From an uncultured bacterium (GTDB lineage: Bacteria; Planctomycetota; UBA1135; GCA-002686595), in assembly GCA_943787795.1 (NCBI GenBank), contig CALSNU010000005.1, forward strand, positions 192,001 to 256,000: 64,000 nucleotides of DNA, written 5' to 3'. Under the pieces are notes generated by a model. That model was given only the letters and a program-made list of their open reading frames with translations. It had not been told where the DNA came from and did not search any database. Positions within the stretch are counted from its first letter, which is position 1. Every line of letters begins with the position of its first letter. Positions 1-64,000 of the stretch are shown piece after piece. The position numbers and the translations under genes were made by a program.

Positions 1-283
1 CGTGCAGCGAGATGTCGAAGACGTGGCCGCCCTTGCGCTTGAACCAGGTGGCGAGGCCCCCGTAGTTGTAGTGCTGCTCGAGGACCGCCACCGAGTGCCC
101 GTTGCGGGCCAGGATGTTGGCCGCCGTGAGCCCGCCGAGCCCCGAGCCGATGACCACCACGTCGTAGTGATCCTTGGCGCCCTTGAGCGGGTCGCTCGTC
201 AGGGGGCGCTTGCCGTCGCGGCTCCCCGCGAAGAACTTCTTTTGGCGGGCGGCGGAGGCGGGCGTGCTGCTGGTGTCGGTCAT
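1..283 (-). CDS. Phytoene-desaturase-like FAD-dependent oxidoreductase, 5' part only (runs off the window edge)
   Basis: Not in the ORF track. Manual translation from ATG 283 gives MTDTSS...[57 protein letters not shown], with a GxGxxG FAD motif. ATGA overlap with the stop of the upstream paralog. Confidence 0.9.
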
Positions 284-1680
284 GTCGCGGATGCGAGGGC
301 GTGCTGATTGGCCATGGCGATCCCCGACAGCATCGCGCCGACGATGCCGAGGTATCCCTGGTCGGTCCCGCAGAGGAAGAGGCCGTCCACGGCGGTCCTC
401 CCGCTGCGCTGCTTGCGCGTGGAGCCGTAGACGGCCCCGCCGAGGTGTCCGGTGAACTTCTCGATGGTCCGTGGCGTGAACCCGTCCACGTAGACCGAGT
501 GGGGGCGAACGTCGAAGGCGAAGGGGGCGGCGACCCCGTGGGCTTCGCCCCAGATCCGATCCTTGGCGCCGGTGTAGGCCTCCTCGTTGAGGGCCGTCCA
601 CTCGTCATGGCGCGCCAGGAGAGTCAGGCGGAGCAGGCCCTCGGGCAGGGGCTCCTTGGAGGCGTAGTTATCGGGGCAGCAGATGACGCCGCTGCGCAGA
701 TCCACCAGCTGCCCAGGCTCGGGCGGCCCGTAGACCAGGCGATCCTCGGTGTTGAAGAACACGATGGTGTCGTCGTGGCCGAGGTCCCTCGGGCGCTGGT
801 CGAGGACGGTCAGGTACTCCACGAAGGAGAGCGGTCCGATGTCGGCCTCCTGGGTGGTGTCCGCCTCCTCCGTCAGCCGCATGGTCTCCACGAAGCCGGC
901 GCTGGAGATCACGACGTCCGCCAGCAACTCGGTGCCGTCATCGAGCACCACGCCACGGACCCCGTCGTGGCCATGGAGGATTCGCTGGACGCCAGCGCGC
1001 ATGCGGAGCTCTCCGCCGAGGTCCTTGTAGCGGTTCCGGAGCAGGTCCAGCACCCGCCGGACACCGCCGTCCGGGCGCGCGAAGCCCTCCTCGTAGAGGC
1101 TCTTGAAGAGGATGATGAACGAGGACCACTCCACGTCATCCGGCGTCGGGCTGCCGTAATAGAGCAGCGGAAGGAGCAGCATCTCCACGAGCGTCTGGTC
1201 CTTCAGGTAGGGCGCGAGCTCGTCGCGCGCCATCCTCGGGGGGCCAGACTCATCCGAGAGGTCGGGGTACCCCGCGAGGTCCCGGACAAGCCGGTCGAAG
1301 CCGTCGATGTCCCCGGGGAACTTCTCGGCGACCTCGGAGCGGAGGAGCTCGAAGTCGTTGTTCCAGCGCAGCGAGACGCCCGGAAAGTCGACCCGACTGC
1401 CGCTCTGCTCGCCGAGCTCGAGGGCGTCGTAGGGGATCCGCAGCTGCCTAAGGATCCGCGTCAGGGGCCGGCCCTTCGTCCCCTTGGGGACAAAGTTCGT
1501 CAGAGCGTGGAGCCCGACGTCGAAGCGGCGCCCCTTCTGCTTGTAGAAGGAGTTGAGACCGCCCCAGAGGTAGTGGCGGTCCAGGACGATGACCCGCTGG
1601 TCAAACTGCGCCAGGCGGATACCAGCAGCGAGGCCGCTCATCCCCGCGCCGATGACGATGGTGTCGTACTTCTCGGTCAC
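280..1680 (-). CDS. Phytoene-desaturase-like (CrtI/COG1233) FAD-dependent oxidoreductase
   Basis: N-terminal IVIGAGMSG...GGLNS...FDVGLH; C-terminal [19 protein letters not shown]...[23 protein letters not shown] start. Confidence 0.88.
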
Positions 1681-1704
1681 GGGAATGGGCGGATCGGCCT
1701 CGGA

Positions 1705-1977
<273 letters not shown>

Positions 1978-2004
1978 TGGATGAGTGGGGAAGGGGATGG
2001 GGGA

Positions 2005-3255
2005 TCAGTTGGAGTCAGGTCGCTTCACGACGAGGGCACTGTTGATGCCCAACATCCCGAAGCTGAGATTGAGGATGGTCTCGACGCCGCTGGTCTGGCG
2101 GGGCTCGTTGATGACGAGCCCTCGGACCTCACACTCGGGGTCGAGGTTGTCGACGTTGATGGTGGGGTGCACCACGCCGTCGACGAGGGAGGGCAGATTG
2201 CCCGCGAGCTCCAGGGAGCCGGCGGCGCCCATGGTGTGCCCGATGTAGCTCTTGGTGTTGTTGATGTTGGTGGAGGCCGAGTCTCCGAACACCTCGCGCA
2301 CCGCGCCCGACTCCTGGATGTCGCCCTGGGGCGTGGAGGTGGCGTGGGTGCTGACGATGTGGATGTCGTCGGGGGCCATGCCGGCGCGGTCGAGGGCGCC
2401 GCGCATGCACTGGTTCTGGCGCTCGGGCAGGGGCAGCACGAAGTCGGCTGCGTCCGAGTTCACGTGCCAGCCAGCGAGCTCGCAGATGATGTTCGCGCCG
2501 CGCTTCACCGCGTCGTCGTAGCGCTCGAGGACGTAGAGGCACCCGCCCTCGCTGACCACGATGCCGTTCCGATCGCTGTCGAAGGGGCGGCTGACCTTGG
2601 CGGGGTCGGCGTTCTCGCCGAGGGCGCCCTCCGCCTTGAAGCTCGCGAAGATGCCGAAGGTGTGGATGGACTCGGAGACGCCGCCGGCGATGGCCACATC
2701 GACCTCGCCAAGCTGCAGCATCTGGGCGCCCTGGATGATGCCCAGGTTGCCGCCGGCGCACGCCCCGCCGATGGCGTAGTGGGGGCCGGTGATGCCCATG
2801 TTGAGGGTCACCTCGCCGGCGGGGTTGTTCGCGACCGTCCGGGGGTTGTGGTGGTGTGACCAGTACGAGGTGTCGTAGTCGTACTTGCTGATCTCGTAGA
2901 TCTGCTGCTCGGTCTCCACGTTCCCGTGCTCGGTCGTGCCGACGTAGACGCCGACGTTGTGCTTCCCGACGGCGTCCAGGTCGATGCCGGCGCTTAGCAC
3001 GGCCTCGTTGGCGCAGTAGATCGCGACCGAGCCCGCGCGGGTGCCGCGGCGGAGCGTCTTGCGGCTCTGGTGGCGCTGGTTATCGAAGTCACACTGGCCG
3101 GCGACGGTCTCGCCGAAGTAGCGGATCTCGTAGGGGGAGACCCCGGAGACCCCTGCCAGGAGGTTCTTGCGATACGTCTCGAGATCGTTGCCGTTCGGGC
3201 TCGTGAGACCGACACCGGTGATCACAATGCGAGGCTTGCTGGAGTGGTCAGGCAC
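2005..3255 (-). CDS. fabF: Beta-ketoacyl-ACP synthase II (FabF-like)
   Basis: RIVITGVG, GGACAGG (Cys), STHATST and KSYIGHTMGAAG (His, His). Start reassigned to GTG 3255, which has AGGAGG upstream and overlaps the regulator stop. Confidence 0.92.
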   Translation of the reverse strand: MPDHSSKPRIVITGVGLTSPNGNDLETYRKNLLAGVSGVSPYEIRYFGETVAGQCDFDNQRHQSRKTLRRGTRAGSVAIYCANEAVLSAGIDLDAVGKHNVGVYVGTTEHGNVETEQQIYEISKYDYDTSYWSHHHNPRTVANNPAGEVTLNMGITGPHYAIGGACAGGNLGIIQGAQMLQLGEVDVAIAGGVSESIHTFGIFASFKAEGALGENADPAKVSRPFDSDRNGIVVSEGGCLYVLERYDDAVKRGANIICELAGWHVNSDAADFVLPLPERQNQCMRGALDRAGMAPDDIHIVSTHATSTPQGDIQESGAVREVFGDSASTNINNTKSYIGHTMGAAGSLELAGNLPSLVDGVVHPTINVDNLDPECEVRGLVINEPRQTSGVETILNLSFGMLGINSALVVKRPDSN

Positions 3256-4000
3256 GCTTTGCCTCCTCTTGTTCGGACGGGCCGTCCGCTGCTTGTTGCT
3301 CGGACAGTGCGTCCGCTGCTTGGTTGGCCGCCGCGCCGGCCTGAAGGAATCGCGCGGGGACGCCGACGCCCACCTTGAACGCGGTGCCGATGGCCTTCGA
3401 GAGAAGGCTCTGCGGGTCACCCAGCGCGCTGGACACGCTGGAGAAGACGAGCTGCATGACCGCGTCAGCGAGGTCGCAGGTCGCGATGATCGAGCGCAGG
3501 GTCAGGACCCGGGGGTCCTTCGCGCCGTTGCGCTGGCGGATGATCTCGAGCATTCGCTCGGCGCCCACCTTGAAGTGTTCGAAGGCGACCTGCTCGCGGC
3601 GGCGCAGGACGGTGGCCACGATCGAGAGCGTGTTGCCCACCGGCTCGTGGACGTTGCAGCGCCGCGCGGTATCGAACGTGGAGGAGACCGCGCCCCACTC
3701 CAGCAGCTCGTTGATCGTGGCGCTCGCCGCCCCCTGGCTGATGGAGAGCTCGTGGACGATCTCCTTCGCGGAGAGCGGGCACCCCGAGAGGACCAGCAGG
3801 CCCCAGACGCGGCCGTGGATGCGCTTGAAACCGAAGGTCTTGAAGAACGCCTCGAAGGTGGCCAGCTCGGCGTGGAGCTCCGGCTCGAGACCCGTGAAGC
3901 CGGCCTCGGCAAGGAGGCTGGGTTCGCTCGCCTGGGCCAGTTCCCCGCCGGTGGGCGCGGCAGCTGAGGCTTCAGTGGGCGATTGGACGGGGTCTTGCAT
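3248..4000 (-). CDS. GbsR/MarR-family transcriptional regulator
   Basis: FGFKRIHGRVWGLLVLSGCPLSAKEIVHELSISQGAASATINELLEWGAV is a winged-HTH pattern typical of GbsR-like proteins. Confidence 0.85.
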   Translation of the reverse strand: MQDPVQSPTEASAAAPTGGELAQASEPSLLAEAGFTGLEPELHAELATFEAFFKTFGFKRIHGRVWGLLVLSGCPLSAKEIVHELSISQGAASATINELLEWGAVSSTFDTARRCNVHEPVGNTLSIVATVLRRREQVAFEHFKVGAERMLEIIRQRNGAKDPRVLTLRSIIATCDLADAVMQLVFSSVSSALGDPQSLLSKAIGTAFKVGVGVPARFLQAGAAANQAADALSEQQAADGPSEQEEAKRA

Positions 4001-4027
4001 GCGGCCTGGCTTCGTGCTCGCAACGCA

Positions 4028-4045
4028 TTTCAGATTTTCCTGAAA
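4028..4045. promoter_or_regulatory. Palindromic operator TTTCAG-N6-CTGAAA, probable site of the GbsR-type regulator
   Basis: Perfect AT-rich inverted repeat TTTCAG ATTTTC CTGAAA, 27 nt upstream of the regulator ATG, in GC-rich DNA. Confidence 0.7.
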
Positions 4046-4295
4046 GCTGCGAGCGAGAGTTGTACCTGTCGCGGACTCGCGTCGACCCCGTAATCGTCAA
4101 AAACGGGACGGCTTCCGCGTGGATCGAAGGAGCACCAGGGGCGATCGCGGCGATCCAGGGGGGCCAGGCGGTTGTCCAGACGGCAGGCTTGCCCGTCGAG
4201 CGGGCAGGCACCGGGACAATGGCCCATGCCAAGGCCGTGGCAATGGCCCGGACAACAGCTCGGAGGGCCACCGCGTGACCGGGGAGGCGGTCGAG

Positions 4296-5000
4296 TCAGA
4301 GACCGAGGGTGCCCCTCAACCAGGCGCCCATGTCCGTGATCTGCTCGGGGCAGACCTGGTGAGCCATGGCGTAGGTGCGCCACTCCAGCGGGTAGCCGAG
4401 CCCCAGGAGCCGATCCCGGGCGGCCTCGCCCATGCGAGGGAGGACCATGGGGTCCTCTGTACCGTGACACTGGAGGATCGACGTCTCCCGGTTCGCCTCA
4501 GAGCGCTCCTCGTCCAGGTCTCCGTCGCACGCGAGGTAGGTGGAGAGGGCGAGGATCCCGGCGAGGGGCTCGGGGTGGCGGAGGCCCTCGTGGAGAGCGA
4601 TCGCGCCGCCCTGGCTGAAGCCCGCCAGGACGATGCGGGCGGCGGGGATCCCCGCCGCCTTCTCGCGCTCGACCAGGGCCCGTGTGTGTGCCGCGGAGCT
4701 CCGCACGCCGGCCTCATCCACGCGCCGCTCGAAGTCCATGCCGAGGATGTCGTACCAGGCGGGCATCACCATCCCGCCGTTGACGGTGACGGGGATCTGT
4801 GGCGCGTGCGGGAAGACGAACCGGACCGCGTGGTCCTCGGGCAGGCCAAGCTCGGGAACGATGGGGGGGAAGTCATGCCCGCTCGCACCCAGGCCATGGA
4901 GCCAGATCACGGAGGCTTCGGCGGGGCGGCCGGGTTCGAGGACGACGCAGTCGAGGAGGGAGTCGGGGGACATGGGGGCCATTGCCGTCTGGGGGATCAC
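4296..5000 (-). CDS. Phospholipase/carboxylesterase-family alpha/beta hydrolase
   Basis: WLHGLGASG, MPAWYDI, GFSQGG nucleophile motif, HGTEDPMV, MAHQVC. Start is GTG 5000 (GTGA overlap with oleA) or ATG 4982/4973. Confidence 0.9.
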   Translation of the reverse strand: MIPQTAMAPMSPDSLLDCVVLEPGRPAEASVIWLHGLGASGHDFPPIVPELGLPEDHAVRFVFPHAPQIPVTVNGGMVMPAWYDILGMDFERRVDEAGVRSSAAHTRALVEREKAAGIPAARIVLAGFSQGGAIALHEGLRHPEPLAGILALSTYLACDGDLDEERSEANRETSILQCHGTEDPMVLPRMGEAARDRLLGLGYPLEWRTYAMAHQVCPEQITDMGAWLRGTLGL

Positions 5001-6031
5001 CACTCCAGGCCGAGCATCAAGCAGTGGAGTCCGCTGCCGATGCCCTGCATGGCCACGCGGTGACCGGGTTGGATGAAGTCGTCGCGGGTTGCGAGCGCCA
5101 GTGTGGCCGGCAGGGACACGGAACCGACGTTGCCGAGGGTCTCCACCGAGGTGTAGTCGCGGGCGTGGTCGAGGCCGAGCATCTCGAACAGCGTCCGCTT
5201 GTGCTGGGCGCCGACCTGGTGCGTGACGATGCGGTCCACCTCGCCCGAGGTCCAGCCGAGCTCCTCGAGGAAGGCCGGCCACGTCCGGGCGGCGAGGGCG
5301 TTGCCGGCCTGCAGGAGGGCCTCGGAGTCGGTGTCCATGAGCGGTCCGCTCGAGCCGTTGACGCGGTCGCCGCTGCAGAGCTCGTGGTGCTCTGTTGCGG
5401 CGCGAGCGACGCCGCCGAGGAGGCGGTGGCTGGACCGGGAGATCCTGGAGCTCGTCAGCACCATGGCCGCGGCGCCGGAGCCGATGGTCAGCGAGGCGTA
5501 CGCGCGCTTGAGGTCCTGGCGGGTGACGCCCTCTCGCAGGAGCGCGGCTATGGTCTCCTCGACCAGCGGTCCGCCGTCCTCGCCGCTCACGATCAGCGCG
5601 GCTTCGAGCTCACCGCGCTCGATCCGGCTCGCAAGGAGCGACATCGCGTTGGCGAAGCCGAGGCAGGCGTTCGAGAGGTCGAAGGCCTCGCACTCAGCGC
5701 TGAGACCGAGGCGGGCGTGCACCACCGAGGCCGTCGCTGGCTCCATGAAGTCGCGGCAGACCGAGGAGTGAATGAGGCAGCCGATCTTCGCAGGATCGAC
5801 CCCGGATCGCTCGATGGCGTCCTTGCCGGCGCGGGCGGCCGCGTCGCTGGGGCGCGTCCCGGGCTTCCAGAAGCGGCGCTCCTTGATCCCGCTCATGAGC
5901 TCGAGTCGACCCACGGAGACTCCCAGGCGCCCGTACAGGGCACCTAGCCGCCCTTCGAGGTCTGTCGAGGTGACGACCTGCTGGGGCAAGGCGAGGCCCA
6001 GGGCCTCGATGTGGACATTCTCGAACCGCAT
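4997..6031 (-). CDS. oleA: OleA-type thiolase-fold condensing enzyme (KAS III family)
   Basis: MRFENVHI start, SVCRDFMEPATAS (OleA Glu), SNACLGF (Cys), LTIGSGAAA, HQVG (His), GNVGSVS, GIGSGL. Confidence 0.85.
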   Translation of the reverse strand: MRFENVHIEALGLALPQQVVTSTDLEGRLGALYGRLGVSVGRLELMSGIKERRFWKPGTRPSDAAARAGKDAIERSGVDPAKIGCLIHSSVCRDFMEPATASVVHARLGLSAECEAFDLSNACLGFANAMSLLASRIERGELEAALIVSGEDGGPLVEETIAALLREGVTRQDLKRAYASLTIGSGAAAMVLTSSRISRSSHRLLGGVARAATEHHELCSGDRVNGSSGPLMDTDSEALLQAGNALAARTWPAFLEELGWTSGEVDRIVTHQVGAQHKRTLFEMLGLDHARDYTSVETLGNVGSVSLPATLALATRDDFIQPGHRVAMQGIGSGLHCLMLGLEW

Positions 6032-6144
6032 TGAGGCGGAGACCCTACCGATTCGGGGCTTCGCCCGCGACCGGTTGCGGGCGGAGAGCCCTCCGTTGAC
6101 ACTTGGGGTCCGGCCCTCGCCCCGGCTCGGCCGCTCCCCCGCCC

Positions 6145-7473
6145 ATGGCCCCTCCGCCCCCCCTGACGATCCTCCACGTGGACATGGACGCCTTTTATGC
6201 GTCGGTGGAGGTCCGTGATAATCCTTCGCTGGAGGGGTTGCCGGTATGCGTCGGCGGCCCGGCCGCGAGCCGGGGGGTGATCGCGGCGGCGAGCTACGAG
6301 GCGCGGCGCTTCGGGGTGCATTCGGCGATGGCCACGGCGGTGGCGAGGCGAATGTGCCCTGACCTGGTGCTGCTCCCGCCGGACTTCGACAAGTACACGG
6401 CGGTCAGCCGCGAGGTGATGGCGATCTTCCGTCGCTACACCCCCACGGTCGAGCCGCTGTCACTCGACGAGGCGTTCCTCGACGTCAGCGGGTCCGAGCG
6501 CCTCTTCGGCGACGCCGAGCAGATCGGCCGCAGGATCAAGGACGACATTCTGCGCGAGACGAGCCTCGTCGCCTCGGTCGGGGTGGCCCCGACCAAGTTC
6601 CTGGCCAAGCTGGCCTCCGACCTCGACAAGCCGGACGGGTTCCGCGTGATCCGGCACGGCGAGGAACGGGCGGTGCTTGACCCGCTGCCCGTGTCGAAGA
6701 TCTTCGGCGTCGGACCGCGCTCGGCGAAGCGCCTTCAGGGGATGGGGGTGAGGACCATCGGTGACCTGGCGAGCCGACCCCGCAGGGTCGTGGCTCGCCA
6801 GTTCGGCGCCTCGGCGATCTGGATCCACGACCTGGCGCACGGCATCGACCCGCGCCGTGTGACGCCACGGCGGGAGGAGAAGTCGCACGGCATGGAGCGC
6901 ACCTTCGCCGAGGACATCTCCGATCAGGAGGAGCTCCGCGCCCTGCTGATGAGCTTCTCCGAGGAGGTCGCCTTTCACCTTCGAGACAAGGGGCTCCGCG
7001 GAAAGACGGTGACCCTCAAGGCGCGCTTCAGCGACTTCAAGACCGTCACACGCACCAAGACGCTCGCCCACGCCACCAACCTGGGGCCGAGCATCTACTC
7101 CGTCGCCAGCGAGCTGCTCAACCGCATCGATGACCGCCCCCTGCGGCTCCTCGGCGTCCAGATCAGCCGCCTCGAGGATGTGCGCCAGCCCGTGCAGAAG
7201 ACCCTGTTCAACGGGGCCATGGCGGAGCCTTCCACGAGGAAGGACTACCTCGCCTCGGCGGAGAAGCTGGCCAAGGTCACCCCCAGCCTCGACAAGCTCC
7301 GGCGCAAGTTCGGGCGGGGCGTCGTCGTGCCCGCCGCGATCCTCGACAAGGGGGTTCCCCGGGGGCGCGACGGTACCGGCGCTGCGGGCCAGGCCTCGCC
7401 CGAGGACGAAGTCCAGCCGGGGCTCGACGGAGGGCGCGTGGGGGGCCCCGAAGGTCACCCGCTCGAGGACTAG
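6145..7473 (+). CDS. dinB: DNA polymerase IV (Y family)
   Basis: ILHVDMDAFYASVE, ASYEARRFGVHSAM, SLDEAFLD, KFLAKLASD. Confidence 0.96.
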   Translation: MAPPPPLTILHVDMDAFYASVEVRDNPSLEGLPVCVGGPAASRGVIAAASYEARRFGVHSAMATAVARRMCPDLVLLPPDFDKYTAVSREVMAIFRRYTPTVEPLSLDEAFLDVSGSERLFGDAEQIGRRIKDDILRETSLVASVGVAPTKFLAKLASDLDKPDGFRVIRHGEERAVLDPLPVSKIFGVGPRSAKRLQGMGVRTIGDLASRPRRVVARQFGASAIWIHDLAHGIDPRRVTPRREEKSHGMERTFAEDISDQEELRALLMSFSEEVAFHLRDKGLRGKTVTLKARFSDFKTVTRTKTLAHATNLGPSIYSVASELLNRIDDRPLRLLGVQISRLEDVRQPVQKTLFNGAMAEPSTRKDYLASAEKLAKVTPSLDKLRRKFGRGVVVPAAILDKGVPRGRDGTGAAGQASPEDEVQPGLDGGRVGGPEGHPLED

Positions 7474-7491
7474 AGGCCACCGGCGAGGAAC

Positions 7492-7560
7492 GGGGCCCAA
7501 GATCAGGGCCAAGGATTGGGGCCAGGGATCGGGGCCATGGATCGGGGCCATGGATCGGGG
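7492..7560. repeat. Degenerate 13-bp tandem repeat (GGGGCCATGGATC consensus, ~5 copies)
   Basis: ggggcccaagatc agggccaaggatt ggggccagggatc ggggccatggatc ggggccatggatc gggg. Confidence 0.85.
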
Positions 7561-7872
7561 GTCGCGCTGGGACGCAGGCAGGGCCCCGCGCCAGGAGCGG
7601 GGGCTCTGGACCTGAGCGGTGGCCCAGATGTGAGCGGTCGCCCGGTCCCGAGGCGGACCCCGGAAGAGAGGTCACGGGGGTCGGTGCGCGCGGCGCGGCG
7701 GCCCAAGGGGGTGGGGGGGCCCGCGTGAGGCTCCCCTCGCTTGCGCCCGTGGGCCGCGCCGCTCCGTGCCCGGGGATGGCACGCCGCGCATGCGTTCCAG
7801 GTCTCTGAGCGTGGCGGCGGGTCGACCCGTCAGAGCCGCCGGCTCAGCGCGCGTGGCGCGCTCGGCCGTGAC

Positions 7873-8757
7873 TCAAGCCGCCGTTCGAACCGTCGAGGGC
7901 GTCGGGGTCCGGGCAGCGTCGAGGTCGGTGTGGGTGACGAGCACGAAGGCGCCGTCCTCGAGGTTCAGGGCCGTGGCGCGCCCGCGGAACGGGCGAGCCT
8001 CGCCGCCGATGCCCACGCGAGCATCGGCCGTGAAGGTGTGGCGCTCTCCGCGCAGGACGGCCTGGAGCTCCCGGAGGAACCGGTTGGCCCGCCCGTCACC
8101 GCTCTTGGCGGCCGCGGAGCAGACGGCCAGGTAGTCCGCGCCCACGCCGGTGCGCGACGGGTCGCCTCCGGCGTCCATGGTGAAGCGTCGCCAGGCGGCG
8201 TTCACGGCCACGATCCGGCCCTCGGTGTCGAGGACCGCGGCGTGCGCGGTGCAGTGCTCCAGGGCCTCGGTCAGGCGGTCGAACCGGCTCCCGGCCGGCA
8301 CGCTGAAGCCGGCCTCGGGAATGACGGTGGGGCGGACGGCCCCCTTGGTGACCTCGGTGGTGAAGGCGACCAGGACCAGGCGCTGGTCGCGGCCCATGAC
8401 GCGCTCGATGGTGGCGACGGTCCGGACGACTCCGCCCGTGCGGAGGGGGCGGTCGAACTCGAGTCGAGCCCGGTCCGCTCCGCCGGTCTGGATCTTCCTG
8501 ATCTGCGCGTGCATGGAGCCGGCCTCGCGGTTCCCGTTCAGCGCAGCCCGGCCCATGGCAGCCATGTAGTCCGCACCCTCACGGGCGTTCTCGAGCGGGA
8601 CCACATCCGTCTGGCGTGAGCTGCGGGACCAGGCGTCGTTGGCCTGGACGATGCACCCTGCCCCGTCGAGCAGCACGCAGCGGTCCGGCGTGGAGTCCAT
8701 GGCGAAGTTGGCCTCGGACAGGGTCAGGGTCTGCGAGTTTGATTTGGGTGCGGACAT
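7873..8757 (-). CDS. Stand-alone tandem PAS-domain protein
   Basis: Two similar halves: VLLDGAGCIVQANDAW...GADY and VLDTEGRIVAVNAAW...GADY. No kinase or output domain. Confidence 0.75.
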   Translation of the reverse strand: MSAPKSNSQTLTLSEANFAMDSTPDRCVLLDGAGCIVQANDAWSRSSRQTDVVPLENAREGADYMAAMGRAALNGNREAGSMHAQIRKIQTGGADRARLEFDRPLRTGGVVRTVATIERVMGRDQRLVLVAFTTEVTKGAVRPTVIPEAGFSVPAGSRFDRLTEALEHCTAHAAVLDTEGRIVAVNAAWRRFTMDAGGDPSRTGVGADYLAVCSAAAKSGDGRANRFLRELQAVLRGERHTFTADARVGIGGEARPFRGRATALNLEDGAFVLVTHTDLDAARTPTPSTVRTAA

Positions 8758-9008
8758 GGTCGATGGGTTCCTTGGGTGCGGTGTCACCATCTGGGGTATC
8801 GGACTGATCCGCGGATCCCTTGAGCGGCGAAGCGGTCCGGCGGGAGCCCTTTGGCGCAGGTCGTCCCGAACGGGGAGCCAGGTCCCATCCTTGGTCCCAG
8901 CCGGTCCCTATGGGCTCCGGGTGGCGCCTCGGTGTGTCTCTGCGCGCCTCAGCCTGCGCCTGTGTACCTCCGTCCGCGCCTGTGCACCTCCGTCCGCGCC
9001 AGTGCGTC

Positions 9009-11726
9009 TCAGTGCGCCTCGAGCCAGTCGGCGCCCCAGCCGAAGTCCACCACGAGGGGGACGTCGAGCTCCACAGCATTCTCCATGGCGTCCTTGACCA
9101 TGGCGATGGTGGCGTCCAGTTCTCGCTCCGGGACCTCGAGCACCAGCTCGTCATGGACCTGGAGCAGGAGCTGTGCGGCGAGCTCAGACTCATCCAGGCG
9201 CTGGTCCAGCTTGATCATTGCGCACTTGATGATGTCAGCAGCGGAGCCCTGAACGGGGGTGTTGACCGCAGCGTTCTCCGAGGCCACGCGGGCCCGTTGG
9301 TTCGACGAGTTGATGTCCGGCATCTGCCGGCGGCGGCCCATGAGGGTCTCCACATAGCCTTGCTCTCTCGCGCCGGCGAGCACGCCGTCGATCCAGCCGC
9401 GCACGCTCGGGAAGGCGGCGAAGTAGCGGTCGATGAAGTCCCGCGCCTCCGGGACGGTGAGCCCCGTCTCCCGCGCGAGGCGCTGGGGCCCCATGCCGTA
9501 GAGCAGGCCGAAGTTGATGGCCTTGGCCTGGCTGCGCATGGTCCGGTCGACCATCTCGGGGAAGACGTCGAAGATCACCGACGCCGTGGAGGCGTGGATG
9601 TCCTTCCCGTCACGGAAGGCCTGGGCGAGCTTCTCGTCGCCGCACAGGTGGGCCAGGACCCGGAGCTCGACCTGGCTGTAGTCCGCCGCGAGGAGGACCC
9701 ACTTGCCGTGCTCGTCCGGCTCGCGCGGGACGAAGGCGGAGCGCAGCCGCCGGCCGCGCTCGGTGCGCACCGGAATATTCTGGAGGTTCGGATCGCTCGA
9801 CGCGAGCCGTCCGGTGGCGGCGACGGCCTGACTAAAGGAGCAGTGGATGCGGCCTGTCTTCGGGTTCACGAAGTTAGGCAGTGCGTCCACGTATGTGCTC
9901 TTGAGCTTCGCGACCTCGCGGTACTCCAGCAGGCGGCGCACGATCTCCACGTCCCCGTAGTTCTCGTTCAGGGTCGCCTGATCCGTGGCGTAGCCAGTCT
10001 TGGTCTTCTTGACCCGCTTGACGCCGGCCTCCTCCTGGATGCGGAGCTTCTCGAAGAGGATCGTCCCGAGGGCCTTCGGGCTGTTCACCTTGAGCCCCGG
10101 CTCTCCTGCCAACCGGCGGACGTCCTGCTCGGCGGCGTCGATGTCGCGCGTCAGCTCCTTGCCCAGCTCCTGGATGGCTGGGACGTTGAGCCGGATACCG
10201 CGCCGTTCCATCTGCGTCAGCACCCGGACCAGCGGCATCTCGAGATCGTGGAACAGGGGCTCGTTGTCGGTCTCCTTGAGCTCGACGGACAGGCGCTCAA
10301 AGAGGCGGTAGGTCACCTCTGCGTCCTCGCAGGCGTACTCGCCCACCACGTCCACGGGCACCTCGGCCATGGTGATCTGCTTCTTCCCCGTGCCGATCAG
10401 GTGCGAGGTCGGGATCTTGGTCATGCCCAGCTCGACCAGGGCCAGGTGATCGAGGTTGTGGCGGCGGCTGGACCCGTGGATGGTGAAGCTCGCCACCATC
10501 GTGTCGAAGGCGGGGGGGGGCACGCTGATCCCCTGGGCGCCCATGACCAGCGCGTCGTACTTCTCGTTCTGCGCGATACGGAAGAGCTCGGGGTCCGTCA
10601 TGAGCGGCCGGAGCCGGTCAAGGAGCGCTGGGGGGCCTCCCTCGAGAACCGGAGGGTCGAGGTTGAACGGCACATAGAACGCTCGCCCGGCTTCGCAGCA
10701 GAACGACATGCCGACGAGGTCCACCTGCAGCGCTGCGAGCCCGGTGGTCTCCGTGTCCCAGGCGAAGGCGCCCGCTGAGGTGAGCTCCGCGATCATCTGG
10801 TCGAGCTCGGCCTCGGTGCGGACGAGGACGTCCTCGCGGTCGCCGGCGCCGTCCACCTGGACGTCGCTGCTCATCTCCTCGGCGAGGCTGCGGAAGTCGA
10901 GGTCCTGGAAGATGCTCCGCAGCTCCGAGACGTCCGGCGTCGCCGGGGTGATCGACTCAAGGCCGCGCTCGAGGGGGACGGCCGTGTCGATGGTCACCAA
11001 CTCCAGGGACAGGAGGAGGTTCTCCCGGTCGTCCTCGAGCTTCTCCCGAGTCTTCCCCTTCACCTCCTCGATGCGCTCGAGGATGCCCGCGACGGAGCCG
11101 AACTCAGCGATGAGCTTCTTGGCCCCTTTCTCGCCGATCCCCTTCACGCCGGGGACGTTGTCGGAGGCGTCGCCCATGATCGCGAGGACGTCGATGACGT
11201 GGTCTGGCGTGGTACCGAACTTGGCCTCCACCTCCTCCACGCCCTCGATCACGAGGTCCACGCCAGGTTTGAAGATGTTGTGCAGCTGCAGACCCGGGTC
11301 CACCAGCTGCATGAGGTCCTTGTCCCCGGTGACGATCCTGACCTCGTGTCCGGCCTCGCGGGCGCGCGTCGCCAGGGTGCCGATGACGTCGTCGGCCTCG
11401 TAGCCGGGGATCTCGAACAGCTCGACGCCGTGCGCCGCGATGATCCTGCGGATGTCCTCCAGCTGCTCGATCATCTCCTCGGGGGCCCGCTCACGGGTCG
11501 CCTTGTATTCGGCGTAGCGCTCGTGTCGGAACGTCGGTCCCTTGGCGTCCAGCGCGACGGCCACCAGGTCGGGAGCTTCCTCGCGGAGGATCCGGCGCAG
11601 CGCCATGGTGAAGCCGTAGGTTGCGCCCGTGGGGCGCCCGTCGGGCGCGGAGAGGCCCGAGCGCATCATCGCGAAGTGCGACCGATAGGCGACGGCGGTG
11701 CCGTCGAAGAGGAAGAGTCGACCCAT
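9009..11726 (-). CDS. polA: DNA polymerase I
   Basis: 5'-3' exonuclease (YEADDVIGT, GDASDNVPGV), DTETTGL 3'-5' exonuclease, DYSQVELR, KAINFGLLYG, QVHDEL. Confidence 0.98.
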   Translation of the reverse strand: MGRLFLFDGTAVAYRSHFAMMRSGLSAPDGRPTGATYGFTMALRRILREEAPDLVAVALDAKGPTFRHERYAEYKATRERAPEEMIEQLEDIRRIIAAHGVELFEIPGYEADDVIGTLATRAREAGHEVRIVTGDKDLMQLVDPGLQLHNIFKPGVDLVIEGVEEVEAKFGTTPDHVIDVLAIMGDASDNVPGVKGIGEKGAKKLIAEFGSVAGILERIEEVKGKTREKLEDDRENLLLSLELVTIDTAVPLERGLESITPATPDVSELRSIFQDLDFRSLAEEMSSDVQVDGAGDREDVLVRTEAELDQMIAELTSAGAFAWDTETTGLAALQVDLVGMSFCCEAGRAFYVPFNLDPPVLEGGPPALLDRLRPLMTDPELFRIAQNEKYDALVMGAQGISVPPPAFDTMVASFTIHGSSRRHNLDHLALVELGMTKIPTSHLIGTGKKQITMAEVPVDVVGEYACEDAEVTYRLFERLSVELKETDNEPLFHDLEMPLVRVLTQMERRGIRLNVPAIQELGKELTRDIDAAEQDVRRLAGEPGLKVNSPKALGTILFEKLRIQEEAGVKRVKKTKTGYATDQATLNENYGDVEIVRRLLEYREVAKLKSTYVDALPNFVNPKTGRIHCSFSQAVAATGRLASSDPNLQNIPVRTERGRRLRSAFVPREPDEHGKWVLLAADYSQVELRVLAHLCGDEKLAQAFRDGKDIHASTASVIFDVFPEMVDRTMRSQAKAINFGLLYGMGPQRLARETGLTVPEARDFIDRYFAAFPSVRGWIDGVLAGAREQGYVETLMGRRRQMPDINSSNQRARVASENAAVNTPVQGSAADIIKCAMIKLDQRLDESELAAQLLLQVHDELVLEVPERELDATIAMVKDAMENAVELDVPLVVDFGWGADWLEAH

Positions 11727-11816
11727 GACCGTGAGGCTACGGGTCGGGGCTCAGCGTTGCTCGCGCCCTCGCCCGGAAACCGGAAGCCCCACCGGGGAAC
11801 GAGGGCGGCGGGGCGC

Positions 11817-11872
11817 CGCCGTGTGGGCAAGCCCGTGTGGGTAAGGCCGTGTGGACAAGGCCGTGTGGGCAA
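11817..11872. repeat. 14-bp tandem repeat (GGCCGTGTGGGCAA consensus, 4 copies)
   Basis: cgccgtgtgggcaa gcccgtgtgggtaa ggccgtgtggacaa ggccgtgtgggcaa. Confidence 0.8.
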
Positions 11873-11968
11873 GGGGGGACGGCGACTCGCGGGGAGAGCC
11901 CTGCCCTGCCGTGCCGCAGCTCGCCATGGGAGAAGCCGGTCTCGGTGAGTCCCGCTCGGCGAGATGAG

Positions 11969-12048
11969 CTCACCGCCCGTTCATCTCACAGCCGGGTCGA
12001 CTCACAGCCGGGTCAACTCACTGCCGGGTCAACTCACTGCCAGGTCAC
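11969..12048. repeat. 16-bp tandem repeat (5 copies) whose last copy is the 3' end of the nuclease gene
   Basis: ctcaccgcccgttcat ctcacagccgggtcga ctcacagccgggtcaa ctcactgccgggtcaa ctcactgccaggtcac. The last unit contains the TGA at 12034-12036. Confidence 0.85.
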
Positions 12049-13347
12049 CGACCAGGCGTCGGTGAAGTTGCTGGTCACCTGGCCGGCGACGGCGTCCCGG
12101 TACCAGGCCTGGAAGTTCCAGGTCTCGCCGATCACTGCGCTCACCGGACCGGTGGGCTGGGGCAGCGAGGTGAAGTCCACCGCGACCGCAAAGCTCCCGA
12201 AGAAGCTCGAGTTGAGGATCTGGCCGCCGACGACGCGGCCGATGTTGCCACCGAGGCACAGGTTGCCCGCGCTCCCGCCCGGGTTGGTGATGAACCCCTG
12301 GGTCTGGCTGCACAGGAAGAAGCCCGCGGACTGCGTCGGCAGCTGATTCGCGAGCAGCCGGAAGTCGTCGTTGGCGATGACGGCGCTGCCGCGGCCCTCG
12401 ATCACGCCGGGTTGCCCCGTGGAGTTGGACGCGGCGGGGGAGCAGTAGGCGGCACCGGGCTCACACAGCCCGGCGAACAGGCAGTCGACCCACTCTGGGT
12501 GGTCAACGAAGGGGTTGCGGTTCCCCTGAAACGAGGCCACGACGTCGTTGCGCGTCAGCTCGAAGGCGTCGACCGGATCGGAGTAGTGCCAGTCGAGGAG
12601 CACGGCGAGCCTACCCATGTACGCGACGGGCTCGTTCTGACCGGTATTCGAGGCGGCGATCTGGCCGGTGTTGTCCGTCAGGATCAGGTTCGGCTCGGAG
12701 ACCCCGGTGACGCCGTGGGTGCCGCCCTCGTAGCGCACGTCAGCGTAGAGCTGCGCTCGGGCGATATCTCCCTGGTTGAACACGTTCACCTGGAACGTCC
12801 CGTTGGTGAAGGAGCCTGACGTCCAGTTGGACTGGCCAGGGAAGACACCGCTGCCGCCGCCCACGCCGCCGTTGGAGTCGGTGGTGAGCTCTCCGCAGCC
12901 CGCGCTGCAGGCGCCAAATGGCTTGTTACTCCGGCTGGAGTTGTAGCCGTCGTCACACAAGAAGAGCATGTGGCAGTCGGTGAAGGGCATGTTGCCCGAC
13001 CCGTTGCTGGGGAACCCGTACGAGGTCGGCCAGCTGTGCTCGCGGTTGTAGAAGGAGTTCCCTCCGGATTGCCGGACGAAGCTGCGGTTCCGGTAGACGT
13101 CCAGGATGCGCGACGAGTTCGCGGGGTCGCGCTGCGCGACCCCCAGGATGTCCCAGGTGTCGGTGGAGCTGCTCGTGTACGGATACCGCGTGTGGTCGTC
13201 GATGACGGCGTGCAGCGAGCTGCGCAGCGACGCCGCGGTGCTCGTGTCGACGCTCGAGTAGTAGCCAGGGGGCGGCCCTTGCGCGAAGCCCGAGGCGGCG
13301 AGAACGACGATGGCGATGGGGAGGCCGGTGATCTGGGTGAATCGCAT
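12034..13347 (-). CDS. Secreted endonuclease I (EndA/Bsn-like) family nuclease with conserved C-terminal domain
   Basis: Signal peptide (...ASGFA-Q), NREHSWP, DCHMLF, NSSRSNKPF, GDIARAQLY..VRY, QGNRNPFVDHPEWV, then a 137-aa C-terminal domain. Confidence 0.88.
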   Translation of the reverse strand: MRFTQITGLPIAIVVLAASGFAQGPPPGYYSSVDTSTAASLRSSLHAVIDDHTRYPYTSSSTDTWDILGVAQRDPANSSRILDVYRNRSFVRQSGGNSFYNREHSWPTSYGFPSNGSGNMPFTDCHMLFLCDDGYNSSRSNKPFGACSAGCGELTTDSNGGVGGGSGVFPGQSNWTSGSFTNGTFQVNVFNQGDIARAQLYADVRYEGGTHGVTGVSEPNLILTDNTGQIAASNTGQNEPVAYMGRLAVLLDWHYSDPVDAFELTRNDVVASFQGNRNPFVDHPEWVDCLFAGLCEPGAAYCSPAASNSTGQPGVIEGRGSAVIANDDFRLLANQLPTQSAGFFLCSQTQGFITNPGGSAGNLCLGGNIGRVVGGQILNSSFFGSFAVAVDFTSLPQPTGPVSAVIGETWNFQAWYRDAVAGQVTSNFTDAWSVTWQ

Positions 13348-13473
13348 GCTGGTGGACCGCAGGAGGCGGGGTCCAAGAGTAACGCGGCGGGGCCGCCTTC
13401 CCGCTGGAAGACGGCCCCGATCCTGCGCCTGCGCCCCGAGTTGAGTCGGGACGGGGCATCCTCGGTCAGCGGA

Positions 13474-14652
13474 TCAAAGGAACGCGATCTCGAGACCGTT
13501 GGTGAAGTTCGAGGTCGCGGACCCAGCGACAGCGTCGCGGTGCCAGGCCTGGAAGCGCCAGGTCTCACCAGCGGCAACGGTCACGAACCCGGTGGGCTGG
13601 GGGACCTGGGTGAGATCAAGGGCGAGCGAGAAGGCCCCGGTGGTCCCGGAGTTCTTGATCTGCCCGGCGCCGACGTAGCGCCCGATCGACCCGCCGAGGC
13701 AGAGGTTGCCGCTGCTGCCGCCGGGGTTCGCGACGAACCCGCTGTCGAGGCTGGCGAGGAAGAAGCCGAAGGAGTTGACGGGGAGGCTCGATGCCTCAAG
13801 CGTCAGGTCGTTCGAGGCTGCGAGGGGCGTGCCGCTCGCGCCCAGGGCGCTGATGCTCCCCGTGCTGTTGTTGTTCGCCGAGCAGTACGGCGTGCCGACG
13901 CTGCCGCTGCCGCCGCAGGAGCCCGCGGAGGCCGTCGTCGTGCAGCTCGTCGTCGGGTTGATGGCGTTCGGCGACGGGTCGGCGTACGGGGGGTTCGGGT
14001 TGCCGTTCGTCGAGAAGTTGACGAACACGTCCGTGCACCACTCGCCGGGGCAGCCGCCGTCGCGGATGATCCCGGAGGGGAGGAAGGAGCCGTCCGGCCC
14101 GAACTCGGGAGCGCCGTCGTAGAACACGTCGCCGGCGTCGCCGTCCCAGAAGGCCACGGCGTCGAGGAGCTCGACGTCCATGTCCGTCGCGATACGGGTG
14201 GTCAGGGAGCCGACGGGGTCGGAGATGTCGGTACCCGCCCAGGTCTGGATAATGTCCTGGCGCTTGATCGGGTCCGGCACGTTGACGAGATAGATCGTCG
14301 CGCTGCTGTTCTCGAACATGTTGTCGCCATAGGACGCGTTGTCGATGTCGCCGGGGAAGGCCGTGGCGGCCTCCGAGCTACCGAGAACGTAGAACTCGTT
14401 CGTGAAGACGTCGCCCGCCAGGTCGTAGGCGAAGTCGAGCGTGCCGACGCCGCCGGTCGCGCCGGCGGGGTCACCCTCGACGACGAGGACCATGAGCCCG
14501 TCGGTGGACTGACCAGGGAGCCCTTGGATCTCGACGTACTCCTGGTCGACGCCGGAGGTCGAGATGCGGACCTCGGTCATGACCTGGGACTGGGCGATGC
14601 TCGCGAAGGCGAGGGTGCCTGCAACGTGGACGAAGTTCTTGGAGAGTTTCAT
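13474..14652 (-). CDS. Secreted acidic protein (possible lamin-tail-like N-terminal domain) with conserved C-terminal domain
   Basis: MKLSKNF...AFASIAQS-Q signal peptide from ATG 14652, MTEVRI...DQEYVEIQG pattern, and the same C-terminal domain as the adjacent nuclease. Confidence 0.8.
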   Translation of the reverse strand: MKLSKNFVHVAGTLAFASIAQSQVMTEVRISTSGVDQEYVEIQGLPGQSTDGLMVLVVEGDPAGATGGVGTLDFAYDLAGDVFTNEFYVLGSSEAATAFPGDIDNASYGDNMFENSSATIYLVNVPDPIKRQDIIQTWAGTDISDPVGSLTTRIATDMDVELLDAVAFWDGDAGDVFYDGAPEFGPDGSFLPSGIIRDGGCPGEWCTDVFVNFSTNGNPNPPYADPSPNAINPTTSCTTTASAGSCGGSGSVGTPYCSANNNSTGSISALGASGTPLAASNDLTLEASSLPVNSFGFFLASLDSGFVANPGGSSGNLCLGGSIGRYVGAGQIKNSGTTGAFSLALDLTQVPQPTGFVTVAAGETWRFQAWHRDAVAGSATSNFTNGLEIAFL

Positions 14653-15058
14653 GGGGGGAGGTCCGGGACCAGTTGGAGAGCGCGAGTCAGAAGGAAGCGT
14701 GGCGCGACGTGGAGGCCTGCCGTGCAGGGCAGAGAAGCCGTCCCGAGAAGCGTCGCGATCGGAGCCCGAGAGCCCCGGCACGACAGAATTCGCCAACGAG
14801 GATAAGGATCGCCCTGGAGCGGACGATGAAGAAAGACAACTCAATCCTGCGGGGGTGCCGCCCGTGTGTCGAGTCGGGGCGTCCCCGGATTTCCGCCTCA
14901 CGGCTGGCCGTGTCTGATCGGGAAGGGGATTGTGGGCTCGGGGCCGTACGGAAGTGTCTCCTTGCGAGACAGGTGCGCCCCTCTCCTGTCTTCCGATCGC
15001 GCCCCAAGACCCCCGCACGCGTCAGCTGGCCCCACCAAGGATCCACGCGCTCAAGCCC

Positions 15059-16105
15059 ATGATGGACGACCAGCAGCCTCCCGTACCCACCGCCCGCGCG
15101 CTCCAGGGAGGGGTCCTCATGGGCCTCGCCAATCTCGTCCCCGGGATCAGCGGCGGGACGATGATCCTCGCGATCGGCCTCTACGAGCAGTTCATCGCCG
15201 CCGTGGCCGACGTCTCGAGGCTCCGTCTCAAGCGCTCCTCTGTTCAATTCCTCACCGTCATGGCGGTGGGACTCGGGGCCGCGGTGGTGATCTTCTCGGG
15301 GGTGGCTGTGCTCCTCGTGACGGAGTACCGGCCGGTCATGTACGCGCTGTTCATCGGCATGACGCTCGGCGGCGCGCCGGAGCTCTGGCGCGAGTGCCGT
15401 CCCCTTCGACCGGGGACCGTGGCCGCCGTGGCTGTCGGCGTCGCGGCCATGGCTGCGTTCGCGTCGCTCGGAGGGAGTGCCCCATTGCAGGCGACGATCC
15501 CCGTGCTGCTCCTCGTCGGAGCCGCCGGAGCGAGCAGCATGATCCTCCCCGGGATCAGTGGTTCCTACGTCCTCCTCGTGCTCGGGATGTACGACACGGT
15601 CGTCGGATCGCTCTCGTTCAGTCGCTTGAAGGAGAGCCCCGTCGAGTCCCTCTCGATCATCGTCCCCGTGGTGCTCGGCGCCGTCCTCGGCATCGCGCTC
15701 CTCTCCAACCTCCTCAAGGCGCTGCTCCAGCGTTTCGCGGCGCCCTCCCACGGTGTGCTGCTCGGACTCCTCCTGGGATCGGTGTTGGGGCTCTACCCGT
15801 TCCAGCAGCCGGTACACCCCGAGCTCGCGACCCGAGACGTCCGCAAGGCGATCGTCTCCGTGGTCGTGGAGCAAGAGCCCGTGGAGCAGGTGGCTGCCCG
15901 CGTCGAGGCGGTCGACGCCAAGGACCTGTCGGTCTACGCCAGCAGGTGGGAGGGGCAGTCGAAGGGGGACCTCAAGCGCGCCGGGCTGGCGCTCGCACGC
16001 TTCCGTCCGGACCTCGTCCAGGTCGCCGGGGCGGCGCTGCTGTTCCTCCTGGGATTCGCCGTCACCCGACGCCTCGGGCGCGGGGGCCGGTCGGCTGCAT
16101 CCTGA
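15059..16105 (+). CDS. DUF368 family membrane protein (putative undecaprenyl-phosphate translocase)
   Basis: Duplicated motifs MGLANLVPGISGGT and SSMILPGISGSY, with many TM segments. Confidence 0.9.
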   Translation: MMDDQQPPVPTARALQGGVLMGLANLVPGISGGTMILAIGLYEQFIAAVADVSRLRLKRSSVQFLTVMAVGLGAAVVIFSGVAVLLVTEYRPVMYALFIGMTLGGAPELWRECRPLRPGTVAAVAVGVAAMAAFASLGGSAPLQATIPVLLLVGAAGASSMILPGISGSYVLLVLGMYDTVVGSLSFSRLKESPVESLSIIVPVVLGAVLGIALLSNLLKALLQRFAAPSHGVLLGLLLGSVLGLYPFQQPVHPELATRDVRKAIVSVVVEQEPVEQVAARVEAVDAKDLSVYASRWEGQSKGDLKRAGLALARFRPDLVQVAGAALLFLLGFAVTRRLGRGGRSAAS

Positions 16106-16305
16106 GGCGTCCTGCTCGGCCGGGGCCTGGCCATCACCTGACTCGACGGATGGGGTACGGCGCGCAGGACTCGCCCGCATCAGGGTCGACGGGCGCACGG
16201 GATCTTCGCTCACCCGGGCCACTCGAGTCCTTCGCTGCCCTTCCAGCGAGCGGGGAATCGAAGGAACTGTCGCGTCGACGGCCGGGTCTGCCGCAAAATT
16301 CGGCC

Positions 16306-16869
16306 ATGCGACCGCTCCTCCGAATGACCCTCCGCCTTGCCCCGCTCCTGCTCCTCGGCGCCTGCTCTTCGACCGCGACCACCGTCGAGACCTTCAGCGA
16401 CCCAAGGGACGCCACGGAGGGCCTGGTTGCGGCGCTCGAGGCGGACGATGTCGCCGAGGCCAACAGGATCTTCGGGCTCTACGCCCGCTCGTCCGTGCTC
16501 CGCAACTCGGTCTTCTATGCCCTTGTCGAGGCGGCGTCCGGCGAGTTCTTCGCGGGCAATGACGCCAGCGGCCGACGCCTCGTCGAGTTCGCGCAGGCGA
16601 ACTTCCCGAGGGCGGGCTACGAGAACGCCGACGCGCTGGAGGCCGAGCTGCGCGCGGGGCTGGGCGAGGGACTCGAGGTGGTCGAATCCGCCTACGCCAA
16701 CGCCACCGCAGCGCTGAAGGCCCTGCAGGAGGTTCAGGACGCCATCGACAACGAGGAGACCCTGCTCGCCGAGGAGCGCTTCAACGCCTTCGTCCGGACC
16801 TGGAACGGGGAGCCCGCTGAGCTTCAGGCTGACGTCGACCGGATCAAGAAGTTGCTGGCGGACGACTGA
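16306..16869 (+). CDS. Hypothetical helical lipoprotein
   Basis: Lipobox LLLLGA-C, Ala/Glu-rich helices, typical codon bias. Confidence 0.75.
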   Translation: MRPLLRMTLRLAPLLLLGACSSTATTVETFSDPRDATEGLVAALEADDVAEANRIFGLYARSSVLRNSVFYALVEAASGEFFAGNDASGRRLVEFAQANFPRAGYENADALEAELRAGLGEGLEVVESAYANATAALKALQEVQDAIDNEETLLAEERFNAFVRTWNGEPAELQADVDRIKKLLADD

Positions 16870-16870
16870 A

Positions 16871-16942
16871 GCCCTGCAGGTACGGGAGGCCCGGCTGGTA
16901 CGCGGCGCCCGGCTGGTACCTCCGACCCGGCTGGCACGCGGC
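16871..16942. repeat. 18-bp degenerate tandem repeat (4 copies) between convergent genes
   Basis: gccctgcaggtacgggag gcccggctggtacgcggc gcccggctggtacctccg acccggctggcacgcggc. Confidence 0.75.
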
Positions 16943-16950
16943 GCGGTGAG

Positions 16951-18327
16951 TCAGCGGCGCTCGAACTGGCGGACGCCGAACCACCCCGCCGCATAGGTGC
17001 CCACCGCTGCGAAGGCGAGGTGGCCTCCCGAGAGGGGAGCGGTCATCCCGCCCGATAGGGCGAGCCCCGCGGCCAGGCCAGCGGCTGCGCCGAGGGCGAC
17101 TTCGAAGACGGGAACGGGGGCGATTTCCTGGGCGGCGTCCCTGCGGCTGGAGACCTCGTGGTCCGCGACGGGTCGCCCGGTGATCGCTAATCCAGCGGCT
17201 GAGCGGATACGGCGCAAGGCGCCTCCGGTCCAGCCTCCCACGGCGCCGAGCAGGCAGGCGTGAAGGACGTACATGACGGGGATGTCGAACCCGTGCTCGA
17301 CGGCGAGGGGCGCGGCCGCAGCGAGCCATGAGAACGCCGCTACGGACGCCAGGAGGGCGAGCGACGCGCGAACCTGGTGGCCCCGGGCTGCGGCCTGCCT
17401 GCGGTGGCCTTCCTCTCGCTCGGACTCCGCGGCGTCGTGTAGCGTCAGGAGGTCCTCCAGTCCCGGGGCCAACCCCGGGGTGAAGCCGCCGAGCCCGAGG
17501 CCCTGGCGCGTGGAATCGGGGAGGCTCCCCCAGAGCCGCGCGAACTCCACCCGCCGCCCGGAACTGTCGAGGGAGAAGAGGCCCGCGCGCGCCGCCCGAG
17601 CCTGGGCCCGCCGGGCTCCCTCGAGGTCACCGCGGGCCAGCCGCTGCTCCGCTCGGTGGAGCTCGAAGCGAGCGGTCTCCAGGTTCACCTCTACCCCTTC
17701 ATCAGGCGCCTCGCCAAGCGATAGGGACGTCCCGGCGGCGTCCATGTTCTCGAGTGCATCGCTGTTCTCGAGTGCGTCGCTGGCCCCGTGTCGCCCCAGG
17801 GTCCGCTCCCGGGTCAGGGAGAGGGCGGCTCGAAGCTCCCGTCGCTCCGCCGAGGCGAGGGGGCTCGGGTGCGCTCGGAGTTCTTCCGGGCCAAGGTGGG
17901 CGAGAAGATCCGCCTCGTCCTCCGACTCGAGCGACAGGCGAGCCTCCTCCACCTCCATCCAATGGACCCGGAATCCGGGGGGGGGAGCGAACGGGCTGGC
18001 CGGTTCAGGACCTGTCCATCGGCCCACTGAGGCCAACCAGAACCAGGTCAGAACCAGGCCCTCGTCTGTCGACTCGCGGGTCTCGCCGAGGGTCCTTCGT
18101 AGCCTCGTCGAGCCTCCGATGAAGACCCGCGCGGCGCGCCGAGCCGCCGTCTCCGCGCTCTCTCCGGGGCCCACCTCAGCTCGCGGCAGGCTCGCGAGCC
18201 CGCCGGACTCCATGATCGCAATCCGGGCGCCGGCCTCCGTACGGCGGATCACGATGACGCCGCCGGCGCTGATCACCGTGCTGCTCGCAGGATCAGCGCC
18301 TCGTCCCGTGTCTTCCCCCTCGCTCAT
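16951..18327 (-). CDS. Degenerate NUDIX-fold domain, helical linker and C-terminal multi-TM region
   Basis: ISAGGVIV...LPRAEVGPGESAETAARR resembles a Nudix box but lacks the RExxEE glutamates. About four hydrophobic segments at the C terminus. Confidence 0.6.
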   Translation of the reverse strand: MSEGEDTGRGADPASSTVISAGGVIVIRRTEAGARIAIMESGGLASLPRAEVGPGESAETAARRAARVFIGGSTRLRRTLGETRESTDEGLVLTWFWLASVGRWTGPEPASPFAPPPGFRVHWMEVEEARLSLESEDEADLLAHLGPEELRAHPSPLASAERRELRAALSLTRERTLGRHGASDALENSDALENMDAAGTSLSLGEAPDEGVEVNLETARFELHRAEQRLARGDLEGARRAQARAARAGLFSLDSSGRRVEFARLWGSLPDSTRQGLGLGGFTPGLAPGLEDLLTLHDAAESEREEGHRRQAAARGHQVRASLALLASVAAFSWLAAAAPLAVEHGFDIPVMYVLHACLLGAVGGWTGGALRRIRSAAGLAITGRPVADHEVSSRRDAAQEIAPVPVFEVALGAAAGLAAGLALSGGMTAPLSGGHLAFAAVGTYAAGWFGVRQFERR

Positions 18328-18625
18328 GCCCCCGATCGTAAGGGGGCTCGTCCCGGATGTCGCGGCTCCGGGCAGACCCCGGGAAGACGCACATTCCAAG
18401 GGGCTGAGTGCCCGTCTCGATCCAGGACGGCCCGGCCACCCCAGGTCGGTCGTCGGACCTCGCTTTGGGGGAGGCGGGGCCCGGGACGGGTGGAGGCTGG
18501 GGCCGCGCCAGGAGCCCCTGCAACGTGAGGCCAGGGTGGTGGACCGGTCTTCCCCCGAACGCCGACAGCCTCAAATGCCGATAGCCCCAAAAGCCGGGAG
18601 CCCTAATGACCGGAAGCCCTAATTG

Positions 18626-18669
18626 CCGGGAGCCCCCGTCGCTCGTTCAACGGCGATGGGGGCTCCCGG
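18626..18669 (-). terminator. Stem-loop downstream of the small basic protein gene
   Basis: ccgggagcccccgtcgc ... gcgatgggggctcccgg, ~17-bp stem. Confidence 0.65.
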
Positions 18670-18687
18670 AGTGGGTGGTGACTCAGG

Positions 18688-19005
18688 TCACTTCTTGCGG
18701 CGAGCTCGCGGCTTGCGGGCCTTCGGGACGCTGATGCCCTTCGATTCGTAGTACTCCGCGAGCGTGCGCTGGGCGCCGCTGAGCGCGCGCTTGAGGTCGG
18801 CGTCGGACGACTTCTTCGAGTTCTCCACGGCCTTGGTGAGGGCGCGGAACGCCGCGTTCATCTCCTTGGCTGCGGGATCGGCTTTGACCTTCTTGGCAGC
18901 TTTCCGCTGCTTGAGATCCTCGATCCGCTTCTGGAGGTCAGCGATGAGTTCCTCGTCCGTTCTCCGATAACGAGTCTTGCCAGCTTTCGGTTTGCGATCA
19001 GCCAT
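18688..19005 (-). CDS. Small Lys/Arg-rich protein, putative nucleoid-associated or histone-like
   Basis: 105 aa, very basic termini (RRTDEELIADLQKRIEDLK...KARKPRARRKK), AT-rich upstream region, own downstream hairpin. Confidence 0.75.
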   Translation of the reverse strand: MADRKPKAGKTRYRRTDEELIADLQKRIEDLKQRKAAKKVKADPAAKEMNAAFRALTKAVENSKKSSDADLKRALSGAQRTLAEYYESKGISVPKARKPRARRKK

Positions 19006-19126
19006 TTGTAGTGTCGGTTGCTAGTGGGCCAGTGGACTGTGCTGCCATCGGGAAGATCTGTGGGTCGAGGTGGCAGATATCAAAAAACTAGCGATTAAGG
19101 ACGCATCGAGCAACCGGTAATAGGGC

Positions 19127-19158
19127 GCGGGCTATCCCTATGGAAGGGGATAGCCCGC
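19127..19158. terminator. Stem-loop downstream of the giant coiled-coil gene
   Basis: gcgggctatccc-tatggaag-gggatagcccgc, 12-bp perfect stem. Confidence 0.65.
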
Positions 19159-19189
19159 TTGTTGGCGAAGTGTTATCCGCTTTGAGTGC

Positions 19190-22100
19190 TTAGGACTTAC
19201 CGGTCTTCGCCCTCTTGGCCCGCTCCTCGTCGGTCAACTGATCCTCAAGGGCGGCCAGCATGGGCTTGAGATTCGCGAGCATCGAGGCCGCGGCGGACAT
19301 GGCGGAGCCCTTCTCCTCGAGGAGGCCCGAGCGGTCCGCGAGCAGCTCGTTCGCAGCCTCCAGCGCCGCCGTCAGCTCGTCGGCCTGAGTCTCCTGGTCG
19401 TTGAGGCGAGCGCTCGCGGCCTTCAGCCTCGCGTCGAGGTCCTCCGCCCGTTGCTCTGCCTTGGCGAGTCGCGCCGCCTGCTTCTTGGCCTCGGACCGAA
19501 GGGCGGTGATCTCCTTGGACTGCACCTTCTTCTCCTTGCGAGCCTCCGCGAGGCGGCCCTCGACGGCCTCGACGGCCTTCTGGCGCTCCTCGATCTCCTT
19601 GCGGAGCCCGGCGATCTCGGCCCCGGTGGCCTGCTCGAAGCTCTCGAACCTCTCGCGCTGCCCGGCCATCTCGCTGGTCCGTCGCTCGATCTCTGCGCCA
19701 GCCTCCTCGAGCGCGCGCGCGCGCTCGTTGGACTCGGCTTCGGCGGCCTCGAGGTGGCCCGCGATGCGGTCGCGCTCTCCGCCGAGGTTCTCGAGATCCT
19801 GCGTGAGGCGGGCTTCGTTCTCCCCGAGGCCTGCCACGACCTTGGCCTGCTCGTCGCGGAACGTCGCCATCGACTGCTCCGCGGCGTCGAGGGCCGCCTC
19901 GCGTTCACCGAGCCGCGTCGAGAGGTCGGCGGCCCGCTGGTCGGCGTTCGCGGCGGTGTCGCGGGCCTCGGCGAGGGCGCTGGAGACCTCCTGGAGTTGC
20001 CCGGAGGTCTGCTCCAGCTCCTGGTTCGTGCGCTGACTGAGCGCCTGGCTCTCCGAGAGCTGGCCCTCGAGGGCCTCCTGCTCGGCTTCGAGCGCGGCGC
20101 GCTGGGTGCCGAGCGCCTCGACCCGGGCCTCAAGGCCGGCGCGCTCCTCGCTGGTCCTCTGAAGCTCCTCGTCCGCGACGTTGGCGCGCTGGACCTCGGT
20201 CTCGATCGCAGCCTGAAGCGACTCGATCCTGGAGGAGAGGTCGGCGCGCTGGGCTTCGAGCTCCGTCGTCTGTTCGTTGGACTGGCGGCGCTCTGCCCCG
20301 AGCTGGTCGTTGAGCCGTTCGACGTCCGTCTCGAGGGCCGCTCCGGCCTCGAAGAGTTCATCACGCTCCGCGGCGATCGCGACCGCCTCCGACCTGGACT
20401 GGTCGAGCTGATGGGTCAGCTTGGCGAGGTCCTTCTCGAGGCCAGCGGCGTGCTCGGCGAGCGTCTCTCTGGAGCGCTCTCCATCGAGCGCTTCCGAGAC
20501 GGCGGCGTTGAGCTGGTTCTTCAGGTCGTCGGCCTCGACCGAGAGGGCCTCGGTCTGGCTCTGGAGGGCATCGCGGCGAGCGGCGAGCTCGGCGACCTTC
20601 TCCCCGGAGGCTTCCTCGGCGGCCGCGGCGCGCGCGGTCCGATCCTCGACCTCGGCCTGGAGCTCCTCGATGGTGGAGGAGAGCTGGGCCTCGGTGGCGG
20701 ACCTCTGCTCGTCGGCGGCGCGGGCCATGGCGGCGTGGCGCTCGACCTCGGCCTGGAGCTCCTCGATGTTGGAGGAGAGCTGGGCCTCGGTGGCGGACTT
20801 CTGCTCGTCGGCGGCGCGGGCCATGGCGGCGTGGCGCTCGACCTCGGCCTGGAGCTCCTCGATGTTGGAGGAGAGCTGGGCCTCGGTGGCGGACTTCTGC
20901 TCGTCGGCGGCGCGGGCCATGGTCGGCGTGGCGCTCGACCTCGGCCTGGAGCTCCTCGATGTTGGAGGAGAGCTGGGCCTCGGTGGCGGACTTCTGCTCG
21001 TCGGCGGCGCGGGCCATGGCGGCGTGGCGCTCGACCTCGGCCTGGAGCTCCTCGATGTTGGAGGAGAGCTGGGCCTCGGTGGCGGACTTCTGCTCGTCGG
21101 CGGCGCGGGCCATGGCGGCGTGGCGCTCGACCTCGGCCTGGAGCTCCTCGATGGTGGAGGAGAGCTGGGCCTCGGTGGCGGACTTCTGCTCGTCGGCGTC
21201 GCGGGCCATGGCGGCGTGGCGCTCGACCTCGGCCTGGAGCTCCTCGATGGTGGAGGAGAGCTCCTGCGCACGCTCAGCCTCATCTCCTCGGGCCGTGTTC
21301 GCCGCTTCAGCGGCTTCGAGCGCCTCGGCGAGCTTGAACCCCTCGGCCTCGAGGGCCTCGCTGAGTGCCTTCACGTCTCCCTCCAAGGCCGCGCGCGATT
21401 CGGCGGTCGCCTCGTGGGCGGCGGTTCGTTCGGCGAGCGCCGTCTCGACCTCCGTGGCGCGGGTGGAGGCGTCCTCCAGCTGAGCCTCGAGCGAGTGGAC
21501 GAGATCATCGACCTCTCGTTCGCGGGCTTCGGCCTGTTCACGGGCGGCTTCGGCGCGTCCTTCGGAGTCTGCCGAGATCTCGGCCACCTCGTCCTGGGAG
21601 GCGGCGAGCGCCTCACGGGCTTCGGTGAGCGCACCCTTGAGGTCGTTGATGGAGCCCGCAGCGACCTCCTGATCCTCGTCGAAGGTCTCGCGGAGGGCGG
21701 CGGCCTCTTGCTGCACGGCCCGGAGCTGCGCTGCGCTCTCGCTCGCCTCTTCGCGCGAGGTCTCGAGCTCTTGCTCGAGGCCGTCGATGCCTGTGCGGGC
21801 CGCGGACAGCTGCTCCTGGAGCTCTTCTGCCTGGCGAGCGTGCGCGTCGGTGGCCTCTTCGAGCGCGGCCTCGGCAGCTCCGGAGCGCTCCTGGCTGGAC
21901 GCGAGGTCACCCTCGAGCTGCTCGCACCGGTTGCGAGTCTCGGTGAGCGCGGTCTCCAGATGGGCGGCGCGCGCCTCGTGCTCCTCGCACACGGCGGTGA
22001 GGGAGGACTCGAGGTCGGCCCGGGCGCTCCGGCTGACCTCAAGGTCACCCTCGAGCTGCTCGCAGCGACCTCTGGATTCTTCGAGCTCGCCATGGAGCGC

Positions 22101-23408
22101 GTCGCCGCGCTCCTCGGCGAGCGTGAGCTCTGCCTCGAGCCTCTCGGCCTGGCGGCCAGCCTCTTCAAGCTCCTGCCCCAGCTCATCGCAGCGGTCCTTC
22201 GACTCGGTCAGCTGCTGGCCGAGCTCTTCGGCGCGGGCGACGTGCTCTGCAGCGGCCGCAGCCATCGCCTCCTCGACCTCGGCGTGCGCGGTCCGTGCCT
22301 CGGCCAGCTGTCCGTCAAGCTGCTCGCTGCGCTGCTCGGCCGACTGCAGGTTCGACTCGAGCTCGGCAGCCTTGGCCTGATGCTCCTCGTCGCTGGCTCC
22401 CATGGACGCCTCGAGGCGTGTGCAGGCCTCCTGGGAGGCGGCCAGCTGATCGGCGAGGGCGTCGCTGCGCTCGTCAGACTGCTGGGCGGCGGTCTCGAGC
22501 GCCTCGACCTGGGCCTCGAGCGTGACACGAGCCTCGCGGGCGAATTCCTCCTGGGCGGAGAGGGCCTCGGTCTGCTCTTCGAGGGACGTTGCCAGCTGGT
22601 CGCCCTGCTGGACGGCCGCCTCGAGCTCCGCGAGGGCGGTCTCGGCGTCGGTCCGGGCCCCCTCGAGCTCCTTCTGCGCCTCATCGCGGTCGGTCCGAAG
22701 CTCGTCGTTCTGGTCCTGGAGGCCGGCGGCCTCGGCCTGGAGGGTCGCGACGCGCTCGTCCGCTGCCTCGAGGTTCGCGGTGGACGAGGTCAACGCCTCA
22801 CGGACCTCTTCCAGCTGCTGCTCGGCGCCGGAGAGCTCATCCCGGAGCCTGCGGGCCTCGTCCTGGGTCGCGTCGAGGCGGTTGGAGGTCTCCCCGAGTT
22901 GACCCTCGAGCGGGCGCAGGGACTCGATGCGCGCGGTCAACTCGTCGATCACGGTGGTCTGACGCTCGAGCTCGACCTCCTTCTCGCGGGTGGCCTCGTG
23001 GATTCGTCCGCGCCATGCGGCCACATCGTCCTGGAACTGGGCCACCTCCCGGGGCCCCGTCTCCTCGACGGGGAACTCCGGAGACTCCACGGGCGCCTTC
23101 TCGGCGAACTTGGTCGAGATCCCCTCGTGGGCATCGAGGGCCTTCTGGAGGCGCCTCATCTGCCGTGTCTGCTCGCTCAGGCGGGTGCGGAGGGCGGTCT
23201 CCGACCGATCGAACTCGCTAATCACCCGCTGCACGCGGTCCTCCATCTGCACGTATACCTCGTAGCGTTCGCGCACCTGGCGGGTCATCTCTTTGGCCAG
23301 GGAGGCGCGTTCACGGCGGTTTCGGTGCTCGGCGACGGCAAAGGCGAGGAGGGCTCCGGCGACGGCTGAGCCGAGGCTCACAAGCATGGCGATGGCGGGG
23401 ATGGACAT
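19190..23408 (-). CDS. ~1400-aa N-terminally membrane-anchored coiled-coil protein, split by a 1-nt insertion at ~20923
   Basis: ORFs 20361..23543 and 19190..21283 join into one E/A/L/Q-rich heptad protein if the extra T in gccatggTcggcg is removed. TM segment IAMLVSLGSAVAGALLAFAVA follows ATG 23408. Confidence 0.85.
20645..21262 (-). repeat. 96-bp (32-aa) near-perfect intragenic tandem repeat, ~6.4 copies
   Basis: Unit AQLSS(N/T)IEELQAEVERHAAMARAADEQKSATE. ctcgacctcggcctggagc recurs at 20645, 20741, 20837, 20934, 21030, 21126 and 21222. Confidence 0.95.
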
Positions 23409-23748
23409 GGTCTCGATGTCGGAATCCACCGCCAGGCATCCGAAGACCGCCGTTCGAATCCACGCCAGGGGTTCCCAGGCGTCCCTGGACGAGACATTTC
23501 TCGGGGCTGCCCGATGCTCGACTGAGATCAAGGATCCATGCATCGCTTCGGGATCGCGCGGCGACTGCTTTCATGAGGAAGGAAGAGATCCAGGGGGCGC
23601 CACGGTCGGCGCCTGGTGCCCCCCGAGCGGGCGCTGCTCCTGCGGCCCTGCCCGATCCCTCCGAGCCCCCTCCCGAAGCCTCCGCAATGGTCGATCTCAG
23701 CCCCGAGACTACATCCTCATCGCACGAGGGAATGGCCGTGGGCCGCCC

Positions 23749-23790
23749 TGCGGCGGGCGCTGCGGCGGGCGCTGCGGCGGGCGCTGCGGC
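23749..23790. repeat. 12-bp tandem repeat TGCGGCGGGCGC, 3.5 copies
   Basis: Perfect copies in the divergent intergenic region before the sigma factor. Confidence 0.85.
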
Positions 23791-23926
23791 ACCGCGACGC
23801 GCCCCTGCGGCCACTCCGGGGGAGGCAGATTCGGGGACCGATTCCCCGATCATGACCGAGTCTGGTGTCAGCGACGCTATGCTCGGCGCGACCGTTGACC
23901 GTACCGAGTGCGGCGACGCGTTCTTC

Positions 23927-24502
23927 ATGAACCCCAGATCCGTTCAGGAAACATCCCTGCTCGCCAGGGTCGCCGATGGCGACCCCTCGGCCATTCGGGA
24001 TGTCCTCTCTCGCTACTCAGCGCTCGTCTGGTCGCTGTCTTCGAGCCTCTCGAAGGACCCGCACGAGGTCGAGGATGTGGTTCAGGACATCTTCGTGGAC
24101 GTTTGGCGCAGCGCCGCTCGCTACGACCCGGCCGTCGCCTCGGAGGCGACCTTCATCGCGACGATCGCGAGACGCAGGGTCATCGACCGTCGTCGCCGTG
24201 CCGGTCGGCGCGTGGACCCCGAGCCCCTCGATGAGGAGCTGGCGCCCGGCGCAGAGGACGAGGGCCTCCGGCAGGTGGACCTCGATGATGAGGCGCTCCA
24301 GGCGAGAGAGGCCGTGGCACAGCTCTCGGGCGACCGTCGCAGGGTTCTGGAGATGTCCGTGGTCGAGGGCCTCACCCATCGCGAGATCGCGGCGGACACC
24401 GGGATCCCGCTCGGGACCGTGAAGAGCCACATCCGGCGGGGCCTCGCCGAGGTCTCCGAGAAACTGAAGGCGCGTCGCAGCGCGACGGAGGACCGAGCAT
24501 GA
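23927..24502 (+). CDS. ECF sigma-70 factor (SigK-like)
   Basis: EDVVQDIFVDVWRSAARYDP, TIARRRVIDR, GLTHREIA...IPLGTVKSHIRRGL. ATG 23927 preferred over the long low-complexity extension. Confidence 0.93.
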   Translation: MNPRSVQETSLLARVADGDPSAIRDVLSRYSALVWSLSSSLSKDPHEVEDVVQDIFVDVWRSAARYDPAVASEATFIATIARRRVIDRRRRAGRRVDPEPLDEELAPGAEDEGLRQVDLDDEALQAREAVAQLSGDRRRVLEMSVVEGLTHREIAADTGIPLGTVKSHIRRGLAEVSEKLKARRSATEDRA

Positions 24503-25434
24503 AGGTCGGACCTGGAATGCCTTCCCATGACGGGGAGAGCCGCGAGGAGCTCGCGGCCATCGCCGCTCTCGAGGGGCTCGGCGTCCTCTCGGACAGTCAG
24601 CGGGCCCTCGTGGACGAGGATCGAGTCCGAGAGCTCGAGCACGCCGCGGGCGCGATCTTCACCGCTCTCTCCCGCTCGCAGGCGGAGCAGGCCCCGGCCC
24701 AGATTGTGGATCGGCTTGAGGGTCTGCTCTCAACCCAGGCCGCCGCGGACGCCCAGGATGCCCGCCTTCGCGGCCACTCCCATCTGCACGACACCCTGCG
24801 GGGTGTGACACAGCGAGCCCCTCACGAGCCGTCGTTCCCCCCTTCGCAACGAGACGCCGGGACGGGGCCCGAGCTCGACTCGGACGAGCGGAAGGGTGGG
24901 TCAAGCGACCTCGCTGCTCCCGCTGCCTCGGCGCCTTCAGGGCCCCGATTCCGCCTGGTGGGTGGCTGGCTGGCCGCCGCGGCGCTCCTGGTCGCGACGA
25001 TTGCGGCCTACGGCCGTATCGCCTCGCTCGAGGCGACCTACGGCGCGGGGTCAGCCGAGGCCCGGCGCAGCGAGATGATCGCCACGGCCGCAGACGTCGA
25101 GGTGTTGCCCTGGGCCACTGAGGGCGTCTCTGGAGACGTGACGTGGAGCGACGCGCGCAACGCGGGCTTCATGAGGATCGAAGGGCTCGTCCAGAATGAC
25201 CCCTCGGTCTCCCAGTATCAGCTCTGGATCTTCCGGGGCCTGGACCCCGCGACGGAGGCTCACCCCGTCAGCGGCGGCGTCTTCGACGTGGCGGGCGACG
25301 GCGAGGTGATCATTCCCATTGACGCCCAGCTCGAGCTCGGGCGCGCGGGACTCTTCGCCGTGACGGTCGAGGAGCCGGGCGGCGTGATGGTGTCGGAGCG
25401 CGAACAGATCGTGCTCGTCGCCAGCCGCGCCTGA
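24499..25434 (+). CDS. Anti-sigma factor (RskA family)
   Basis: ATGA overlap with the sigma gene, single TM (WLAAAALLVATIAAY), C-terminal YQLWI...PVSGGVFD...FAVTVEEPGG. Confidence 0.88.
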   Translation: MKVGPGMPSHDGESREELAAIAALEGLGVLSDSQRALVDEDRVRELEHAAGAIFTALSRSQAEQAPAQIVDRLEGLLSTQAAADAQDARLRGHSHLHDTLRGVTQRAPHEPSFPPSQRDAGTGPELDSDERKGGSSDLAAPAASAPSGPRFRLVGGWLAAAALLVATIAAYGRIASLEATYGAGSAEARRSEMIATAADVEVLPWATEGVSGDVTWSDARNAGFMRIEGLVQNDPSVSQYQLWIFRGLDPATEAHPVSGGVFDVAGDGEVIIPIDAQLELGRAGLFAVTVEEPGGVMVSEREQIVLVASRA

Positions 25435-25882
25435 GCCCTGGCCGCGGACTCCGGGCCGGCGCCAAGCCGACACCGAGTCGACGCGAGGGCCCGTTTGCAG
25501 GGAGGCGTTCTCCGCCCCGACGCCGAGGCCCAGGCTCGGCGGCCCGGCGCCGAAGCCCGTCTCCGGAGCCCGGCGCCGAAGCCCCGCGCGGAGCAGAGCG
25601 GCCTCTTCAAACGGGCGAGGTCGCTCCGGCGTGAGCGTCGCTTGCCCCGCGTGGCGGCCATCTCCGTGACGCCGCGCGGAGAGCGCATGGAGGCGCTCCG
25701 CGATCGGACGCCTGAGAGACCTCAGGGCTTCCGGTGGCTTGGGCCCGAGTCCGGGCCCTGATGGGAGCAGGCGGCGTGACCGACGGACGCTGCCGCGCGC
25801 GGTGGGGGCGGCAGGTCCTCCGTGCCCTTGCGCCCACGAGCGCCACCGGAGAGGTGGCGCGCTCGATCGCAGGGGCCGGCGC

Positions 25883-26923
25883 TCAGCTGAGGCCGACCAG
25901 CATGCGTGCGGACTGGACACCGTTGATGAGGTCCGTCGCGAACCCGTCGGCCCCGAGCTTCTTGGCGTCCTCCTCGCTCCGCAGCGCGGCGCCGCCCACA
26001 AGGACCGGGATCGTGCTGTCCCTCGAACCCAGATAGCTCGTCAGCGCATAGCGCTGGGCCACGAGCGTCGCCGACACGGCGATCACGTCGCACTCGTAGG
26101 CCGCGGCGGTCGCGTCGATCTCGTCGGCGGGGGTGTCGGCCCCGGCCAGCGCGACGCGCCATCCGTCCTGCTCGAGGAGCAGCGCGAAGGCCACCAGTCC
26201 GGTGTCGTGGGCATCGCCGGGGACGGCGGCGACCAGGACGGCCTTGCCGTTGCGCGTGGTCGCCGGGAGCGCGGCGGTGAGTCCGTGGAGGGCGCTGCGT
26301 AGCGTGGCGGTGATCACGTGCTCGGCGGCGACGCCCATCTCACCCACGTGCCAGCGACGACCGGCCTCTCGGGCTGCGGGCAGGAGGATGTCGACCACGG
26401 CTTCGTTCAGGCTGAAGGTGCCCGCTCGGACGCCTTCCAGCAGATAGTTCCGAGCGCTCGCCAGATCGCCGACGAGCGCGAGGTCGAACAGCTCCAGGGC
26501 TCGAGAGCCCTGCTGGAGGCCGGTGGACTGGGCGGCCGGCTCCTCCAGGGCCTTCGCAGCAGCGTCGAAGAACCGGTCGATGGAGGTGTCGTTCGTCCCT
26601 GGGAGCTGGGCCGTCAGCGTCTCCCGCATGCTCTCGAGCGCGACGAGGACGTCACCGGCCTCGACGTCGCGGGAGGTGATGACCGCTCGGAACCAGACCA
26701 TGTCGTCAGCGAAGAGCTTGGGGTCATCGGCCTCGAGGGCAGACGCGAGCGCCTCCAGCCGTGCGGAGAGCGCCTTGCGCCAGGAGTCAAACCCCGACTC
26801 GCCGTACCGCGTGTCCGAGGCCTCGACCTTCTCGAACAGGCGGGCCGTGGAGAGGCCGGCCAACCCGCGACTGGTGGTGCGGATGAGCTCTGCGGTGAAT
26901 TCAGCGGCTCGAGTCATGGTCAT
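25883..26923 (-). CDS. Cobalamin-binding sensor protein (globin-like N-domain, B12-binding_2, B12-binding), no DNA-binding domain
   Basis: WHVGEMGVAAEH matches the CarH W-x9-EH motif; GDAHDTG matches DxHxxG; Rossmann-type SAT...VLVGG. Confidence 0.85.
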   Translation of the reverse strand: MTMTRAAEFTAELIRTTSRGLAGLSTARLFEKVEASDTRYGESGFDSWRKALSARLEALASALEADDPKLFADDMVWFRAVITSRDVEAGDVLVALESMRETLTAQLPGTNDTSIDRFFDAAAKALEEPAAQSTGLQQGSRALELFDLALVGDLASARNYLLEGVRAGTFSLNEAVVDILLPAAREAGRRWHVGEMGVAAEHVITATLRSALHGLTAALPATTRNGKAVLVAAVPGDAHDTGLVAFALLLEQDGWRVALAGADTPADEIDATAAAYECDVIAVSATLVAQRYALTSYLGSRDSTIPVLVGGAALRSEEDAKKLGADGFATDLINGVQSARMLVGLS

Positions 26924-27608
26924 TCATCCCGGTGACGGTGGGAGATTCCCTGCGGTCAAGCCGCGGGGCCGTGTCCTGTGGCCTCTGTCGGGAACCCGCG
27001 CTCGCCTCTCGGAGCAGGCTCCGGGCGGCAAGCATGAGGCAGGGCACGACCACAGCGTATTCGATGGAGAGCGCCAGGTATCCCATCCAGCCGCCGGGAA
27101 CTGACGTGGCGCCGATCCTCGTGCCGGACCAGAAGGAGAAGGGGCCTCCAATAGCGCTGAGCAGGATCGCCAGGAGGTGCCGCCGGTTCAGCCAGGAGAG
27201 GGAGGAGTTGAGCAGGGAGCCGAACGCAACCCAGAGCGTGACGATCCAGGCGGGGGCCAGGAGCAGCCCACCAGCTGCCCCGCCGTCAGGAGCTCCGCCC
27301 GCGGCAGGTACCGGGAAGGCGATCCACCCTGAGGTTCGCAGGGCGGTGTCGAGGGCCAGTCCCAGCAGCCCGGCGAGGGCCCAGAGGCGCAGCTCGGCGC
27401 CCCGGTACGGTGTGAAACGGAGGTTGATCGGGAGCAAGAACGCGGCCGCCACCGGTCCGACCCACGGGACCCCTTCCGCAGCGCCGTAGACGCAGATGAA
27501 CCACACCACCTGGAAGACCGCGAAGTTGACGAGCTTCCCCGCCGTGCTCGGCGCCCAGGCTGAGGCAGCAGGCGCGGACGGGCCAGGGGGTGTGTCGTGA
27601 TCGGTCAA
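26901..27608 (-). CDS. DUF2878 family membrane protein
   Basis: NFAVFQVVWFICV...PAWIVTLWVAF...LNSSLSWL...GGPFSF. TTG start overlapping the cfa-like stop. Confidence 0.8.
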   Translation of the reverse strand: MTDHDTPPGPSAPAASAWAPSTAGKLVNFAVFQVVWFICVYGAAEGVPWVGPVAAAFLLPINLRFTPYRGAELRLWALAGLLGLALDTALRTSGWIAFPVPAAGGAPDGGAAGGLLLAPAWIVTLWVAFGSLLNSSLSWLNRRHLLAILLSAIGGPFSFWSGTRIGATSVPGGWMGYLALSIEYAVVVPCLMLAARSLLREASAGSRQRPQDTAPRLDRRESPTVTGMNDHDSSR

Positions 27609-28990
27609 CCGAGCGGAGCGAGCGTCGCCGCCACGGGGGGAGAGAAGGAGCGGCCTGCTCTGGCGTAGACGAGGTGAGCCACCGAGATATGGCGTTCGGC
27701 AAACCCGCCTTCGCAGTAGCAAAAGTAGAAGTCGAAGAGCCGCAGGAAGTCCTCGTCGAACCCCATGGCGAGCGCCTCTTCCCGGCGCCCACGGAGCGCA
27801 TCGCGCCAGGTGCGGAGCGTGGGCACGTAGTGGGTCCCGATGTCCTCCATGTGCACCGGGCGGAGGTCGCTGGAGCGAGACGCGGCCTGGGAGAGCGCGG
27901 TCACCGACGGGATACAGCTGCCGGGGAAGATGTGGCGCTGGATGAAGTCCACCGCCTTGCGGGCGCGCTCGAAGTGAGCGTCGTGAATCGTGATGGCCTG
28001 CATGGCGAGCGCTCCGCCGGGCTCGAGGAGGCGCGCACAGGTCTCGAAGAAGGTCCCGTAGTGGCGGGCGCCCACGGCCTCGATCATCTCCACGGAGACG
28101 ATCTTGGAGTATTGCCCTTTGAGGTCTCGGTAGTCTTTCAGGAGCACCTCGACCTGGTCCTCGAGGCCAGCCGCGGAGATGCGCTCCACGGCGAACGCGT
28201 GCTGTTCCTTTGAGATCGTGGTGGTGGTGACCTGGCAGCCGAACTTGAGGGCGGCGCGCCGCGCGAAGCCGCCCCAGCCGGTGCCGATCTCCAGCAGGTG
28301 GTCGCTCGGTCCGAGGTTCAACCGCTCGCAGAGGCGGTCAATCTTCGCGATCTGCGCGTCCTCGAGCGAGGCGTCCGCCCGCTCGTAGTAGGCCGACGAG
28401 TAGGTCATCGTCGGGTCGAGGAACAGCTGGAAGAAGTCGTTGGAGAGGTCGTAGTGCGCGGAGATGTTCTTCCGCGACCCTGAGCGACTGTTGTCGCGGA
28501 GCCAGTGGAAGGCCTTGAGCATGGGGAGAGAGAGCCGGGCGAGGCCCTTCTCCATTCCCTCGAGCGCGGTGTGGTTCGCCACCAGGACCCGCACGACGTC
28601 CGATGGCTCGGGAGAGGTCCACCAGCCGTACGCGTAAGCCTCGCCGGCGCCGACGCTGCCCCGGAGGGCGAGGGCGCTCCAGAAGCGCTCATCGTGGACG
28701 ATGACGACCCCGTGGGCATCGGAGCCGGCTCGCCTCATGCTCCCGCCAGGGGAGACCACGACGTCGGCGGCGTCGGGCAGGGGCGGCCTCCCGAAGACCT
28801 CGGAGCTGGAGGGGGTCTCAACCGTGAGCGACCCGTCGGCGATCCGCTTCAGCCGCGAGCGAACGGCGCGTTCGAGCAGAGAGGAACGCTCCGTGGGCGT
28901 GGGCCTGTTGGGGCCAGGCGCGGCCCCAGGGGGCTGCGTCTTCTGGTGCTCCGGGACGGGAGGCATCGTCTTCGAGTCAGTGAGGGTCAT
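27605..28990 (-). CDS. Cyclopropane-fatty-acid-synthase-family methyltransferase (UfaM/CfaS-like)
   Basis: NISAHYDLSNDFF, MTYSSA, LLEIGTGWGG, SVEMIEAVG, IFPG. Confidence 0.93.
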   Translation of the reverse strand: MTLTDSKTMPPVPEHQKTQPPGAAPGPNRPTPTERSSLLERAVRSRLKRIADGSLTVETPSSSEVFGRPPLPDAADVVVSPGGSMRRAGSDAHGVVIVHDERFWSALALRGSVGAGEAYAYGWWTSPEPSDVVRVLVANHTALEGMEKGLARLSLPMLKAFHWLRDNSRSGSRKNISAHYDLSNDFFQLFLDPTMTYSSAYYERADASLEDAQIAKIDRLCERLNLGPSDHLLEIGTGWGGFARRAALKFGCQVTTTTISKEQHAFAVERISAAGLEDQVEVLLKDYRDLKGQYSKIVSVEMIEAVGARHYGTFFETCARLLEPGGALAMQAITIHDAHFERARKAVDFIQRHIFPGSCIPSVTALSQAASRSSDLRPVHMEDIGTHYVPTLRTWRDALRGRREEALAMGFDEDFLRLFDFYFCYCEGGFAERHISVAHLVYARAGRSFSPPVAATLAPLG

Positions 28991-29023
28991 GGTGCGGACG
29001 GGGCCGCGCGCGGGGCGCGGTGC

Positions 29024-29824
29024 TCAGACGCTCTTCGGGTGAGAGAAGAACGGCGTGCGCTTGGTCCAAAGCCGGAGCGCCTGCCAGTAGATGGCCAGGA
29101 GGATCTTAGCGCTCATCCAGGGGTGCCGGAGCAGGCTCTTGCGTAGCTGTGGCGGTGTGAGGGGGCGCCGCTCCAGTTCGAACGCCACATCAAACACGCG
29201 CTCGTCATCGGGGCCGGTTCGGTTCTCCATGGCCACCCTCAGCGGGGATCCTGGCTGGGCGCCAGGGGCTGTGAAGCGCCATTGATAGCGGTGATCCATG
29301 TCGAAGAAGGGTGAGACGTGGAAGTCCTTCTCGAACCTCCACTCGAACCATTCGCCGTCACGCTCGGCCTCGGATGCGAGCAGGACGTACTGATGACGCT
29401 CGTTCCACGGGGTGTTGGTGATCTCCGCGACGATCGAGTGGAGGGTCTCGCCGTCGGCCTCGAAGAGGTAGTAGAAGGAGACCGGATTGAAGCAATACCC
29501 CAGGAGGGCGATCTGGGTGAGGAGCCGGATCGGGCCCTCGGGGGGGAGCTCGCCGGTCTCCCGGCGGACCCTCTCCCTGACGGCCTCGCGCAGCGGGCGG
29601 TCCGTTGGGCCGAGGAAATCACGTCGCCGGAAGGACCCCAGGTTGGGCCGCTCCACGCTCCAAAGCCAGGCTCCACGGAAGGCGTCATCGAGCTCCTCGA
29701 GGTCGAGCAGGAGCTCGAACACGCGGTAGGAGAACCGGTGGGGTCGAGGCTGGTGCCGTGCGTGGACCACGCGGCCCTCGTAGACGGCCGATGCACGCGC
29801 CGATGAGACCGGGGGGGCGCTCAT
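29024..29824 (-). CDS. DUF1365 family protein (UfaO-like)
   Basis: YEGRVVHAR..P..HRFSY, GYCFNPVSFY, EITNTPWNERH, KDFHVSPF, IYWQALRLW. Confidence 0.93.
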   Translation of the reverse strand: MSAPPVSSARASAVYEGRVVHARHQPRPHRFSYRVFELLLDLEELDDAFRGAWLWSVERPNLGSFRRRDFLGPTDRPLREAVRERVRRETGELPPEGPIRLLTQIALLGYCFNPVSFYYLFEADGETLHSIVAEITNTPWNERHQYVLLASEAERDGEWFEWRFEKDFHVSPFFDMDHRYQWRFTAPGAQPGSPLRVAMENRTGPDDERVFDVAFELERRPLTPPQLRKSLLRHPWMSAKILLAIYWQALRLWTKRTPFFSHPKSV

Positions 29825-31173
29825 CGGAAGGCGCCGGCGGTCTCCGGCGGACGGGCCGCCGAGGTCTCCTGGAGCCCGGGTCGGAGCTCCTCGGGTCTGG
29901 CCGGGAAGCCGGGCTCCACGCCGATCGCCTCGAGGACGCGTCGCGCGCTCTGGACGCCGTCCTCATGGAAGCCGTAGTGCCAGTAGGCGCCGCAATAGTG
30001 AACGCCGCGGACCCCGTCGATCTCCGCGTGCCGCCCCTGCGCCCTGACCGAGGCGGCGTCGTAGACGGGGTGGGAGAAGACGGTCTCCCGCACCACCTTG
30101 GACGGGTCGATACGGTCCTTGCAGTTGAGCGTCACGAACAGATCGTCGGGCCCTTCGATCGACTGGAGCTCGTTCATCCAGTAGGTGACCCGGACAAGCT
30201 CCCCCTCCGTTGGTGCGTTCGCCGGGACGTGCGCGTTCCAGGCGGCCCAGGCCGCCTTGCGCTTGGGCATGAGCGAGGCATCCGTGTGGAGGATGACCGA
30301 GTTCGGCTGGAAGCGAATCGCTCCCAGCACGTCCTTCTCGACGTTCGTCGGCTCCTCGAGCATGCCGAGGGCCTGGTCTGCGTGACAGGCGAGCACCACG
30401 CGGTCGAAGCGCTCTGGCGCCTTGCCGGCCACGGTCACCTCCACATCGCCGACGCCGCGTGCGCTGACACGCTCGACCGGGGAAGAGGTGCGGACTCGAT
30501 CCCCGAGGGGCTGGAGGAGCTTGTGCGCGTAGGCGCGGCTGCCGCCGCGCACCGTGAGCCAGGGCGGACGGTCGTCGACCTGCAGGAACCCGTGGTTGGC
30601 GAAGAATCGGACGAGCGTCCGCGCGGGGAATTCGAGGATCTCACCGGGCTTGCCGGACCAGACCGCGCACGCCATCGGGATCATGTGCCACTCGATAAAG
30701 GCCTTCGAGTAGCCGCCACGGCGCAGGAACTCGCCGAGGCTCGGACCAGGCTCACCCGCGGGCAGCTTGAGGAGCTCGGGGGCCTCCCTGTAGAAGCGCA
30801 AGATCCCGCGAATCATGCTCCAGAAGCGCGGCCTGAAGAGGTTGGTCCACTGGGCGAACAGGCTCGCCGTGCTGGTGCCGTTGTACTCGACGCCAGGCCC
30901 CTCCATCCGCGCGCTGAAGCTCATGTCGCTGGTGAGCCAGGGGACGTCGAGCTCGCGCAACAGCGAGCAGAACCCGGGGTAGGTTCGCTCGTTGAACACG
31001 ATGAACCCAGTGTCCACCACGTAGTCGCGACCGTTCACTCGCACCTCGCGCGTGGCCGTGTGCCCGCCGATCCGGTCCCGCGATTCCAGGACGCAGACGT
31101 CGTGCCCTGCGTCATGGAGACGCCGGGCCGTCACCATGCCGGCGACCCCGCTACCTACGACGGCGACCTTCAA
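29821..31173 (-). CDS. FAD-dependent oxidoreductase (COG2907, UfaD-like)
   Basis: VAVVGSGVAG, RIGGH, VDTGFIVFNERTYP, YWMNELQ, YCGAYWHYGFHEDG. TTG start. Confidence 0.92.
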   Translation of the reverse strand: MKVAVVGSGVAGMVTARRLHDAGHDVCVLESRDRIGGHTATREVRVNGRDYVVDTGFIVFNERTYPGFCSLLRELDVPWLTSDMSFSARMEGPGVEYNGTSTASLFAQWTNLFRPRFWSMIRGILRFYREAPELLKLPAGEPGPSLGEFLRRGGYSKAFIEWHMIPMACAVWSGKPGEILEFPARTLVRFFANHGFLQVDDRPPWLTVRGGSRAYAHKLLQPLGDRVRTSSPVERVSARGVGDVEVTVAGKAPERFDRVVLACHADQALGMLEEPTNVEKDVLGAIRFQPNSVILHTDASLMPKRKAAWAAWNAHVPANAPTEGELVRVTYWMNELQSIEGPDDLFVTLNCKDRIDPSKVVRETVFSHPVYDAASVRAQGRHAEIDGVRGVHYCGAYWHYGFHEDGVQSARRVLEAIGVEPGFPARPEELRPGLQETSAARPPETAGAFR

Positions 31174-31233
31174 GGCTGGTGGCAGGGCAGCATCCCGGGG
31201 GACGGAGGGCGGGGCGGGCGGCGCCGGAGCGCC

Positions 31234-32211
31234 TCAGCGCTCGATTCGCCGCGCCGCGAGCGCGCGCTCGGGCACCGGACGCAGGTCCCAGACGAGGCCC
31301 ACGGAGGAGAGCGCCTTCAGGATGTAGTACGACACGTCGAACTCCCACCAGTAGAAGCCCTGTCGCGCGGACGCGGGATAGTGGTGGTGGTTGTTGTGCC
31401 AGCCTTCGCCCAGGGTGATGAGCGCGATGAGGAAGCTGTTACGGCTGGTGTCCTTGGTCGCGAAGCGGCGAGTGCCAAAAACGTGCGCCAACGAGTTCAC
31501 GGTGAACGTTCCGTGGTAGAGCGCGATGGTCGAGACCACGAAGCCCCAGACGAGCATCTGCCAGCCGTTCGTCCCGAGGCCGGGGGCCCACTTCTCGAGC
31601 GCGACGCCCAGCAGGAACACGGAGACACCCAGCAAGGTGGGGGCGACAATGTCGAAGCGGTCGAGGAAGCGCAGCTCCGGGAACTTCGAGAAGTCCTTCA
31701 CCCGCTCGAGTCGCGTCGCGAAGTTACCGCGGTCGAGCACCCAGCCGACGTGGCTCCAGAAGAAGCCGCGCTGGGTCGGCGAGTGGATGTCCTCGGGCTC
31801 GTCGGAGAACTCGTGGTGGTGGCGGTGATGGGCGGCCCACCACAGCGGGCCCCGCTGCGCAGCGCTGGCCCCGATCGCCGCGAGACAAAACTGTCCGAAG
31901 CGTGAGGTGCGGAAGGCACGGTGGCTGAAGTACCGGTGGTAGCCCGCCGTGATCGCGAACATCCGCAGCACGTAGAGCCCGACCGCGACGCCGACGGCGA
32001 CCCAGGAGAAGCCCACCACGAACACAAACAGGCAGGCCGCGTGCATGGCGAGGAAGGGGACAACGCGTCCCCAGTCGATCTTCGACTTGGTGGCGACGTC
32101 CTCGAGGGCGGCCACGTCCTCGGGAGCAGCGACCGCGTCGTTCGCGGTGCCGTTCCAGGAATCGAACCACCGAATCACGGCGAGGGACGAGCGCTTGAGA
32201 GCAGCTTGCAT
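31234..32211 (-). CDS. Membrane fatty-acid (delta-9-type acyl-CoA) desaturase
   Basis: His boxes HRYFSH, HHRHHH and GEGWHNNHH. Confidence 0.93.
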   Translation of the reverse strand: MQAALKRSSLAVIRWFDSWNGTANDAVAAPEDVAALEDVATKSKIDWGRVVPFLAMHAACLFVFVVGFSWVAVGVAVGLYVLRMFAITAGYHRYFSHRAFRTSRFGQFCLAAIGASAAQRGPLWWAAHHRHHHEFSDEPEDIHSPTQRGFFWSHVGWVLDRGNFATRLERVKDFSKFPELRFLDRFDIVAPTLLGVSVFLLGVALEKWAPGLGTNGWQMLVWGFVVSTIALYHGTFTVNSLAHVFGTRRFATKDTSRNSFLIALITLGEGWHNNHHHYPASARQGFYWWEFDVSYYILKALSSVGLVWDLRPVPERALAARRIER

Positions 32212-33323
32212 CAGGAGTTCACTTCTTGGCCGACCGAACCGTCCGCGTTCGCGGGCGAGGTGCTGGCTGTATCAACTGTAGTGGGGGCGAGACGGTAGTG
32301 AGAGACGGCCCACTCCGACCCGTTGCGGAAGCCGAAGAGCTCCTCGCAAGCGAGGAAGAAGATGCGCCAGCGCTGGAGCCATGTCCCAGCCGCCGCACCA
32401 TAGGTGTCTCTTAGCACGGGCATGATGGCGTCTTTGCGGTTTTCGAGGTTCTCTCTCCAGAGTTTAGCTGTCCTCGAATAGTGGCGACCATTGACCACAT
32501 CGTGCTGCTCGACGGTGAAGGGCAGCGAGTCGCGCTGGGTGAGGGCCACGAGCAGATCATCGGCGGGCATCATGCCGCCGGAGAAGAAGTGCTCGCTCAT
32601 CCAGTCGGTGTCGTCCTTCACATCGAAGGGGTAGTTCAGCGTCTTGTGGGTGAAGACGTGGATGAACATGCGACCTGCGTCACCGAGCCACCCGCGGGCA
32701 CGACCGAGGAGCTCGGGCCAGTTCCGCATGTGCTCGAACATCTCCACGGAGACGATCCTGTCGTAGCGGAACCCCTCGGGGCGCCCCTGGAGCGCGTCGA
32801 ACTCGTTCATGTCGGCCGTGATGACCTCGACGTTCGTCAGCCCCCGCTCCTCGGCGCACTCGAGGATGAAGCGGCGCTGGGGCGCCGAGTTGGAGACCGC
32901 GGTGATGGTCGAGTTCGGGTAATGGGCGGCCATCCACAGCGTGAGTGAGCCCCATCCGCAGCCCATCTCAAGGACGGCCTGGCCGTCCGCGAGCTGGGCG
33001 CGCTCGCAGGTGAGCTCCAGCATGCGGGCCTCCGCCGTGCCCAGGTCCTCGTCGCCGCGCTCGAAGAAGCAGGAGCTGTACTTGAGGTGAGGCCCGAGGG
33101 ACTTCAGGAAGAACCCGGGGGGGACCTCGTAGTGCTGCTCGTTCGCCTTCTCGGGCACGTCAGCCACCGGTCCGCGCTCCATCTCCTCGATCCACGCGTC
33201 GGTGGAGCTCGTCGGACTCGCCGCCTCGTCGTCGAGACGTTGCACCAGGAGCCGCCGGACGCCCATCCGGAGGAGCGGCAGGGGGACGAGGCCCTTGTCG
33301 ACGAATTTCAGCGCGGTCTTCAT
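32211..33323 (-). CDS. Second Cfa-family SAM methyltransferase (coclaurine-N-methyltransferase-like subgroup)
   Basis: ANEQHYEVP, LKYSSC, LEMGCGWGSL, SVEMFEHMRN, FFSGGMMP. ATG 33323; TGATG overlap with the desaturase. Confidence 0.9.
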   Translation of the reverse strand: MKTALKFVDKGLVPLPLLRMGVRRLLVQRLDDEAASPTSSTDAWIEEMERGPVADVPEKANEQHYEVPPGFFLKSLGPHLKYSSCFFERGDEDLGTAEARMLELTCERAQLADGQAVLEMGCGWGSLTLWMAAHYPNSTITAVSNSAPQRRFILECAEERGLTNVEVITADMNEFDALQGRPEGFRYDRIVSVEMFEHMRNWPELLGRARGWLGDAGRMFIHVFTHKTLNYPFDVKDDTDWMSEHFFSGGMMPADDLLVALTQRDSLPFTVEQHDVVNGRHYSRTAKLWRENLENRKDAIMPVLRDTYGAAAGTWLQRWRIFFLACEELFGFRNGSEWAVSHYRLAPTTVDTASTSPANADGSVGQEVNS

Positions 33324-33450
33324 GGCAACGTGGGGGCGGTGATGGGCCTTGGTTCGGGGCTCTGATTCAGGGCCGCAGATTCGGGGCGCAGGCGAAGCGA
33401 CGGTCCGGCGCGGGTGCGGAGCGCGGCGGCCGACCTCTGCCTGCGTGATC

Positions 33451-33476
33451 TTCGCCCGGTGGCTCCCGGCGGATGA
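33451..33476 (-). promoter_or_regulatory. Putative ECF (SigK-type) promoter TCATCC-N15-GCGAA for the fatty-acid-modification operon
   Basis: Plus strand reads ttcgc-ccggtggctcccggc-ggatga, ~130 nt upstream of ATG 33323. Confidence 0.7.
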
Positions 33477-33627
33477 GCCGAGGTGCCCGCCCAGCGGGCG
33501 CAAAGGGTAAGGGACCGCGGCGGCCGCGGGGATTCTTGACCGCCTCCAGTGTCCCGGAGTTCGGCCCTCCCCCGGTGGGGTCTGGGTCATGATGCTGAGG
33601 AAGGCCACAGCCGGGGAGGGGCAGGGC

Positions 33628-33653
33628 TCATCCGGCCCCGGGCGCACGGCGAA
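33628..33653 (+). promoter_or_regulatory. Putative ECF (SigK-type) promoter TCATCC-N15-GCGAA for the divergent hydrolase
   Basis: tcatcc-ggccccgggcgcacg-gcgaa, with the same boxes and spacing as the opposite-strand copy. Confidence 0.7.
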
Positions 33654-33753
33654 CCCCCTCAGCGGTGGAGGGTCGAGGGGTCGCTCCACGGCCCCGCGCC
33701 TCGTCGCGAGCGTAAGTTGATTCCAGAGCGCAGGCTGCGCAGGTGAAGGGCCG

Positions 33754-34830
33754 GTGATGCGTACAAGATCGGTAACAGAAGGCGCCCCCAGGGGCGGTCA
33801 AGCGTTGAGGTGGCTCCTGGTCGTTGCGGCCTCGGGACTCATGGTCTCGGGGGCGGTGATCGGCGGCTGCGGCTCGATGGCGGTGGAGGAGGTCAAGCAG
33901 GAGACCCTGTCGCTGCCGAAGAACGCTCGGCTCCTCGAGCACCTCAGAGCTGGAGTCCTCACGGGCACCGGGGAGCCTTGGATGGCGGCCTACCTGCCCT
34001 CCCTGCCGCTCGACGCCCGTGCTGCAGGCTCTGAGGCTCCTCCGGTGAGCGAGGCCCCCGGCCCCATCGTGCTGGTCCACGGGACCCCGGATGGCATGGG
34101 TGCCTGGACCCGGGTCCTCTTCGGTGAGGACGGCCTGGCGGGCCAGGAGGACATCTACGCCCTCGAGGTGCTGGGGCACGGCATGCTCGGGGTCGAAGAG
34201 GGGACCGTGACCTTCCAGCGCTGTGCGGATCACGTGGCGGCCACGCTCGGGGCGCTTGGCCTGACCGGGGTGACCCTGGTGGGAAACTCCTACGGCGGTG
34301 AGTTTTGCTGGCGCGCCGCCCTCGATCACCCCGATCTGATCTCGAAGGTGGTGCTGATCGACTCCTCGGGCCTGCCCCGGACCCGGGAGCAGTTCCTGAG
34401 CGAGGAGGTCAAGATGCGCGAGTGGTCCATCGCCCGCCTGGGGTACCTCGCCAACACCGAGCCTCGGGTGGCCTCGGCGCTGGACCCGCACTTCGACGGC
34501 GCCGCTGACCCGGGGCGGGTCAACGAGGTCTTCCTTGCGCTTCAGAACCGCGGGAACTGGAACGCGATGATCGACCTCGTCCGGGACGAGAACGGGTCCC
34601 GGGCGCTGGAGCTGGCGGGCTTGGACGCGCCGACGCTGCTCATCTGGGGTGAGCTCGACCAGGCCTATCCCCCCGCGACGTTCGGGGCCACCTTCGCTGA
34701 GCGGATCCCCTCGGCGCGGCTCGTCGTCGTGGAGGGGGCGGGCCATTACCCGCACGAGCAGTCACCCGCGCGGGTGGCTCGCGAGATCCTGGCCTTCCAT
34801 CGGTCGGGCCTCGGCGGCGCCGGCCGTTGA
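33754..34830 (+). CDS. Exported (lipoprotein-like) alpha/beta hydrolase
   Basis: Hydrophobic N terminus with IGG-C, LVHG, GNSYGG, IWGELD, AGHYPH. Confidence 0.85.
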   Translation: MMRTRSVTEGAPRGGQALRWLLVVAASGLMVSGAVIGGCGSMAVEEVKQETLSLPKNARLLEHLRAGVLTGTGEPWMAAYLPSLPLDARAAGSEAPPVSEAPGPIVLVHGTPDGMGAWTRVLFGEDGLAGQEDIYALEVLGHGMLGVEEGTVTFQRCADHVAATLGALGLTGVTLVGNSYGGEFCWRAALDHPDLISKVVLIDSSGLPRTREQFLSEEVKMREWSIARLGYLANTEPRVASALDPHFDGAADPGRVNEVFLALQNRGNWNAMIDLVRDENGSRALELAGLDAPTLLIWGELDQAYPPATFGATFAERIPSARLVVVEGAGHYPHEQSPARVAREILAFHRSGLGGAGR

Positions 34831-34913
34831 GCCCCGCCGGCGGTTGAGCCCCGACTGCCGTTTAGCCCCGACTGCCGCTGAGCCTCGCCTGCCGCTGAGC
34901 CTCGCCTGCCGCC
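34819..34913. repeat. 17-bp drifting tandem repeat (5.5 copies) starting in the last codons of the hydrolase gene
   Basis: gccggccgttgagcccc gccggcggttgagcccc gactgccgtttagcccc gactgccgctgagcctc gcctgccgctgagcctc gcctgccgcc. Confidence 0.85.
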
Positions 34914-35116
34914 AGCGGGGCCCCTCAGCTCTGCCTTTCCCGCTCCCCGGGTCCACCGGCCACGCGTACGAGCTGCGGGCCTGGCCGCCGGAGCGGTGAC
35001 GGCGCTCGGGAGCCGTACAAGAGACGTCCGGAGGGGCCCTCCAGGGGAGCCTGATACGAGGCTCCTGCGAAGTGACCGTTGGAAGGGATCTCGCGAGGTG
35101 GTCTCGCTAGGTGGTC

Positions 35117-37132
35117 TCAGCGGCGGGCCCGGCGTCGACCGCGCCGCTTCTTCGCAGCCTTCAGCCCCGTGGGGTCCCCCTCTCCAGCCGGGATCCAGCC
35201 CTCGGGCGGGGCCTTGCCCTGGACCTCGAGCAGGAACCGAGAGGGGTGGCGAGCGATCTTCTGGCCGCCCCGCGCCCGCTCAGCGCACCACGAGAGCGTG
35301 AGCGCGCGCTGGGCCCGGGTGATCCCGACATAGGCGAGCCTTCGCTCCTCCTCGACGCCATCCTCGGCAGCCGCCCGCTGGTGGGGGAGGACGCCCTCCT
35401 CAAGGCCGACGAGGTAGACACGTGGATACTCGAGCCCCTTGGAGGAGTGGAGGGTCATGAGCGTCACCGCCTGTCGGCGGGCCGCGTCCTCCGCGGAGTC
35501 ACTGTCGGATGCGCTGAGGCTCAGCTCGTTGAGGAACCCCAGGAGCCCGGGGCGCTTTCGGCGGGAGGTGTAGTTCTCCGCGAAGTTGAAGACCTCCTCC
35601 ACGGCGGCCCAGCGCTTCTCGAAGTCGGCCTCCTCCGGATAGAGGCGCCGGACCTCGTCTCGATAGGCCACCTCCTCCACGACCCTTCGGGCGAGCTCCA
35701 CGAGGTCCTCCCCCTTGGGGTGGAGCCGGTGCACCTCCCGCAGCCGAGCCCGTAGCCCCTGGACGGCCTCGACGGCGCGCATGTTGATCTTCGGGATCTC
35801 CTGGGCGCGATCAAAGGCATCGGCCACCGAGATCCCCTCATGGGTCGCGAACTCGAGGACGCGATCCAGGGTCGTCTTGCCCACACCACGCGGCGGCGAG
35901 TTGACGATCCGGAGCAGAGAGGCCTCGTCACGAGGGTTCGCGACCACCCGCAGGTAGGCGAGCACATCGCGCACCTCCTTGCGGTCGAAGAAGCTCATGC
36001 CGCCCACGAGGACGTAGGGCACCTCCTTCATGCGCAGCTCCGCCTCGAATGGCCGCGGTTGGACCGCGGTGCGGAACAGGATGGCGAAGTCCGAGTAGGC
36101 GTGCCCCTGGCTCACGAGGTGCTTGATCTCCGCGACCACCTTCTCGGCCTCCACCGACTCGTCGCGCATGGTCACGGCCATGAGCGGTTCCCCGTCGCCG
36201 ATCGCGGAGCGCAGCGCCTTGTCGTGGCGGTTCGGGTTGTTCCTGATGACGCGGTTGGCGGCCCCGAGGATCTGAGCGGTCGAGCGGTAGTTGGTCTCCA
36301 GCTTGATCACCTTGGCGCCGGGGAAGCTCCGCTCGAACCCGAGGATCTTGGAGACGTCGGCTCCTCGCCAGCCGTAGATGCTCTGGTCGTCGTCCCCGAC
36401 GACGCACAGGTGCTTCTCTGGCCCGGTGAGCTGGCAGACGATCTCGAACTGCACCCCGTTGGTGTCTTGATACTCGTCGACCAGGAGGTAGCGGTGGCGG
36501 GCCTGGAGCTCGAGCCGGATCGCCTTCTTCTCCCTCAGGAGCCGCAGGGTCTCGGTGAGCAGGTCGTCGAAGTCCACCCGCCGGCTTCGTCGCAGGACGT
36601 CGCGGTACTTCTCCCAGACACGGCCCACGAGCTCGTGCTTGCTGTCGCCGGCGCGAGCGAGGAAGGACTCCGGGGTCTCGAGCCGGTTCTTGGCCAGGGA
36701 GATCATCGACTGGATCTCCGGCACCTTCATACGCGCCTCGGGGATGTGGAGCTCGCGCAGGCTCAGCTTCAGGATCGCGAGCTGGTCCGAGGAGTCCGCG
36801 ATGGTGAAGCCCTCGGGGTACCCGATCTCGGCGGCGTACTCCCGGAGGGTGCGCAGGCAGAACGAGTGGAAGGTGCTGGCGATGACGGCGCTCGCCTTCT
36901 TCTTGCCCACCAGCTTCCCGAGGCGCTCACGCATCTCGGCGGCCGCCTTGTTGGTGAAGGTCATGGCCAGGATCTTCTCCGGCAGGACCCCGTTGCTGAT
37001 GAGGTAGGCGATCCTCACCGTGATCACCCGGGTCTTGCCCGAGCCGGCCCCCGCGAGCACCAGAACGGGACCCGACGTCTGCGTCACAGCGGCGCGCTGC
37101 TCGGGGTTCAGACCTTCCAGAATCCGGCTCAT
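35117..37132 (-). CDS. UvrD/Rep/PcrA superfamily I DNA helicase
   Basis: LAGAGSGKT, VDEYQDTN, VGDDDQSIYGWRGA, LETNYRS, TLHSSKGLEY, EERRLAYVGITRA. Confidence 0.96.
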   Translation of the reverse strand: MSRILEGLNPEQRAAVTQTSGPVLVLAGAGSGKTRVITVRIAYLISNGVLPEKILAMTFTNKAAAEMRERLGKLVGKKKASAVIASTFHSFCLRTLREYAAEIGYPEGFTIADSSDQLAILKLSLRELHIPEARMKVPEIQSMISLAKNRLETPESFLARAGDSKHELVGRVWEKYRDVLRRSRRVDFDDLLTETLRLLREKKAIRLELQARHRYLLVDEYQDTNGVQFEIVCQLTGPEKHLCVVGDDDQSIYGWRGADVSKILGFERSFPGAKVIKLETNYRSTAQILGAANRVIRNNPNRHDKALRSAIGDGEPLMAVTMRDESVEAEKVVAEIKHLVSQGHAYSDFAILFRTAVQPRPFEAELRMKEVPYVLVGGMSFFDRKEVRDVLAYLRVVANPRDEASLLRIVNSPPRGVGKTTLDRVLEFATHEGISVADAFDRAQEIPKINMRAVEAVQGLRARLREVHRLHPKGEDLVELARRVVEEVAYRDEVRRLYPEEADFEKRWAAVEEVFNFAENYTSRRKRPGLLGFLNELSLSASDSDSAEDAARRQAVTLMTLHSSKGLEYPRVYLVGLEEGVLPHQRAAAEDGVEEERRLAYVGITRAQRALTLSWCAERARGGQKIARHPSRFLLEVQGKAPPEGWIPAGEGDPTGLKAAKKRRGRRRARR

Positions 37133-37254
37133 GATGATGTCGCGCGCCGTCGGGCCGCGTCGGGTGCAAGACCCTAGCGATCAAGGGGAGCTGATCCCAC
37201 CGATTTGGAGGCTCCCCCTCGCGCTTCCATTCAGCCGGCGTACGCTTCCGTCCG

Positions 37255-38034
37255 ATGGAACCTGTCGACGGAGAGCTCGTGAAATCAACCGGCAGCAAGA
37301 CCAAGGCGATCGTGATCGGCGCCAGCTCTGGAATGGGGGCGTCCCTCGTTCGCCAGCTGGTGCGCGAGGGCCACGAGGTGGGTGGGGTCGCGCGCCGGGG
37401 CGAGGCCCTTGCCAGCCTCGCGCAGGAGCTGGACGGTGAGGCGGGGCGCCTCGTGCACCGCGCCCATGATGTGACGGATGCGGCAGACGCGCCCGGAGTC
37501 TTCGACGAGCTGGTCGCAGAGCTCGGGGGGCTCGACCTCTTCATCTACGCCGCGGGGGTCATGCCGGACGTCGGCCCCGAGGAGTACGACACCGAGAAGG
37601 ACCTCGCCATGGTCGACGTCAACCTGGGCGGCTGCGTCACCTGGACCAACCTGGCGGCGCGCCTCTTCCACACCCAGCGGAGCGGGACGATCGTCGGGAT
37701 CGGGTCGATCGCGGGGGACCGGGGCCGCAAGGGGGCTCCCGTCTACGGAGCGACCAAGGCCGCGCTGGCGACCTACTTCGAGTCCCTCAGGAATCGCCTG
37801 GCCGAGCGCCGGGTCAAGGTCGTCACGGTCAAGCCGGGCATGATCGTGACCCCCATGACCGCTCACCTCGACGAGCTCATGATGCCCGTGAGCGCTGAGC
37901 GCGCGGCGGCGGACATCCTCAAGGCAGCGCGCGGGCGGGCCTTTGATGTGCGTCACGTCCCGCTGCGATGGCTCCCGGTGAGCCTGATCATCCGGACGAT
38001 CCCCTCGTTTCTCTTCCGGCGGATGAGCATCTGA
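37255..38034 (+). CDS. SDR oxidoreductase (DprE2-like)
   Basis: IGASSGMG, SIAGDRGR, YGATKA, TVKPG; coupled to a DprE1-like gene. Confidence 0.85.
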   Translation: MEPVDGELVKSTGSKTKAIVIGASSGMGASLVRQLVREGHEVGGVARRGEALASLAQELDGEAGRLVHRAHDVTDAADAPGVFDELVAELGGLDLFIYAAGVMPDVGPEEYDTEKDLAMVDVNLGGCVTWTNLAARLFHTQRSGTIVGIGSIAGDRGRKGAPVYGATKAALATYFESLRNRLAERRVKVVTVKPGMIVTPMTAHLDELMMPVSAERAAADILKAARGRAFDVRHVPLRWLPVSLIIRTIPSFLFRRMSI

Positions 38035-39536
38035 TGCCGCCCTCTGAGTCGACGCTTGGATCCGCGCTCCCGCGGCGGAACCGCCCCACGCGCCTCGGTC
38101 CGGAGGCGGGTGTGGAGTACGTTGAGGGGTGGGGGATGAGCGCCGGCGCCCGTTCGCGGGTCTGGCGGCCGCGCTCCGCCGAGGAGGTCGCCACGGCGCT
38201 CGGCGCCGCGCGGGCTCGGGGGGCGTCGGTGGCGCTGCGCGGGTCGGGGTGCAGCTACGGCGACGCGAGCATCAACCGTGAGGGGGACGTCCTCGACGTG
38301 ACCCGCATGAACCGGATCCTCGCCTTCGATGAGGAGACTGGCGTGGCGGACTGCGAAGGGGGGGTGACCATCCGGGACCTCTGGCGTCACGCGCTCCCCC
38401 GGGGCTACTGGCCCAAGGTGGTGTCCGGGACGATGTTCCCGACCCTCGCAGGGGCCGCCGGGATGAACATCCACGGCAAGAACAACTACAAGGTCGGCAC
38501 GATCGGCGACGCCATCGAGGACATCGACCTGGTGCTCCCGTCAGGCGAGCAGGTGCTCGCCAGCCGCGAGGAGCGGCCGGACCTCTTCCACGCGGCCGTC
38601 GGCGGCTTCGGGATGCTGGGCGCCATCACCCGGGTCCGCATCGCCACCAAGAAGATCCACTCCGGTGACATCGATGTCGCGGGGATCTCGGTGCCGAACA
38701 TCGGCGCGATGATGGACTACGTGGACGCCCACACGGGCACCGCCGACTACCTCGTGGGCTGGGTCGACTGCTTCGGCAGGGGCGACGCCGCGGGCCGGGG
38801 GCTGATCCACCACGCCCGCTACCTGGGCCCTGGGGAGGACCCCGCGCCGGAGCGGACCCTGCGGCTCGACTACCAGGCCTTGCCGTCCTCGATCCTCGGC
38901 TTCCCCAAGTCCGAGGTCTGGCGAATCCTCCGCTTGCTCGCCAACGATCCGGGCATGCGCCTCCTGAACTTCACGAAGCACCAGATGGGGAAGCTCGAGC
39001 AGCGGAAGGGCTGGTATCGCCAGTCCCACGCGGCCTTCAACTTCCTGCTCGACTTCGTGCCCAACTGGAAGTTCGCCTACGGTTGCAAGCCCGGGACCGG
39101 ACTGATCCAGTACCAGGTGTTCCTCCCCGCGGCGTCCGCCCACGACGGGTTCAAGGAGATCCTCCGCCGGCAGCAGCAGCGCGGCCTCGTCTCGTACCTC
39201 GGGGTGCTGAAGCGGCACCGGCCGGACCCTTTCTTGCTCACTCACGGCCTCGACGGCTGGTCCATGGCCATGGACTTCAAGGTCTCCGACGAGCGGCGGC
39301 ATGACGTCTCCTCCATGTGTGACGAGCTCACCCGGTTGGTGCTCGAGCGCGGCGGGCGGTTCTACTTCGCCAAGGACTCGGTCCTCGGGCCACGCGCGGT
39401 GGAGGCCATGTACGACCGTGACAAGCTCGCGGCCTTCCGCGGCCTGAAGGCGGAGTACGACCCGGACGACCTCCTGCAGACGGACCTGTGGCGCCGGGCC
39501 TTCGGTGAGGCCGGCGTCTACACGATGTCGGCCTGA
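38034..39536 (+). CDS. FAD-binding oxidoreductase (DprE1-like)
   Basis: RGSGCSYGDA, VSGT..TLAG, NIHGKN, IQYQ, GVLK, GGRFYFAKDS. Confidence 0.85.
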   Translation: MPPSESTLGSALPRRNRPTRLGPEAGVEYVEGWGMSAGARSRVWRPRSAEEVATALGAARARGASVALRGSGCSYGDASINREGDVLDVTRMNRILAFDEETGVADCEGGVTIRDLWRHALPRGYWPKVVSGTMFPTLAGAAGMNIHGKNNYKVGTIGDAIEDIDLVLPSGEQVLASREERPDLFHAAVGGFGMLGAITRVRIATKKIHSGDIDVAGISVPNIGAMMDYVDAHTGTADYLVGWVDCFGRGDAAGRGLIHHARYLGPGEDPAPERTLRLDYQALPSSILGFPKSEVWRILRLLANDPGMRLLNFTKHQMGKLEQRKGWYRQSHAAFNFLLDFVPNWKFAYGCKPGTGLIQYQVFLPAASAHDGFKEILRRQQQRGLVSYLGVLKRHRPDPFLLTHGLDGWSMAMDFKVSDERRHDVSSMCDELTRLVLERGGRFYFAKDSVLGPRAVEAMYDRDKLAAFRGLKAEYDPDDLLQTDLWRRAFGEAGVYTMSA

Positions 39537-39681
39537 GACGATCCTCGGCCGCTGCCCCTGAAGTTCGGGGGCGGGCGGCGTGGATCCCCCTGCGCGTCTT
39601 CCTCCTGGGAGCCGATGCGAGTACGGTCCGCCCCGGCCGCGACGCCGCCTGACTCGCAGGCGGCGCGGCCGTCTCCTTCAA

Positions 39682-40809
39682 ATGGCTGGCAAACGGTTCA
39701 CCTACTTCGCGACCTGCGCCCCCGGCGTCGAGCCGCTGCTCCATCGGGAAGTCCGGGAACTCGGGCTGGCCCGCTCCGAGCGGCAGGTCGGCGGGGTCCG
39801 CTTCGAGGGGACCATGCGCGACGCCTGGCGGGCGAACCTCTGGCTCCGGACCGCCGTTCGCGTGCTCCGGCGTGAGTCGCGCTTCGACGCGGTGAGCGAG
39901 TCGTCCCTGGACGAGGGCGTCGGATCGGTGGACTGGTCCGCGTTCCTTGAGCCGGGAGGCACCCTGTGGGTAGATGCTCAGACGAAGGAGTCGGCCCTCG
40001 ACCACAGCAGGTATCTCCAGCAGCGCGTGAAGGACACGATCGTGGACCAGGTGCGCGCTGCGGACGGTACGCGGCCCACCGTCGAGCGTGAGGACGCGGA
40101 CGTCCGCGTGCACCTCCACCTCTACCGGGACCGCGCGACCCTCTCGGTCGACACCTCCGGCGCGTCCCTGCACCGGCGGGGCTGGCGTTCGGCCCAGGGC
40201 CGGGCGCCGCTGGCAGAGACCCTCGCCGCCGCCTGCGTGCTGCACTCCGGGTGGGATCGGCGGGCGCCGCTCATCGACCCGTTCTGCGGCACGGGTACCC
40301 TCCTCGTGGAGGGCGCCATGATCGCCGCCGGCATGGCCCCCGGGCTCACCCGGGAGCGTTTTGGCTTCGAGGCCTGGCGGGGCCATGACGCGTCGAGCTG
40401 GGAGCGCACCCGGGAGGAAGCCCGCGCGGCGGCGAAGATCCCCCGCAAGCTCCGGCTCGTGGGGCACGATATCGTCCCGGACCGGTTGGAGGAGACGCAC
40501 GCTCACCTCGATCGCCTCGGCTTCGGCGACCTCGCAGCCCTGGAGGTCGCGGACGCGCGAGCCTTTGCGCCGCGGGCGGGCTGGAACGGGGCGGTGGTCA
40601 GCAACCTGCCCTACGGCGAGCGCGTGGGGGACCGGGTCGAGGGGCTGCACGGCGACTTCGGCGCTCAGCTCAAGGCGCTCACGGGCTACCGCACCTCACT
40701 GCTCACCGGATCGTCTCGCCTCGCTGGCCTTCTTCGCATCTCGCGCGCCGAGCGCCACCGCATCCTCAACGGCGGCATCGAGTGCCAGCTGGTGACCGCG
40801 GAACTCTAG
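39682..40809 (+). CDS. THUMP-domain rRNA methyltransferase (RlmL-like)
   Basis: ATCAPGVE, SLHRRGWR, APLAETLAAA, DPFCGTGT, SNLPYGER. Confidence 0.9.
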   Translation: MAGKRFTYFATCAPGVEPLLHREVRELGLARSERQVGGVRFEGTMRDAWRANLWLRTAVRVLRRESRFDAVSESSLDEGVGSVDWSAFLEPGGTLWVDAQTKESALDHSRYLQQRVKDTIVDQVRAADGTRPTVEREDADVRVHLHLYRDRATLSVDTSGASLHRRGWRSAQGRAPLAETLAAACVLHSGWDRRAPLIDPFCGTGTLLVEGAMIAAGMAPGLTRERFGFEAWRGHDASSWERTREEARAAAKIPRKLRLVGHDIVPDRLEETHAHLDRLGFGDLAALEVADARAFAPRAGWNGAVVSNLPYGERVGDRVEGLHGDFGAQLKALTGYRTSLLTGSSRLAGLLRISRAERHRILNGGIECQLVTAEL

Positions 40810-40823
40810 CTTCCGGGAAACCA

Positions 40824-40912
40824 CCCAGAGCCCCAGAGCCACCGAGCCCCAGAGCCCCAGAGCCCCAGAGCCACCGAGCCACCGAGCCACCGAGCCACCG
40901 AGCCACCGAGCC
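40824..40912. repeat. 8-bp microsatellite-like array (CCCAGAGC/CACCGAGC, ~11 copies)
   Basis: Two 8-mer variants in blocks between convergent genes. Confidence 0.9.
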
Positions 40913-41142
40913 CGGGGCGCTGGCTTTCGCCGCAGAGCCGGGCCCGCCGGACCGGGCCCGCCATCCCAGGTCGCGCGCTGTCCACGGGGCGCGAGCCTCG
41001 CCCAGGGAGAGGCCAGGGAGCGCGCCGGGCGCGGTGCCGATCGGGAGGCACATCACGGGCGGTCTCTGGGCGACCACAGGCGGAGGTGTTCGACGGCAGG
41101 CCCTCGGCCTCGCTCCGCGGTGACCCGGCCGCTCGGGTGGAG

Positions 41143-41955
41143 TCAGGGGCGGCGCCGGAGCACGAGCAGGGTGTCGAGCTGTTCGTCCGACAGCTCGAGG
41201 GGCTCGTCCACCTCGTAATGGAAGTCGTACGTGCCCACGTGCTCGAGCTCGGGGACGCCGCGCAGGAGGTCGCGCACCTGCCCCGCGTCATAGGTTCTGA
41301 ACTCCCACTCGGTGCGCGAGCGGCGCTCCGTTCCTTCCCCCCGGACGCGCATGCGCGCCTCGACCTTCTCGCGGCGCGTCGAGGGGTCCGGAGGCCAGGT
41401 GGAGACCTTGCAGTCGACGGTCGCCCCGTTGCGCTCGGCCGTCCACCGCTCGTGGACCTTGCGCTGGGCGCCGTACCGGGAGAGGTGGAACCCCAGGGCG
41501 TAGACCCCTCCGGGGCGCAGGGCCCTCGCCACCGACCGGAGGTGGGATCGCGCCGCGGCCTCGGTCAAGAGGTACTTGAAGGTGCTCACGAGGCAGTGGG
41601 CGAGGTCGAACGTGCCGGGGGTCTCGAAGGCCGACATGTCCGCCTGCACGACGGTCCCCGCGAGGCCCGCCTCCCGGAGCCGCTGGCGGCTGAAGCGGAC
41701 CATGGCCTCGCCGAGATCGAAGCCGCGGACCCGCCACCCGCGCTCCGCCATGGCGCCCAGCAGCCGACCTGAGCCGCAGGCCGGCTCCAGCACGCGGCGG
41801 CCGCGGCCGGGTGTGGCGTACTCCTCGAAGACCGCCTCCAGAAAGTCGGCCTCTTGCGCGGTGTCGACGTCATAGATGGCGTCGTAGTCCTCCGGCGCCT
41901 CGTACCAATCGAGGTCCTCGTAGCGCTGGCCCTTGCCTGCCGCGGGGGGCGTCAT
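41143..41955 (-). CDS. Class I SAM-dependent methyltransferase
   Basis: VLEPACGSGR, FDL, QADM, LRPGGVY. ATGA overlap with apaH. Confidence 0.88.
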   Translation of the reverse strand: MTPPAAGKGQRYEDLDWYEAPEDYDAIYDVDTAQEADFLEAVFEEYATPGRGRRVLEPACGSGRLLGAMAERGWRVRGFDLGEAMVRFSRQRLREAGLAGTVVQADMSAFETPGTFDLAHCLVSTFKYLLTEAAARSHLRSVARALRPGGVYALGFHLSRYGAQRKVHERWTAERNGATVDCKVSTWPPDPSTRREKVEARMRVRGEGTERRSRTEWEFRTYDAGQVRDLLRGVPELEHVGTYDFHYEVDEPLELSDEQLDTLLVLRRRP

Positions 41956-42677
41956 GATCCGCCGTGCCAGCGCTGGCGGGCGCTCACGCTGTAGAGGCGG
42001 TCCTCCTCGGGGATCCACGCCGTGAGCTCCCCGCCGTAGACGCAGCCGGTGTCCAGGCCTCGGGTGCGCTCCAGCTCCACGAGGCCGCGCCTGGCCCAGT
42101 GCCCGAAGACGACCGTCCGGGTCTCCTTGGTGCGGGCGCGCCAGAAGTGGTCCCAGGGCCGAAAGGGATCCCCGGGCGGCGGCCAGTCGCTCTGGGGCTG
42201 GGCGCCGGTGGCGTCGCAGTGGCGGGCGCGCAGCGCGAACTCCACGTCCTCGTCCTCGGCGTCGAGCAGCTCCCTGCCCTCGAGGTGTCGGACCGGGTCG
42301 GCCCAGGAGGGGTGGATCCCGGCGTGGAGGCAGACCACATCGTCCCAGCCGAGCACCAGCGGCTGTTGCTCGAGCCAGCCGAGCAACTCTTCACCGTCCG
42401 GGACCCGCGTGAGGGCCTCCAGGGTGGTCCTGCGACCCCTCCAGGAGGGGTCATGCCACTGCCGGAGCATGTGGACATCGTGGTTGCCGAGGACCGGCCG
42501 GGCGCCCAGGTCGCGGCACAACCGGACGCACCCCACGGAGTCGGGACCCCGATTCACGAGGTCTCCGACGGGATGGAGGGTGTCCCCTGCGGGGTCGTAG
42601 CCCACCTTGGAGAGCAGCGCCTCGAACTCCTCCCTGCAGCCCTGGAGGTCCCCGATAAAGATGCGTCGGCCGGTCAT
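41952..42677 (-). CDS. apaH: Symmetrical diadenosine tetraphosphatase (ApaH-like metallophosphoesterase)
   Basis: IGDLQGC, VGDLVNRGPDS, LGNHD, HAG, FGHWA, LDTGCVYGG. Confidence 0.88.
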   Translation of the reverse strand: MTGRRIFIGDLQGCREEFEALLSKVGYDPAGDTLHPVGDLVNRGPDSVGCVRLCRDLGARPVLGNHDVHMLRQWHDPSWRGRRTTLEALTRVPDGEELLGWLEQQPLVLGWDDVVCLHAGIHPSWADPVRHLEGRELLDAEDEDVEFALRARHCDATGAQPQSDWPPPGDPFRPWDHFWRARTKETRTVVFGHWARRGLVELERTRGLDTGCVYGGELTAWIPEEDRLYSVSARQRWHGGS

Positions 42678-42794
42678 GCCCCGAGTCTACGGCCTGGGAT
42701 CTTCCAGCCCGAGGGCCCTCGACACGGGACGGTCTGCTTCCTACTCTCTTTGGCCGCGTTCGCCCCGGATGCCCCGGGACGGCGGTTCAAAGCT

Positions 42795-42956
42795 ATGGCC
42801 AAGTCACAGTTCAAAGCAGGCGGTCCCACCCGTGGTCGCCGTCGTGTCCGCAAGATCGGCATGGGTTCGGGCAAGTACCTGCTCGCCCGCAAGGACGCCC
42901 GTAAGGGTGTCGTCCTCTCCAAGGCGGAGAAGGGCGAAGAAGAAGCCAAGAGCTGA
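42795..42956 (+). CDS. Small basic protein (53 aa)
   Basis: MAKSQFKAGGPTRGRRRVRKIGMGSGKYLLARKDARKGVVLSKAEKGEEEAKS. Codon usage (CGT, GGT, AAG) resembles highly expressed genes. Confidence 0.7.
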   Translation: MAKSQFKAGGPTRGRRRVRKIGMGSGKYLLARKDARKGVVLSKAEKGEEEAKS

Positions 42957-42974
42957 CCGAGGCGCCCCCCGAGC

Positions 42975-45404
42975 GTGTCCACAGCTGCGCTCACCTGCGC
43001 CCTCGCCGCCGCCGCCAGCTGGGCGGTGGCCTCGATCTCCATCAGCCGCGTCCTCGCACGCGGCGACGTCAGCCCCGCTGCCGCCAACCTGTTCAAGAAC
43101 GGGGTGGCGGCGAGTTTCTTTCTGGCCCTGGCGCTCGCCGGCAACGGGCGTTGGCCCGTGGGCGACGCGTGGTACTGGCTCTTCGGCTCGGGTCTCCTGG
43201 GCTTCGCCATCTCCGACACGCTGTACTTCGCGGCCTTCCGTCGCTGTGGAGTTCAGACCGCGGCGACCGTGATGCTGCTCAACGTGCCGGTTGCGACGCT
43301 GCTCGCGGTGCCGCTCGCCGGCGACCGGATCGACGGGCGGCTCGTGGGCTTCATGGGGCTGGTGCTCGTGGGCGTGCTGCTCGTGACCCTGGACCGAAAC
43401 GGGGCCGACGACGGCGCAGGGCACCGGAACTCGAGGTCGACGCGGGTCGCGGGTGTGCTGATCGCCGTGGCGGCGGCCACCGCGATCGGCACAGCCGTCC
43501 CCCTGGGCCGGGGCCGCTTCGAGGACGTCGACGTGTTCACCGGCGGCTTCGTGCGGCTCATGGGCGGCGCCTGCGGCGCTGTCCCGATCGCGCTGCTCTC
43601 TGGCCTGGGCAAGGCCAGCACCCCGGTCAAGGAGCTGCGCCGCCTCGTGGAGCCGATGCTGGCGGCGCCCGGCCCGGCCTCGGTCTGGGGCAAGGCGTCG
43701 TTGATTGGGGTGGGCAGCGCAGTCCTCGGGCTGCTCCCTTATCACTTCGCAATGCGCGAGCTGCCGGGTGGGCTCGCGGCGGTCCTGTTCAGCTCGACGC
43801 CGCTCTTCACCCTGCCTCTATGCCTCCTGATCGGTCAGCGGGTGGGCCTCCTCTCGGCGCTCGGGACCGCGGTCGGCTTCGCGGGGGTGGCCGCAATCCT
43901 GCTCGGATCGGGAAGCCAGGCCACCAGCGACCCCACGGCTGATGCCCGGCTCGAGGTCGAGCTCGTGCCCCTGGCGAGCCCCACCAGCGCCCGCTTCCCC
44001 GTATTTGTCGAGGACGGCGGAGCTCGCCCCCCGGAGTCTCTCTCCGACCTTGCGGTTCCGCCCGCGGTGGTGACGGCCCGCGCGGCCGGCGGGGGGAGCG
44101 ACGCCTATCGACTCGTCTTGCTTGGGGACCCCGATCCCTCCTCGCCCTCGGAGCGGACCGTGGCGAAGGAGTCGTCGGAGGGGGACCCGTCGGGACGCCG
44201 GTACTTTGTGAACTGGGCCGACGTCCCTCAGGCGGCGCGACTGAGCTCCGGAGCCCTGCTCGCCGCGACCCTCGAGCGGCTTGGTGACTCGACTTATGCC
44301 TATGGCGTTCGGCTCACCCTCGAGGAGGACGGCCCCCCGGGCCGGGACCTGGGCTGGCTCCACGATGATCAGCAGCCCGTGGAGCACGGGTTCGTCTCCC
44401 TCCTCCCGCAGCCCACGGGTGGGGCGCTCTGTGTCTGGCTCGATGGGCGTGCAGGCGGTCAGGTCGCCGAGCACGGAGCGGGCCACAGCTCCGGCGGGAT
44501 GCAGCTGCGGGCTCGCACCATCGGTGCCGGCGGGAGCTTCGGCGAGGAGGTGCTCCTCGACGCGCTCGTTTGCGACTGCTGCCCAACGGACGCGGTGGCC
44601 CTCGCGGACGGCTCCTCGGTGGTGGTGTACCGGGACCGCACTGAGGCCGAGGTCCGGGACATCTGGAGCGTCCGTCGCGCGCCCGATGGCACCTGGAGCC
44701 AACCTCGACCGGTCTATCAGGACGGGTGGCGCATCGAGGGATGCCCGGTCAACGGGCCGGCTGTCGCTGCGAGTGGCCCGGCAGACCCCCCGGCAGACCC
44801 CCCGGCTGGGGAGCCGGCTGGGGAGCCAGCTGGGGAGCCGGCCGGGGCCGCCAAGGAGGGGGCTGCCGCGGAGATCACGGTCGCCACCGCCTGGTACACG
44901 GAGGGTGGAGTCTCCGGAGCCCCGCGCGTCCTCGTGGCCTTCTCGCGGGACGGGGGCGCGAGCTACGGGCGCCCCGTCGAGGTCGCCGCCGACGGTGTGC
45001 TCGGGCGGGTCGACATCGCGGCCGCTGGCGGGGGACGTTTTGTGGTGACCTATCTGAAGGCCGGCGACGGCCTCGCCAACCCTGACGCCGTCTGGACGGC
45101 GCGGATCGTGGCCCCGGGGTACGGCCCTGGCACCGCGACGCCGATCGCCGCCGTTGAGCCTGGCCGCCGCAGCGGACGGCTCAGCTTGGTGAGCGCCCCC
45201 GACCGATCCGGCAGCCTCCATGCCATGTGGACCGCGGAGGATGGGGTGCGGGTCGCCGTGCTGCGGGTGGTACAGGTCGGCGCTCCGTCTGGAGCTGAGC
45301 CCGGGGCCGGACCGGACGCGGGGCCCGACGCCGGCCCAAGTGTCGGTTCAGACGCTGACCCCAGCGCGGGCTCCGCCGAGAAGCTCGCGCCGACCTCGCG
45401 CTGA
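42975..45404 (+). CDS. EamA/DMT transporter fused to an extracytoplasmic BNR/sialidase-like Cys/His-rich domain
   Basis: About ten TM segments in two EamA halves, then NWADVP, WLHDD...EHGFVS, CDCCPT, YRDR, GCPVNGP, SRDGG. Confidence 0.8.
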   Translation: MSTAALTCALAAAASWAVASISISRVLARGDVSPAAANLFKNGVAASFFLALALAGNGRWPVGDAWYWLFGSGLLGFAISDTLYFAAFRRCGVQTAATVMLLNVPVATLLAVPLAGDRIDGRLVGFMGLVLVGVLLVTLDRNGADDGAGHRNSRSTRVAGVLIAVAAATAIGTAVPLGRGRFEDVDVFTGGFVRLMGGACGAVPIALLSGLGKASTPVKELRRLVEPMLAAPGPASVWGKASLIGVGSAVLGLLPYHFAMRELPGGLAAVLFSSTPLFTLPLCLLIGQRVGLLSALGTAVGFAGVAAILLGSGSQATSDPTADARLEVELVPLASPTSARFPVFVEDGGARPPESLSDLAVPPAVVTARAAGGGSDAYRLVLLGDPDPSSPSERTVAKESSEGDPSGRRYFVNWADVPQAARLSSGALLAATLERLGDSTYAYGVRLTLEEDGPPGRDLGWLHDDQQPVEHGFVSLLPQPTGGALCVWLDGRAGGQVAEHGAGHSSGGMQLRARTIGAGGSFGEEVLLDALVCDCCPTDAVALADGSSVVVYRDRTEAEVRDIWSVRRAPDGTWSQPRPVYQDGWRIEGCPVNGPAVAASGPADPPADPPAGEPAGEPAGEPAGAAKEGAAAEITVATAWYTEGGVSGAPRVLVAFSRDGGASYGRPVEVAADGVLGRVDIAAAGGGRFVVTYLKAGDGLANPDAVWTARIVAPGYGPGTATPIAAVEPGRRSGRLSLVSAPDRSGSLHAMWTAEDGVRVAVLRVVQVGAPSGAEPGAGPDAGPDAGPSVGSDADPSAGSAEKLAPTSR

Positions 45405-45462
45405 GCGCGCTCCTCTTCTCAACTCGCAGGCGTCGAGCATCTCCGCTGGCCGGCGCGGGGGA

Positions 45463-47664
45463 TCACCCCGGCGGATCGCCTGCCGGCTCGCGCGGTGGGA
45501 TCAGGAACAGGGCGAGCCCGGGGATCGCTGCCCACGGCGCAAGTTCGAACCAGGGCTCCCCGGTGAAGGGGAGGTGCTCTGCGGCGCCGAGGACGAGCAG
45601 CCCGTTGTAGCCGATATGCAGGAGCATGGCCGGGAGCACGCTCCGCGAGCGGAGCGCGACCACCGCCAGCAACGCACCCAGGAGACCGGTGGGCAACAGG
45701 CGATAGATGGAGGCGTGAACGAGGGCGAAGTACAGGGCCTGCCAGAAGACGATGCGCTTCCAGGTGAAGTCGCGCTTCATCGCGCCGAGCAGGGCCCCGC
45801 GGAAGACGAGCTCCTCGAAGATGCCGGGGGACAGCGCGAAGAAGAAGAACAGCCACATGGGGCTGGAGCTGCCCATGATGGACTCGAGCTCGATGCCGCC
45901 GTCGGCGGCGCCGGGGGGCAGGGGCAGGACCTTGGACTGCCAGAGGAGGAGGTGCTCGGCGCCCCGGGTGAGGGCCGGGACGAGGAGCAGCGCGCCGAGG
46001 GCGTGGGACGGCCTCGGGAGCCGGAGTCCGAGGCCGGCCGCCAGGCGACGCGGCTCCCCCTGGGCGCGCGGGGCGGTCCAGGCGATCGTGATGGCGAGCG
46101 CGGGCAGCAGCATCCAGAAGGTGAACCAGAGCCCCGCGTCCATGTCGAGGCGCTGGACGGACATGGCGATCAGGTACACGCTCATGACGACCACGAAGCC
46201 CCAGCGCACGCCATGGCGTCCCCCCGCCTGGAGCAGGTGGGCCTCGCTCTTGCGATCACCGCCGCCGCCGAGGACCCGCTCCGCGTCGAGCACCTGGCCG
46301 AGCCTCGCCACGGCGAGCCAGGTCCAGCCGAGATGAGAGATCATCACGAGGGCTGCGAGCGGGAGCGTCAGGTCACCCTCGAGCCCCTCGCGCAAGGCGA
46401 GGGCTGAGCCCGAGAAGGGGATGATCGCCCACAGCGCGTTGAGGGAGACCTCCGGGCGCAGCACGATGGCGGTGGGGATCACCACCAGCAGCGTGACGGG
46501 GAAGATCAGCAGCTGGCCCTCGCGGAACGTCCGGGCGCCGCCGCAGACGAGGCAGAGGACCGCGCACAGCAGGAGGCAGGTGGGGAGCTCCACGATCAGC
46601 GAGGCCAGACGCCCGTACGCCATGCTGCTCGCGCCGTCGCCCATGCCTTCCATGTCCATGAGCCCCGAGGCGGCGCACACCACGAGGCTGCCGAGGTTCA
46701 TGGCCAGCGTCGCGCAGCCGGCCACGAAGACCGTGAGGAGCTTGCCCAGGGCGATGGCGCGGTGGGGGACCGGCTGAACCAGGAGCGTCTCCAGGGTGCC
46801 CGCCTCCCGCTCGCCGGCAAACACCGCCAGAGCCGCGTAGGCGCCGCCTGAGATCAGCACCAGCAGGACGATGAAGGGCAGGAACATGCCGAGGCGTGCG
46901 CCGCTCGCGTCCGCCTCGGAGGCCACGTCCGTGCTCTCGGGCGCGAGCCCGGCGCCAGGGTCTCCTCCGAGCAGGTGCTCGCGCCGCTCGGCCGAGCGGG
47001 CCTCTCCGAGGTCGCGCAGGGCGCCCCGGGCGCGGCCCATGGCCTCCCGCGCATCGTCACGCTTGACGTCGTACCAGAGGTCGAACGTGGTGCGGGCGAG
47101 GTCCCGATTCTCGCCATCGGAGCTGGCCACGATGAGCACGTCGAAGGGCTCGAGGCCCCCGTCGTCGCTGCCAGGCCCTTCGACAGCCGGTCTCTCAGCC
47201 TTCCCTACGGACCCATTCTCCGGCTGCTGGTCCGGCTGGTTCCCAGGGCCGACCTCCGCCACCGCCTCGGATCCCGCCGCGGCATCGTCGCTCGGCTCCG
47301 GCAGGGAAGCCTCGGCTGCGGCCGGAGCAGCGGCGCGCAGCAGCTCTCGGGCGGTCTCTCGGGCGTCCCCCGCGTCGGAGTCTCCGAGCTCGGAAGCATC
47401 GACCTCGGTCAACGTGATGGGCCCTTGCTCCACGAGCCCTGCGAGGAAGGCCTCCGCGGTCTCGGCGTCCGTCTGCGAGAGGTCCACGAGGGCGCGGACC
47501 GTACGCTCGGCCATGGTCTCTTCGCCCACGGCCTTGAGGGCGCCCGTGCCCCAGAACAGCAGGGGGTAGAGCAGCGCCGGGAGGACGATGGCCGAGAACA
47601 GCGCGCGCCGGTCGCGCGCGAGCTGCAGGAGCTCGACCCGGAGGACGTCGAGGGACGTCTTCAA
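45463..47664 (-). CDS. NatB-like ABC permease fused to a CPBP (Abi/CAAX) intramembrane protease
   Basis: AGEREAGTLETLL; C-terminal EELVFRG...FALVH...LLHIGYN. TTG start. Confidence 0.9.
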   Translation of the reverse strand: MKTSLDVLRVELLQLARDRRALFSAIVLPALLYPLLFWGTGALKAVGEETMAERTVRALVDLSQTDAETAEAFLAGLVEQGPITLTEVDASELGDSDAGDARETARELLRAAAPAAAEASLPEPSDDAAAGSEAVAEVGPGNQPDQQPENGSVGKAERPAVEGPGSDDGGLEPFDVLIVASSDGENRDLARTTFDLWYDVKRDDAREAMGRARGALRDLGEARSAERREHLLGGDPGAGLAPESTDVASEADASGARLGMFLPFIVLLVLISGGAYAALAVFAGEREAGTLETLLVQPVPHRAIALGKLLTVFVAGCATLAMNLGSLVVCAASGLMDMEGMGDGASSMAYGRLASLIVELPTCLLLCAVLCLVCGGARTFREGQLLIFPVTLLVVIPTAIVLRPEVSLNALWAIIPFSGSALALREGLEGDLTLPLAALVMISHLGWTWLAVARLGQVLDAERVLGGGGDRKSEAHLLQAGGRHGVRWGFVVVMSVYLIAMSVQRLDMDAGLWFTFWMLLPALAITIAWTAPRAQGEPRRLAAGLGLRLPRPSHALGALLLVPALTRGAEHLLLWQSKVLPLPPGAADGGIELESIMGSSSPMWLFFFFALSPGIFEELVFRGALLGAMKRDFTWKRIVFWQALYFALVHASIYRLLPTGLLGALLAVVALRSRSVLPAMLLHIGYNGLLVLGAAEHLPFTGEPWFELAPWAAIPGLALFLIPPREPAGDPPG

Positions 47665-48440
47665 GCGGCACCCTCGCCGGCGTCGGCGCGCTGCACGAGC
47701 TCCCGGAAGATCTCCTCGAGCCACTCCTTGCCGGTGATCGCACGCAGCTCGTCGAGGCTGCCCCCGGCGAGCATACGCCCGTCGTAGACGATGCCGATCC
47801 GATCGCAGAGTCGCTCCGCCTCGCTGAGGATGTGCGTGCTGAACAGGACGCAGGTCCCCGCCTCGCGGCGCGAGTCGATGAACTGGATCATGTCGCTCGA
47901 CGCCATGATGTCGAGCCCGGTGGTGGGCTCATCGAGGATGAGCACGGGCGGATCGTGGAGCACCGCGCGGGCGATGGACACGCGCTGCTTCTGGCCGGTC
48001 GAGAGAGCCTCGCAGCGCCCGTCGCCGAAGGCGTGCAGGTCGAAGGCGTCGAAGGCCCGCGCGATCGCGGCCTCGAGGTCATCGCCCTCCAGCCCGTGGA
48101 GGCGCCCGAAGTAGCGCAGGGTCTCCCGCCCGGTGAGGCGCGGGTAGAGCCCGGTGCTCCCCGAGAGGAAGCCGAGTCGGCGCCGGACCTCGAGCGGGTC
48201 CTCGGCCACGTCGATGCCGTCGATCAGTGCCCGGCCTGAGGTGGGCGCGAGGATGGTGGAGAGCATGCGCAGCGTGGTGGTCTTGCCCGCGCCGTTCGGC
48301 CCGAGCAGGCCGAAGATCTCGCCCTTGCGGCAGTCGAGATCCACGCCCTTGACGGCCTCGACCACGCCGCGCTGCGGGTCATGAAAGGTCTTGGCCAGGC
48401 CCTCGGCGCGGATCGCGCTGGCTGATGTGGAGTCGGTCAT
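47661..48440 (-). CDS. NatA-like ABC ATPase
   Basis: [25 protein letters not shown]. Confidence 0.95.
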
Positions 48441-48448
48441 GGTCGGGG

Positions 48449-49756
48449 TCACCGGGAGCGGAGGATGCGGAGGAGGCGGGCCATGGGGATCGTCTCGCTG
48501 GAGAGCGAGACCTCCTCGCTGGAGAGGAGCCGGACCGAGAACCAGATCGCCAGCAGGGCTGCGGCGGTGAGGGAGAGCGCGCAGATGAGCAGCGGGCCGG
48601 CGCTGGCGGAGCCGACGAGCAGGCCCCTGAAGGCGAGGGAGACGTTGACCACCGGGATCCACGCGGTCGACGCGGTCAGCTCCATCCCCGGCAGGTTGGT
48701 GGCCATGGCGGGCAGCATGAACAGCATCTGCACCGGGCCGAGCAGGGCCTGACCCTCCTTGAAGCTCGCGGCGAGGCTCGCCACCCCCGTCAGGGCGGCG
48801 CTGACGAAGAAGGCGAAGAGCGCGGCCAGGGGCGCGATGGCCAGCAGGGCGCCGAGGGGGAGCTCGACCTTGGGCGCGCCGTCGCCGAGGCCGGCGAGCT
48901 GACCGAGCAGGTGACCCGCGGAGAGTCCCAGGGCGAGCAGGTTCAGCGTCGCCGCGATCATCGAGGTCGCGCAGACCGCGAAGATCTTCCCGAGGTGGAG
49001 GCCGAGCCGGGGGATGGGGAGGAGGAGGGTGGTCTCGGCGGTCTTGCGCTCCTTCTCCCCGGCCGTGAGGTCCACGGCGGGGAAGAACGCGCCGAGCACG
49101 CACATCACCACCAGCAGCATCGGGAGGAGGAGCGAGAGCACGAGGGCGCCCTCGTCCTTGCTGGGGTTGATCTTCCTCGTCTGGACGAGGATCGGCTCCA
49201 GGGCCGCCGGGTCGATGTCTCGTGCGTCCGCGGCCTCCTGGCGCAGCTCCAGGGCCCACACCTCGAGGGCGGCGACCACCCGTCCACGGGCGGTCTCGGA
49301 CTGGCTGCTGGTGCTGTCGAAGAACAGGGCCGCCGGGTCAGCGTCGCTGCGCGCCTCCGGCAGGAACAGGAGCGCGTCCGCCTCCTCCGCCTCGATCAGC
49401 TCTGCGATGACCTCGCTCTCCTGGGAGGTCTCAGGCGGCAGGGCGATGACCTCGATGCGGCCTCGGCCCTCCTCGTCCAGGGTGAGCTGATCGCGCGCCG
49501 CCTCCGCCGTCTCCGCGGCCGCGACGACGCCGATCGTGACGTCGCGCGCCTGCTTCTGCCCCTGTACGACGAGCACGCCCTGCACCATGACCCAGAACAT
49601 AGCCGGGTACATGCACAGCGGCAGGACGAAGGTATACAGCAGCGTCTGCCGGTCGCGGAAGCTCTCGCCCAGCTCCTTGCGGGCGACGGCGAGGGCGGCG
49701 CGCAGGACACCGGATGTCCGCGGCGCCGATGGGGTCTGCCGAGGCGCCTGGCTCAA
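48449..49756 (-). CDS. NatB-like ABC permease
   Basis: ARKELGESFRDR, AVDLTAGEKERKTAETTL, multiple TM segments. Start is TTG 49756 or ATG 49780. Confidence 0.88.
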   Translation of the reverse strand: MSQAPRQTPSAPRTSGVLRAALAVARKELGESFRDRQTLLYTFVLPLCMYPAMFWVMVQGVLVVQGQKQARDVTIGVVAAAETAEAARDQLTLDEEGRGRIEVIALPPETSQESEVIAELIEAEEADALLFLPEARSDADPAALFFDSTSSQSETARGRVVAALEVWALELRQEAADARDIDPAALEPILVQTRKINPSKDEGALVLSLLLPMLLVVMCVLGAFFPAVDLTAGEKERKTAETTLLLPIPRLGLHLGKIFAVCATSMIAATLNLLALGLSAGHLLGQLAGLGDGAPKVELPLGALLAIAPLAALFAFFVSAALTGVASLAASFKEGQALLGPVQMLFMLPAMATNLPGMELTASTAWIPVVNVSLAFRGLLVGSASAGPLLICALSLTAAALLAIWFSVRLLSSEEVSLSSETIPMARLLRILRSR

Positions 49757-50982
49757 GGCGCTCCCGGGCCCTCCTGCCATCGACCGAAGTGGTCCGCGCC
49801 GTCCTCGGTGATGTAGCAGATGTCCTCGATGCGCAGCCCGAAGCGGCCGGGCTGGTAGATCCCGGGCTCGTTGGTGAAGCACATACCAGGCTCCATGGGG
49901 ACGTCGGACCCGCCGTCGAGGTAGGGGGGCTCGTGAATCTCGACTCCGATGCTGTGCCCGAGTCGGTGGGCCAGGTGGGCGTAGCCCCCGTCGAATCCCG
50001 ACGCGGCGAGCGCTGCTCTCGCCGCCTTGTCCGCGTCTCCGGTGCGAGCTCCGGGGCGCATCATCTCGTAGCCCGCGAGCTGCGCGGCTCGCACCGCATC
50101 CCACACGCGCTGGACCTCGTCCGACGGGGAGGCTCCAACGGTCCAGGTCCGGGTGGTGTCGCTGCAGTAGCCGTGGAGGCGTCCGCCGGTGTCGAGCAGC
50201 ATGACGGTCCCGACCTCGAGCTCTCGGTCCACCTCGTCGCCGTGGGGAAAGGCGCCGGACGGGCCGGCCAGGGAGAGGTCCCAGGTGCCTGTCAGGCCGA
50301 GCTCCTGCTGGGCGAAGTGCGCGAGGGCGCCGACCTCGGAAGACCTCATCCCGGGCTCGGTGACGGCGTAGACGGCGCGGATCGCGTCCTGGGTCCGCTC
50401 CTGGGCGGAGCGGAGGATCTCCAGCTCGCGGTCGGTCTTCGGCCCCCGCAGCTTGCGCGCGATGGCCGCGCCGTCCTCGATGGCGACCCCCAGCGCTGCG
50501 CCGGTGGGGAGCGTGAACCGTGAGCGAACATCGGGGTCCGCGACGATCCGGCGGGCCCCGCGGCTCCGGAGGGCATCTGCGAGCACCCTCGAGGAGTCCT
50601 GGTGCTCGTCCCAGGGGAGCACCTCTCGCCCGAGCTCGGGGCTCCCGCTGGCCCGTTCGCAGACGGTCGCGACCCGGCTGGCCTCGAAGGCGGGGGTGAC
50701 CCAGACGAACGAGCCGTCGGCCATGACCGCCGCGGCCAGCAAGCGCTCGCTCCGGCCGAGGGCCACGCCGGTGAGGTACTCCAGCGTGCCGCCGGGTTCG
50801 ATGAGCATGGCATCGACCCCTTCGGCGGACAGGATCTGGGCCAGCCTGGACCGGAATTCGGCTCGCTCGGCCGGGGTCAGCGTCGGGGGCGGGGCGGCGT
50901 ATGAGGAGAGGGACTCGCGGATCTGACGGGACCGGGGGTCGTCTCCAGTCGGGACAGGGGTCTTCGAGGGGAGGATGGGCAT
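49753..50982 (-). CDS. Xaa-Pro peptidase (M24 family)
   Basis: PHG, LDTGG...GYCSDTTRT, HRLGHSIG..IHE, TNEPGIY, GLRIED. Confidence 0.93.
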   Translation of the reverse strand: MPILPSKTPVPTGDDPRSRQIRESLSSYAAPPPTLTPAERAEFRSRLAQILSAEGVDAMLIEPGGTLEYLTGVALGRSERLLAAAVMADGSFVWVTPAFEASRVATVCERASGSPELGREVLPWDEHQDSSRVLADALRSRGARRIVADPDVRSRFTLPTGAALGVAIEDGAAIARKLRGPKTDRELEILRSAQERTQDAIRAVYAVTEPGMRSSEVGALAHFAQQELGLTGTWDLSLAGPSGAFPHGDEVDRELEVGTVMLLDTGGRLHGYCSDTTRTWTVGASPSDEVQRVWDAVRAAQLAGYEMMRPGARTGDADKAARAALAASGFDGGYAHLAHRLGHSIGVEIHEPPYLDGGSDVPMEPGMCFTNEPGIYQPGRFGLRIEDICYITEDGADHFGRWQEGPGAP

Positions 50983-51000
50983 GGGCGTGAGGGTAGTCGA

Positions 51001-51909
51001 GTGCGGCTCGATCCACCGCAGACTTCCGCTGGCTCCGGAGTCGAGTCCGTGGCGTGTCCGGGGCGCGAGGCCCCGCGGGAGCGCGGCGGGCCAGTGCGTC
51101 CGGATCCTGGACGGCCATCGTCTCGACCACAGAACTCTCGGCAGGGATCTGCCGTCACGCTTCACTCGGCCGGGCTCGCGCTCCGATCAGATGCCGAAGT
51201 GGGCCTCTTCAGCAGCAACCAGTCGACCGAACCGTCACAGGGTCCGGGTCTTGAGCACGACCGGCGCGGGGGGGACCGCGAGGGGGCCGCGAGCCCCGCG
51301 CACCCCGGGCGCAGGAGCGGCCTCTTCGCGCCGCGTCCCGACACCGCCGGCAAGCGGCGATCCGGGCGACCGTTCCCGGCGCTGCCGGCGCGTCGCCGCC
51401 CGACGCTCGTCAGCCTCGCGGCGGGCGTGGCCGCCAAGGGCTCGTTCATGCTGCTGCTCGCGTGGGCGCTGTGCTTCAACTTCAGCGAGGTCCGCGGCGG
51501 CTCGATGATGCCCGGGATCCAGGACCGTGACCGGATCCTGGTGGACCACGTGTCGTACATCTTCAGCTCCGTGCACCGCGGCGACGTGGTCGTGATGCGC
51601 TACCCGATGGACCCGTCCGTCGACTACGTGAAGCGCGTGGTCGGCCTCCCGGGGGATCACGTCCAGATCTTTGACGGCCACGTCTGGGTCAACGAGCAGC
51701 TCCTGGATGAGCCCTATGTGGCGGCCGCTGCGAACGACCCGTACGCCTTCGTGGACACGGTCGTGCAGGGGAACTGCTACTTCGTGCTCGGGGATAACCG
51801 GATCCGGAGCTCGGACAGTCGCGAGTTCGGACAGGTTCCCCATGAGTATCTGCGGGGCAAGGTCCGCATGCGACTCTGGCCGCCGCTTCGCGCGGGCATG
51901 ATCCAGTGA
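51001..51909 (+). CDS. lepB: Signal peptidase I (true start uncertain, probably downstream of 51001)
   Basis: GGSMMP, RGDVVV, YVKRVVGLPGD, GDNR..SSDSR. Confidence 0.92.
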   Translation: MRLDPPQTSAGSGVESVACPGREAPRERGGPVRPDPGRPSSRPQNSRQGSAVTLHSAGLALRSDAEVGLFSSNQSTEPSQGPGLEHDRRGGDREGAASPAHPGRRSGLFAPRPDTAGKRRSGRPFPALPARRRPTLVSLAAGVAAKGSFMLLLAWALCFNFSEVRGGSMMPGIQDRDRILVDHVSYIFSSVHRGDVVVMRYPMDPSVDYVKRVVGLPGDHVQIFDGHVWVNEQLLDEPYVAAAANDPYAFVDTVVQGNCYFVLGDNRIRSSDSREFGQVPHEYLRGKVRMRLWPPLRAGMIQ

Positions 51910-51921
51910 CCCTGCGGCCCG

Positions 51922-52148
51922 GCTGGGCCAAGGAGCTGGGCCAAGGAGCTGGACCAGAGAGCTGGACCAGAGAGCTGGGCGCCCCGGCTGCGCCTGATCG
52001 CTTTGCCTAAAGACTGTGCCCAGAGACTGTGCCCAGAGACTGTGCCCAGAGACTGGGCCCGCTGACTGGACCCGTTGACTGGACCCGTTGACTGGACCCG
52101 TTGACTGAGCCCGTTCACTGGGCCCGTTCACTGGGCCCACTGACTGTG
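51922..52148. repeat. Long drifting 13-bp tandem array (~16 units in three sub-blocks)
   Basis: gctgggccaagga/gctggaccagaga, then agactgtgcccag, then ttgactggacccg/ttcactgggcccg. Confidence 0.9.
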
Positions 52149-52466
52149 AGCAAGCCCATCCGCGCCTCAGGGGACCGAGTCGCCGTTGGTTCTCTTCGCG
52201 GCCGCTCGCTCCTTCGCAGCCTCCCCTCGTCGGGAGCGAGGCACCGCGGCTGCCGCCGGCAACCTGGCCGGACGCCAGCGTGGGGTCCGCCCCGTCGCGC
52301 CGTCTCGGTGCCCAGCGGGAGGACCTGGCGCGGGCCAAGGCGGGGACCAAGGCGGGGGCCGAGGCGGGGACGATGTGCACCGGACCTGGGGAGCCAAGGG
52401 GGAAACGGAGGGTTGGCGAACGCTCGTCGCCGCGCGGTCCCGGCGCGGCCCTAGGATGGGCGCACC

Positions 52467-53870
52467 ATGAGCACGACCGCGCAACATCCCACGATCATCG
52501 CCGACCTCGACCCCTCCTCTGGCGAGCTGCTCGCAGAGGTCCCCTGCGCCAGCACGATGGAGGTCCACGCGGCCGTGGCGAGGGCGCGGTCGGCCCAGAG
52601 GTCCTGGGCCGAGCTGGGAGCTGAGGCGCGGGCGGCCGCGCTCTCGCGCTTCGGGGAGCGGCTCGCGGCGGACGCCGCCAACCTCGGTGAGACGGTGACG
52701 CGGGAGATGGGCAAGACCCTGCGATCGGCCGTGGGGGAGGTGAAGGGCTACGCCTCCGGCGTGAGCGCAGAGGCCCAGGAGGTGGTGGCGGCCCTGGCTC
52801 CGATCTCCTACGGCGATGGGTCCTCCGGGAGCCGGGCACAAGACGTGACAACGGTCCATGAGCCGCTGGGGGTGGTCGCCGCGATCACGCCGTGGAACTT
52901 CCCCGTGGGCATGCCACTCTCCATCATCACGCCCGCGCTCGTCGCCGGGAACGCGGTGGTGTTCAAGCCGAGCGAGCACACTCCGTTGACCGGCGCACGC
53001 CTCGCGGAGCTGCTCCAGGCCGAGCTCCCGGAGGGCGTCCTCGAGCTTGTCCAGGGGGACGGCGCGACGGGCGCGGCCCTGGTGGAGGCCGAGGTGGACA
53101 TGGTCGGGTTCGTCGGGAGCCGGGCCACCGGGCAGCGGATCATGAACGCGGCCGCCGGGTCGCTGAAGCGGCTGGTCCTCGAGCTCGGAGGCAAGGACCC
53201 CATGGTCGTCTTTGAGGACGCGAACCTCGATGCGGCCGCCCGCTGCGCGGTGGAGCACAGCCTGCGGAACACGGGGCAGGTCTGTTGCTCGATCGAGCGC
53301 GTCTACGTGGCCGACGCCATCGCGGAGGAGTTTGAGGCCGAGGTCGTGAGGCTCGCGGGTGAGTGGACCCACGGGGACGGACGCGCGGACGGCGTCAAGA
53401 TGGGGCCGCTCGTGAGCGAGGGCCAGCGGGCCAAGGTCGCCGCCCAGGTCCGCGCGGCGGTCGAGGAGGGCGCAGAGCTTCGGGTCGGCGGCGTCCAGCC
53501 GGAGGGGCCGGGCTGGTTCTATCCGGCGACCGTCCTGACCGGCGTGGAGCAGGGCCACCGGATCACGCACGAGGAGACCTTCGGACCGGTGGTCGCGGTC
53601 ACCCGTTTCGACGGGTCCGAAGACGAGGGGGTGCGGTTCGCGAACGACACGGTCTACGGGCTTGGCGCCAACGTCTGGACGGGGGATCCCGCCCGGGCGG
53701 CCCGTGTTGCAGCGCGGCTTCGAGCCGGGCAGGTGGGCGTGAATCGGTACCTCGGCGGCGCCTCCGGCTCCCCCTGGGTGGGTGCGCGGCAGTCGGGCTT
53801 CGGCCACCTCGGAGGCCCGGACGGGCATCGTCAGTTCACCGTCCCCAAGACCATCTCCATCGGGCGCTGA
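52467..53870 (+). CDS. Aldehyde dehydrogenase
   Basis: ITPWNFP, KPSE, FVGS, LELGGK, GQVCC, EETFGP, YGL. Confidence 0.96.
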   Translation: MSTTAQHPTIIADLDPSSGELLAEVPCASTMEVHAAVARARSAQRSWAELGAEARAAALSRFGERLAADAANLGETVTREMGKTLRSAVGEVKGYASGVSAEAQEVVAALAPISYGDGSSGSRAQDVTTVHEPLGVVAAITPWNFPVGMPLSIITPALVAGNAVVFKPSEHTPLTGARLAELLQAELPEGVLELVQGDGATGAALVEAEVDMVGFVGSRATGQRIMNAAAGSLKRLVLELGGKDPMVVFEDANLDAAARCAVEHSLRNTGQVCCSIERVYVADAIAEEFEAEVVRLAGEWTHGDGRADGVKMGPLVSEGQRAKVAAQVRAAVEEGAELRVGGVQPEGPGWFYPATVLTGVEQGHRITHEETFGPVVAVTRFDGSEDEGVRFANDTVYGLGANVWTGDPARAARVAARLRAGQVGVNRYLGGASGSPWVGARQSGFGHLGGPDGHRQFTVPKTISIGR

Positions 53871-53973
53871 TCCGGCCCGATCCGGACTTCTCTCTGGCAG
53901 GGCTTGGCCCCTCCGGGCCGTGACCTGACGGGCCCCGCGGGCACGTTGGCACGGGTAGAGCCGTCGGCGCCGC

Positions 53974-54840
53974 TCAGGCGGCGAAGAGCACCACGCCCCC
54001 GGAGCCCACCAGCTCGGAGAGCTCCTCCACCTTGGCCTCGTCCACATCGAGGGCCTTGGCCACCGGCCATCCCGCAGGGATCGAGAGATTGTCGAAGCCA
54101 TCGGCGGAGAAGAGTCGCCCCAGGTAGGCCGAGAAGACCGCGACCTGGACGTCTGGCGCGGACGGGACCTCCTGGGGCCAGTTGGCCATGGACTTGGCCG
54201 CCGCGAGGATCGTGGGCGACAGGGGCCAGATCTGGGCGAGCAGGACGCAGAGGATGGGGCCGACCCGACGCAGGAGTTCGGCCCGTACCCGTTCGGTGAG
54301 CCTCTTGCCTTGCCGCGCCTCGACCCGCTGGAGGAGCTGAAAGCCGAGGGGCGGGCCCGAGGACAGGATGAGCCCTCCGAGCAAGGAGGCGCGGTTGGCC
54401 CCGAGCCGGTCACTGGAGACCCGGTGGGCGATCACGCCGGCGTTGCATGCCACTCGCCAGGCTCTCCTGCCCCCGAGCATGTCGTTGAGCACGGGCCCGA
54501 AGATCTTGGCCCTGGCGACCTTGATGACGGCCAGCTCGAAGAGAACCCGCATGCCGATCCGCTGGGCCGCGACGGTCGCCGACTCGATGGTCGTGACCGC
54601 CGCATAGAGCGGGGAGTTGGCGAGGGCCAGCACCTGACGGCTGAGCTCTTCGTCCCGCTCAAGGATCTTGCCCACGGCGACAGCGTCGTACTCGCCGCTC
54701 ACCAGGATGGCGGCGAGCTCGAAGGCGGACCGGCTCAGCCGAGGGAGTTCCTCTTCTGCAGCGTCAAGCTCGGCGCGGATGGCGCGCTGCCAGTCTGCGT
54801 CGAGAGAGCGGGGGATTTGTACAACGTCTCGTGCTTTCAC
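53974..54840 (-). CDS. HDOD-domain protein
   Basis: LPRLS, ILERDEELSRQVLALANSPLY, A..RIG. GTG start. Confidence 0.8.
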   Translation of the reverse strand: MKARDVVQIPRSLDADWQRAIRAELDAAEEELPRLSRSAFELAAILVSGEYDAVAVGKILERDEELSRQVLALANSPLYAAVTTIESATVAAQRIGMRVLFELAVIKVARAKIFGPVLNDMLGGRRAWRVACNAGVIAHRVSSDRLGANRASLLGGLILSSGPPLGFQLLQRVEARQGKRLTERVRAELLRRVGPILCVLLAQIWPLSPTILAAAKSMANWPQEVPSAPDVQVAVFSAYLGRLFSADGFDNLSIPAGWPVAKALDVDEAKVEELSELVGSGGVVLFAA

Positions 54841-55099
54841 ACGCCAGCCATCGAGTCCTGCGAGCGGCGATCGAGAGTCGTTCAGGACTCTCTCCTGAGC
54901 GACTTCTACCCGGTGTTGCCGGCGGTTTGTCGCGGCGCCGGATAGGGAATCCCCACCCGGATCGAGCCGCTGCCGCGGGGTACTGCCGTCGGGCAGGCTC
55001 GCCCCTCCGTAGCTGGGCTAGGTGGCTCGGCTAGTCGGGAGAGGCCGGTGGCCGTGGTCCGGGAGGGGACCTGTTCTCGCCGTGGGACACGCCTTCCGG

Positions 55100-56641
55100 T
55101 CAGAGGATGGGCCCGAGCATCGCGATGGCGTTGTTCCAGAGCCGCCGCCCCATGCTCCAGGCGCGGACCATCTCGAGGGTGACCTCATCCGAGGATGCGA
55201 TGTAGTCCTCCTGGCGCGCGCGGAGCGCCGCGGTGGTCCCAGGGTCCTCGAGGAGGATGTTGTTCTCGTAGTTCAGCTCGAAGCTCCGCCGGTCTGCGTT
55301 CGCCGAGCCGATCAGGGCGACCGCGCCATCGAGGGTCAGGGACTTCGTGTGGAGGAGCCCCCCGACGTATTCGCGGATGTTGACCCCGGCCTTCAGGAGC
55401 TCCTCGTAGTAGCTACGGCTGGCCGCCCCGACGACCCATGAGTCGTTCCTGGCTGGGAAGACGACCGTCGTCGCCACGCCGCGCCGTGCGCAGGCGCACA
55501 GGGCCTCCTGCATCGGCTCCGTGGGGACGTAGTAGGGGGTGGTCATGACCAGCTCCTGGCGAGCGGTGTACATGATGCTCACGAAGACCTCGGGCATGGC
55601 CGAGTAGCGGATGGTCGGGCCGGTCCCGAAGGCGAGGGCCGTGAAGCCGGGGCCGCGATCACTCGCCGGCTTGTGGGGGCCGAGGAGGTCCGCGATGTCG
55701 TCGTCCACCTGGGTCAGCCAGTCGCTCGCGAACAGGGTCTGGTTCTGCTGCACCACCGGCCCCTCGAAGCGCATCACGGCGTCGACCCACGGCGCGAACT
55801 TCGCCTTTACACGGAACTCGGGGTCGGCGCAGTTCTGGCTCCCGCAGTACGTGACGCGGTTGTCGATGACGACGATCTTGCGGTGGTTGCGAAGGTCGAT
55901 CCGGCCGCGGAGTGCGCGGATCAGCGGGTTGCCGATCGGGAGGGCCACGGCGAGCCGAACCCCGGCCTCGCCCATTCGCCTCCAGACGGCTGAGTGGACC
56001 ATGCCCCGCGACCCAAGACCGTCGACCATCGCGCGGCACGTCACGCCGCGCGCGGCGGCGCGCTCGAGCGCCTCAGCCACTCGCTGGCCGTTCCCGTCGG
56101 TGAGCCAGATGTAGAAGAGGAGGTGCACGTGATCAGCCGCCCGGTCGATGTCGGCGACCATGGCGTCGATCGATGCGTTCGAGTCCTCCAGGAGGGTGGC
56201 GTGGTTCCCTCCGTGGGGATGGAACCCGTTGATCGCTCCCGCGGTCCGGAACAGGCGGCTGTAGGCTCCAGGCTCGCTCGGCTCGTCCGTCGCGTCGCCG
56301 TCAGCCCCTGGGTGGGCAGCGCGGCTGGACTCGCCGGTCACCTCGACCTTCCCGGTCGGACTGGGGGCACCTGGCGTCACCTCCCGCTGAGCGCTCCACG
56401 CCGAGGTGAGGTGATCTCTCACCTCATCGACCCTCCTCACGCGGGTCCGGCCGATGCTCACCTCGCCGAGCAGGATGTACGCGACGATCCCCAAGAAGGG
56501 GAGCAGCAGGACCACCAGGAGCCAGGCGAGCCGCGACGCCGGCTCGCGTTGGGGCCGGATGAGGATCCTGATGATGACGGGGACGTGGACCAGCAGGTAG
56601 AACCCGGCACTGACCGCGAGTGAGGTGAGGGGGTCCGGCAT
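55100..56641 (-). CDS. cls: Cardiolipin synthase
   Basis: Two N-terminal TM segments (PASRLAWL), two HKD motifs (RNHRKIVVID, LHTKSLTLD), GSANADRRSFELNYE. Confidence 0.95.
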   Translation of the reverse strand: MPDPLTSLAVSAGFYLLVHVPVIIRILIRPQREPASRLAWLLVVLLLPFLGIVAYILLGEVSIGRTRVRRVDEVRDHLTSAWSAQREVTPGAPSPTGKVEVTGESSRAAHPGADGDATDEPSEPGAYSRLFRTAGAINGFHPHGGNHATLLEDSNASIDAMVADIDRAADHVHLLFYIWLTDGNGQRVAEALERAAARGVTCRAMVDGLGSRGMVHSAVWRRMGEAGVRLAVALPIGNPLIRALRGRIDLRNHRKIVVIDNRVTYCGSQNCADPEFRVKAKFAPWVDAVMRFEGPVVQQNQTLFASDWLTQVDDDIADLLGPHKPASDRGPGFTALAFGTGPTIRYSAMPEVFVSIMYTARQELVMTTPYYVPTEPMQEALCACARRGVATTVVFPARNDSWVVGAASRSYYEELLKAGVNIREYVGGLLHTKSLTLDGAVALIGSANADRRSFELNYENNILLEDPGTTAALRARQEDYIASSDEVTLEMVRAWSMGRRLWNNAIAMLGPIL

Positions 56642-56710
56642 GGCTTGAGCGGTGGGTAGCGGGGAGCACCTGGACGTCTTCGAGGCTCGCGGTGCGCCGC
56701 AGGCTGGCTC

Positions 56711-56745
56711 CCATCCTACGGCTCAGGGCCTGAGCCGTAGGATGG
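56711..56745. promoter_or_regulatory. Perfect 17-1-17 palindrome upstream of cls
   Basis: ccatcctacggctcagg-g-cctgagccgtaggatgg. Confidence 0.6.
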
Positions 56746-56927
56746 CGGGATCGACCCCACGGAGCGCCCGCGGCTTGCTCCGGCGGCGGCTCCTAACTGC
56801 CGAGGGCCCCGCGGCCGAGCGCCCCCCCCGGCAGAGAGCCCCCGCGGTGGACCGCCGCGCGGCGCCTTGAAGGGAACTCCCGACGCCACGGGGCGGATTC
56901 GAACGGAACGGACCAGCCTGGTCGGGG

Positions 56928-59336
56928 TCAGTCGCCGCCGGAGCCGTCCACTTCGGCGCCGCCCTCGACCGCTTGATCGCCACCGGGAGACCGCCGCTTC
57001 AGCTTCTGTGCCTCTTCACGGGCCTCCCGCATGGGGTTGGGCCCGCTGCCGCGCTTGGGCTGGGGCCTGAGCCGGAAGGTGCGCTCCGCCATCTCCGGCG
57101 GCCAGACGTTGTCGGAGAGGTCGGCGTCCGCGGTCTCGCGGCTGGGGTCTAGCTGCACGCGGACCAGGACCTTCTCGCTGATGACGAGCTTGGAGATCGA
57201 GGTGTCGTTGCTGCGCCAGATCTCTGCGGGGATCCGCATGGACTCGTGGGTCCCGTCCTCGAACTCGAGGTCCAGGATGACCGGCATCACCAGGCCCCCC
57301 TCGTTGCTCACGTCGATCACGAAGAAGTTGGGCGCGGAGCTCAGGAGCTCCTTCTGACCCTCATCACGTGACTCGAGGAGCTTCTCGTACTTGCGCACGT
57401 CCGCCGGGGTGACGTCAAGCTCGTCGTAGGTGTTGTAGAAGTCCACCAGCTCCGGGAAGGCCTCGACGTACTTGGGGAGGTCGCGGTTCCGGGAGGCGGA
57501 GACGTCCTCGGGCTCGGCGTCCCGCTTCTCGCGGCGCTTCGCCTTCTCGGCATCGGGGTCCTGGGAGTCGACGCGGTAGCGCGTGACGCCCGTGAGGGCG
57601 AGGTCGGTGTGGTCCGTGGAGTAGAACCAGCCGCGCCAGAACCAGTCGAGGTCCACGCCGCTGGCGTCCTCCAGGGTCCGGAACAGGTCCGCGGGCTCGG
57701 GGCGCTTGAACATCCAGCGCCTCGAGTACTCCTTGAAGGCGAAGTCAAAGAGCTCCCGGCCGACCACGGTCTCCCGCAGGATGTTCAGCGCCGTCGCCGG
57801 CTTGCCGTAGGCGTTGTTGCCGAACTGCAGGATGCTCTCCGAGTTGGTCATGATCGGCACCTGGGCGGTGCTGGTCATGTATCCCGTCATCTTGCCCGGG
57901 GCGCCGCGGCGGGAGGGGTAGTCCTCCTCCCACTCGGACTCCGCGAGGAACTGGACGTAGGTGTTCAGCCCCTCATCCATCCAGGTCCACTGGCGCTCGT
58001 CGGAGTTGACGATCATCGGGAACCAGTTGTGTCCGACCTCGTGGATGATCACGGAGATCAGCCCGTACTTCGACCGCGCTGTGTAGGTCCCGTCCTTCGC
58101 CGGCCTGGGGCCGTTGAAGCAGATCATGGGGTACTCCATGCCGCCCACCGGGCCGTTGACCGAGATGGCCACCGGGTAGGGGTAGGGGAACGTGTACTTG
58201 CCGTACACGTCGAGGGTGTGGATCACTGAGTGGGTCGAGTAGGGGAGCCAGAGCTCGTGCCCCTCCTTCGGCCAGTAGGACATGGCCCAGACGGGGTCCC
58301 CGCCCTCGATCTCGTGGAGCTTCGCGTCCCAGATGAACTTGCGGGATGAGGCCCAGGCAAAGTCGCGCACGTTCTCGGCGGCGAACGTCCAGGTCTTCTT
58401 CCCCGTGGGCGCCGTCGACTCGTTGGCCTCGGCCTCCTCGCGGGTGATGACCAGCACCGGCTCGTCGGCGGTCTCCGCCAGGGCGAGGCGCTCCATCCAC
58501 AGGGGCTCGAGGACGTCCTCTGGGTTCTGCAGGACTCCGGTGGATGCGACCACGTGGTCGTCGGGGACCGTGATGCTGACCTCGTAGTCCCCGAACTCGA
58601 GGGTGAACTCGCCGCGGCCGAGGAACTCCTTGTTCTGCCAGCCGGTGTAATCGGTGTAGGCGCACATCCTCGGGAACCAGTGCGCCATCTCGTACAGGTA
58701 GTTGCCGTCCTCCTCGAAGAACTCGTAGCCGGAGCGCCCGCCGAACTTCCTCTGGTCGTTGATGGAGTAGGCCCAGTCGAGTGAGAACTCGAAGGCTTGA
58801 CCCGCGAGGAGCGGCGCGGGGAGGTCGACGCGCATGGTCGTGTCGACCAGCGCGAACTCGAGGGGAGCGCCGCCGCTGTCCACCAGGTTCGAGATCTTCG
58901 CGCCGCCATCGAAGACCTGGCGCTCGATCAGCGCCCTGGTCGCCTCGAAGGTCATGCCCGCGTCGAGGTTGGGCGCCAGGGTGGTGGCGACCGCGTGGGA
59001 CTGGGGAGCGAAGTAGTTCGGCTCCACCTGCAGCCACAGGTACCGGAGCGCGTCCGGGGAGTTGTTCTGGTATCTGATCCGCTCGGAGCCGCGGAGAGCC
59101 TGCGCCTCATCGTCCAGCTCCACCTCGATCCGGTAGTCCACCTTCTGCTGCCAGTACTCGTGCCCCGGGGCCCCCGAAGCGGTGCGGTAGCTGGAGGGTG
59201 AGGGCAGCTCCTCACGCAGCTGGGCAAAGCGGTCCTCGCGCTCGTCGCCGCCTGCGCTCAGCGAGACGCCGAGGGCCAGTGGGATGGCGAAGAGGATCGC
59301 GAGGGGCCGGCGGAAGGGACGGTGAGGAGAGTTCAT
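56928..59336 (-). CDS. Secreted M1 family zinc aminopeptidase
   Basis: Signal peptide, YWQQKVDY, GGMEYP, HEVGHNWF...WMDEG, NAYGK. Confidence 0.94.
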   Translation of the reverse strand: MNSPHRPFRRPLAILFAIPLALGVSLSAGGDEREDRFAQLREELPSPSSYRTASGAPGHEYWQQKVDYRIEVELDDEAQALRGSERIRYQNNSPDALRYLWLQVEPNYFAPQSHAVATTLAPNLDAGMTFEATRALIERQVFDGGAKISNLVDSGGAPLEFALVDTTMRVDLPAPLLAGQAFEFSLDWAYSINDQRKFGGRSGYEFFEEDGNYLYEMAHWFPRMCAYTDYTGWQNKEFLGRGEFTLEFGDYEVSITVPDDHVVASTGVLQNPEDVLEPLWMERLALAETADEPVLVITREEAEANESTAPTGKKTWTFAAENVRDFAWASSRKFIWDAKLHEIEGGDPVWAMSYWPKEGHELWLPYSTHSVIHTLDVYGKYTFPYPYPVAISVNGPVGGMEYPMICFNGPRPAKDGTYTARSKYGLISVIIHEVGHNWFPMIVNSDERQWTWMDEGLNTYVQFLAESEWEEDYPSRRGAPGKMTGYMTSTAQVPIMTNSESILQFGNNAYGKPATALNILRETVVGRELFDFAFKEYSRRWMFKRPEPADLFRTLEDASGVDLDWFWRGWFYSTDHTDLALTGVTRYRVDSQDPDAEKAKRREKRDAEPEDVSASRNRDLPKYVEAFPELVDFYNTYDELDVTPADVRKYEKLLESRDEGQKELLSSAPNFFVIDVSNEGGLVMPVILDLEFEDGTHESMRIPAEIWRSNDTSISKLVISEKVLVRVQLDPSRETADADLSDNVWPPEMAERTFRLRPQPKRGSGPNPMREAREEAQKLKRRSPGGDQAVEGGAEVDGSGGD

Positions 59337-59560
59337 TGAAGAGGGGGCTCGGGGGCAGTGACAAGTGGCACCAAGGTACTCGGAGATACGGCGCTGGCTA
59401 GGCGCCGCCGCAGCCGTGACTTGAGTCGTAACGCAAGCCGGATGGCTGGACAGACGTCGCCGCTCGGTCCGCAGGCGCCAGCGAGGGAGTCTCTCCCCAA
59501 GCGCTTTCGGGGGTCTCTGACGGGGCTGCCTGAAGACACGCGTGTCCCGGCTTGTGGAAG

Positions 59561-60289
59561 TCAGCGGCGATCAAAATCAGGCATCTCGCCCTGGCCGGCG
59601 GGAGGCTCGCCGTATCCACCGAGGCTGCTCACGTACTCGTCGAACTGGGCGGGCGTCAGTGTCGCTTTCATCGAGGCCTTCGTTGCCTCTTGGGCCTCGT
59701 TCCAAATGGACTTGTAGCTCTCGGGCCCAAAGTTCGGATCTTGCTCCATCGAAGCGACCTTCTCGTTCCATGCCTTGGTCTGGGTGTCGAAGACCTCTCG
59801 CACGGCCATCACCTGTGCGTCAGTGAGGGCGAGTTGCACCTGCAGCTTCGCCAGTTGACCCTCCCGGGCCGACTCTGCATTGGCGATCTTCGCCCGCTCC
59901 GAGGCCAAGCGCGCTCGCTCCGCGCGGGCATCGAGGACTCGCTCGAGGGTGGTCTCGAGCGAACCCTGGGAGTTGGGCGAAGACGGATCACTGGCCAAGA
60001 GCTCAGCGACGATCGACTCAACGTCCTCCCTCGTCAACTGATCGCTGGCCCCGGAGCGGGGCGCAACTTCCATCATTCGGGCGGCGGATTCCACGTTCGT
60101 CAGCCGGGCGCTCAGGAGTTCCAAGCTCTCCGAGAGGTCGCTGAAGCGGGCGTTCAACTGTGCTGACTGGTCGGCGTCGAGGCCAGGCCGGGGGGCGGGG
60201 GCGTCCGAGGGCAGGAGGCTGGCGCCCACAGCGCCAGCGACACCTGCCGCGATCATGGAGAGAAATACGAAGAGGCTCTTTTCGGGCAT
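59561..60289 (-). CDS. Membrane-anchored coiled-coil protein with LTxxQ-like motifs (paralog 2)
   Basis: N-terminal TM, heptads, LALTDAQ and LTPAQFDEY; aligns by eye with 60707..61453. Confidence 0.75.
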   Translation of the reverse strand: MPEKSLFVFLSMIAAGVAGAVGASLLPSDAPAPRPGLDADQSAQLNARFSDLSESLELLSARLTNVESAARMMEVAPRSGASDQLTREDVESIVAELLASDPSSPNSQGSLETTLERVLDARAERARLASERAKIANAESAREGQLAKLQVQLALTDAQVMAVREVFDTQTKAWNEKVASMEQDPNFGPESYKSIWNEAQEATKASMKATLTPAQFDEYVSSLGGYGEPPAGQGEMPDFDRR

Positions 60290-60634
60290 CGGGTGGCTCG
60301 CCTGGCTGGCGCTGTTGTGGTCCTGGTGGCAGTGATGGGGTCTTCGCCCGCTCCTAGGGGCACCGCGGAAATGACCCCGGCAGGTGGAAGGGCACGCAGC
60401 TTCCCTGTGAGAGCACCTTGAGCGTCAATGCTGCGGTCGTCAATGCTCGGCCCCGGACCTTTGGAGATGGCCCTGATTGAAGTCCCAGCGATGCCTGGTT
60501 TCGGCATGCAAGACTCGGTGCAAAGCGAGGTCGGTTCTCCACGGCGAGGGGGGAGTAGCGGTGGCTGACTGTCTCAGTGGGCATCCGGTGCCTCAGCGGG
60601 CAGCCAGTGGCTCAGCAGGGCCTACCCAACCCTA

Positions 60635-60681
60635 TGAACGCGGGAGGCGGCCGATCGAAAGTCGGCCGCCTCCCGCGTTCA
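60635..60681 (-). terminator. Long stem-loop after paralog 1
   Basis: tgaacgcgggaggcggccga-tcgaaag-tcggccgcctcccgcgttca, 20-bp perfect stem. Confidence 0.75.
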
Positions 60682-60706
60682 AAGGGGGCACTCTCGGGAG
60701 GGTCGC

Positions 60707-61453
60707 TCAGCGGCCGCCGCGGCCGCCGCGGCCGCCGCCGTTGTCGCCGCCGCGTCCGCCCCAGCGCTGGTTGGAGTTGGACTCCTCGTATTGCTCGTAC
60801 TGGCTGGGGGAGAGGACGCCTTGGATGGCCAGGTTGGTCTCGTCACGCAGGCCGGTCCACATCTCGCGCATGCTGCCCATATCGAGTCCGGAGTCCCGGG
60901 CCTCGCGCATGGTCTGGCGCATCTCGTCGACCTTGGCCGTCTGCCCCTGGAAGATCCCGCGCATGGAGTCGAGCTGGGTCTGATCCAGGCCGAGGTCGGT
61001 CTGGAGCTTGGCGAGGCGGTCCTCGAGGCGCTTGGCCTCTGCGTCGGCCCGCCGCTGCTGCCGATCCTGCTCCTCTTGCTCTTCGCGCTGCTCGATGACG
61101 TTGGCCACCGCGGACTCTAGGGACGGGCTCGTGATGGCCGGAGCGCCCTCGACCGAGCCGAGCACCTCCTTCACCATACTCTCGATCTCGCTCCGATCGA
61201 GGCTCGCCGCGACGCGCCCGGACGCCGCGATGGGCGCCAAGGTCTCCGCGCTCTCGAGGCTCTCCACGCGCTCGGCGAGGGTCGAGATCGAGACTCCAAG
61301 CTCGTCGATGGCGGCGAGGAGCTCCGGGCCAGCGGCCTCGGCCGAGGCCGCCTCGGGCCCCGGTGCCGGGGCGAGCAGGACGGTGGCGCCGACGGCGCTC
61401 GCGGCGCCCGCGAGGACACTGCCGAGGAGGATGAGAGGGGTGCTGTTGGACAT
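60707..61453 (-). CDS. Membrane-anchored coiled-coil protein with LTxxQ-like motifs and Gly/Arg tail (paralog 1)
   Basis: N-terminal TM, LGLDQTQ and LSPSQYEQY, GGRGG tail. Confidence 0.8.
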   Translation of the reverse strand: MSNSTPLILLGSVLAGAASAVGATVLLAPAPGPEAASAEAAGPELLAAIDELGVSISTLAERVESLESAETLAPIAASGRVAASLDRSEIESMVKEVLGSVEGAPAITSPSLESAVANVIEQREEQEEQDRQQRRADAEAKRLEDRLAKLQTDLGLDQTQLDSMRGIFQGQTAKVDEMRQTMREARDSGLDMGSMREMWTGLRDETNLAIQGVLSPSQYEQYEESNSNQRWGGRGGDNGGGRGGRGGR

Positions 61454-61494
61454 GGCTGTAGAAGTAAGGGGTGTGGTCTTGTTTGTGATGCGGG

Positions 61495-62583
61495 TCAGTC
61501 GTCGCTCTCGGCCTTGCCGGTGGCGACCTCGACGTTGACCTCGATGGTGGTCTCGGTGGAGCGGCTCATCTCCATGAGCCCACGCTGGGTCTCGCGCTCC
61601 ATCTCCATGTCGACCTGGTACGAGCCTTCGACGCGGAGGGCGACCGGGCGCTCCTCCTCGATGCTCCAGAGCAGCGCGCCCTCGAACTCGCCGGTGTAGG
61701 TGGACTCCTGGGGGGCCGGGGCCGAGGGGCTCAGCACCTGGCCGCCTCTGCCGCCGCGTCCGCCGCGCTGGCGGGCCTCCATGGCGCCCTCGACCTCAAT
61801 CTCGAGGGAGATCACCGCGCACTCCAGTCCGCCGGCTTCCTCGGTCTCCTCTGTGAACGTCGCGGTGATGGACCAATCGCCGCCCGCGATGGCGCCCAGG
61901 CCGGTCCGGGCACCGCCGCCGCGCATTCCGCCTCGGCCGCCGCGACCACCGCGGCCCTCGCCGCCGCCCTCACCGCCGCGCTGCGGCCGATCGATGAGCT
62001 TGCCTTCGAGCGGTGCGCCGAGGGCGATCATGAGCGCCTCACCCTCGATGTCCCAGGTCGCGCCGAGCTCCACGGCGTCCTCAGGGAGCAGGGTGTCCAG
62101 CGGGAGCGAGAGGCGGTGCCCTTCGAGGCGACCCTCGCCCTCGGGCTCTTCTCCGTCGACGATCTCCACCTCGGACTCGTCGTCCTCGCCGGTGATCAGG
62201 ATGGTGAGCCCGTCGAAGCTGCTCTCCGCCTCCATCTCCATGGGGCCATCGCGGCCCTCACGCTCGGTGCTCGCGCTCACCTCGTCGAAGGACCGCTCGA
62301 CCTTCGTGGGTGCGCCGTCCTTCACCTCCTTGGCCGTGTCCGTGTAGGAGTAGCTCATGGAGGTTGAGCTGCCACCGCCGCCGAAGCCGCGGCCCTCCAT
62401 GGGCTCGCCGTCGATGTAGAACTCCGAGCTCAGGGTCTCGTTGGAGGACTCGACCGCGACGCTGACCTCGAAGGTCCGCTCGGTGGAGTAGCGGGTGGCG
62501 AGGGTCGCCTCGATCAAGACGCCGGCTGCAGCGGTTGCGACCAGGGTCACGGCGCTGACGGTGAAGGTGGGAGAGTTGAACAT
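61495..62583 (-). CDS. Exported acidic beta-rich hypothetical protein with GGRGG inserts
   Basis: Hydrophobic N terminus, Glu-rich, typical codon bias, GGAG upstream. Confidence 0.75.
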   Translation of the reverse strand: MFNSPTFTVSAVTLVATAAAGVLIEATLATRYSTERTFEVSVAVESSNETLSSEFYIDGEPMEGRGFGGGGSSTSMSYSYTDTAKEVKDGAPTKVERSFDEVSASTEREGRDGPMEMEAESSFDGLTILITGEDDESEVEIVDGEEPEGEGRLEGHRLSLPLDTLLPEDAVELGATWDIEGEALMIALGAPLEGKLIDRPQRGGEGGGEGRGGRGGRGGMRGGGARTGLGAIAGGDWSITATFTEETEEAGGLECAVISLEIEVEGAMEARQRGGRGGRGGQVLSPSAPAPQESTYTGEFEGALLWSIEEERPVALRVEGSYQVDMEMERETQRGLMEMSRSTETTIEVNVEVATGKAESDD

Positions 62584-62872
62584 GGTGCTGGTCTGGCTGT
62601 TCGCCGTGCGGGGAGCGGGGAGCGGGGTGCCGGGTGCTGTTGGCGGAGGAGCGAGCGATGTACCCGGCGCCTCTCACGTCTTCGGCCCATTGGAACCGAT
62701 TCCGGCCCCTTGAGTTCCGCCCGTACCCCACCCGGGGGGCTGTTTGGCGCTGGCAGTCGGGGCGGTGTTGCCAGCGGTCGTCCCACGCTTGGTCCTGGGG
62801 GCAACGCGGGGCGGCCCGGGGCCTCGTCGCTCTGTTGCGGAGGTGTAAATCGCCGCGGGGGAGCGAGGGCTC

Positions 62873-63625
62873 TCAGCGCAGGGTCCGACGGACGAGGGCC
62901 ATTCGGGTTCGGCTGACGGGAACCGTGGCGCCTCCCTCGAGGGTCAACCTTCCGGTACCGGACGTCGAGCTGGCGAGCGCGCGCACCGCCTGTCGGCGGA
63001 TGATGGCGGAGCGGTGGACCCTCAGGAAATCTTCGGCAGGGAGTCGCTTCTCCACGTGTCCCATCGAGGCCCTCATCAGCTCGACGCCGCCGTCCGAGCT
63101 GTGGACCTTGACGTATTGATCGGCGGCCTCAACCCAGAGGATCTCGTCGAAGGGGACCATCACCATCTCTCCCTCGCGGTGGATGACGAGGCGTTCCTCT
63201 CCGCGCTCTTCAAGTAGCCCCTGCAGGCGCGCCTGGCCGGGGGCGGGCCCCTCCTGCTGTCGACGCTCTCTCGCCCTTGTGAGGGCCTGGGTGAAGCGCG
63301 CGTCGTCGAAGGGTTTGAGCAGGTAGTCCACTGCGTGGAGCTCGAAGGCCTCCACGGCGTGGTCATCGTGAGCCGTGGCGAAGACCACAAGCGGCCGCGC
63401 GTCGGACTCCAGCGCTGCGACGACGTCGAGGCCAGAGCCGGACGGCATGCGGATGTCGAGGACCAGGAGGTCCGGCGAGAGCTCCTTGGCGAGGCGCAGG
63501 GCCTCGGCTCCGGTGCTGCAGGCACCGACAAGCTCCAGGGTGGGGTCGTTGGAGATGAGCCTGCGGAGCGAGTCGAGCGCATGGGGCTCGTCGTCTGCGC
63601 AGAGGACTCGCATGATCTCGGTCAT
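62873..63625 (-). CDS. LytTR-family response regulator
   Basis: ADDEP, LDIRMP, ATA, DYLLKP, FLRVHRS, VPVSR. Confidence 0.95.
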   Translation of the reverse strand: MTEIMRVLCADDEPHALDSLRRLISNDPTLELVGACSTGAEALRLAKELSPDLLVLDIRMPSGSGLDVVAALESDARPLVVFATAHDDHAVEAFELHAVDYLLKPFDDARFTQALTRARERRQQEGPAPGQARLQGLLEERGEERLVIHREGEMVMVPFDEILWVEAADQYVKVHSSDGGVELMRASMGHVEKRLPAEDFLRVHRSAIIRRQAVRALASSTSGTGRLTLEGGATVPVSRTRMALVRRTLR

Positions 63626-64000
63626 CGGTCCACCTCCCCCCGGATCTCTCCTGGCGGCGAGTTCAGAGTCGCTCCCGGCGCCACCGCGGCGCTGTCGTGG
63701 GGGCCCGTCTCCAGGTCGTCGAGGGGCATCCGCAGCCTGGCGCGCGTCCCTCCGCCGTCCATCGCGATGATCTCGAAGGAGGCGCCCTCCTCGAAGAGAG
63801 CGGCCAGCCGCGTTCGGACGTGCCTCAACCCGACGCCGACAGGACTCTCTTCCTGAAAGCCGGCCCCGTCATCTTCGACGTCGATCAAGAGCTGGGTTCC
63901 GTCCTCAGTCGAGGCTGCGCGAAGGCGGACCACGCCGCCCGCGCTGGACGCGGCGATGCCGTGCTTGACGGCGTTCTCGACGAGCGGCTGGGTGATGAAC
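63622..64000 (-). CDS. LytS-type sensor histidine kinase, C-terminal part
   Basis: FITQPLVENAVKHG...VEDDGAG...GVGLRHVRTRL. ATGA overlap with the regulator; runs off the window edge. Confidence 0.9.
   Translation of the reverse strand, partial: FITQPLVENAVKHGIAASSAGGVVRLRAASTEDGTQLLIDVEDDGAGFQEESPVGVGLRHVRTRLAALFEEGASFEIIAMDGGGTRARLRMPLDDLETGPHDSAAVAPGATLNSPPGEIRGEVDR

Follow-up and report, generated by a model that had tools for sequence, protein, structure and literature searches.

The window, by which we mean the whole 64,000-nucleotide stretch of DNA analysed here, contains a conserved module in which a sigK-rskA gene pair converges on an operon of seven genes, the last of them coding for a photocobilin-type B12 protein. 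The preliminary description had reported a packed minus-strand run of genes converging on an ECF sigma/anti-sigma pair, and a Pfam search of the window found every gene named there where it had been placed. Judging from the coordinates, sigK and rskA overlap by 4 nt, CMAS2 and the desaturase gene by 1 nt, the flavoprotein and DUF1365 genes by 4 nt, and the DUF2878 and B12 protein genes by 17-23 nt, with remaining intergenic gaps of 33 and 60 nt. Gene order is identical in all 10 of the 10 same-genus stretches fetched, which argues against an arrangement by chance. A divergent alpha/beta hydrolase gene (33754..34830, plus strand; Pfam Abhydrolase_1 and Abhydrolase_6), with an N-terminus that by eye resembles a signal peptide with a lipobox, adjoins the operon in 10/10 genus stretches and was also found in loci L043 and L129. 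Position 34830, at which the preliminary description ended its range without naming this gene, is the stop of the hydrolase.

The sigma factor gene (23927..24502, plus strand) encodes a SigK-like ECF protein of 191 aa with matches to Pfam Sigma70_r2 (1.1e-16), r4_2 (1.2e-15) and Sigma70_ECF, and its ATG start at 23927 is kept throughout the genus. The protein contains no cysteine, the cysteine pair of ECF18/19 included. The adjoining gene (24499..25434, plus strand) encodes an anti-sigma factor with a cytoplasmic N-terminal part, one membrane span predicted by eye and a C-terminal RskA_C domain (Pfam 3.8e-10), the sole RskA_C match in the genome. By their domain content the two are a sigma/anti-sigma pair of the RskA type, as proposed earlier, with RskA_C above its cut-off (40.6 bits vs 29.4). 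The sigma factor, at 111 bits, is under the 226-bit cut-off of the NCBIfam SigK model, which, like the missing cysteine pair, counts against a SigK reading.

The first operon gene, CMAS2 (32211..33323, minus strand; 370 aa; Pfam CMAS 3.3e-37), lies within a long ORF at 32211-33689(-), in which the conserved start, also kept in relatives, is the ATG at 33323, residue 123. This SAM methyltransferase is 27% identical to CMAS1, the second such enzyme of the operon, and judged by its best solved relatives (coclaurine N-methyltransferase at 3.2e-61 vs CFA synthase at 1.2e-20) it groups with coclaurine-N-methyltransferase-like proteins, not with CFA synthases. It is a candidate FufM-like methylase; FufM is described as 38% identical to AT4G33110 (PMC10940516). 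Next comes a membrane fatty-acid desaturase (31234..32211, minus strand; Pfam FA_desaturase 3.3e-21), which scores 88 bits against the NCBIfam DesA family, under its 400-bit cut-off, and retains its place in the operon across the genus as well as in L041, L045, L058 and L075. It is followed by an FAD-dependent amine-oxidase/phytoene-desaturase-like flavoprotein (29821..31173, minus strand; Pfam Amino_oxidase 7.8e-28 and NAD_binding_8), a UfaD-like candidate, and by a DUF1365 protein of the UfaO family (29024..29824, minus strand; Pfam DUF1365 3.1e-81), whose gene is single copy in the genome. CMAS1 (27605..28990, minus strand; Pfam CMAS 1.2e-85), of the CFA-synthase family and with CFA synthases as its best solved relatives (1.1e-52), is a UfaM-like candidate. 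The DUF2878 membrane protein gene (26901..27722, minus strand; Pfam DUF2878 4.8e-34) is kept downstream of CMAS1 in relatives; its start is uncertain, the longest ORF overlapping the CMAS1 end by 118 nt. We hold the family assignments of the locus genes to be nearly certain.

In the source that we used for the furan fatty acid (FuFA) pathway and singlet oxygen, UfaM is described as a SAM methylase, UfaD as an NAD-FAD-binding, phytoene-desaturase-/phytoene-dehydrogenase-like protein, and UfaO as carrying DUF1365 (PMC7380195). Likened by family description, the enzyme set of the window is of the same families as UfaM, UfaD and UfaO, in agreement with the preliminary description.

The last operon gene (25883..26923, minus strand; likely start at 26917) encodes a standalone photocobilin-type B12 photoreceptor with the Pfam domains B12-binding_2 plus B12-binding. 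Its architecture comprises a photoglobin (residues 1-135), a four-helix bundle with Wx9EH and a Rossmann B12 domain, modelled by AF2 with a pLDDT of 92. The CarH-type signature is intact, W191, E201, H202 and H239 being invariant among 28 sequences. The N-terminal profile picks out 8j2x/8j2w, which are photocobilin chains, at 2.7e-9, and 8j2y at 1e-6; with Foldseek, the model retrieved phycobiliproteins and 8j2w/8j2x at TM 0.66-0.79, and its B12 part matched the CarH cobalamin-binding domain structurally. The photoglobin is no known anti-sigma fold, a point against the reading favoured below. The protein had been proposed to be a cobalamin photosensor, and its CarH-type B12 module with the signature residues bears this out; as a CarH/LitR-type regulator it is rejected, since it is of the photocobilin type and neither a MerR nor any other DNA-binding domain was found in it with Pfam or NCBIfam. 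The genome, which is 85% complete, yielded no heme oxygenase, so a bilin chromophore is doubtful. Standalone photocobilins are described as regulating their partners through protein contacts (PMC10979010).

To see how far this sensor is linked to the sigma factor, we collected 80 named homologous photocobilin loci from Planctomycetota, Pseudomonadota, Acidobacteriota and others, and scored their neighbours by tblastn with the window's proteins. In 40/80 loci the photocobilin gene has a sigK homolog no more than 2 kb away, and 29/80 have at least one ufa gene; both occur together in 19, ufa genes without sigK in 10, and neither was found nearby in 30. Linkage of sigma factor, B12 protein and operon, on which the earlier proposal had been made to depend, is thus conserved well beyond the genus, although kin are not independent and counts over relatives therefore overstate the support. 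The sigK and photocobilin genes are arranged convergently, divergently or in tandem with either gene leading (sigK>B12, B12>sigK), and these four differing orientations argue for selection on proximity. Of the 40 loci, 24 pair sigK with a full RskA and five with a mini-RskA; in two the partner is the photocobilin, its gene overlapping sigK by 4 nt, and in nine no partner was found. The sigK and photocobilin genes likewise overlap by 4 nt in L045, and beside the sigK-photocobilin pair in L045, L105 and L122 neither a full nor a short RskA was found. As for the mini-RskAs, eight of 14 short ORFs match an HMM of the N-terminal 100 residues of RskA at E <= 4.5e-6 (best E = 0.11 among 280 shuffles as a control), and by sequence the mini-RskA is a soluble, sensor-less form of RskA. 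Genome G037 (93% complete) has sigK-miniRskA-photocobilin and no DUF1365 match; among 61 relatives, six have a photocobilin without a DUF1365 match and four have DUF1365 without a photocobilin. Sigma factor, photocobilin and lipid genes are therefore separable.

A promoter-like motif, (G/T)CATCC-N15-17-CGAA, recurs at these loci. One copy (CATCC-N16-CGAA, preceded by GGCT; 33451..33475, minus strand) lies 127 nt upstream of the CMAS2 start and is kept in the window and in L031-L035, and another on the opposite strand (33629..33653, plus strand) lies 100 nt upstream of the hydrolase ORF. Of just 10 CTCATCC-N16-CGAA matches in the whole 4.7-Mb genome, two thus lie, divergently, in the 430-bp spacer between CMAS2 and the hydrolase gene; both are kept in 6/11 genus loci, and the other five have one-mismatch forms. 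Inside the DUF1365 gene, GCATCC-N17-CGAAT (29351..29376, minus strand) is present in 11/11 genus loci despite a varying 17-nt spacer and may be an internal promoter for CMAS1-DUF2878-B12, with coding constraint as an alternative. The exact motif was not found before sigK in the window, where a sigma-70-like TATGAT box stands instead. RNA-library contigs span intergenic DNA and genes alike and are therefore uninformative on promoters.

Across the 80 loci the motif has 104 matches, compared with a mean of 36.3 (maximum 45) in 30 shuffles, and 35 matches precede a mapped gene, in the same orientation, by at most 400 nt, compared with 2.0 (maximum 5) in the shuffles. In L094, L107, L112, L121, L126 and L130 it precedes a solitary photocobilin gene by 14-28 nt; in L091, L114 and L123 the UfaD-like gene follows it after 36-69 nt, and in L056, where sigK, rskA and ufa genes share one strand, it stands before sigK. 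In relatives' loci it also precedes fasciclin genes (21/30), rhodopsin genes (7/13), glutathione peroxidase genes (10/24) and CIA30 genes (6/7). Over the window as a whole, matches to the short motif do not significantly exceed expectation (4 vs 1.62 expected; 7/100 shuffles reach 4), and most of its 70 genome-wide matches are probably chance. Taken together, these placements make it probable that the motif is the promoter of the SigK-like sigma factor, and they support a putative wider regulon, including rhodopsin and glutathione peroxidase genes, to which the motif would tie the operon.

We therefore read the locus as likely a SigK-type regulon for light and photo-oxidative stress, likely making methylated or furan fatty acids; that the operon's products include such fatty acids has, in our judgement, a somewhat better than even chance. 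In the dark, RskA would hold the sigma factor with AdoCbl-loaded photocobilin as co-inhibitor, and in genomes without RskA the photocobilin itself would be the inhibitor. UV-to-green light would break the Co-C bond and alter the assembly state of the photocobilin, which is predicted to relay the light signal to, and so gate, the sigma/anti-sigma pair. The freed sigma factor would then transcribe three gene sets, namely the operon, likely from the (G/T)CATCC-N16-CGAA promoter, the gene of the exported hydrolase, and, unlinked to the locus, fasciclin, rhodopsin, glutathione peroxidase and CIA30 genes. Enzymes of the operon would take phospholipid-bound monounsaturated chains through methyl-branched and dienoic forms to mono- and dimethyl furan fatty acids, which would scavenge singlet oxygen; the desaturase may supply the substrate, as the preliminary description proposed. 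Fresh dark-state protein from the photocobilin gene inside the regulon would reset the switch. Read loosely, as a SigK-driven, light-linked lipid module, the whole chain has about even odds; direct action of the photocobilin on SigK and/or the N-domain of RskA is a more tentative step, falling somewhat short of that.

Instead of acting on the pair, the photocobilin might be a mere passenger of the SigK regulon, with RskA, which has an extracytoplasmic domain of its own, freeing the sigma factor on an envelope or lipid-damage signal, and with the photocobilin tuning an operon enzyme or unlinked target in light via protein contacts. Its position as last operon gene, the sigma factor's putative promoter before solitary copies, and the ten loci where it adjoins ufa genes without sigK all suit such a role, for which a photocobilin and a diguanylate cyclase offer a precedent. 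Photocobilins are, moreover, described as controlling enzymes through protein contacts (PMC10979010). We nevertheless consider this rather unlikely, as it leaves unexplained the adjacency to sigK in half of the loci and in four orientations, the placement downstream of sensor-less mini-RskAs, and the fact that in L045, L105 and L122 it takes the place of a translationally coupled anti-sigma factor, and as G037 retains sigK-miniRskA-photocobilin without a DUF1365 gene. Those same three loci, where no adjoining RskA was found and there would thus be nothing to switch, speak against a partner switch in which the light-state photocobilin, as an anti-anti-sigma factor, binds the cytoplasmic N-domain of RskA or mini-RskA and pulls it off SigK. 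Such a switch would fit the seven sensor-less mini-RskAs located within or next to the sigK-photocobilin gene pair, and published work connects a Saccharothrix photocobilin with STAS/SpoIIE proteins of a partner switch, but we judge it quite improbable.

Concerning the chemistry, the operon may make other acyl chains (cyclopropane, mid-chain methyl or methylene, or conjugated dienes) and not furan fatty acids. The best named and solved relatives of CMAS1 are cyclopropane fatty-acid synthases, the likeness to UfaM/D/O is at the level of families, and accessory genes of the RSP1087-1089 type are not the same (L043, L045 and L058 have DUF1295, which the window lacks). The desaturase, if it is of the Delta9 type, would yield a different positional isomer. 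A separate FufM-like methylase, on the other hand, fits dimethyl FuFA, and we think a purely non-furan output unlikely. By far the least probable reading takes the B12 protein not for a photoreceptor but for a corrinoid methyl carrier or B12 sensor that serves the two methyltransferases. Some databases label its homologs 'methanogenic corrinoid protein MtbC1' and NCBIfam gives weak corrinoid-protein matches, yet the Wx9EH and His residues that mark CarH-type modules as light-sensing are invariant, CarH light-sensor domains give the best matches by structure, the B12 module is fused to a photoglobin, and CMAS enzymes take SAM directly.

The favoured light-responsive SigK module has kindred known systems in RpoE-ChrR, the M. 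tuberculosis SigK locus and the Pseudomonas LitR/LOV ufaM cluster. In M. tuberculosis, according to the preliminary description, a homologous gene set sits beside sigK-rskA; Rv0446c-Rv0449c are taken to be of these families. There, sigK is reported to be autoregulated from the Rv0449c promoter (PMC7509140), and light is reported to raise SigK-regulon antigen genes in M. kansasii (PMC9861118). The ufaM cluster of Pseudomonas is described as light-controlled and light-induced (PMC9758184), and FuFA genes beside ECF sigma factors are known, so the combination, which had been thought undescribed in planctomycetes, is less new than it seemed. The recurrence of the sensor-sigma link in several phyla suggests a hitherto undescribed route by which light may activate a sigma factor.

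The profiled stretch is 64-73% G+C and therefore contains many long spurious ORFs; Pfam searches picked out a single clear gene set in the interval 23927-34830. On the plus strand, an ECF sigma factor gene starting at an ATG at 23927, a start codon shared in the genus, is followed with a 4-nt overlap by the gene for an anti-sigma factor with an RskA_C domain. Converging on this pair is a minus-strand operon transcribed from a CMAS-type methyltransferase gene (CMAS2; true start 33323, the first residue being conserved in relatives) through a membrane fatty-acid desaturase, an amine-oxidase/phytoene-desaturase-like flavoprotein in third place, a DUF1365 protein, a strongly CFA-synthase-like methyltransferase (CMAS1) and a DUF2878 protein to a B12-binding protein (25883-26923). 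An alpha/beta hydrolase gene (33754-34830, plus strand), divergent from the operon, closes the interval covered by the preliminary description. The operon had been called largely translationally coupled there, and rightly so, since its gene junctions are overlaps of 1, 4 or 17-23 nt or gaps of 33 or 60 nt. The gene cluster as then described was confirmed both by the Pfam gene set and by comparison of neighborhoods in relatives, where the order UvrD, hydrolase, CMAS2, desaturase, flavoprotein, DUF1365, CMAS1, (DUF2878), B12 protein and convergent rskA-sigK is intact in 10/10 same-genus stretches. A simple scan of the stretch found no sigma-70-like promoters and two terminator-like sites against 3.6 expected, with no convincing terminator, and a scan against Rfam matched no family in the stretch, so that no cobalamin riboswitch was recognized.

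Pieces of every gene and of the intergenic spacer were recovered in metatranscriptome contigs (at least 99% identity, depth ~3-7), and four marine metatranscriptome runs from one study contained 28-36% of the sampled words; such matches establish presence in RNA libraries only, as DNA carry-over is possible. Between the stops of rskA and the B12 protein gene lies a 448-bp convergent gap (25435-25882), which yielded no Pfam-positive ORF, Rfam match or terminator-like hairpin and is partly covered by RNA-library contigs. On the other side of the sigma gene, a 1060-aa coiled-coil ORF (20361-23543, minus strand) is conserved beside sigK in the genus. It carries three ~33-aa repeats and then, in its C-terminal third, an arginine/proline-rich triple repeat that is apparently the same repeat DNA in another frame; this change of frame within a tandem repeat could reflect either a frameshift or an error in assembly.

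The enzymes of the operon belong to the families that make furan fatty acids (FuFAs). In Rhodobacter (Cereibacter) sphaeroides, production of FuFAs on phospholipids belongs to the singlet-oxygen regulon of the RpoE-ChrR system and is controlled by its ECF sigma. The genes are ufaM and the ufaD-ufaO operon (RSP1091-1087), and they encode a SAM methylase, a protein resembling FAD desaturases and a DUF1365 protein: UfaM methylates phospholipid-bound vaccenate, the FAD/NAD-binding, phytoene-desaturase-like UfaD produces the methyl diene, and UfaO (DUF1365) closes the furan by inserting O2-derived oxygen (PMC7380195). A second methylase, FufM of R. palustris, adds the second methyl to give the dimethyl form, and FuFA is consumed by singlet oxygen (PMC7380195). 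The window holds one member of each of the four families, at the family level: a DUF1365 protein scoring 272.9 bits with Pfam, a UfaD-type FAD/NAD-binding phytoene-desaturase-like protein, and UfaM-type and FufM-like CMAS-family proteins. CMAS1 is nearest to CFA synthases and merely 27% identical to CMAS2, which matches a plant coclaurine N-methyltransferase at 3.2e-61 versus a CFA synthase at 1.2e-20. Arabidopsis AT4G33110 is a coclaurine-N-methyltransferase-like plant protein. FufM is reported to be 38% identical to AT4G33110 (PMC10940516), which gives a transitive hint of a relation between CMAS2 and FufM. The desaturase may supply the substrate. Its His boxes look Delta9-like by eye. Unlike in the RpoE-ChrR system, the enzymes here are encoded in one operon together with the membrane desaturase, DUF2878 and the B12 photoreceptor, and the promoter motif is different. 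SDR and DUF1295 genes, a further difference from R. sphaeroides, are absent from the window; a DUF1295 (steroid-reductase-like) membrane protein is encoded in the operon of other genera (loci L042, L043, L045 and L058).

The sigma/anti-sigma pair has the gene arrangement of SigK-RskA (ECF18/19-type), and as in M. tuberculosis SigK-RskA (mpt70/mpt83) the sigma gene is coupled to one for an anti-sigma with an RskA_C domain. Because the anti-sigma is of this type, it is not the ChrR-type zinc/cupin protein of RpoE-ChrR (ECF11). The match to SigK itself is incomplete: in contrast to M. tuberculosis SigK, the window sigma scores 111.3 bits against the 226-bit cut-off of the curated NCBIfam SigK model, NF007228, and as a protein of 191 aa without any cysteine it lacks the redox cysteine pair of the ECF18/19 type, which is described as conserved in SigK-type sigma (PMC7826278, PMC7509140). 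The M. tuberculosis sigK gene is autoregulated from the promoter of the neighboring Rv0449c operon (PMC7509140). In the window, the sigma pair instead converges on the operon, and the single-strand order of the M. tuberculosis SigK locus is found in locus L056 and in the relative G040. The mycobacterial SigK locus is not known to include a photoreceptor.

The idea that furan-type lipid chemistry may be wired here to a SigK-type sigma and a cobalamin photosensor was broadly right, with the qualification that sequence and a structural model identify the sensor as a photocobilin rather than a CarH. The B12 protein has a Rossmann B12-binding domain (Pfam B12-binding, 6.3e-14) with the lower-ligand His motif: across 28 aligned members of the family, G236 and H239 never vary and D237 hardly does. 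The four-helix cap carries W191, E201 and H202, invariant in the same 28 sequences. The motif of this cap is Wx9EH. Conserved Trp61 and Glu71-His72 are named for photocobilin (PMC10979010). The AlphaFold model of the protein is confident (pLDDT 92), and structure comparison pairs the model's B12 half with the light-sensor domain of Thermus CarH. The N-terminal domain, which also reached a pLDDT of 92 when folded alone, is a globin: a profile of residues 1-135 retrieved the chains 8j2x/8j2w (E 2.7e-9) and 8j2y (E 1e-6) ahead of allophycocyanins, and Foldseek returned phycobiliprotein globins together with 8j2w/8j2x, titled Saccharothrix syringae photocobilins in its results, at TM 0.66-0.79, with E-values of merely 1.6e-3 to 2e-2. 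A CarH/LitR-type reading was ruled out by this globin N-terminus and by the lack of a DNA-binding domain; no MerR or HTH match was obtained with Pfam, and the NCBIfam CarH model matched only over its positions 83-262 of 274, the B12 half, at 79.8 bits against a cut-off of 400. The globin fold likewise rules out a canonical anti-sigma fold for the N-terminal domain. In an index of 5.8 billion proteins, the protein has 46 relatives at E <= 1e-3, the best 38 of which are full-length look-alikes, those with names all being from Planctomycetota (including Saltatorellus ferox, 64% identity), and MerR-B12 proteins are the next matches. A full-length homologue is present in all 17 other genomes of the genus.

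The protein thus has the combination of photoglobin and B12 bundle that Schneider et al. predicted (PMC8717448), and Zhang et al. showed this combination to be a B12 and biliverdin photoreceptor able to act on partners via protein contacts (PMC10979010). SasPcob and AbDPcob are photocobilins, and standalone photocobilins act by contact with other proteins (PMC8717448, PMC10979010). The globin is N-terminal in the window protein, unlike in the photocobilins in print. A bilin chromophore is doubtful here, as a search of the 85%-complete genome for heme oxygenase (PF01126) gave no match. The partner genes also differ: here they are those for an ECF sigma and RskA plus the lipid operon, as opposed to the STAS, SpoIIE and PP2C partners named for photocobilin (PMC10979010), two-component proteins and a diguanylate cyclase. 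B12 light sensing and an ECF sigma do occur in one light response in Streptomyces (LitR-LitS) and Myxococcus (CarH with CarQ-CarR) (PMC11519972, PMC8156234), but the B12 protein of these CarH/LitR systems is a MerR-type DNA-binding repressor acting at promoters. A light-induced cluster containing ufaM, along with phrB, SDR and FAD oxidoreductase genes, is known from Pseudomonas with class II LitR and short LOV (PMC9758184). Control there is exerted by a LitR repressor that binds DNA, with an FMN-LOV sensor and a promoter of the sigma-70 type, whereas the present module has an ECF sigma and a B12/photoglobin protein and contains no photoreceptor that binds DNA.

To assess the linkage between photocobilin and sigma beyond the genus, we scanned one genome per species and obtained 80 loci with full-length photocobilin homologues, from Planctomycetota (including Phycisphaerae and Thermoguttaceae), Gammaproteobacteria/Chromatiales, Eisenbacteria, Acidobacteriota and others. 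Neighbors were detected by tblastn with the window's proteins as queries; several of the loci are truncated where their contig stops, and a number of them share genomes with the stretches of relatives analyzed separately. A SigK homologue lies within 2 kb of the photocobilin gene in 40/80 loci and at least one ufa-type gene is present in 29/80, with both in 19, ufa only in 10 and neither in 30. The two genes are convergent in 26 of the 40 sigK-linked loci, arranged as sigK then B12 in six, as B12 then sigK in another six, and divergent in two. Almost always, sigK shares a 4-nt overlap with the next gene, and its partner is a full RskA in 24 loci, a short soluble RskA-like protein of 63-103 aa (mini-RskA) in five, the photocobilin itself in two (L105 and L122) and nothing recognizable in nine. 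Among the stretches of relatives, sigK and the photocobilin gene share the 4-nt overlap in L045, and mini-RskAs are found in L048 and L050. To identify the short proteins, we built an HMM on the first 100 residues of full-length RskAs, which matched 8/14 short ORFs at E <= 4.5e-6, the best of 280 shuffled controls reaching 0.11; one of the eight (L108) is possibly a split full-length gene and was left out of the mini-RskA count. Alignment of the RskA family to a single mini ORF with hhalign was weak (E 0.066).

In a quick ML tree of 79 homologues, sigK- or ufa-linked members are spread over several deep clades, and one Phycisphaerales clade of 16 has none. Among 61 relatives, DUF1365 was found in 32 and RskA_C in 34. 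The parts of the module can exist separately: five relatives (G024, G031, G036, G037 and G058) and the incomplete G003 have a photocobilin without a DUF1365 match, and G033, G035, G059 and G060 have DUF1365 without a full-length photocobilin. G022 and G035 each have a different, shorter ORF with a B12 domain at a distance of 2-3 kb from their ufa operon (L058, on G022:C41, 7889-8410, and G035:C26:45520-45963). It is of another type, with no Pfam match in the one frame tested, and in these genomes the photocobilin is elsewhere or was not found.

Our main argument for the photocobilin acting on the sigma system is that a sensor-less anti-sigma adjoins a sensor-only protein, and that the photocobilin fills the anti-sigma slot in three loci. 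We regard it as a serious possibility, though one falling somewhat short of even chances, that photocobilins are the light-sensing partners of widespread SigK-like ECF sigmas. On such a model, the B12/photoglobin protein would gate the sigma either by itself or via the N-domain of RskA, in the role of an anti-sigma or anti-anti-sigma that light switches, and would repeatedly have replaced the membrane sensor part of RskA, from full RskA to mini-RskA to none. In Planctomycetota, Gammaproteobacteria and Acidobacteriota, the sigma in turn would drive a set of photoprotective genes, those for furan-type lipids together with glutathione peroxidase, fasciclin and even a rhodopsin. Control of FuFA genes by an ECF sigma (RpoE-ChrR), the M. 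tuberculosis SigK locus, the light-induced ufaM clusters of Pseudomonas with LitR/LOV, photocobilins themselves, and B12 photoreceptors working with ECF sigmas via DNA binding are all already known. What is new is the conserved and variably arranged coupling of a photocobilin to a SigK-like sigma with a full, mini or absent RskA. The literature searched, which lay outside subscription journals, yielded no link of photoglobin or photocobilin to an ECF sigma, RskA or ufa genes. In the photoglobin paper's text, the term "ECF" is absent and sigma is named just for SpoIIE/STAS; "B12" and "cobalamin" are absent from the main text of the ECF classification, and among the supplement entries covered, DUF1365 is named under ECF11 only.

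ECF sigmas rank with the most frequent signaling devices of bacteria, and for only a minority of them is the input known. Control through protein contact by a B12/photoglobin photoreceptor, if true, would be a new input class for them. The stimulus of the SigK-RskA family has been called obscure (PMC9861118), and light via photocobilin would be a candidate signal. For standalone photocobilins, whose study has so far relied on a surrogate enzyme, the sigma system would provide a natural partner as well as a physiological output, and non-phototrophic marine planctomycetes would be readying membranes, peroxide defence and rhodopsin for daylight. The combination of a small soluble sensor, a mini-anti-sigma, a sigma and a promoter would also make an attractive green-light gene switch.

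A candidate for that promoter is the element (G/T)CATCC-N15-17-CGAA. The 430-bp spacer between CMAS2 and the hydrolase contains two divergent GGCTCATCC-N16-CGAA copies, one on the minus strand at 33451-33475, 127 nt before the CMAS2 start, and one on the plus strand at 33629-33653, 100 nt before the hydrolase start. In the window alone, the short form of the motif is not significantly enriched (four matches versus 1.62 expected, with 7/100 shuffles reaching four), and CTCATCC-N16-CGAA has just 10 matches in the 4.7-Mb genome, two of them in this spacer. Both spacer copies are retained in 6/11 genus loci, and the other five have one-mismatch forms, counted without a chance control. Over the 80 loci, the motif occurs 104 times versus a mean of 36.3 (maximum 45) in 30 dinucleotide shuffles, and 35 copies precede a mapped gene in the same orientation by no more than 400 nt, versus 2.0 (maximum 5) in shuffles. 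It is found 14-28 nt before solitary photocobilin genes (L094, L107, L112, L121, L126 and L130). In three loci of Chromatiales it precedes the UfaD-like gene by 36-69 nt, and, as GCATCC-N16-CGAA, it lies 145 nt before sigK in L056, where sigK, rskA, flavoprotein, DUF1365 and CMAS lie on one strand. The window's own sigK has no exact motif upstream, and a conserved TATGAT box is present there instead. Within the DUF1365 coding region, GCATCC-N17-CGAAT (29351-29376, minus strand) is present in 11/11 genus loci with a variable spacer, and may be either a promoter within the operon from which the distal genes, that of the photocobilin among them, are transcribed, or a coding coincidence.

A genome-wide scan gave 70 motif matches, of which 41 had a downstream ORF and 22 of these lay outside long ORFs. 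Twenty downstream ORFs were scanned with Pfam, and the candidate regulon rests on four genes re-tested in relatives: the motif was upstream of a fasciclin-domain protein in 21/30 loci, of a CIA30-domain protein in 6/7, of a glutathione peroxidase in 10/24, these being the ten with alignments reaching the N-terminus, and of a rhodopsin in 7/13, namely 7/8 close orthologs with upstream DNA and 0/4 paralogs (~30% identity). For all four, the boxes and the distance are constant and the spacer drifts. Further genes downstream of the motif, outside this set, encode SDR, DAO, Band 7, EamA, DUF547, OmpA-like, malate dehydrogenase and other proteins. Rhodopsin, peroxidase and FuFA-type lipids together are consistent with a daylight and photo-oxidative program. 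The fasciclin proteins MPT70/83 are the hallmark of the mycobacterial SigK regulon, and the motif-bearing fasciclin-domain gene parallels them. Light raises the expression of these SigK-regulon antigen genes in M. kansasii (PMC9861118). In one relative (G037, locus L169), a fasciclin gene is divergent from sigK-miniRskA-photocobilin.

In the window's own genome, the fasciclin gene, which encodes two such domains, is at G000:C6:131124-132026 (minus strand), and a second divergent motif pair, ~200 bp apart, lies at G000:C6:139312-140964, flanked by the CIA30-domain gene on one side and, on the other, by a 110-aa ORF that matches no known family. The bacteriorhodopsin-like gene (G000:C1:885227-885991, minus strand) has GGCATCC-N16-CGAA ~150 nt upstream, a distance constant in 7/8 close orthologs. 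In three relatives (G002:C55, G012:C1:1934670-1936264 and G014:C59), a second B12-domain ORF, shorter at ~335-345 aa, is arranged back to back with a rhodopsin paralog ~32-34% identical to this rhodopsin.
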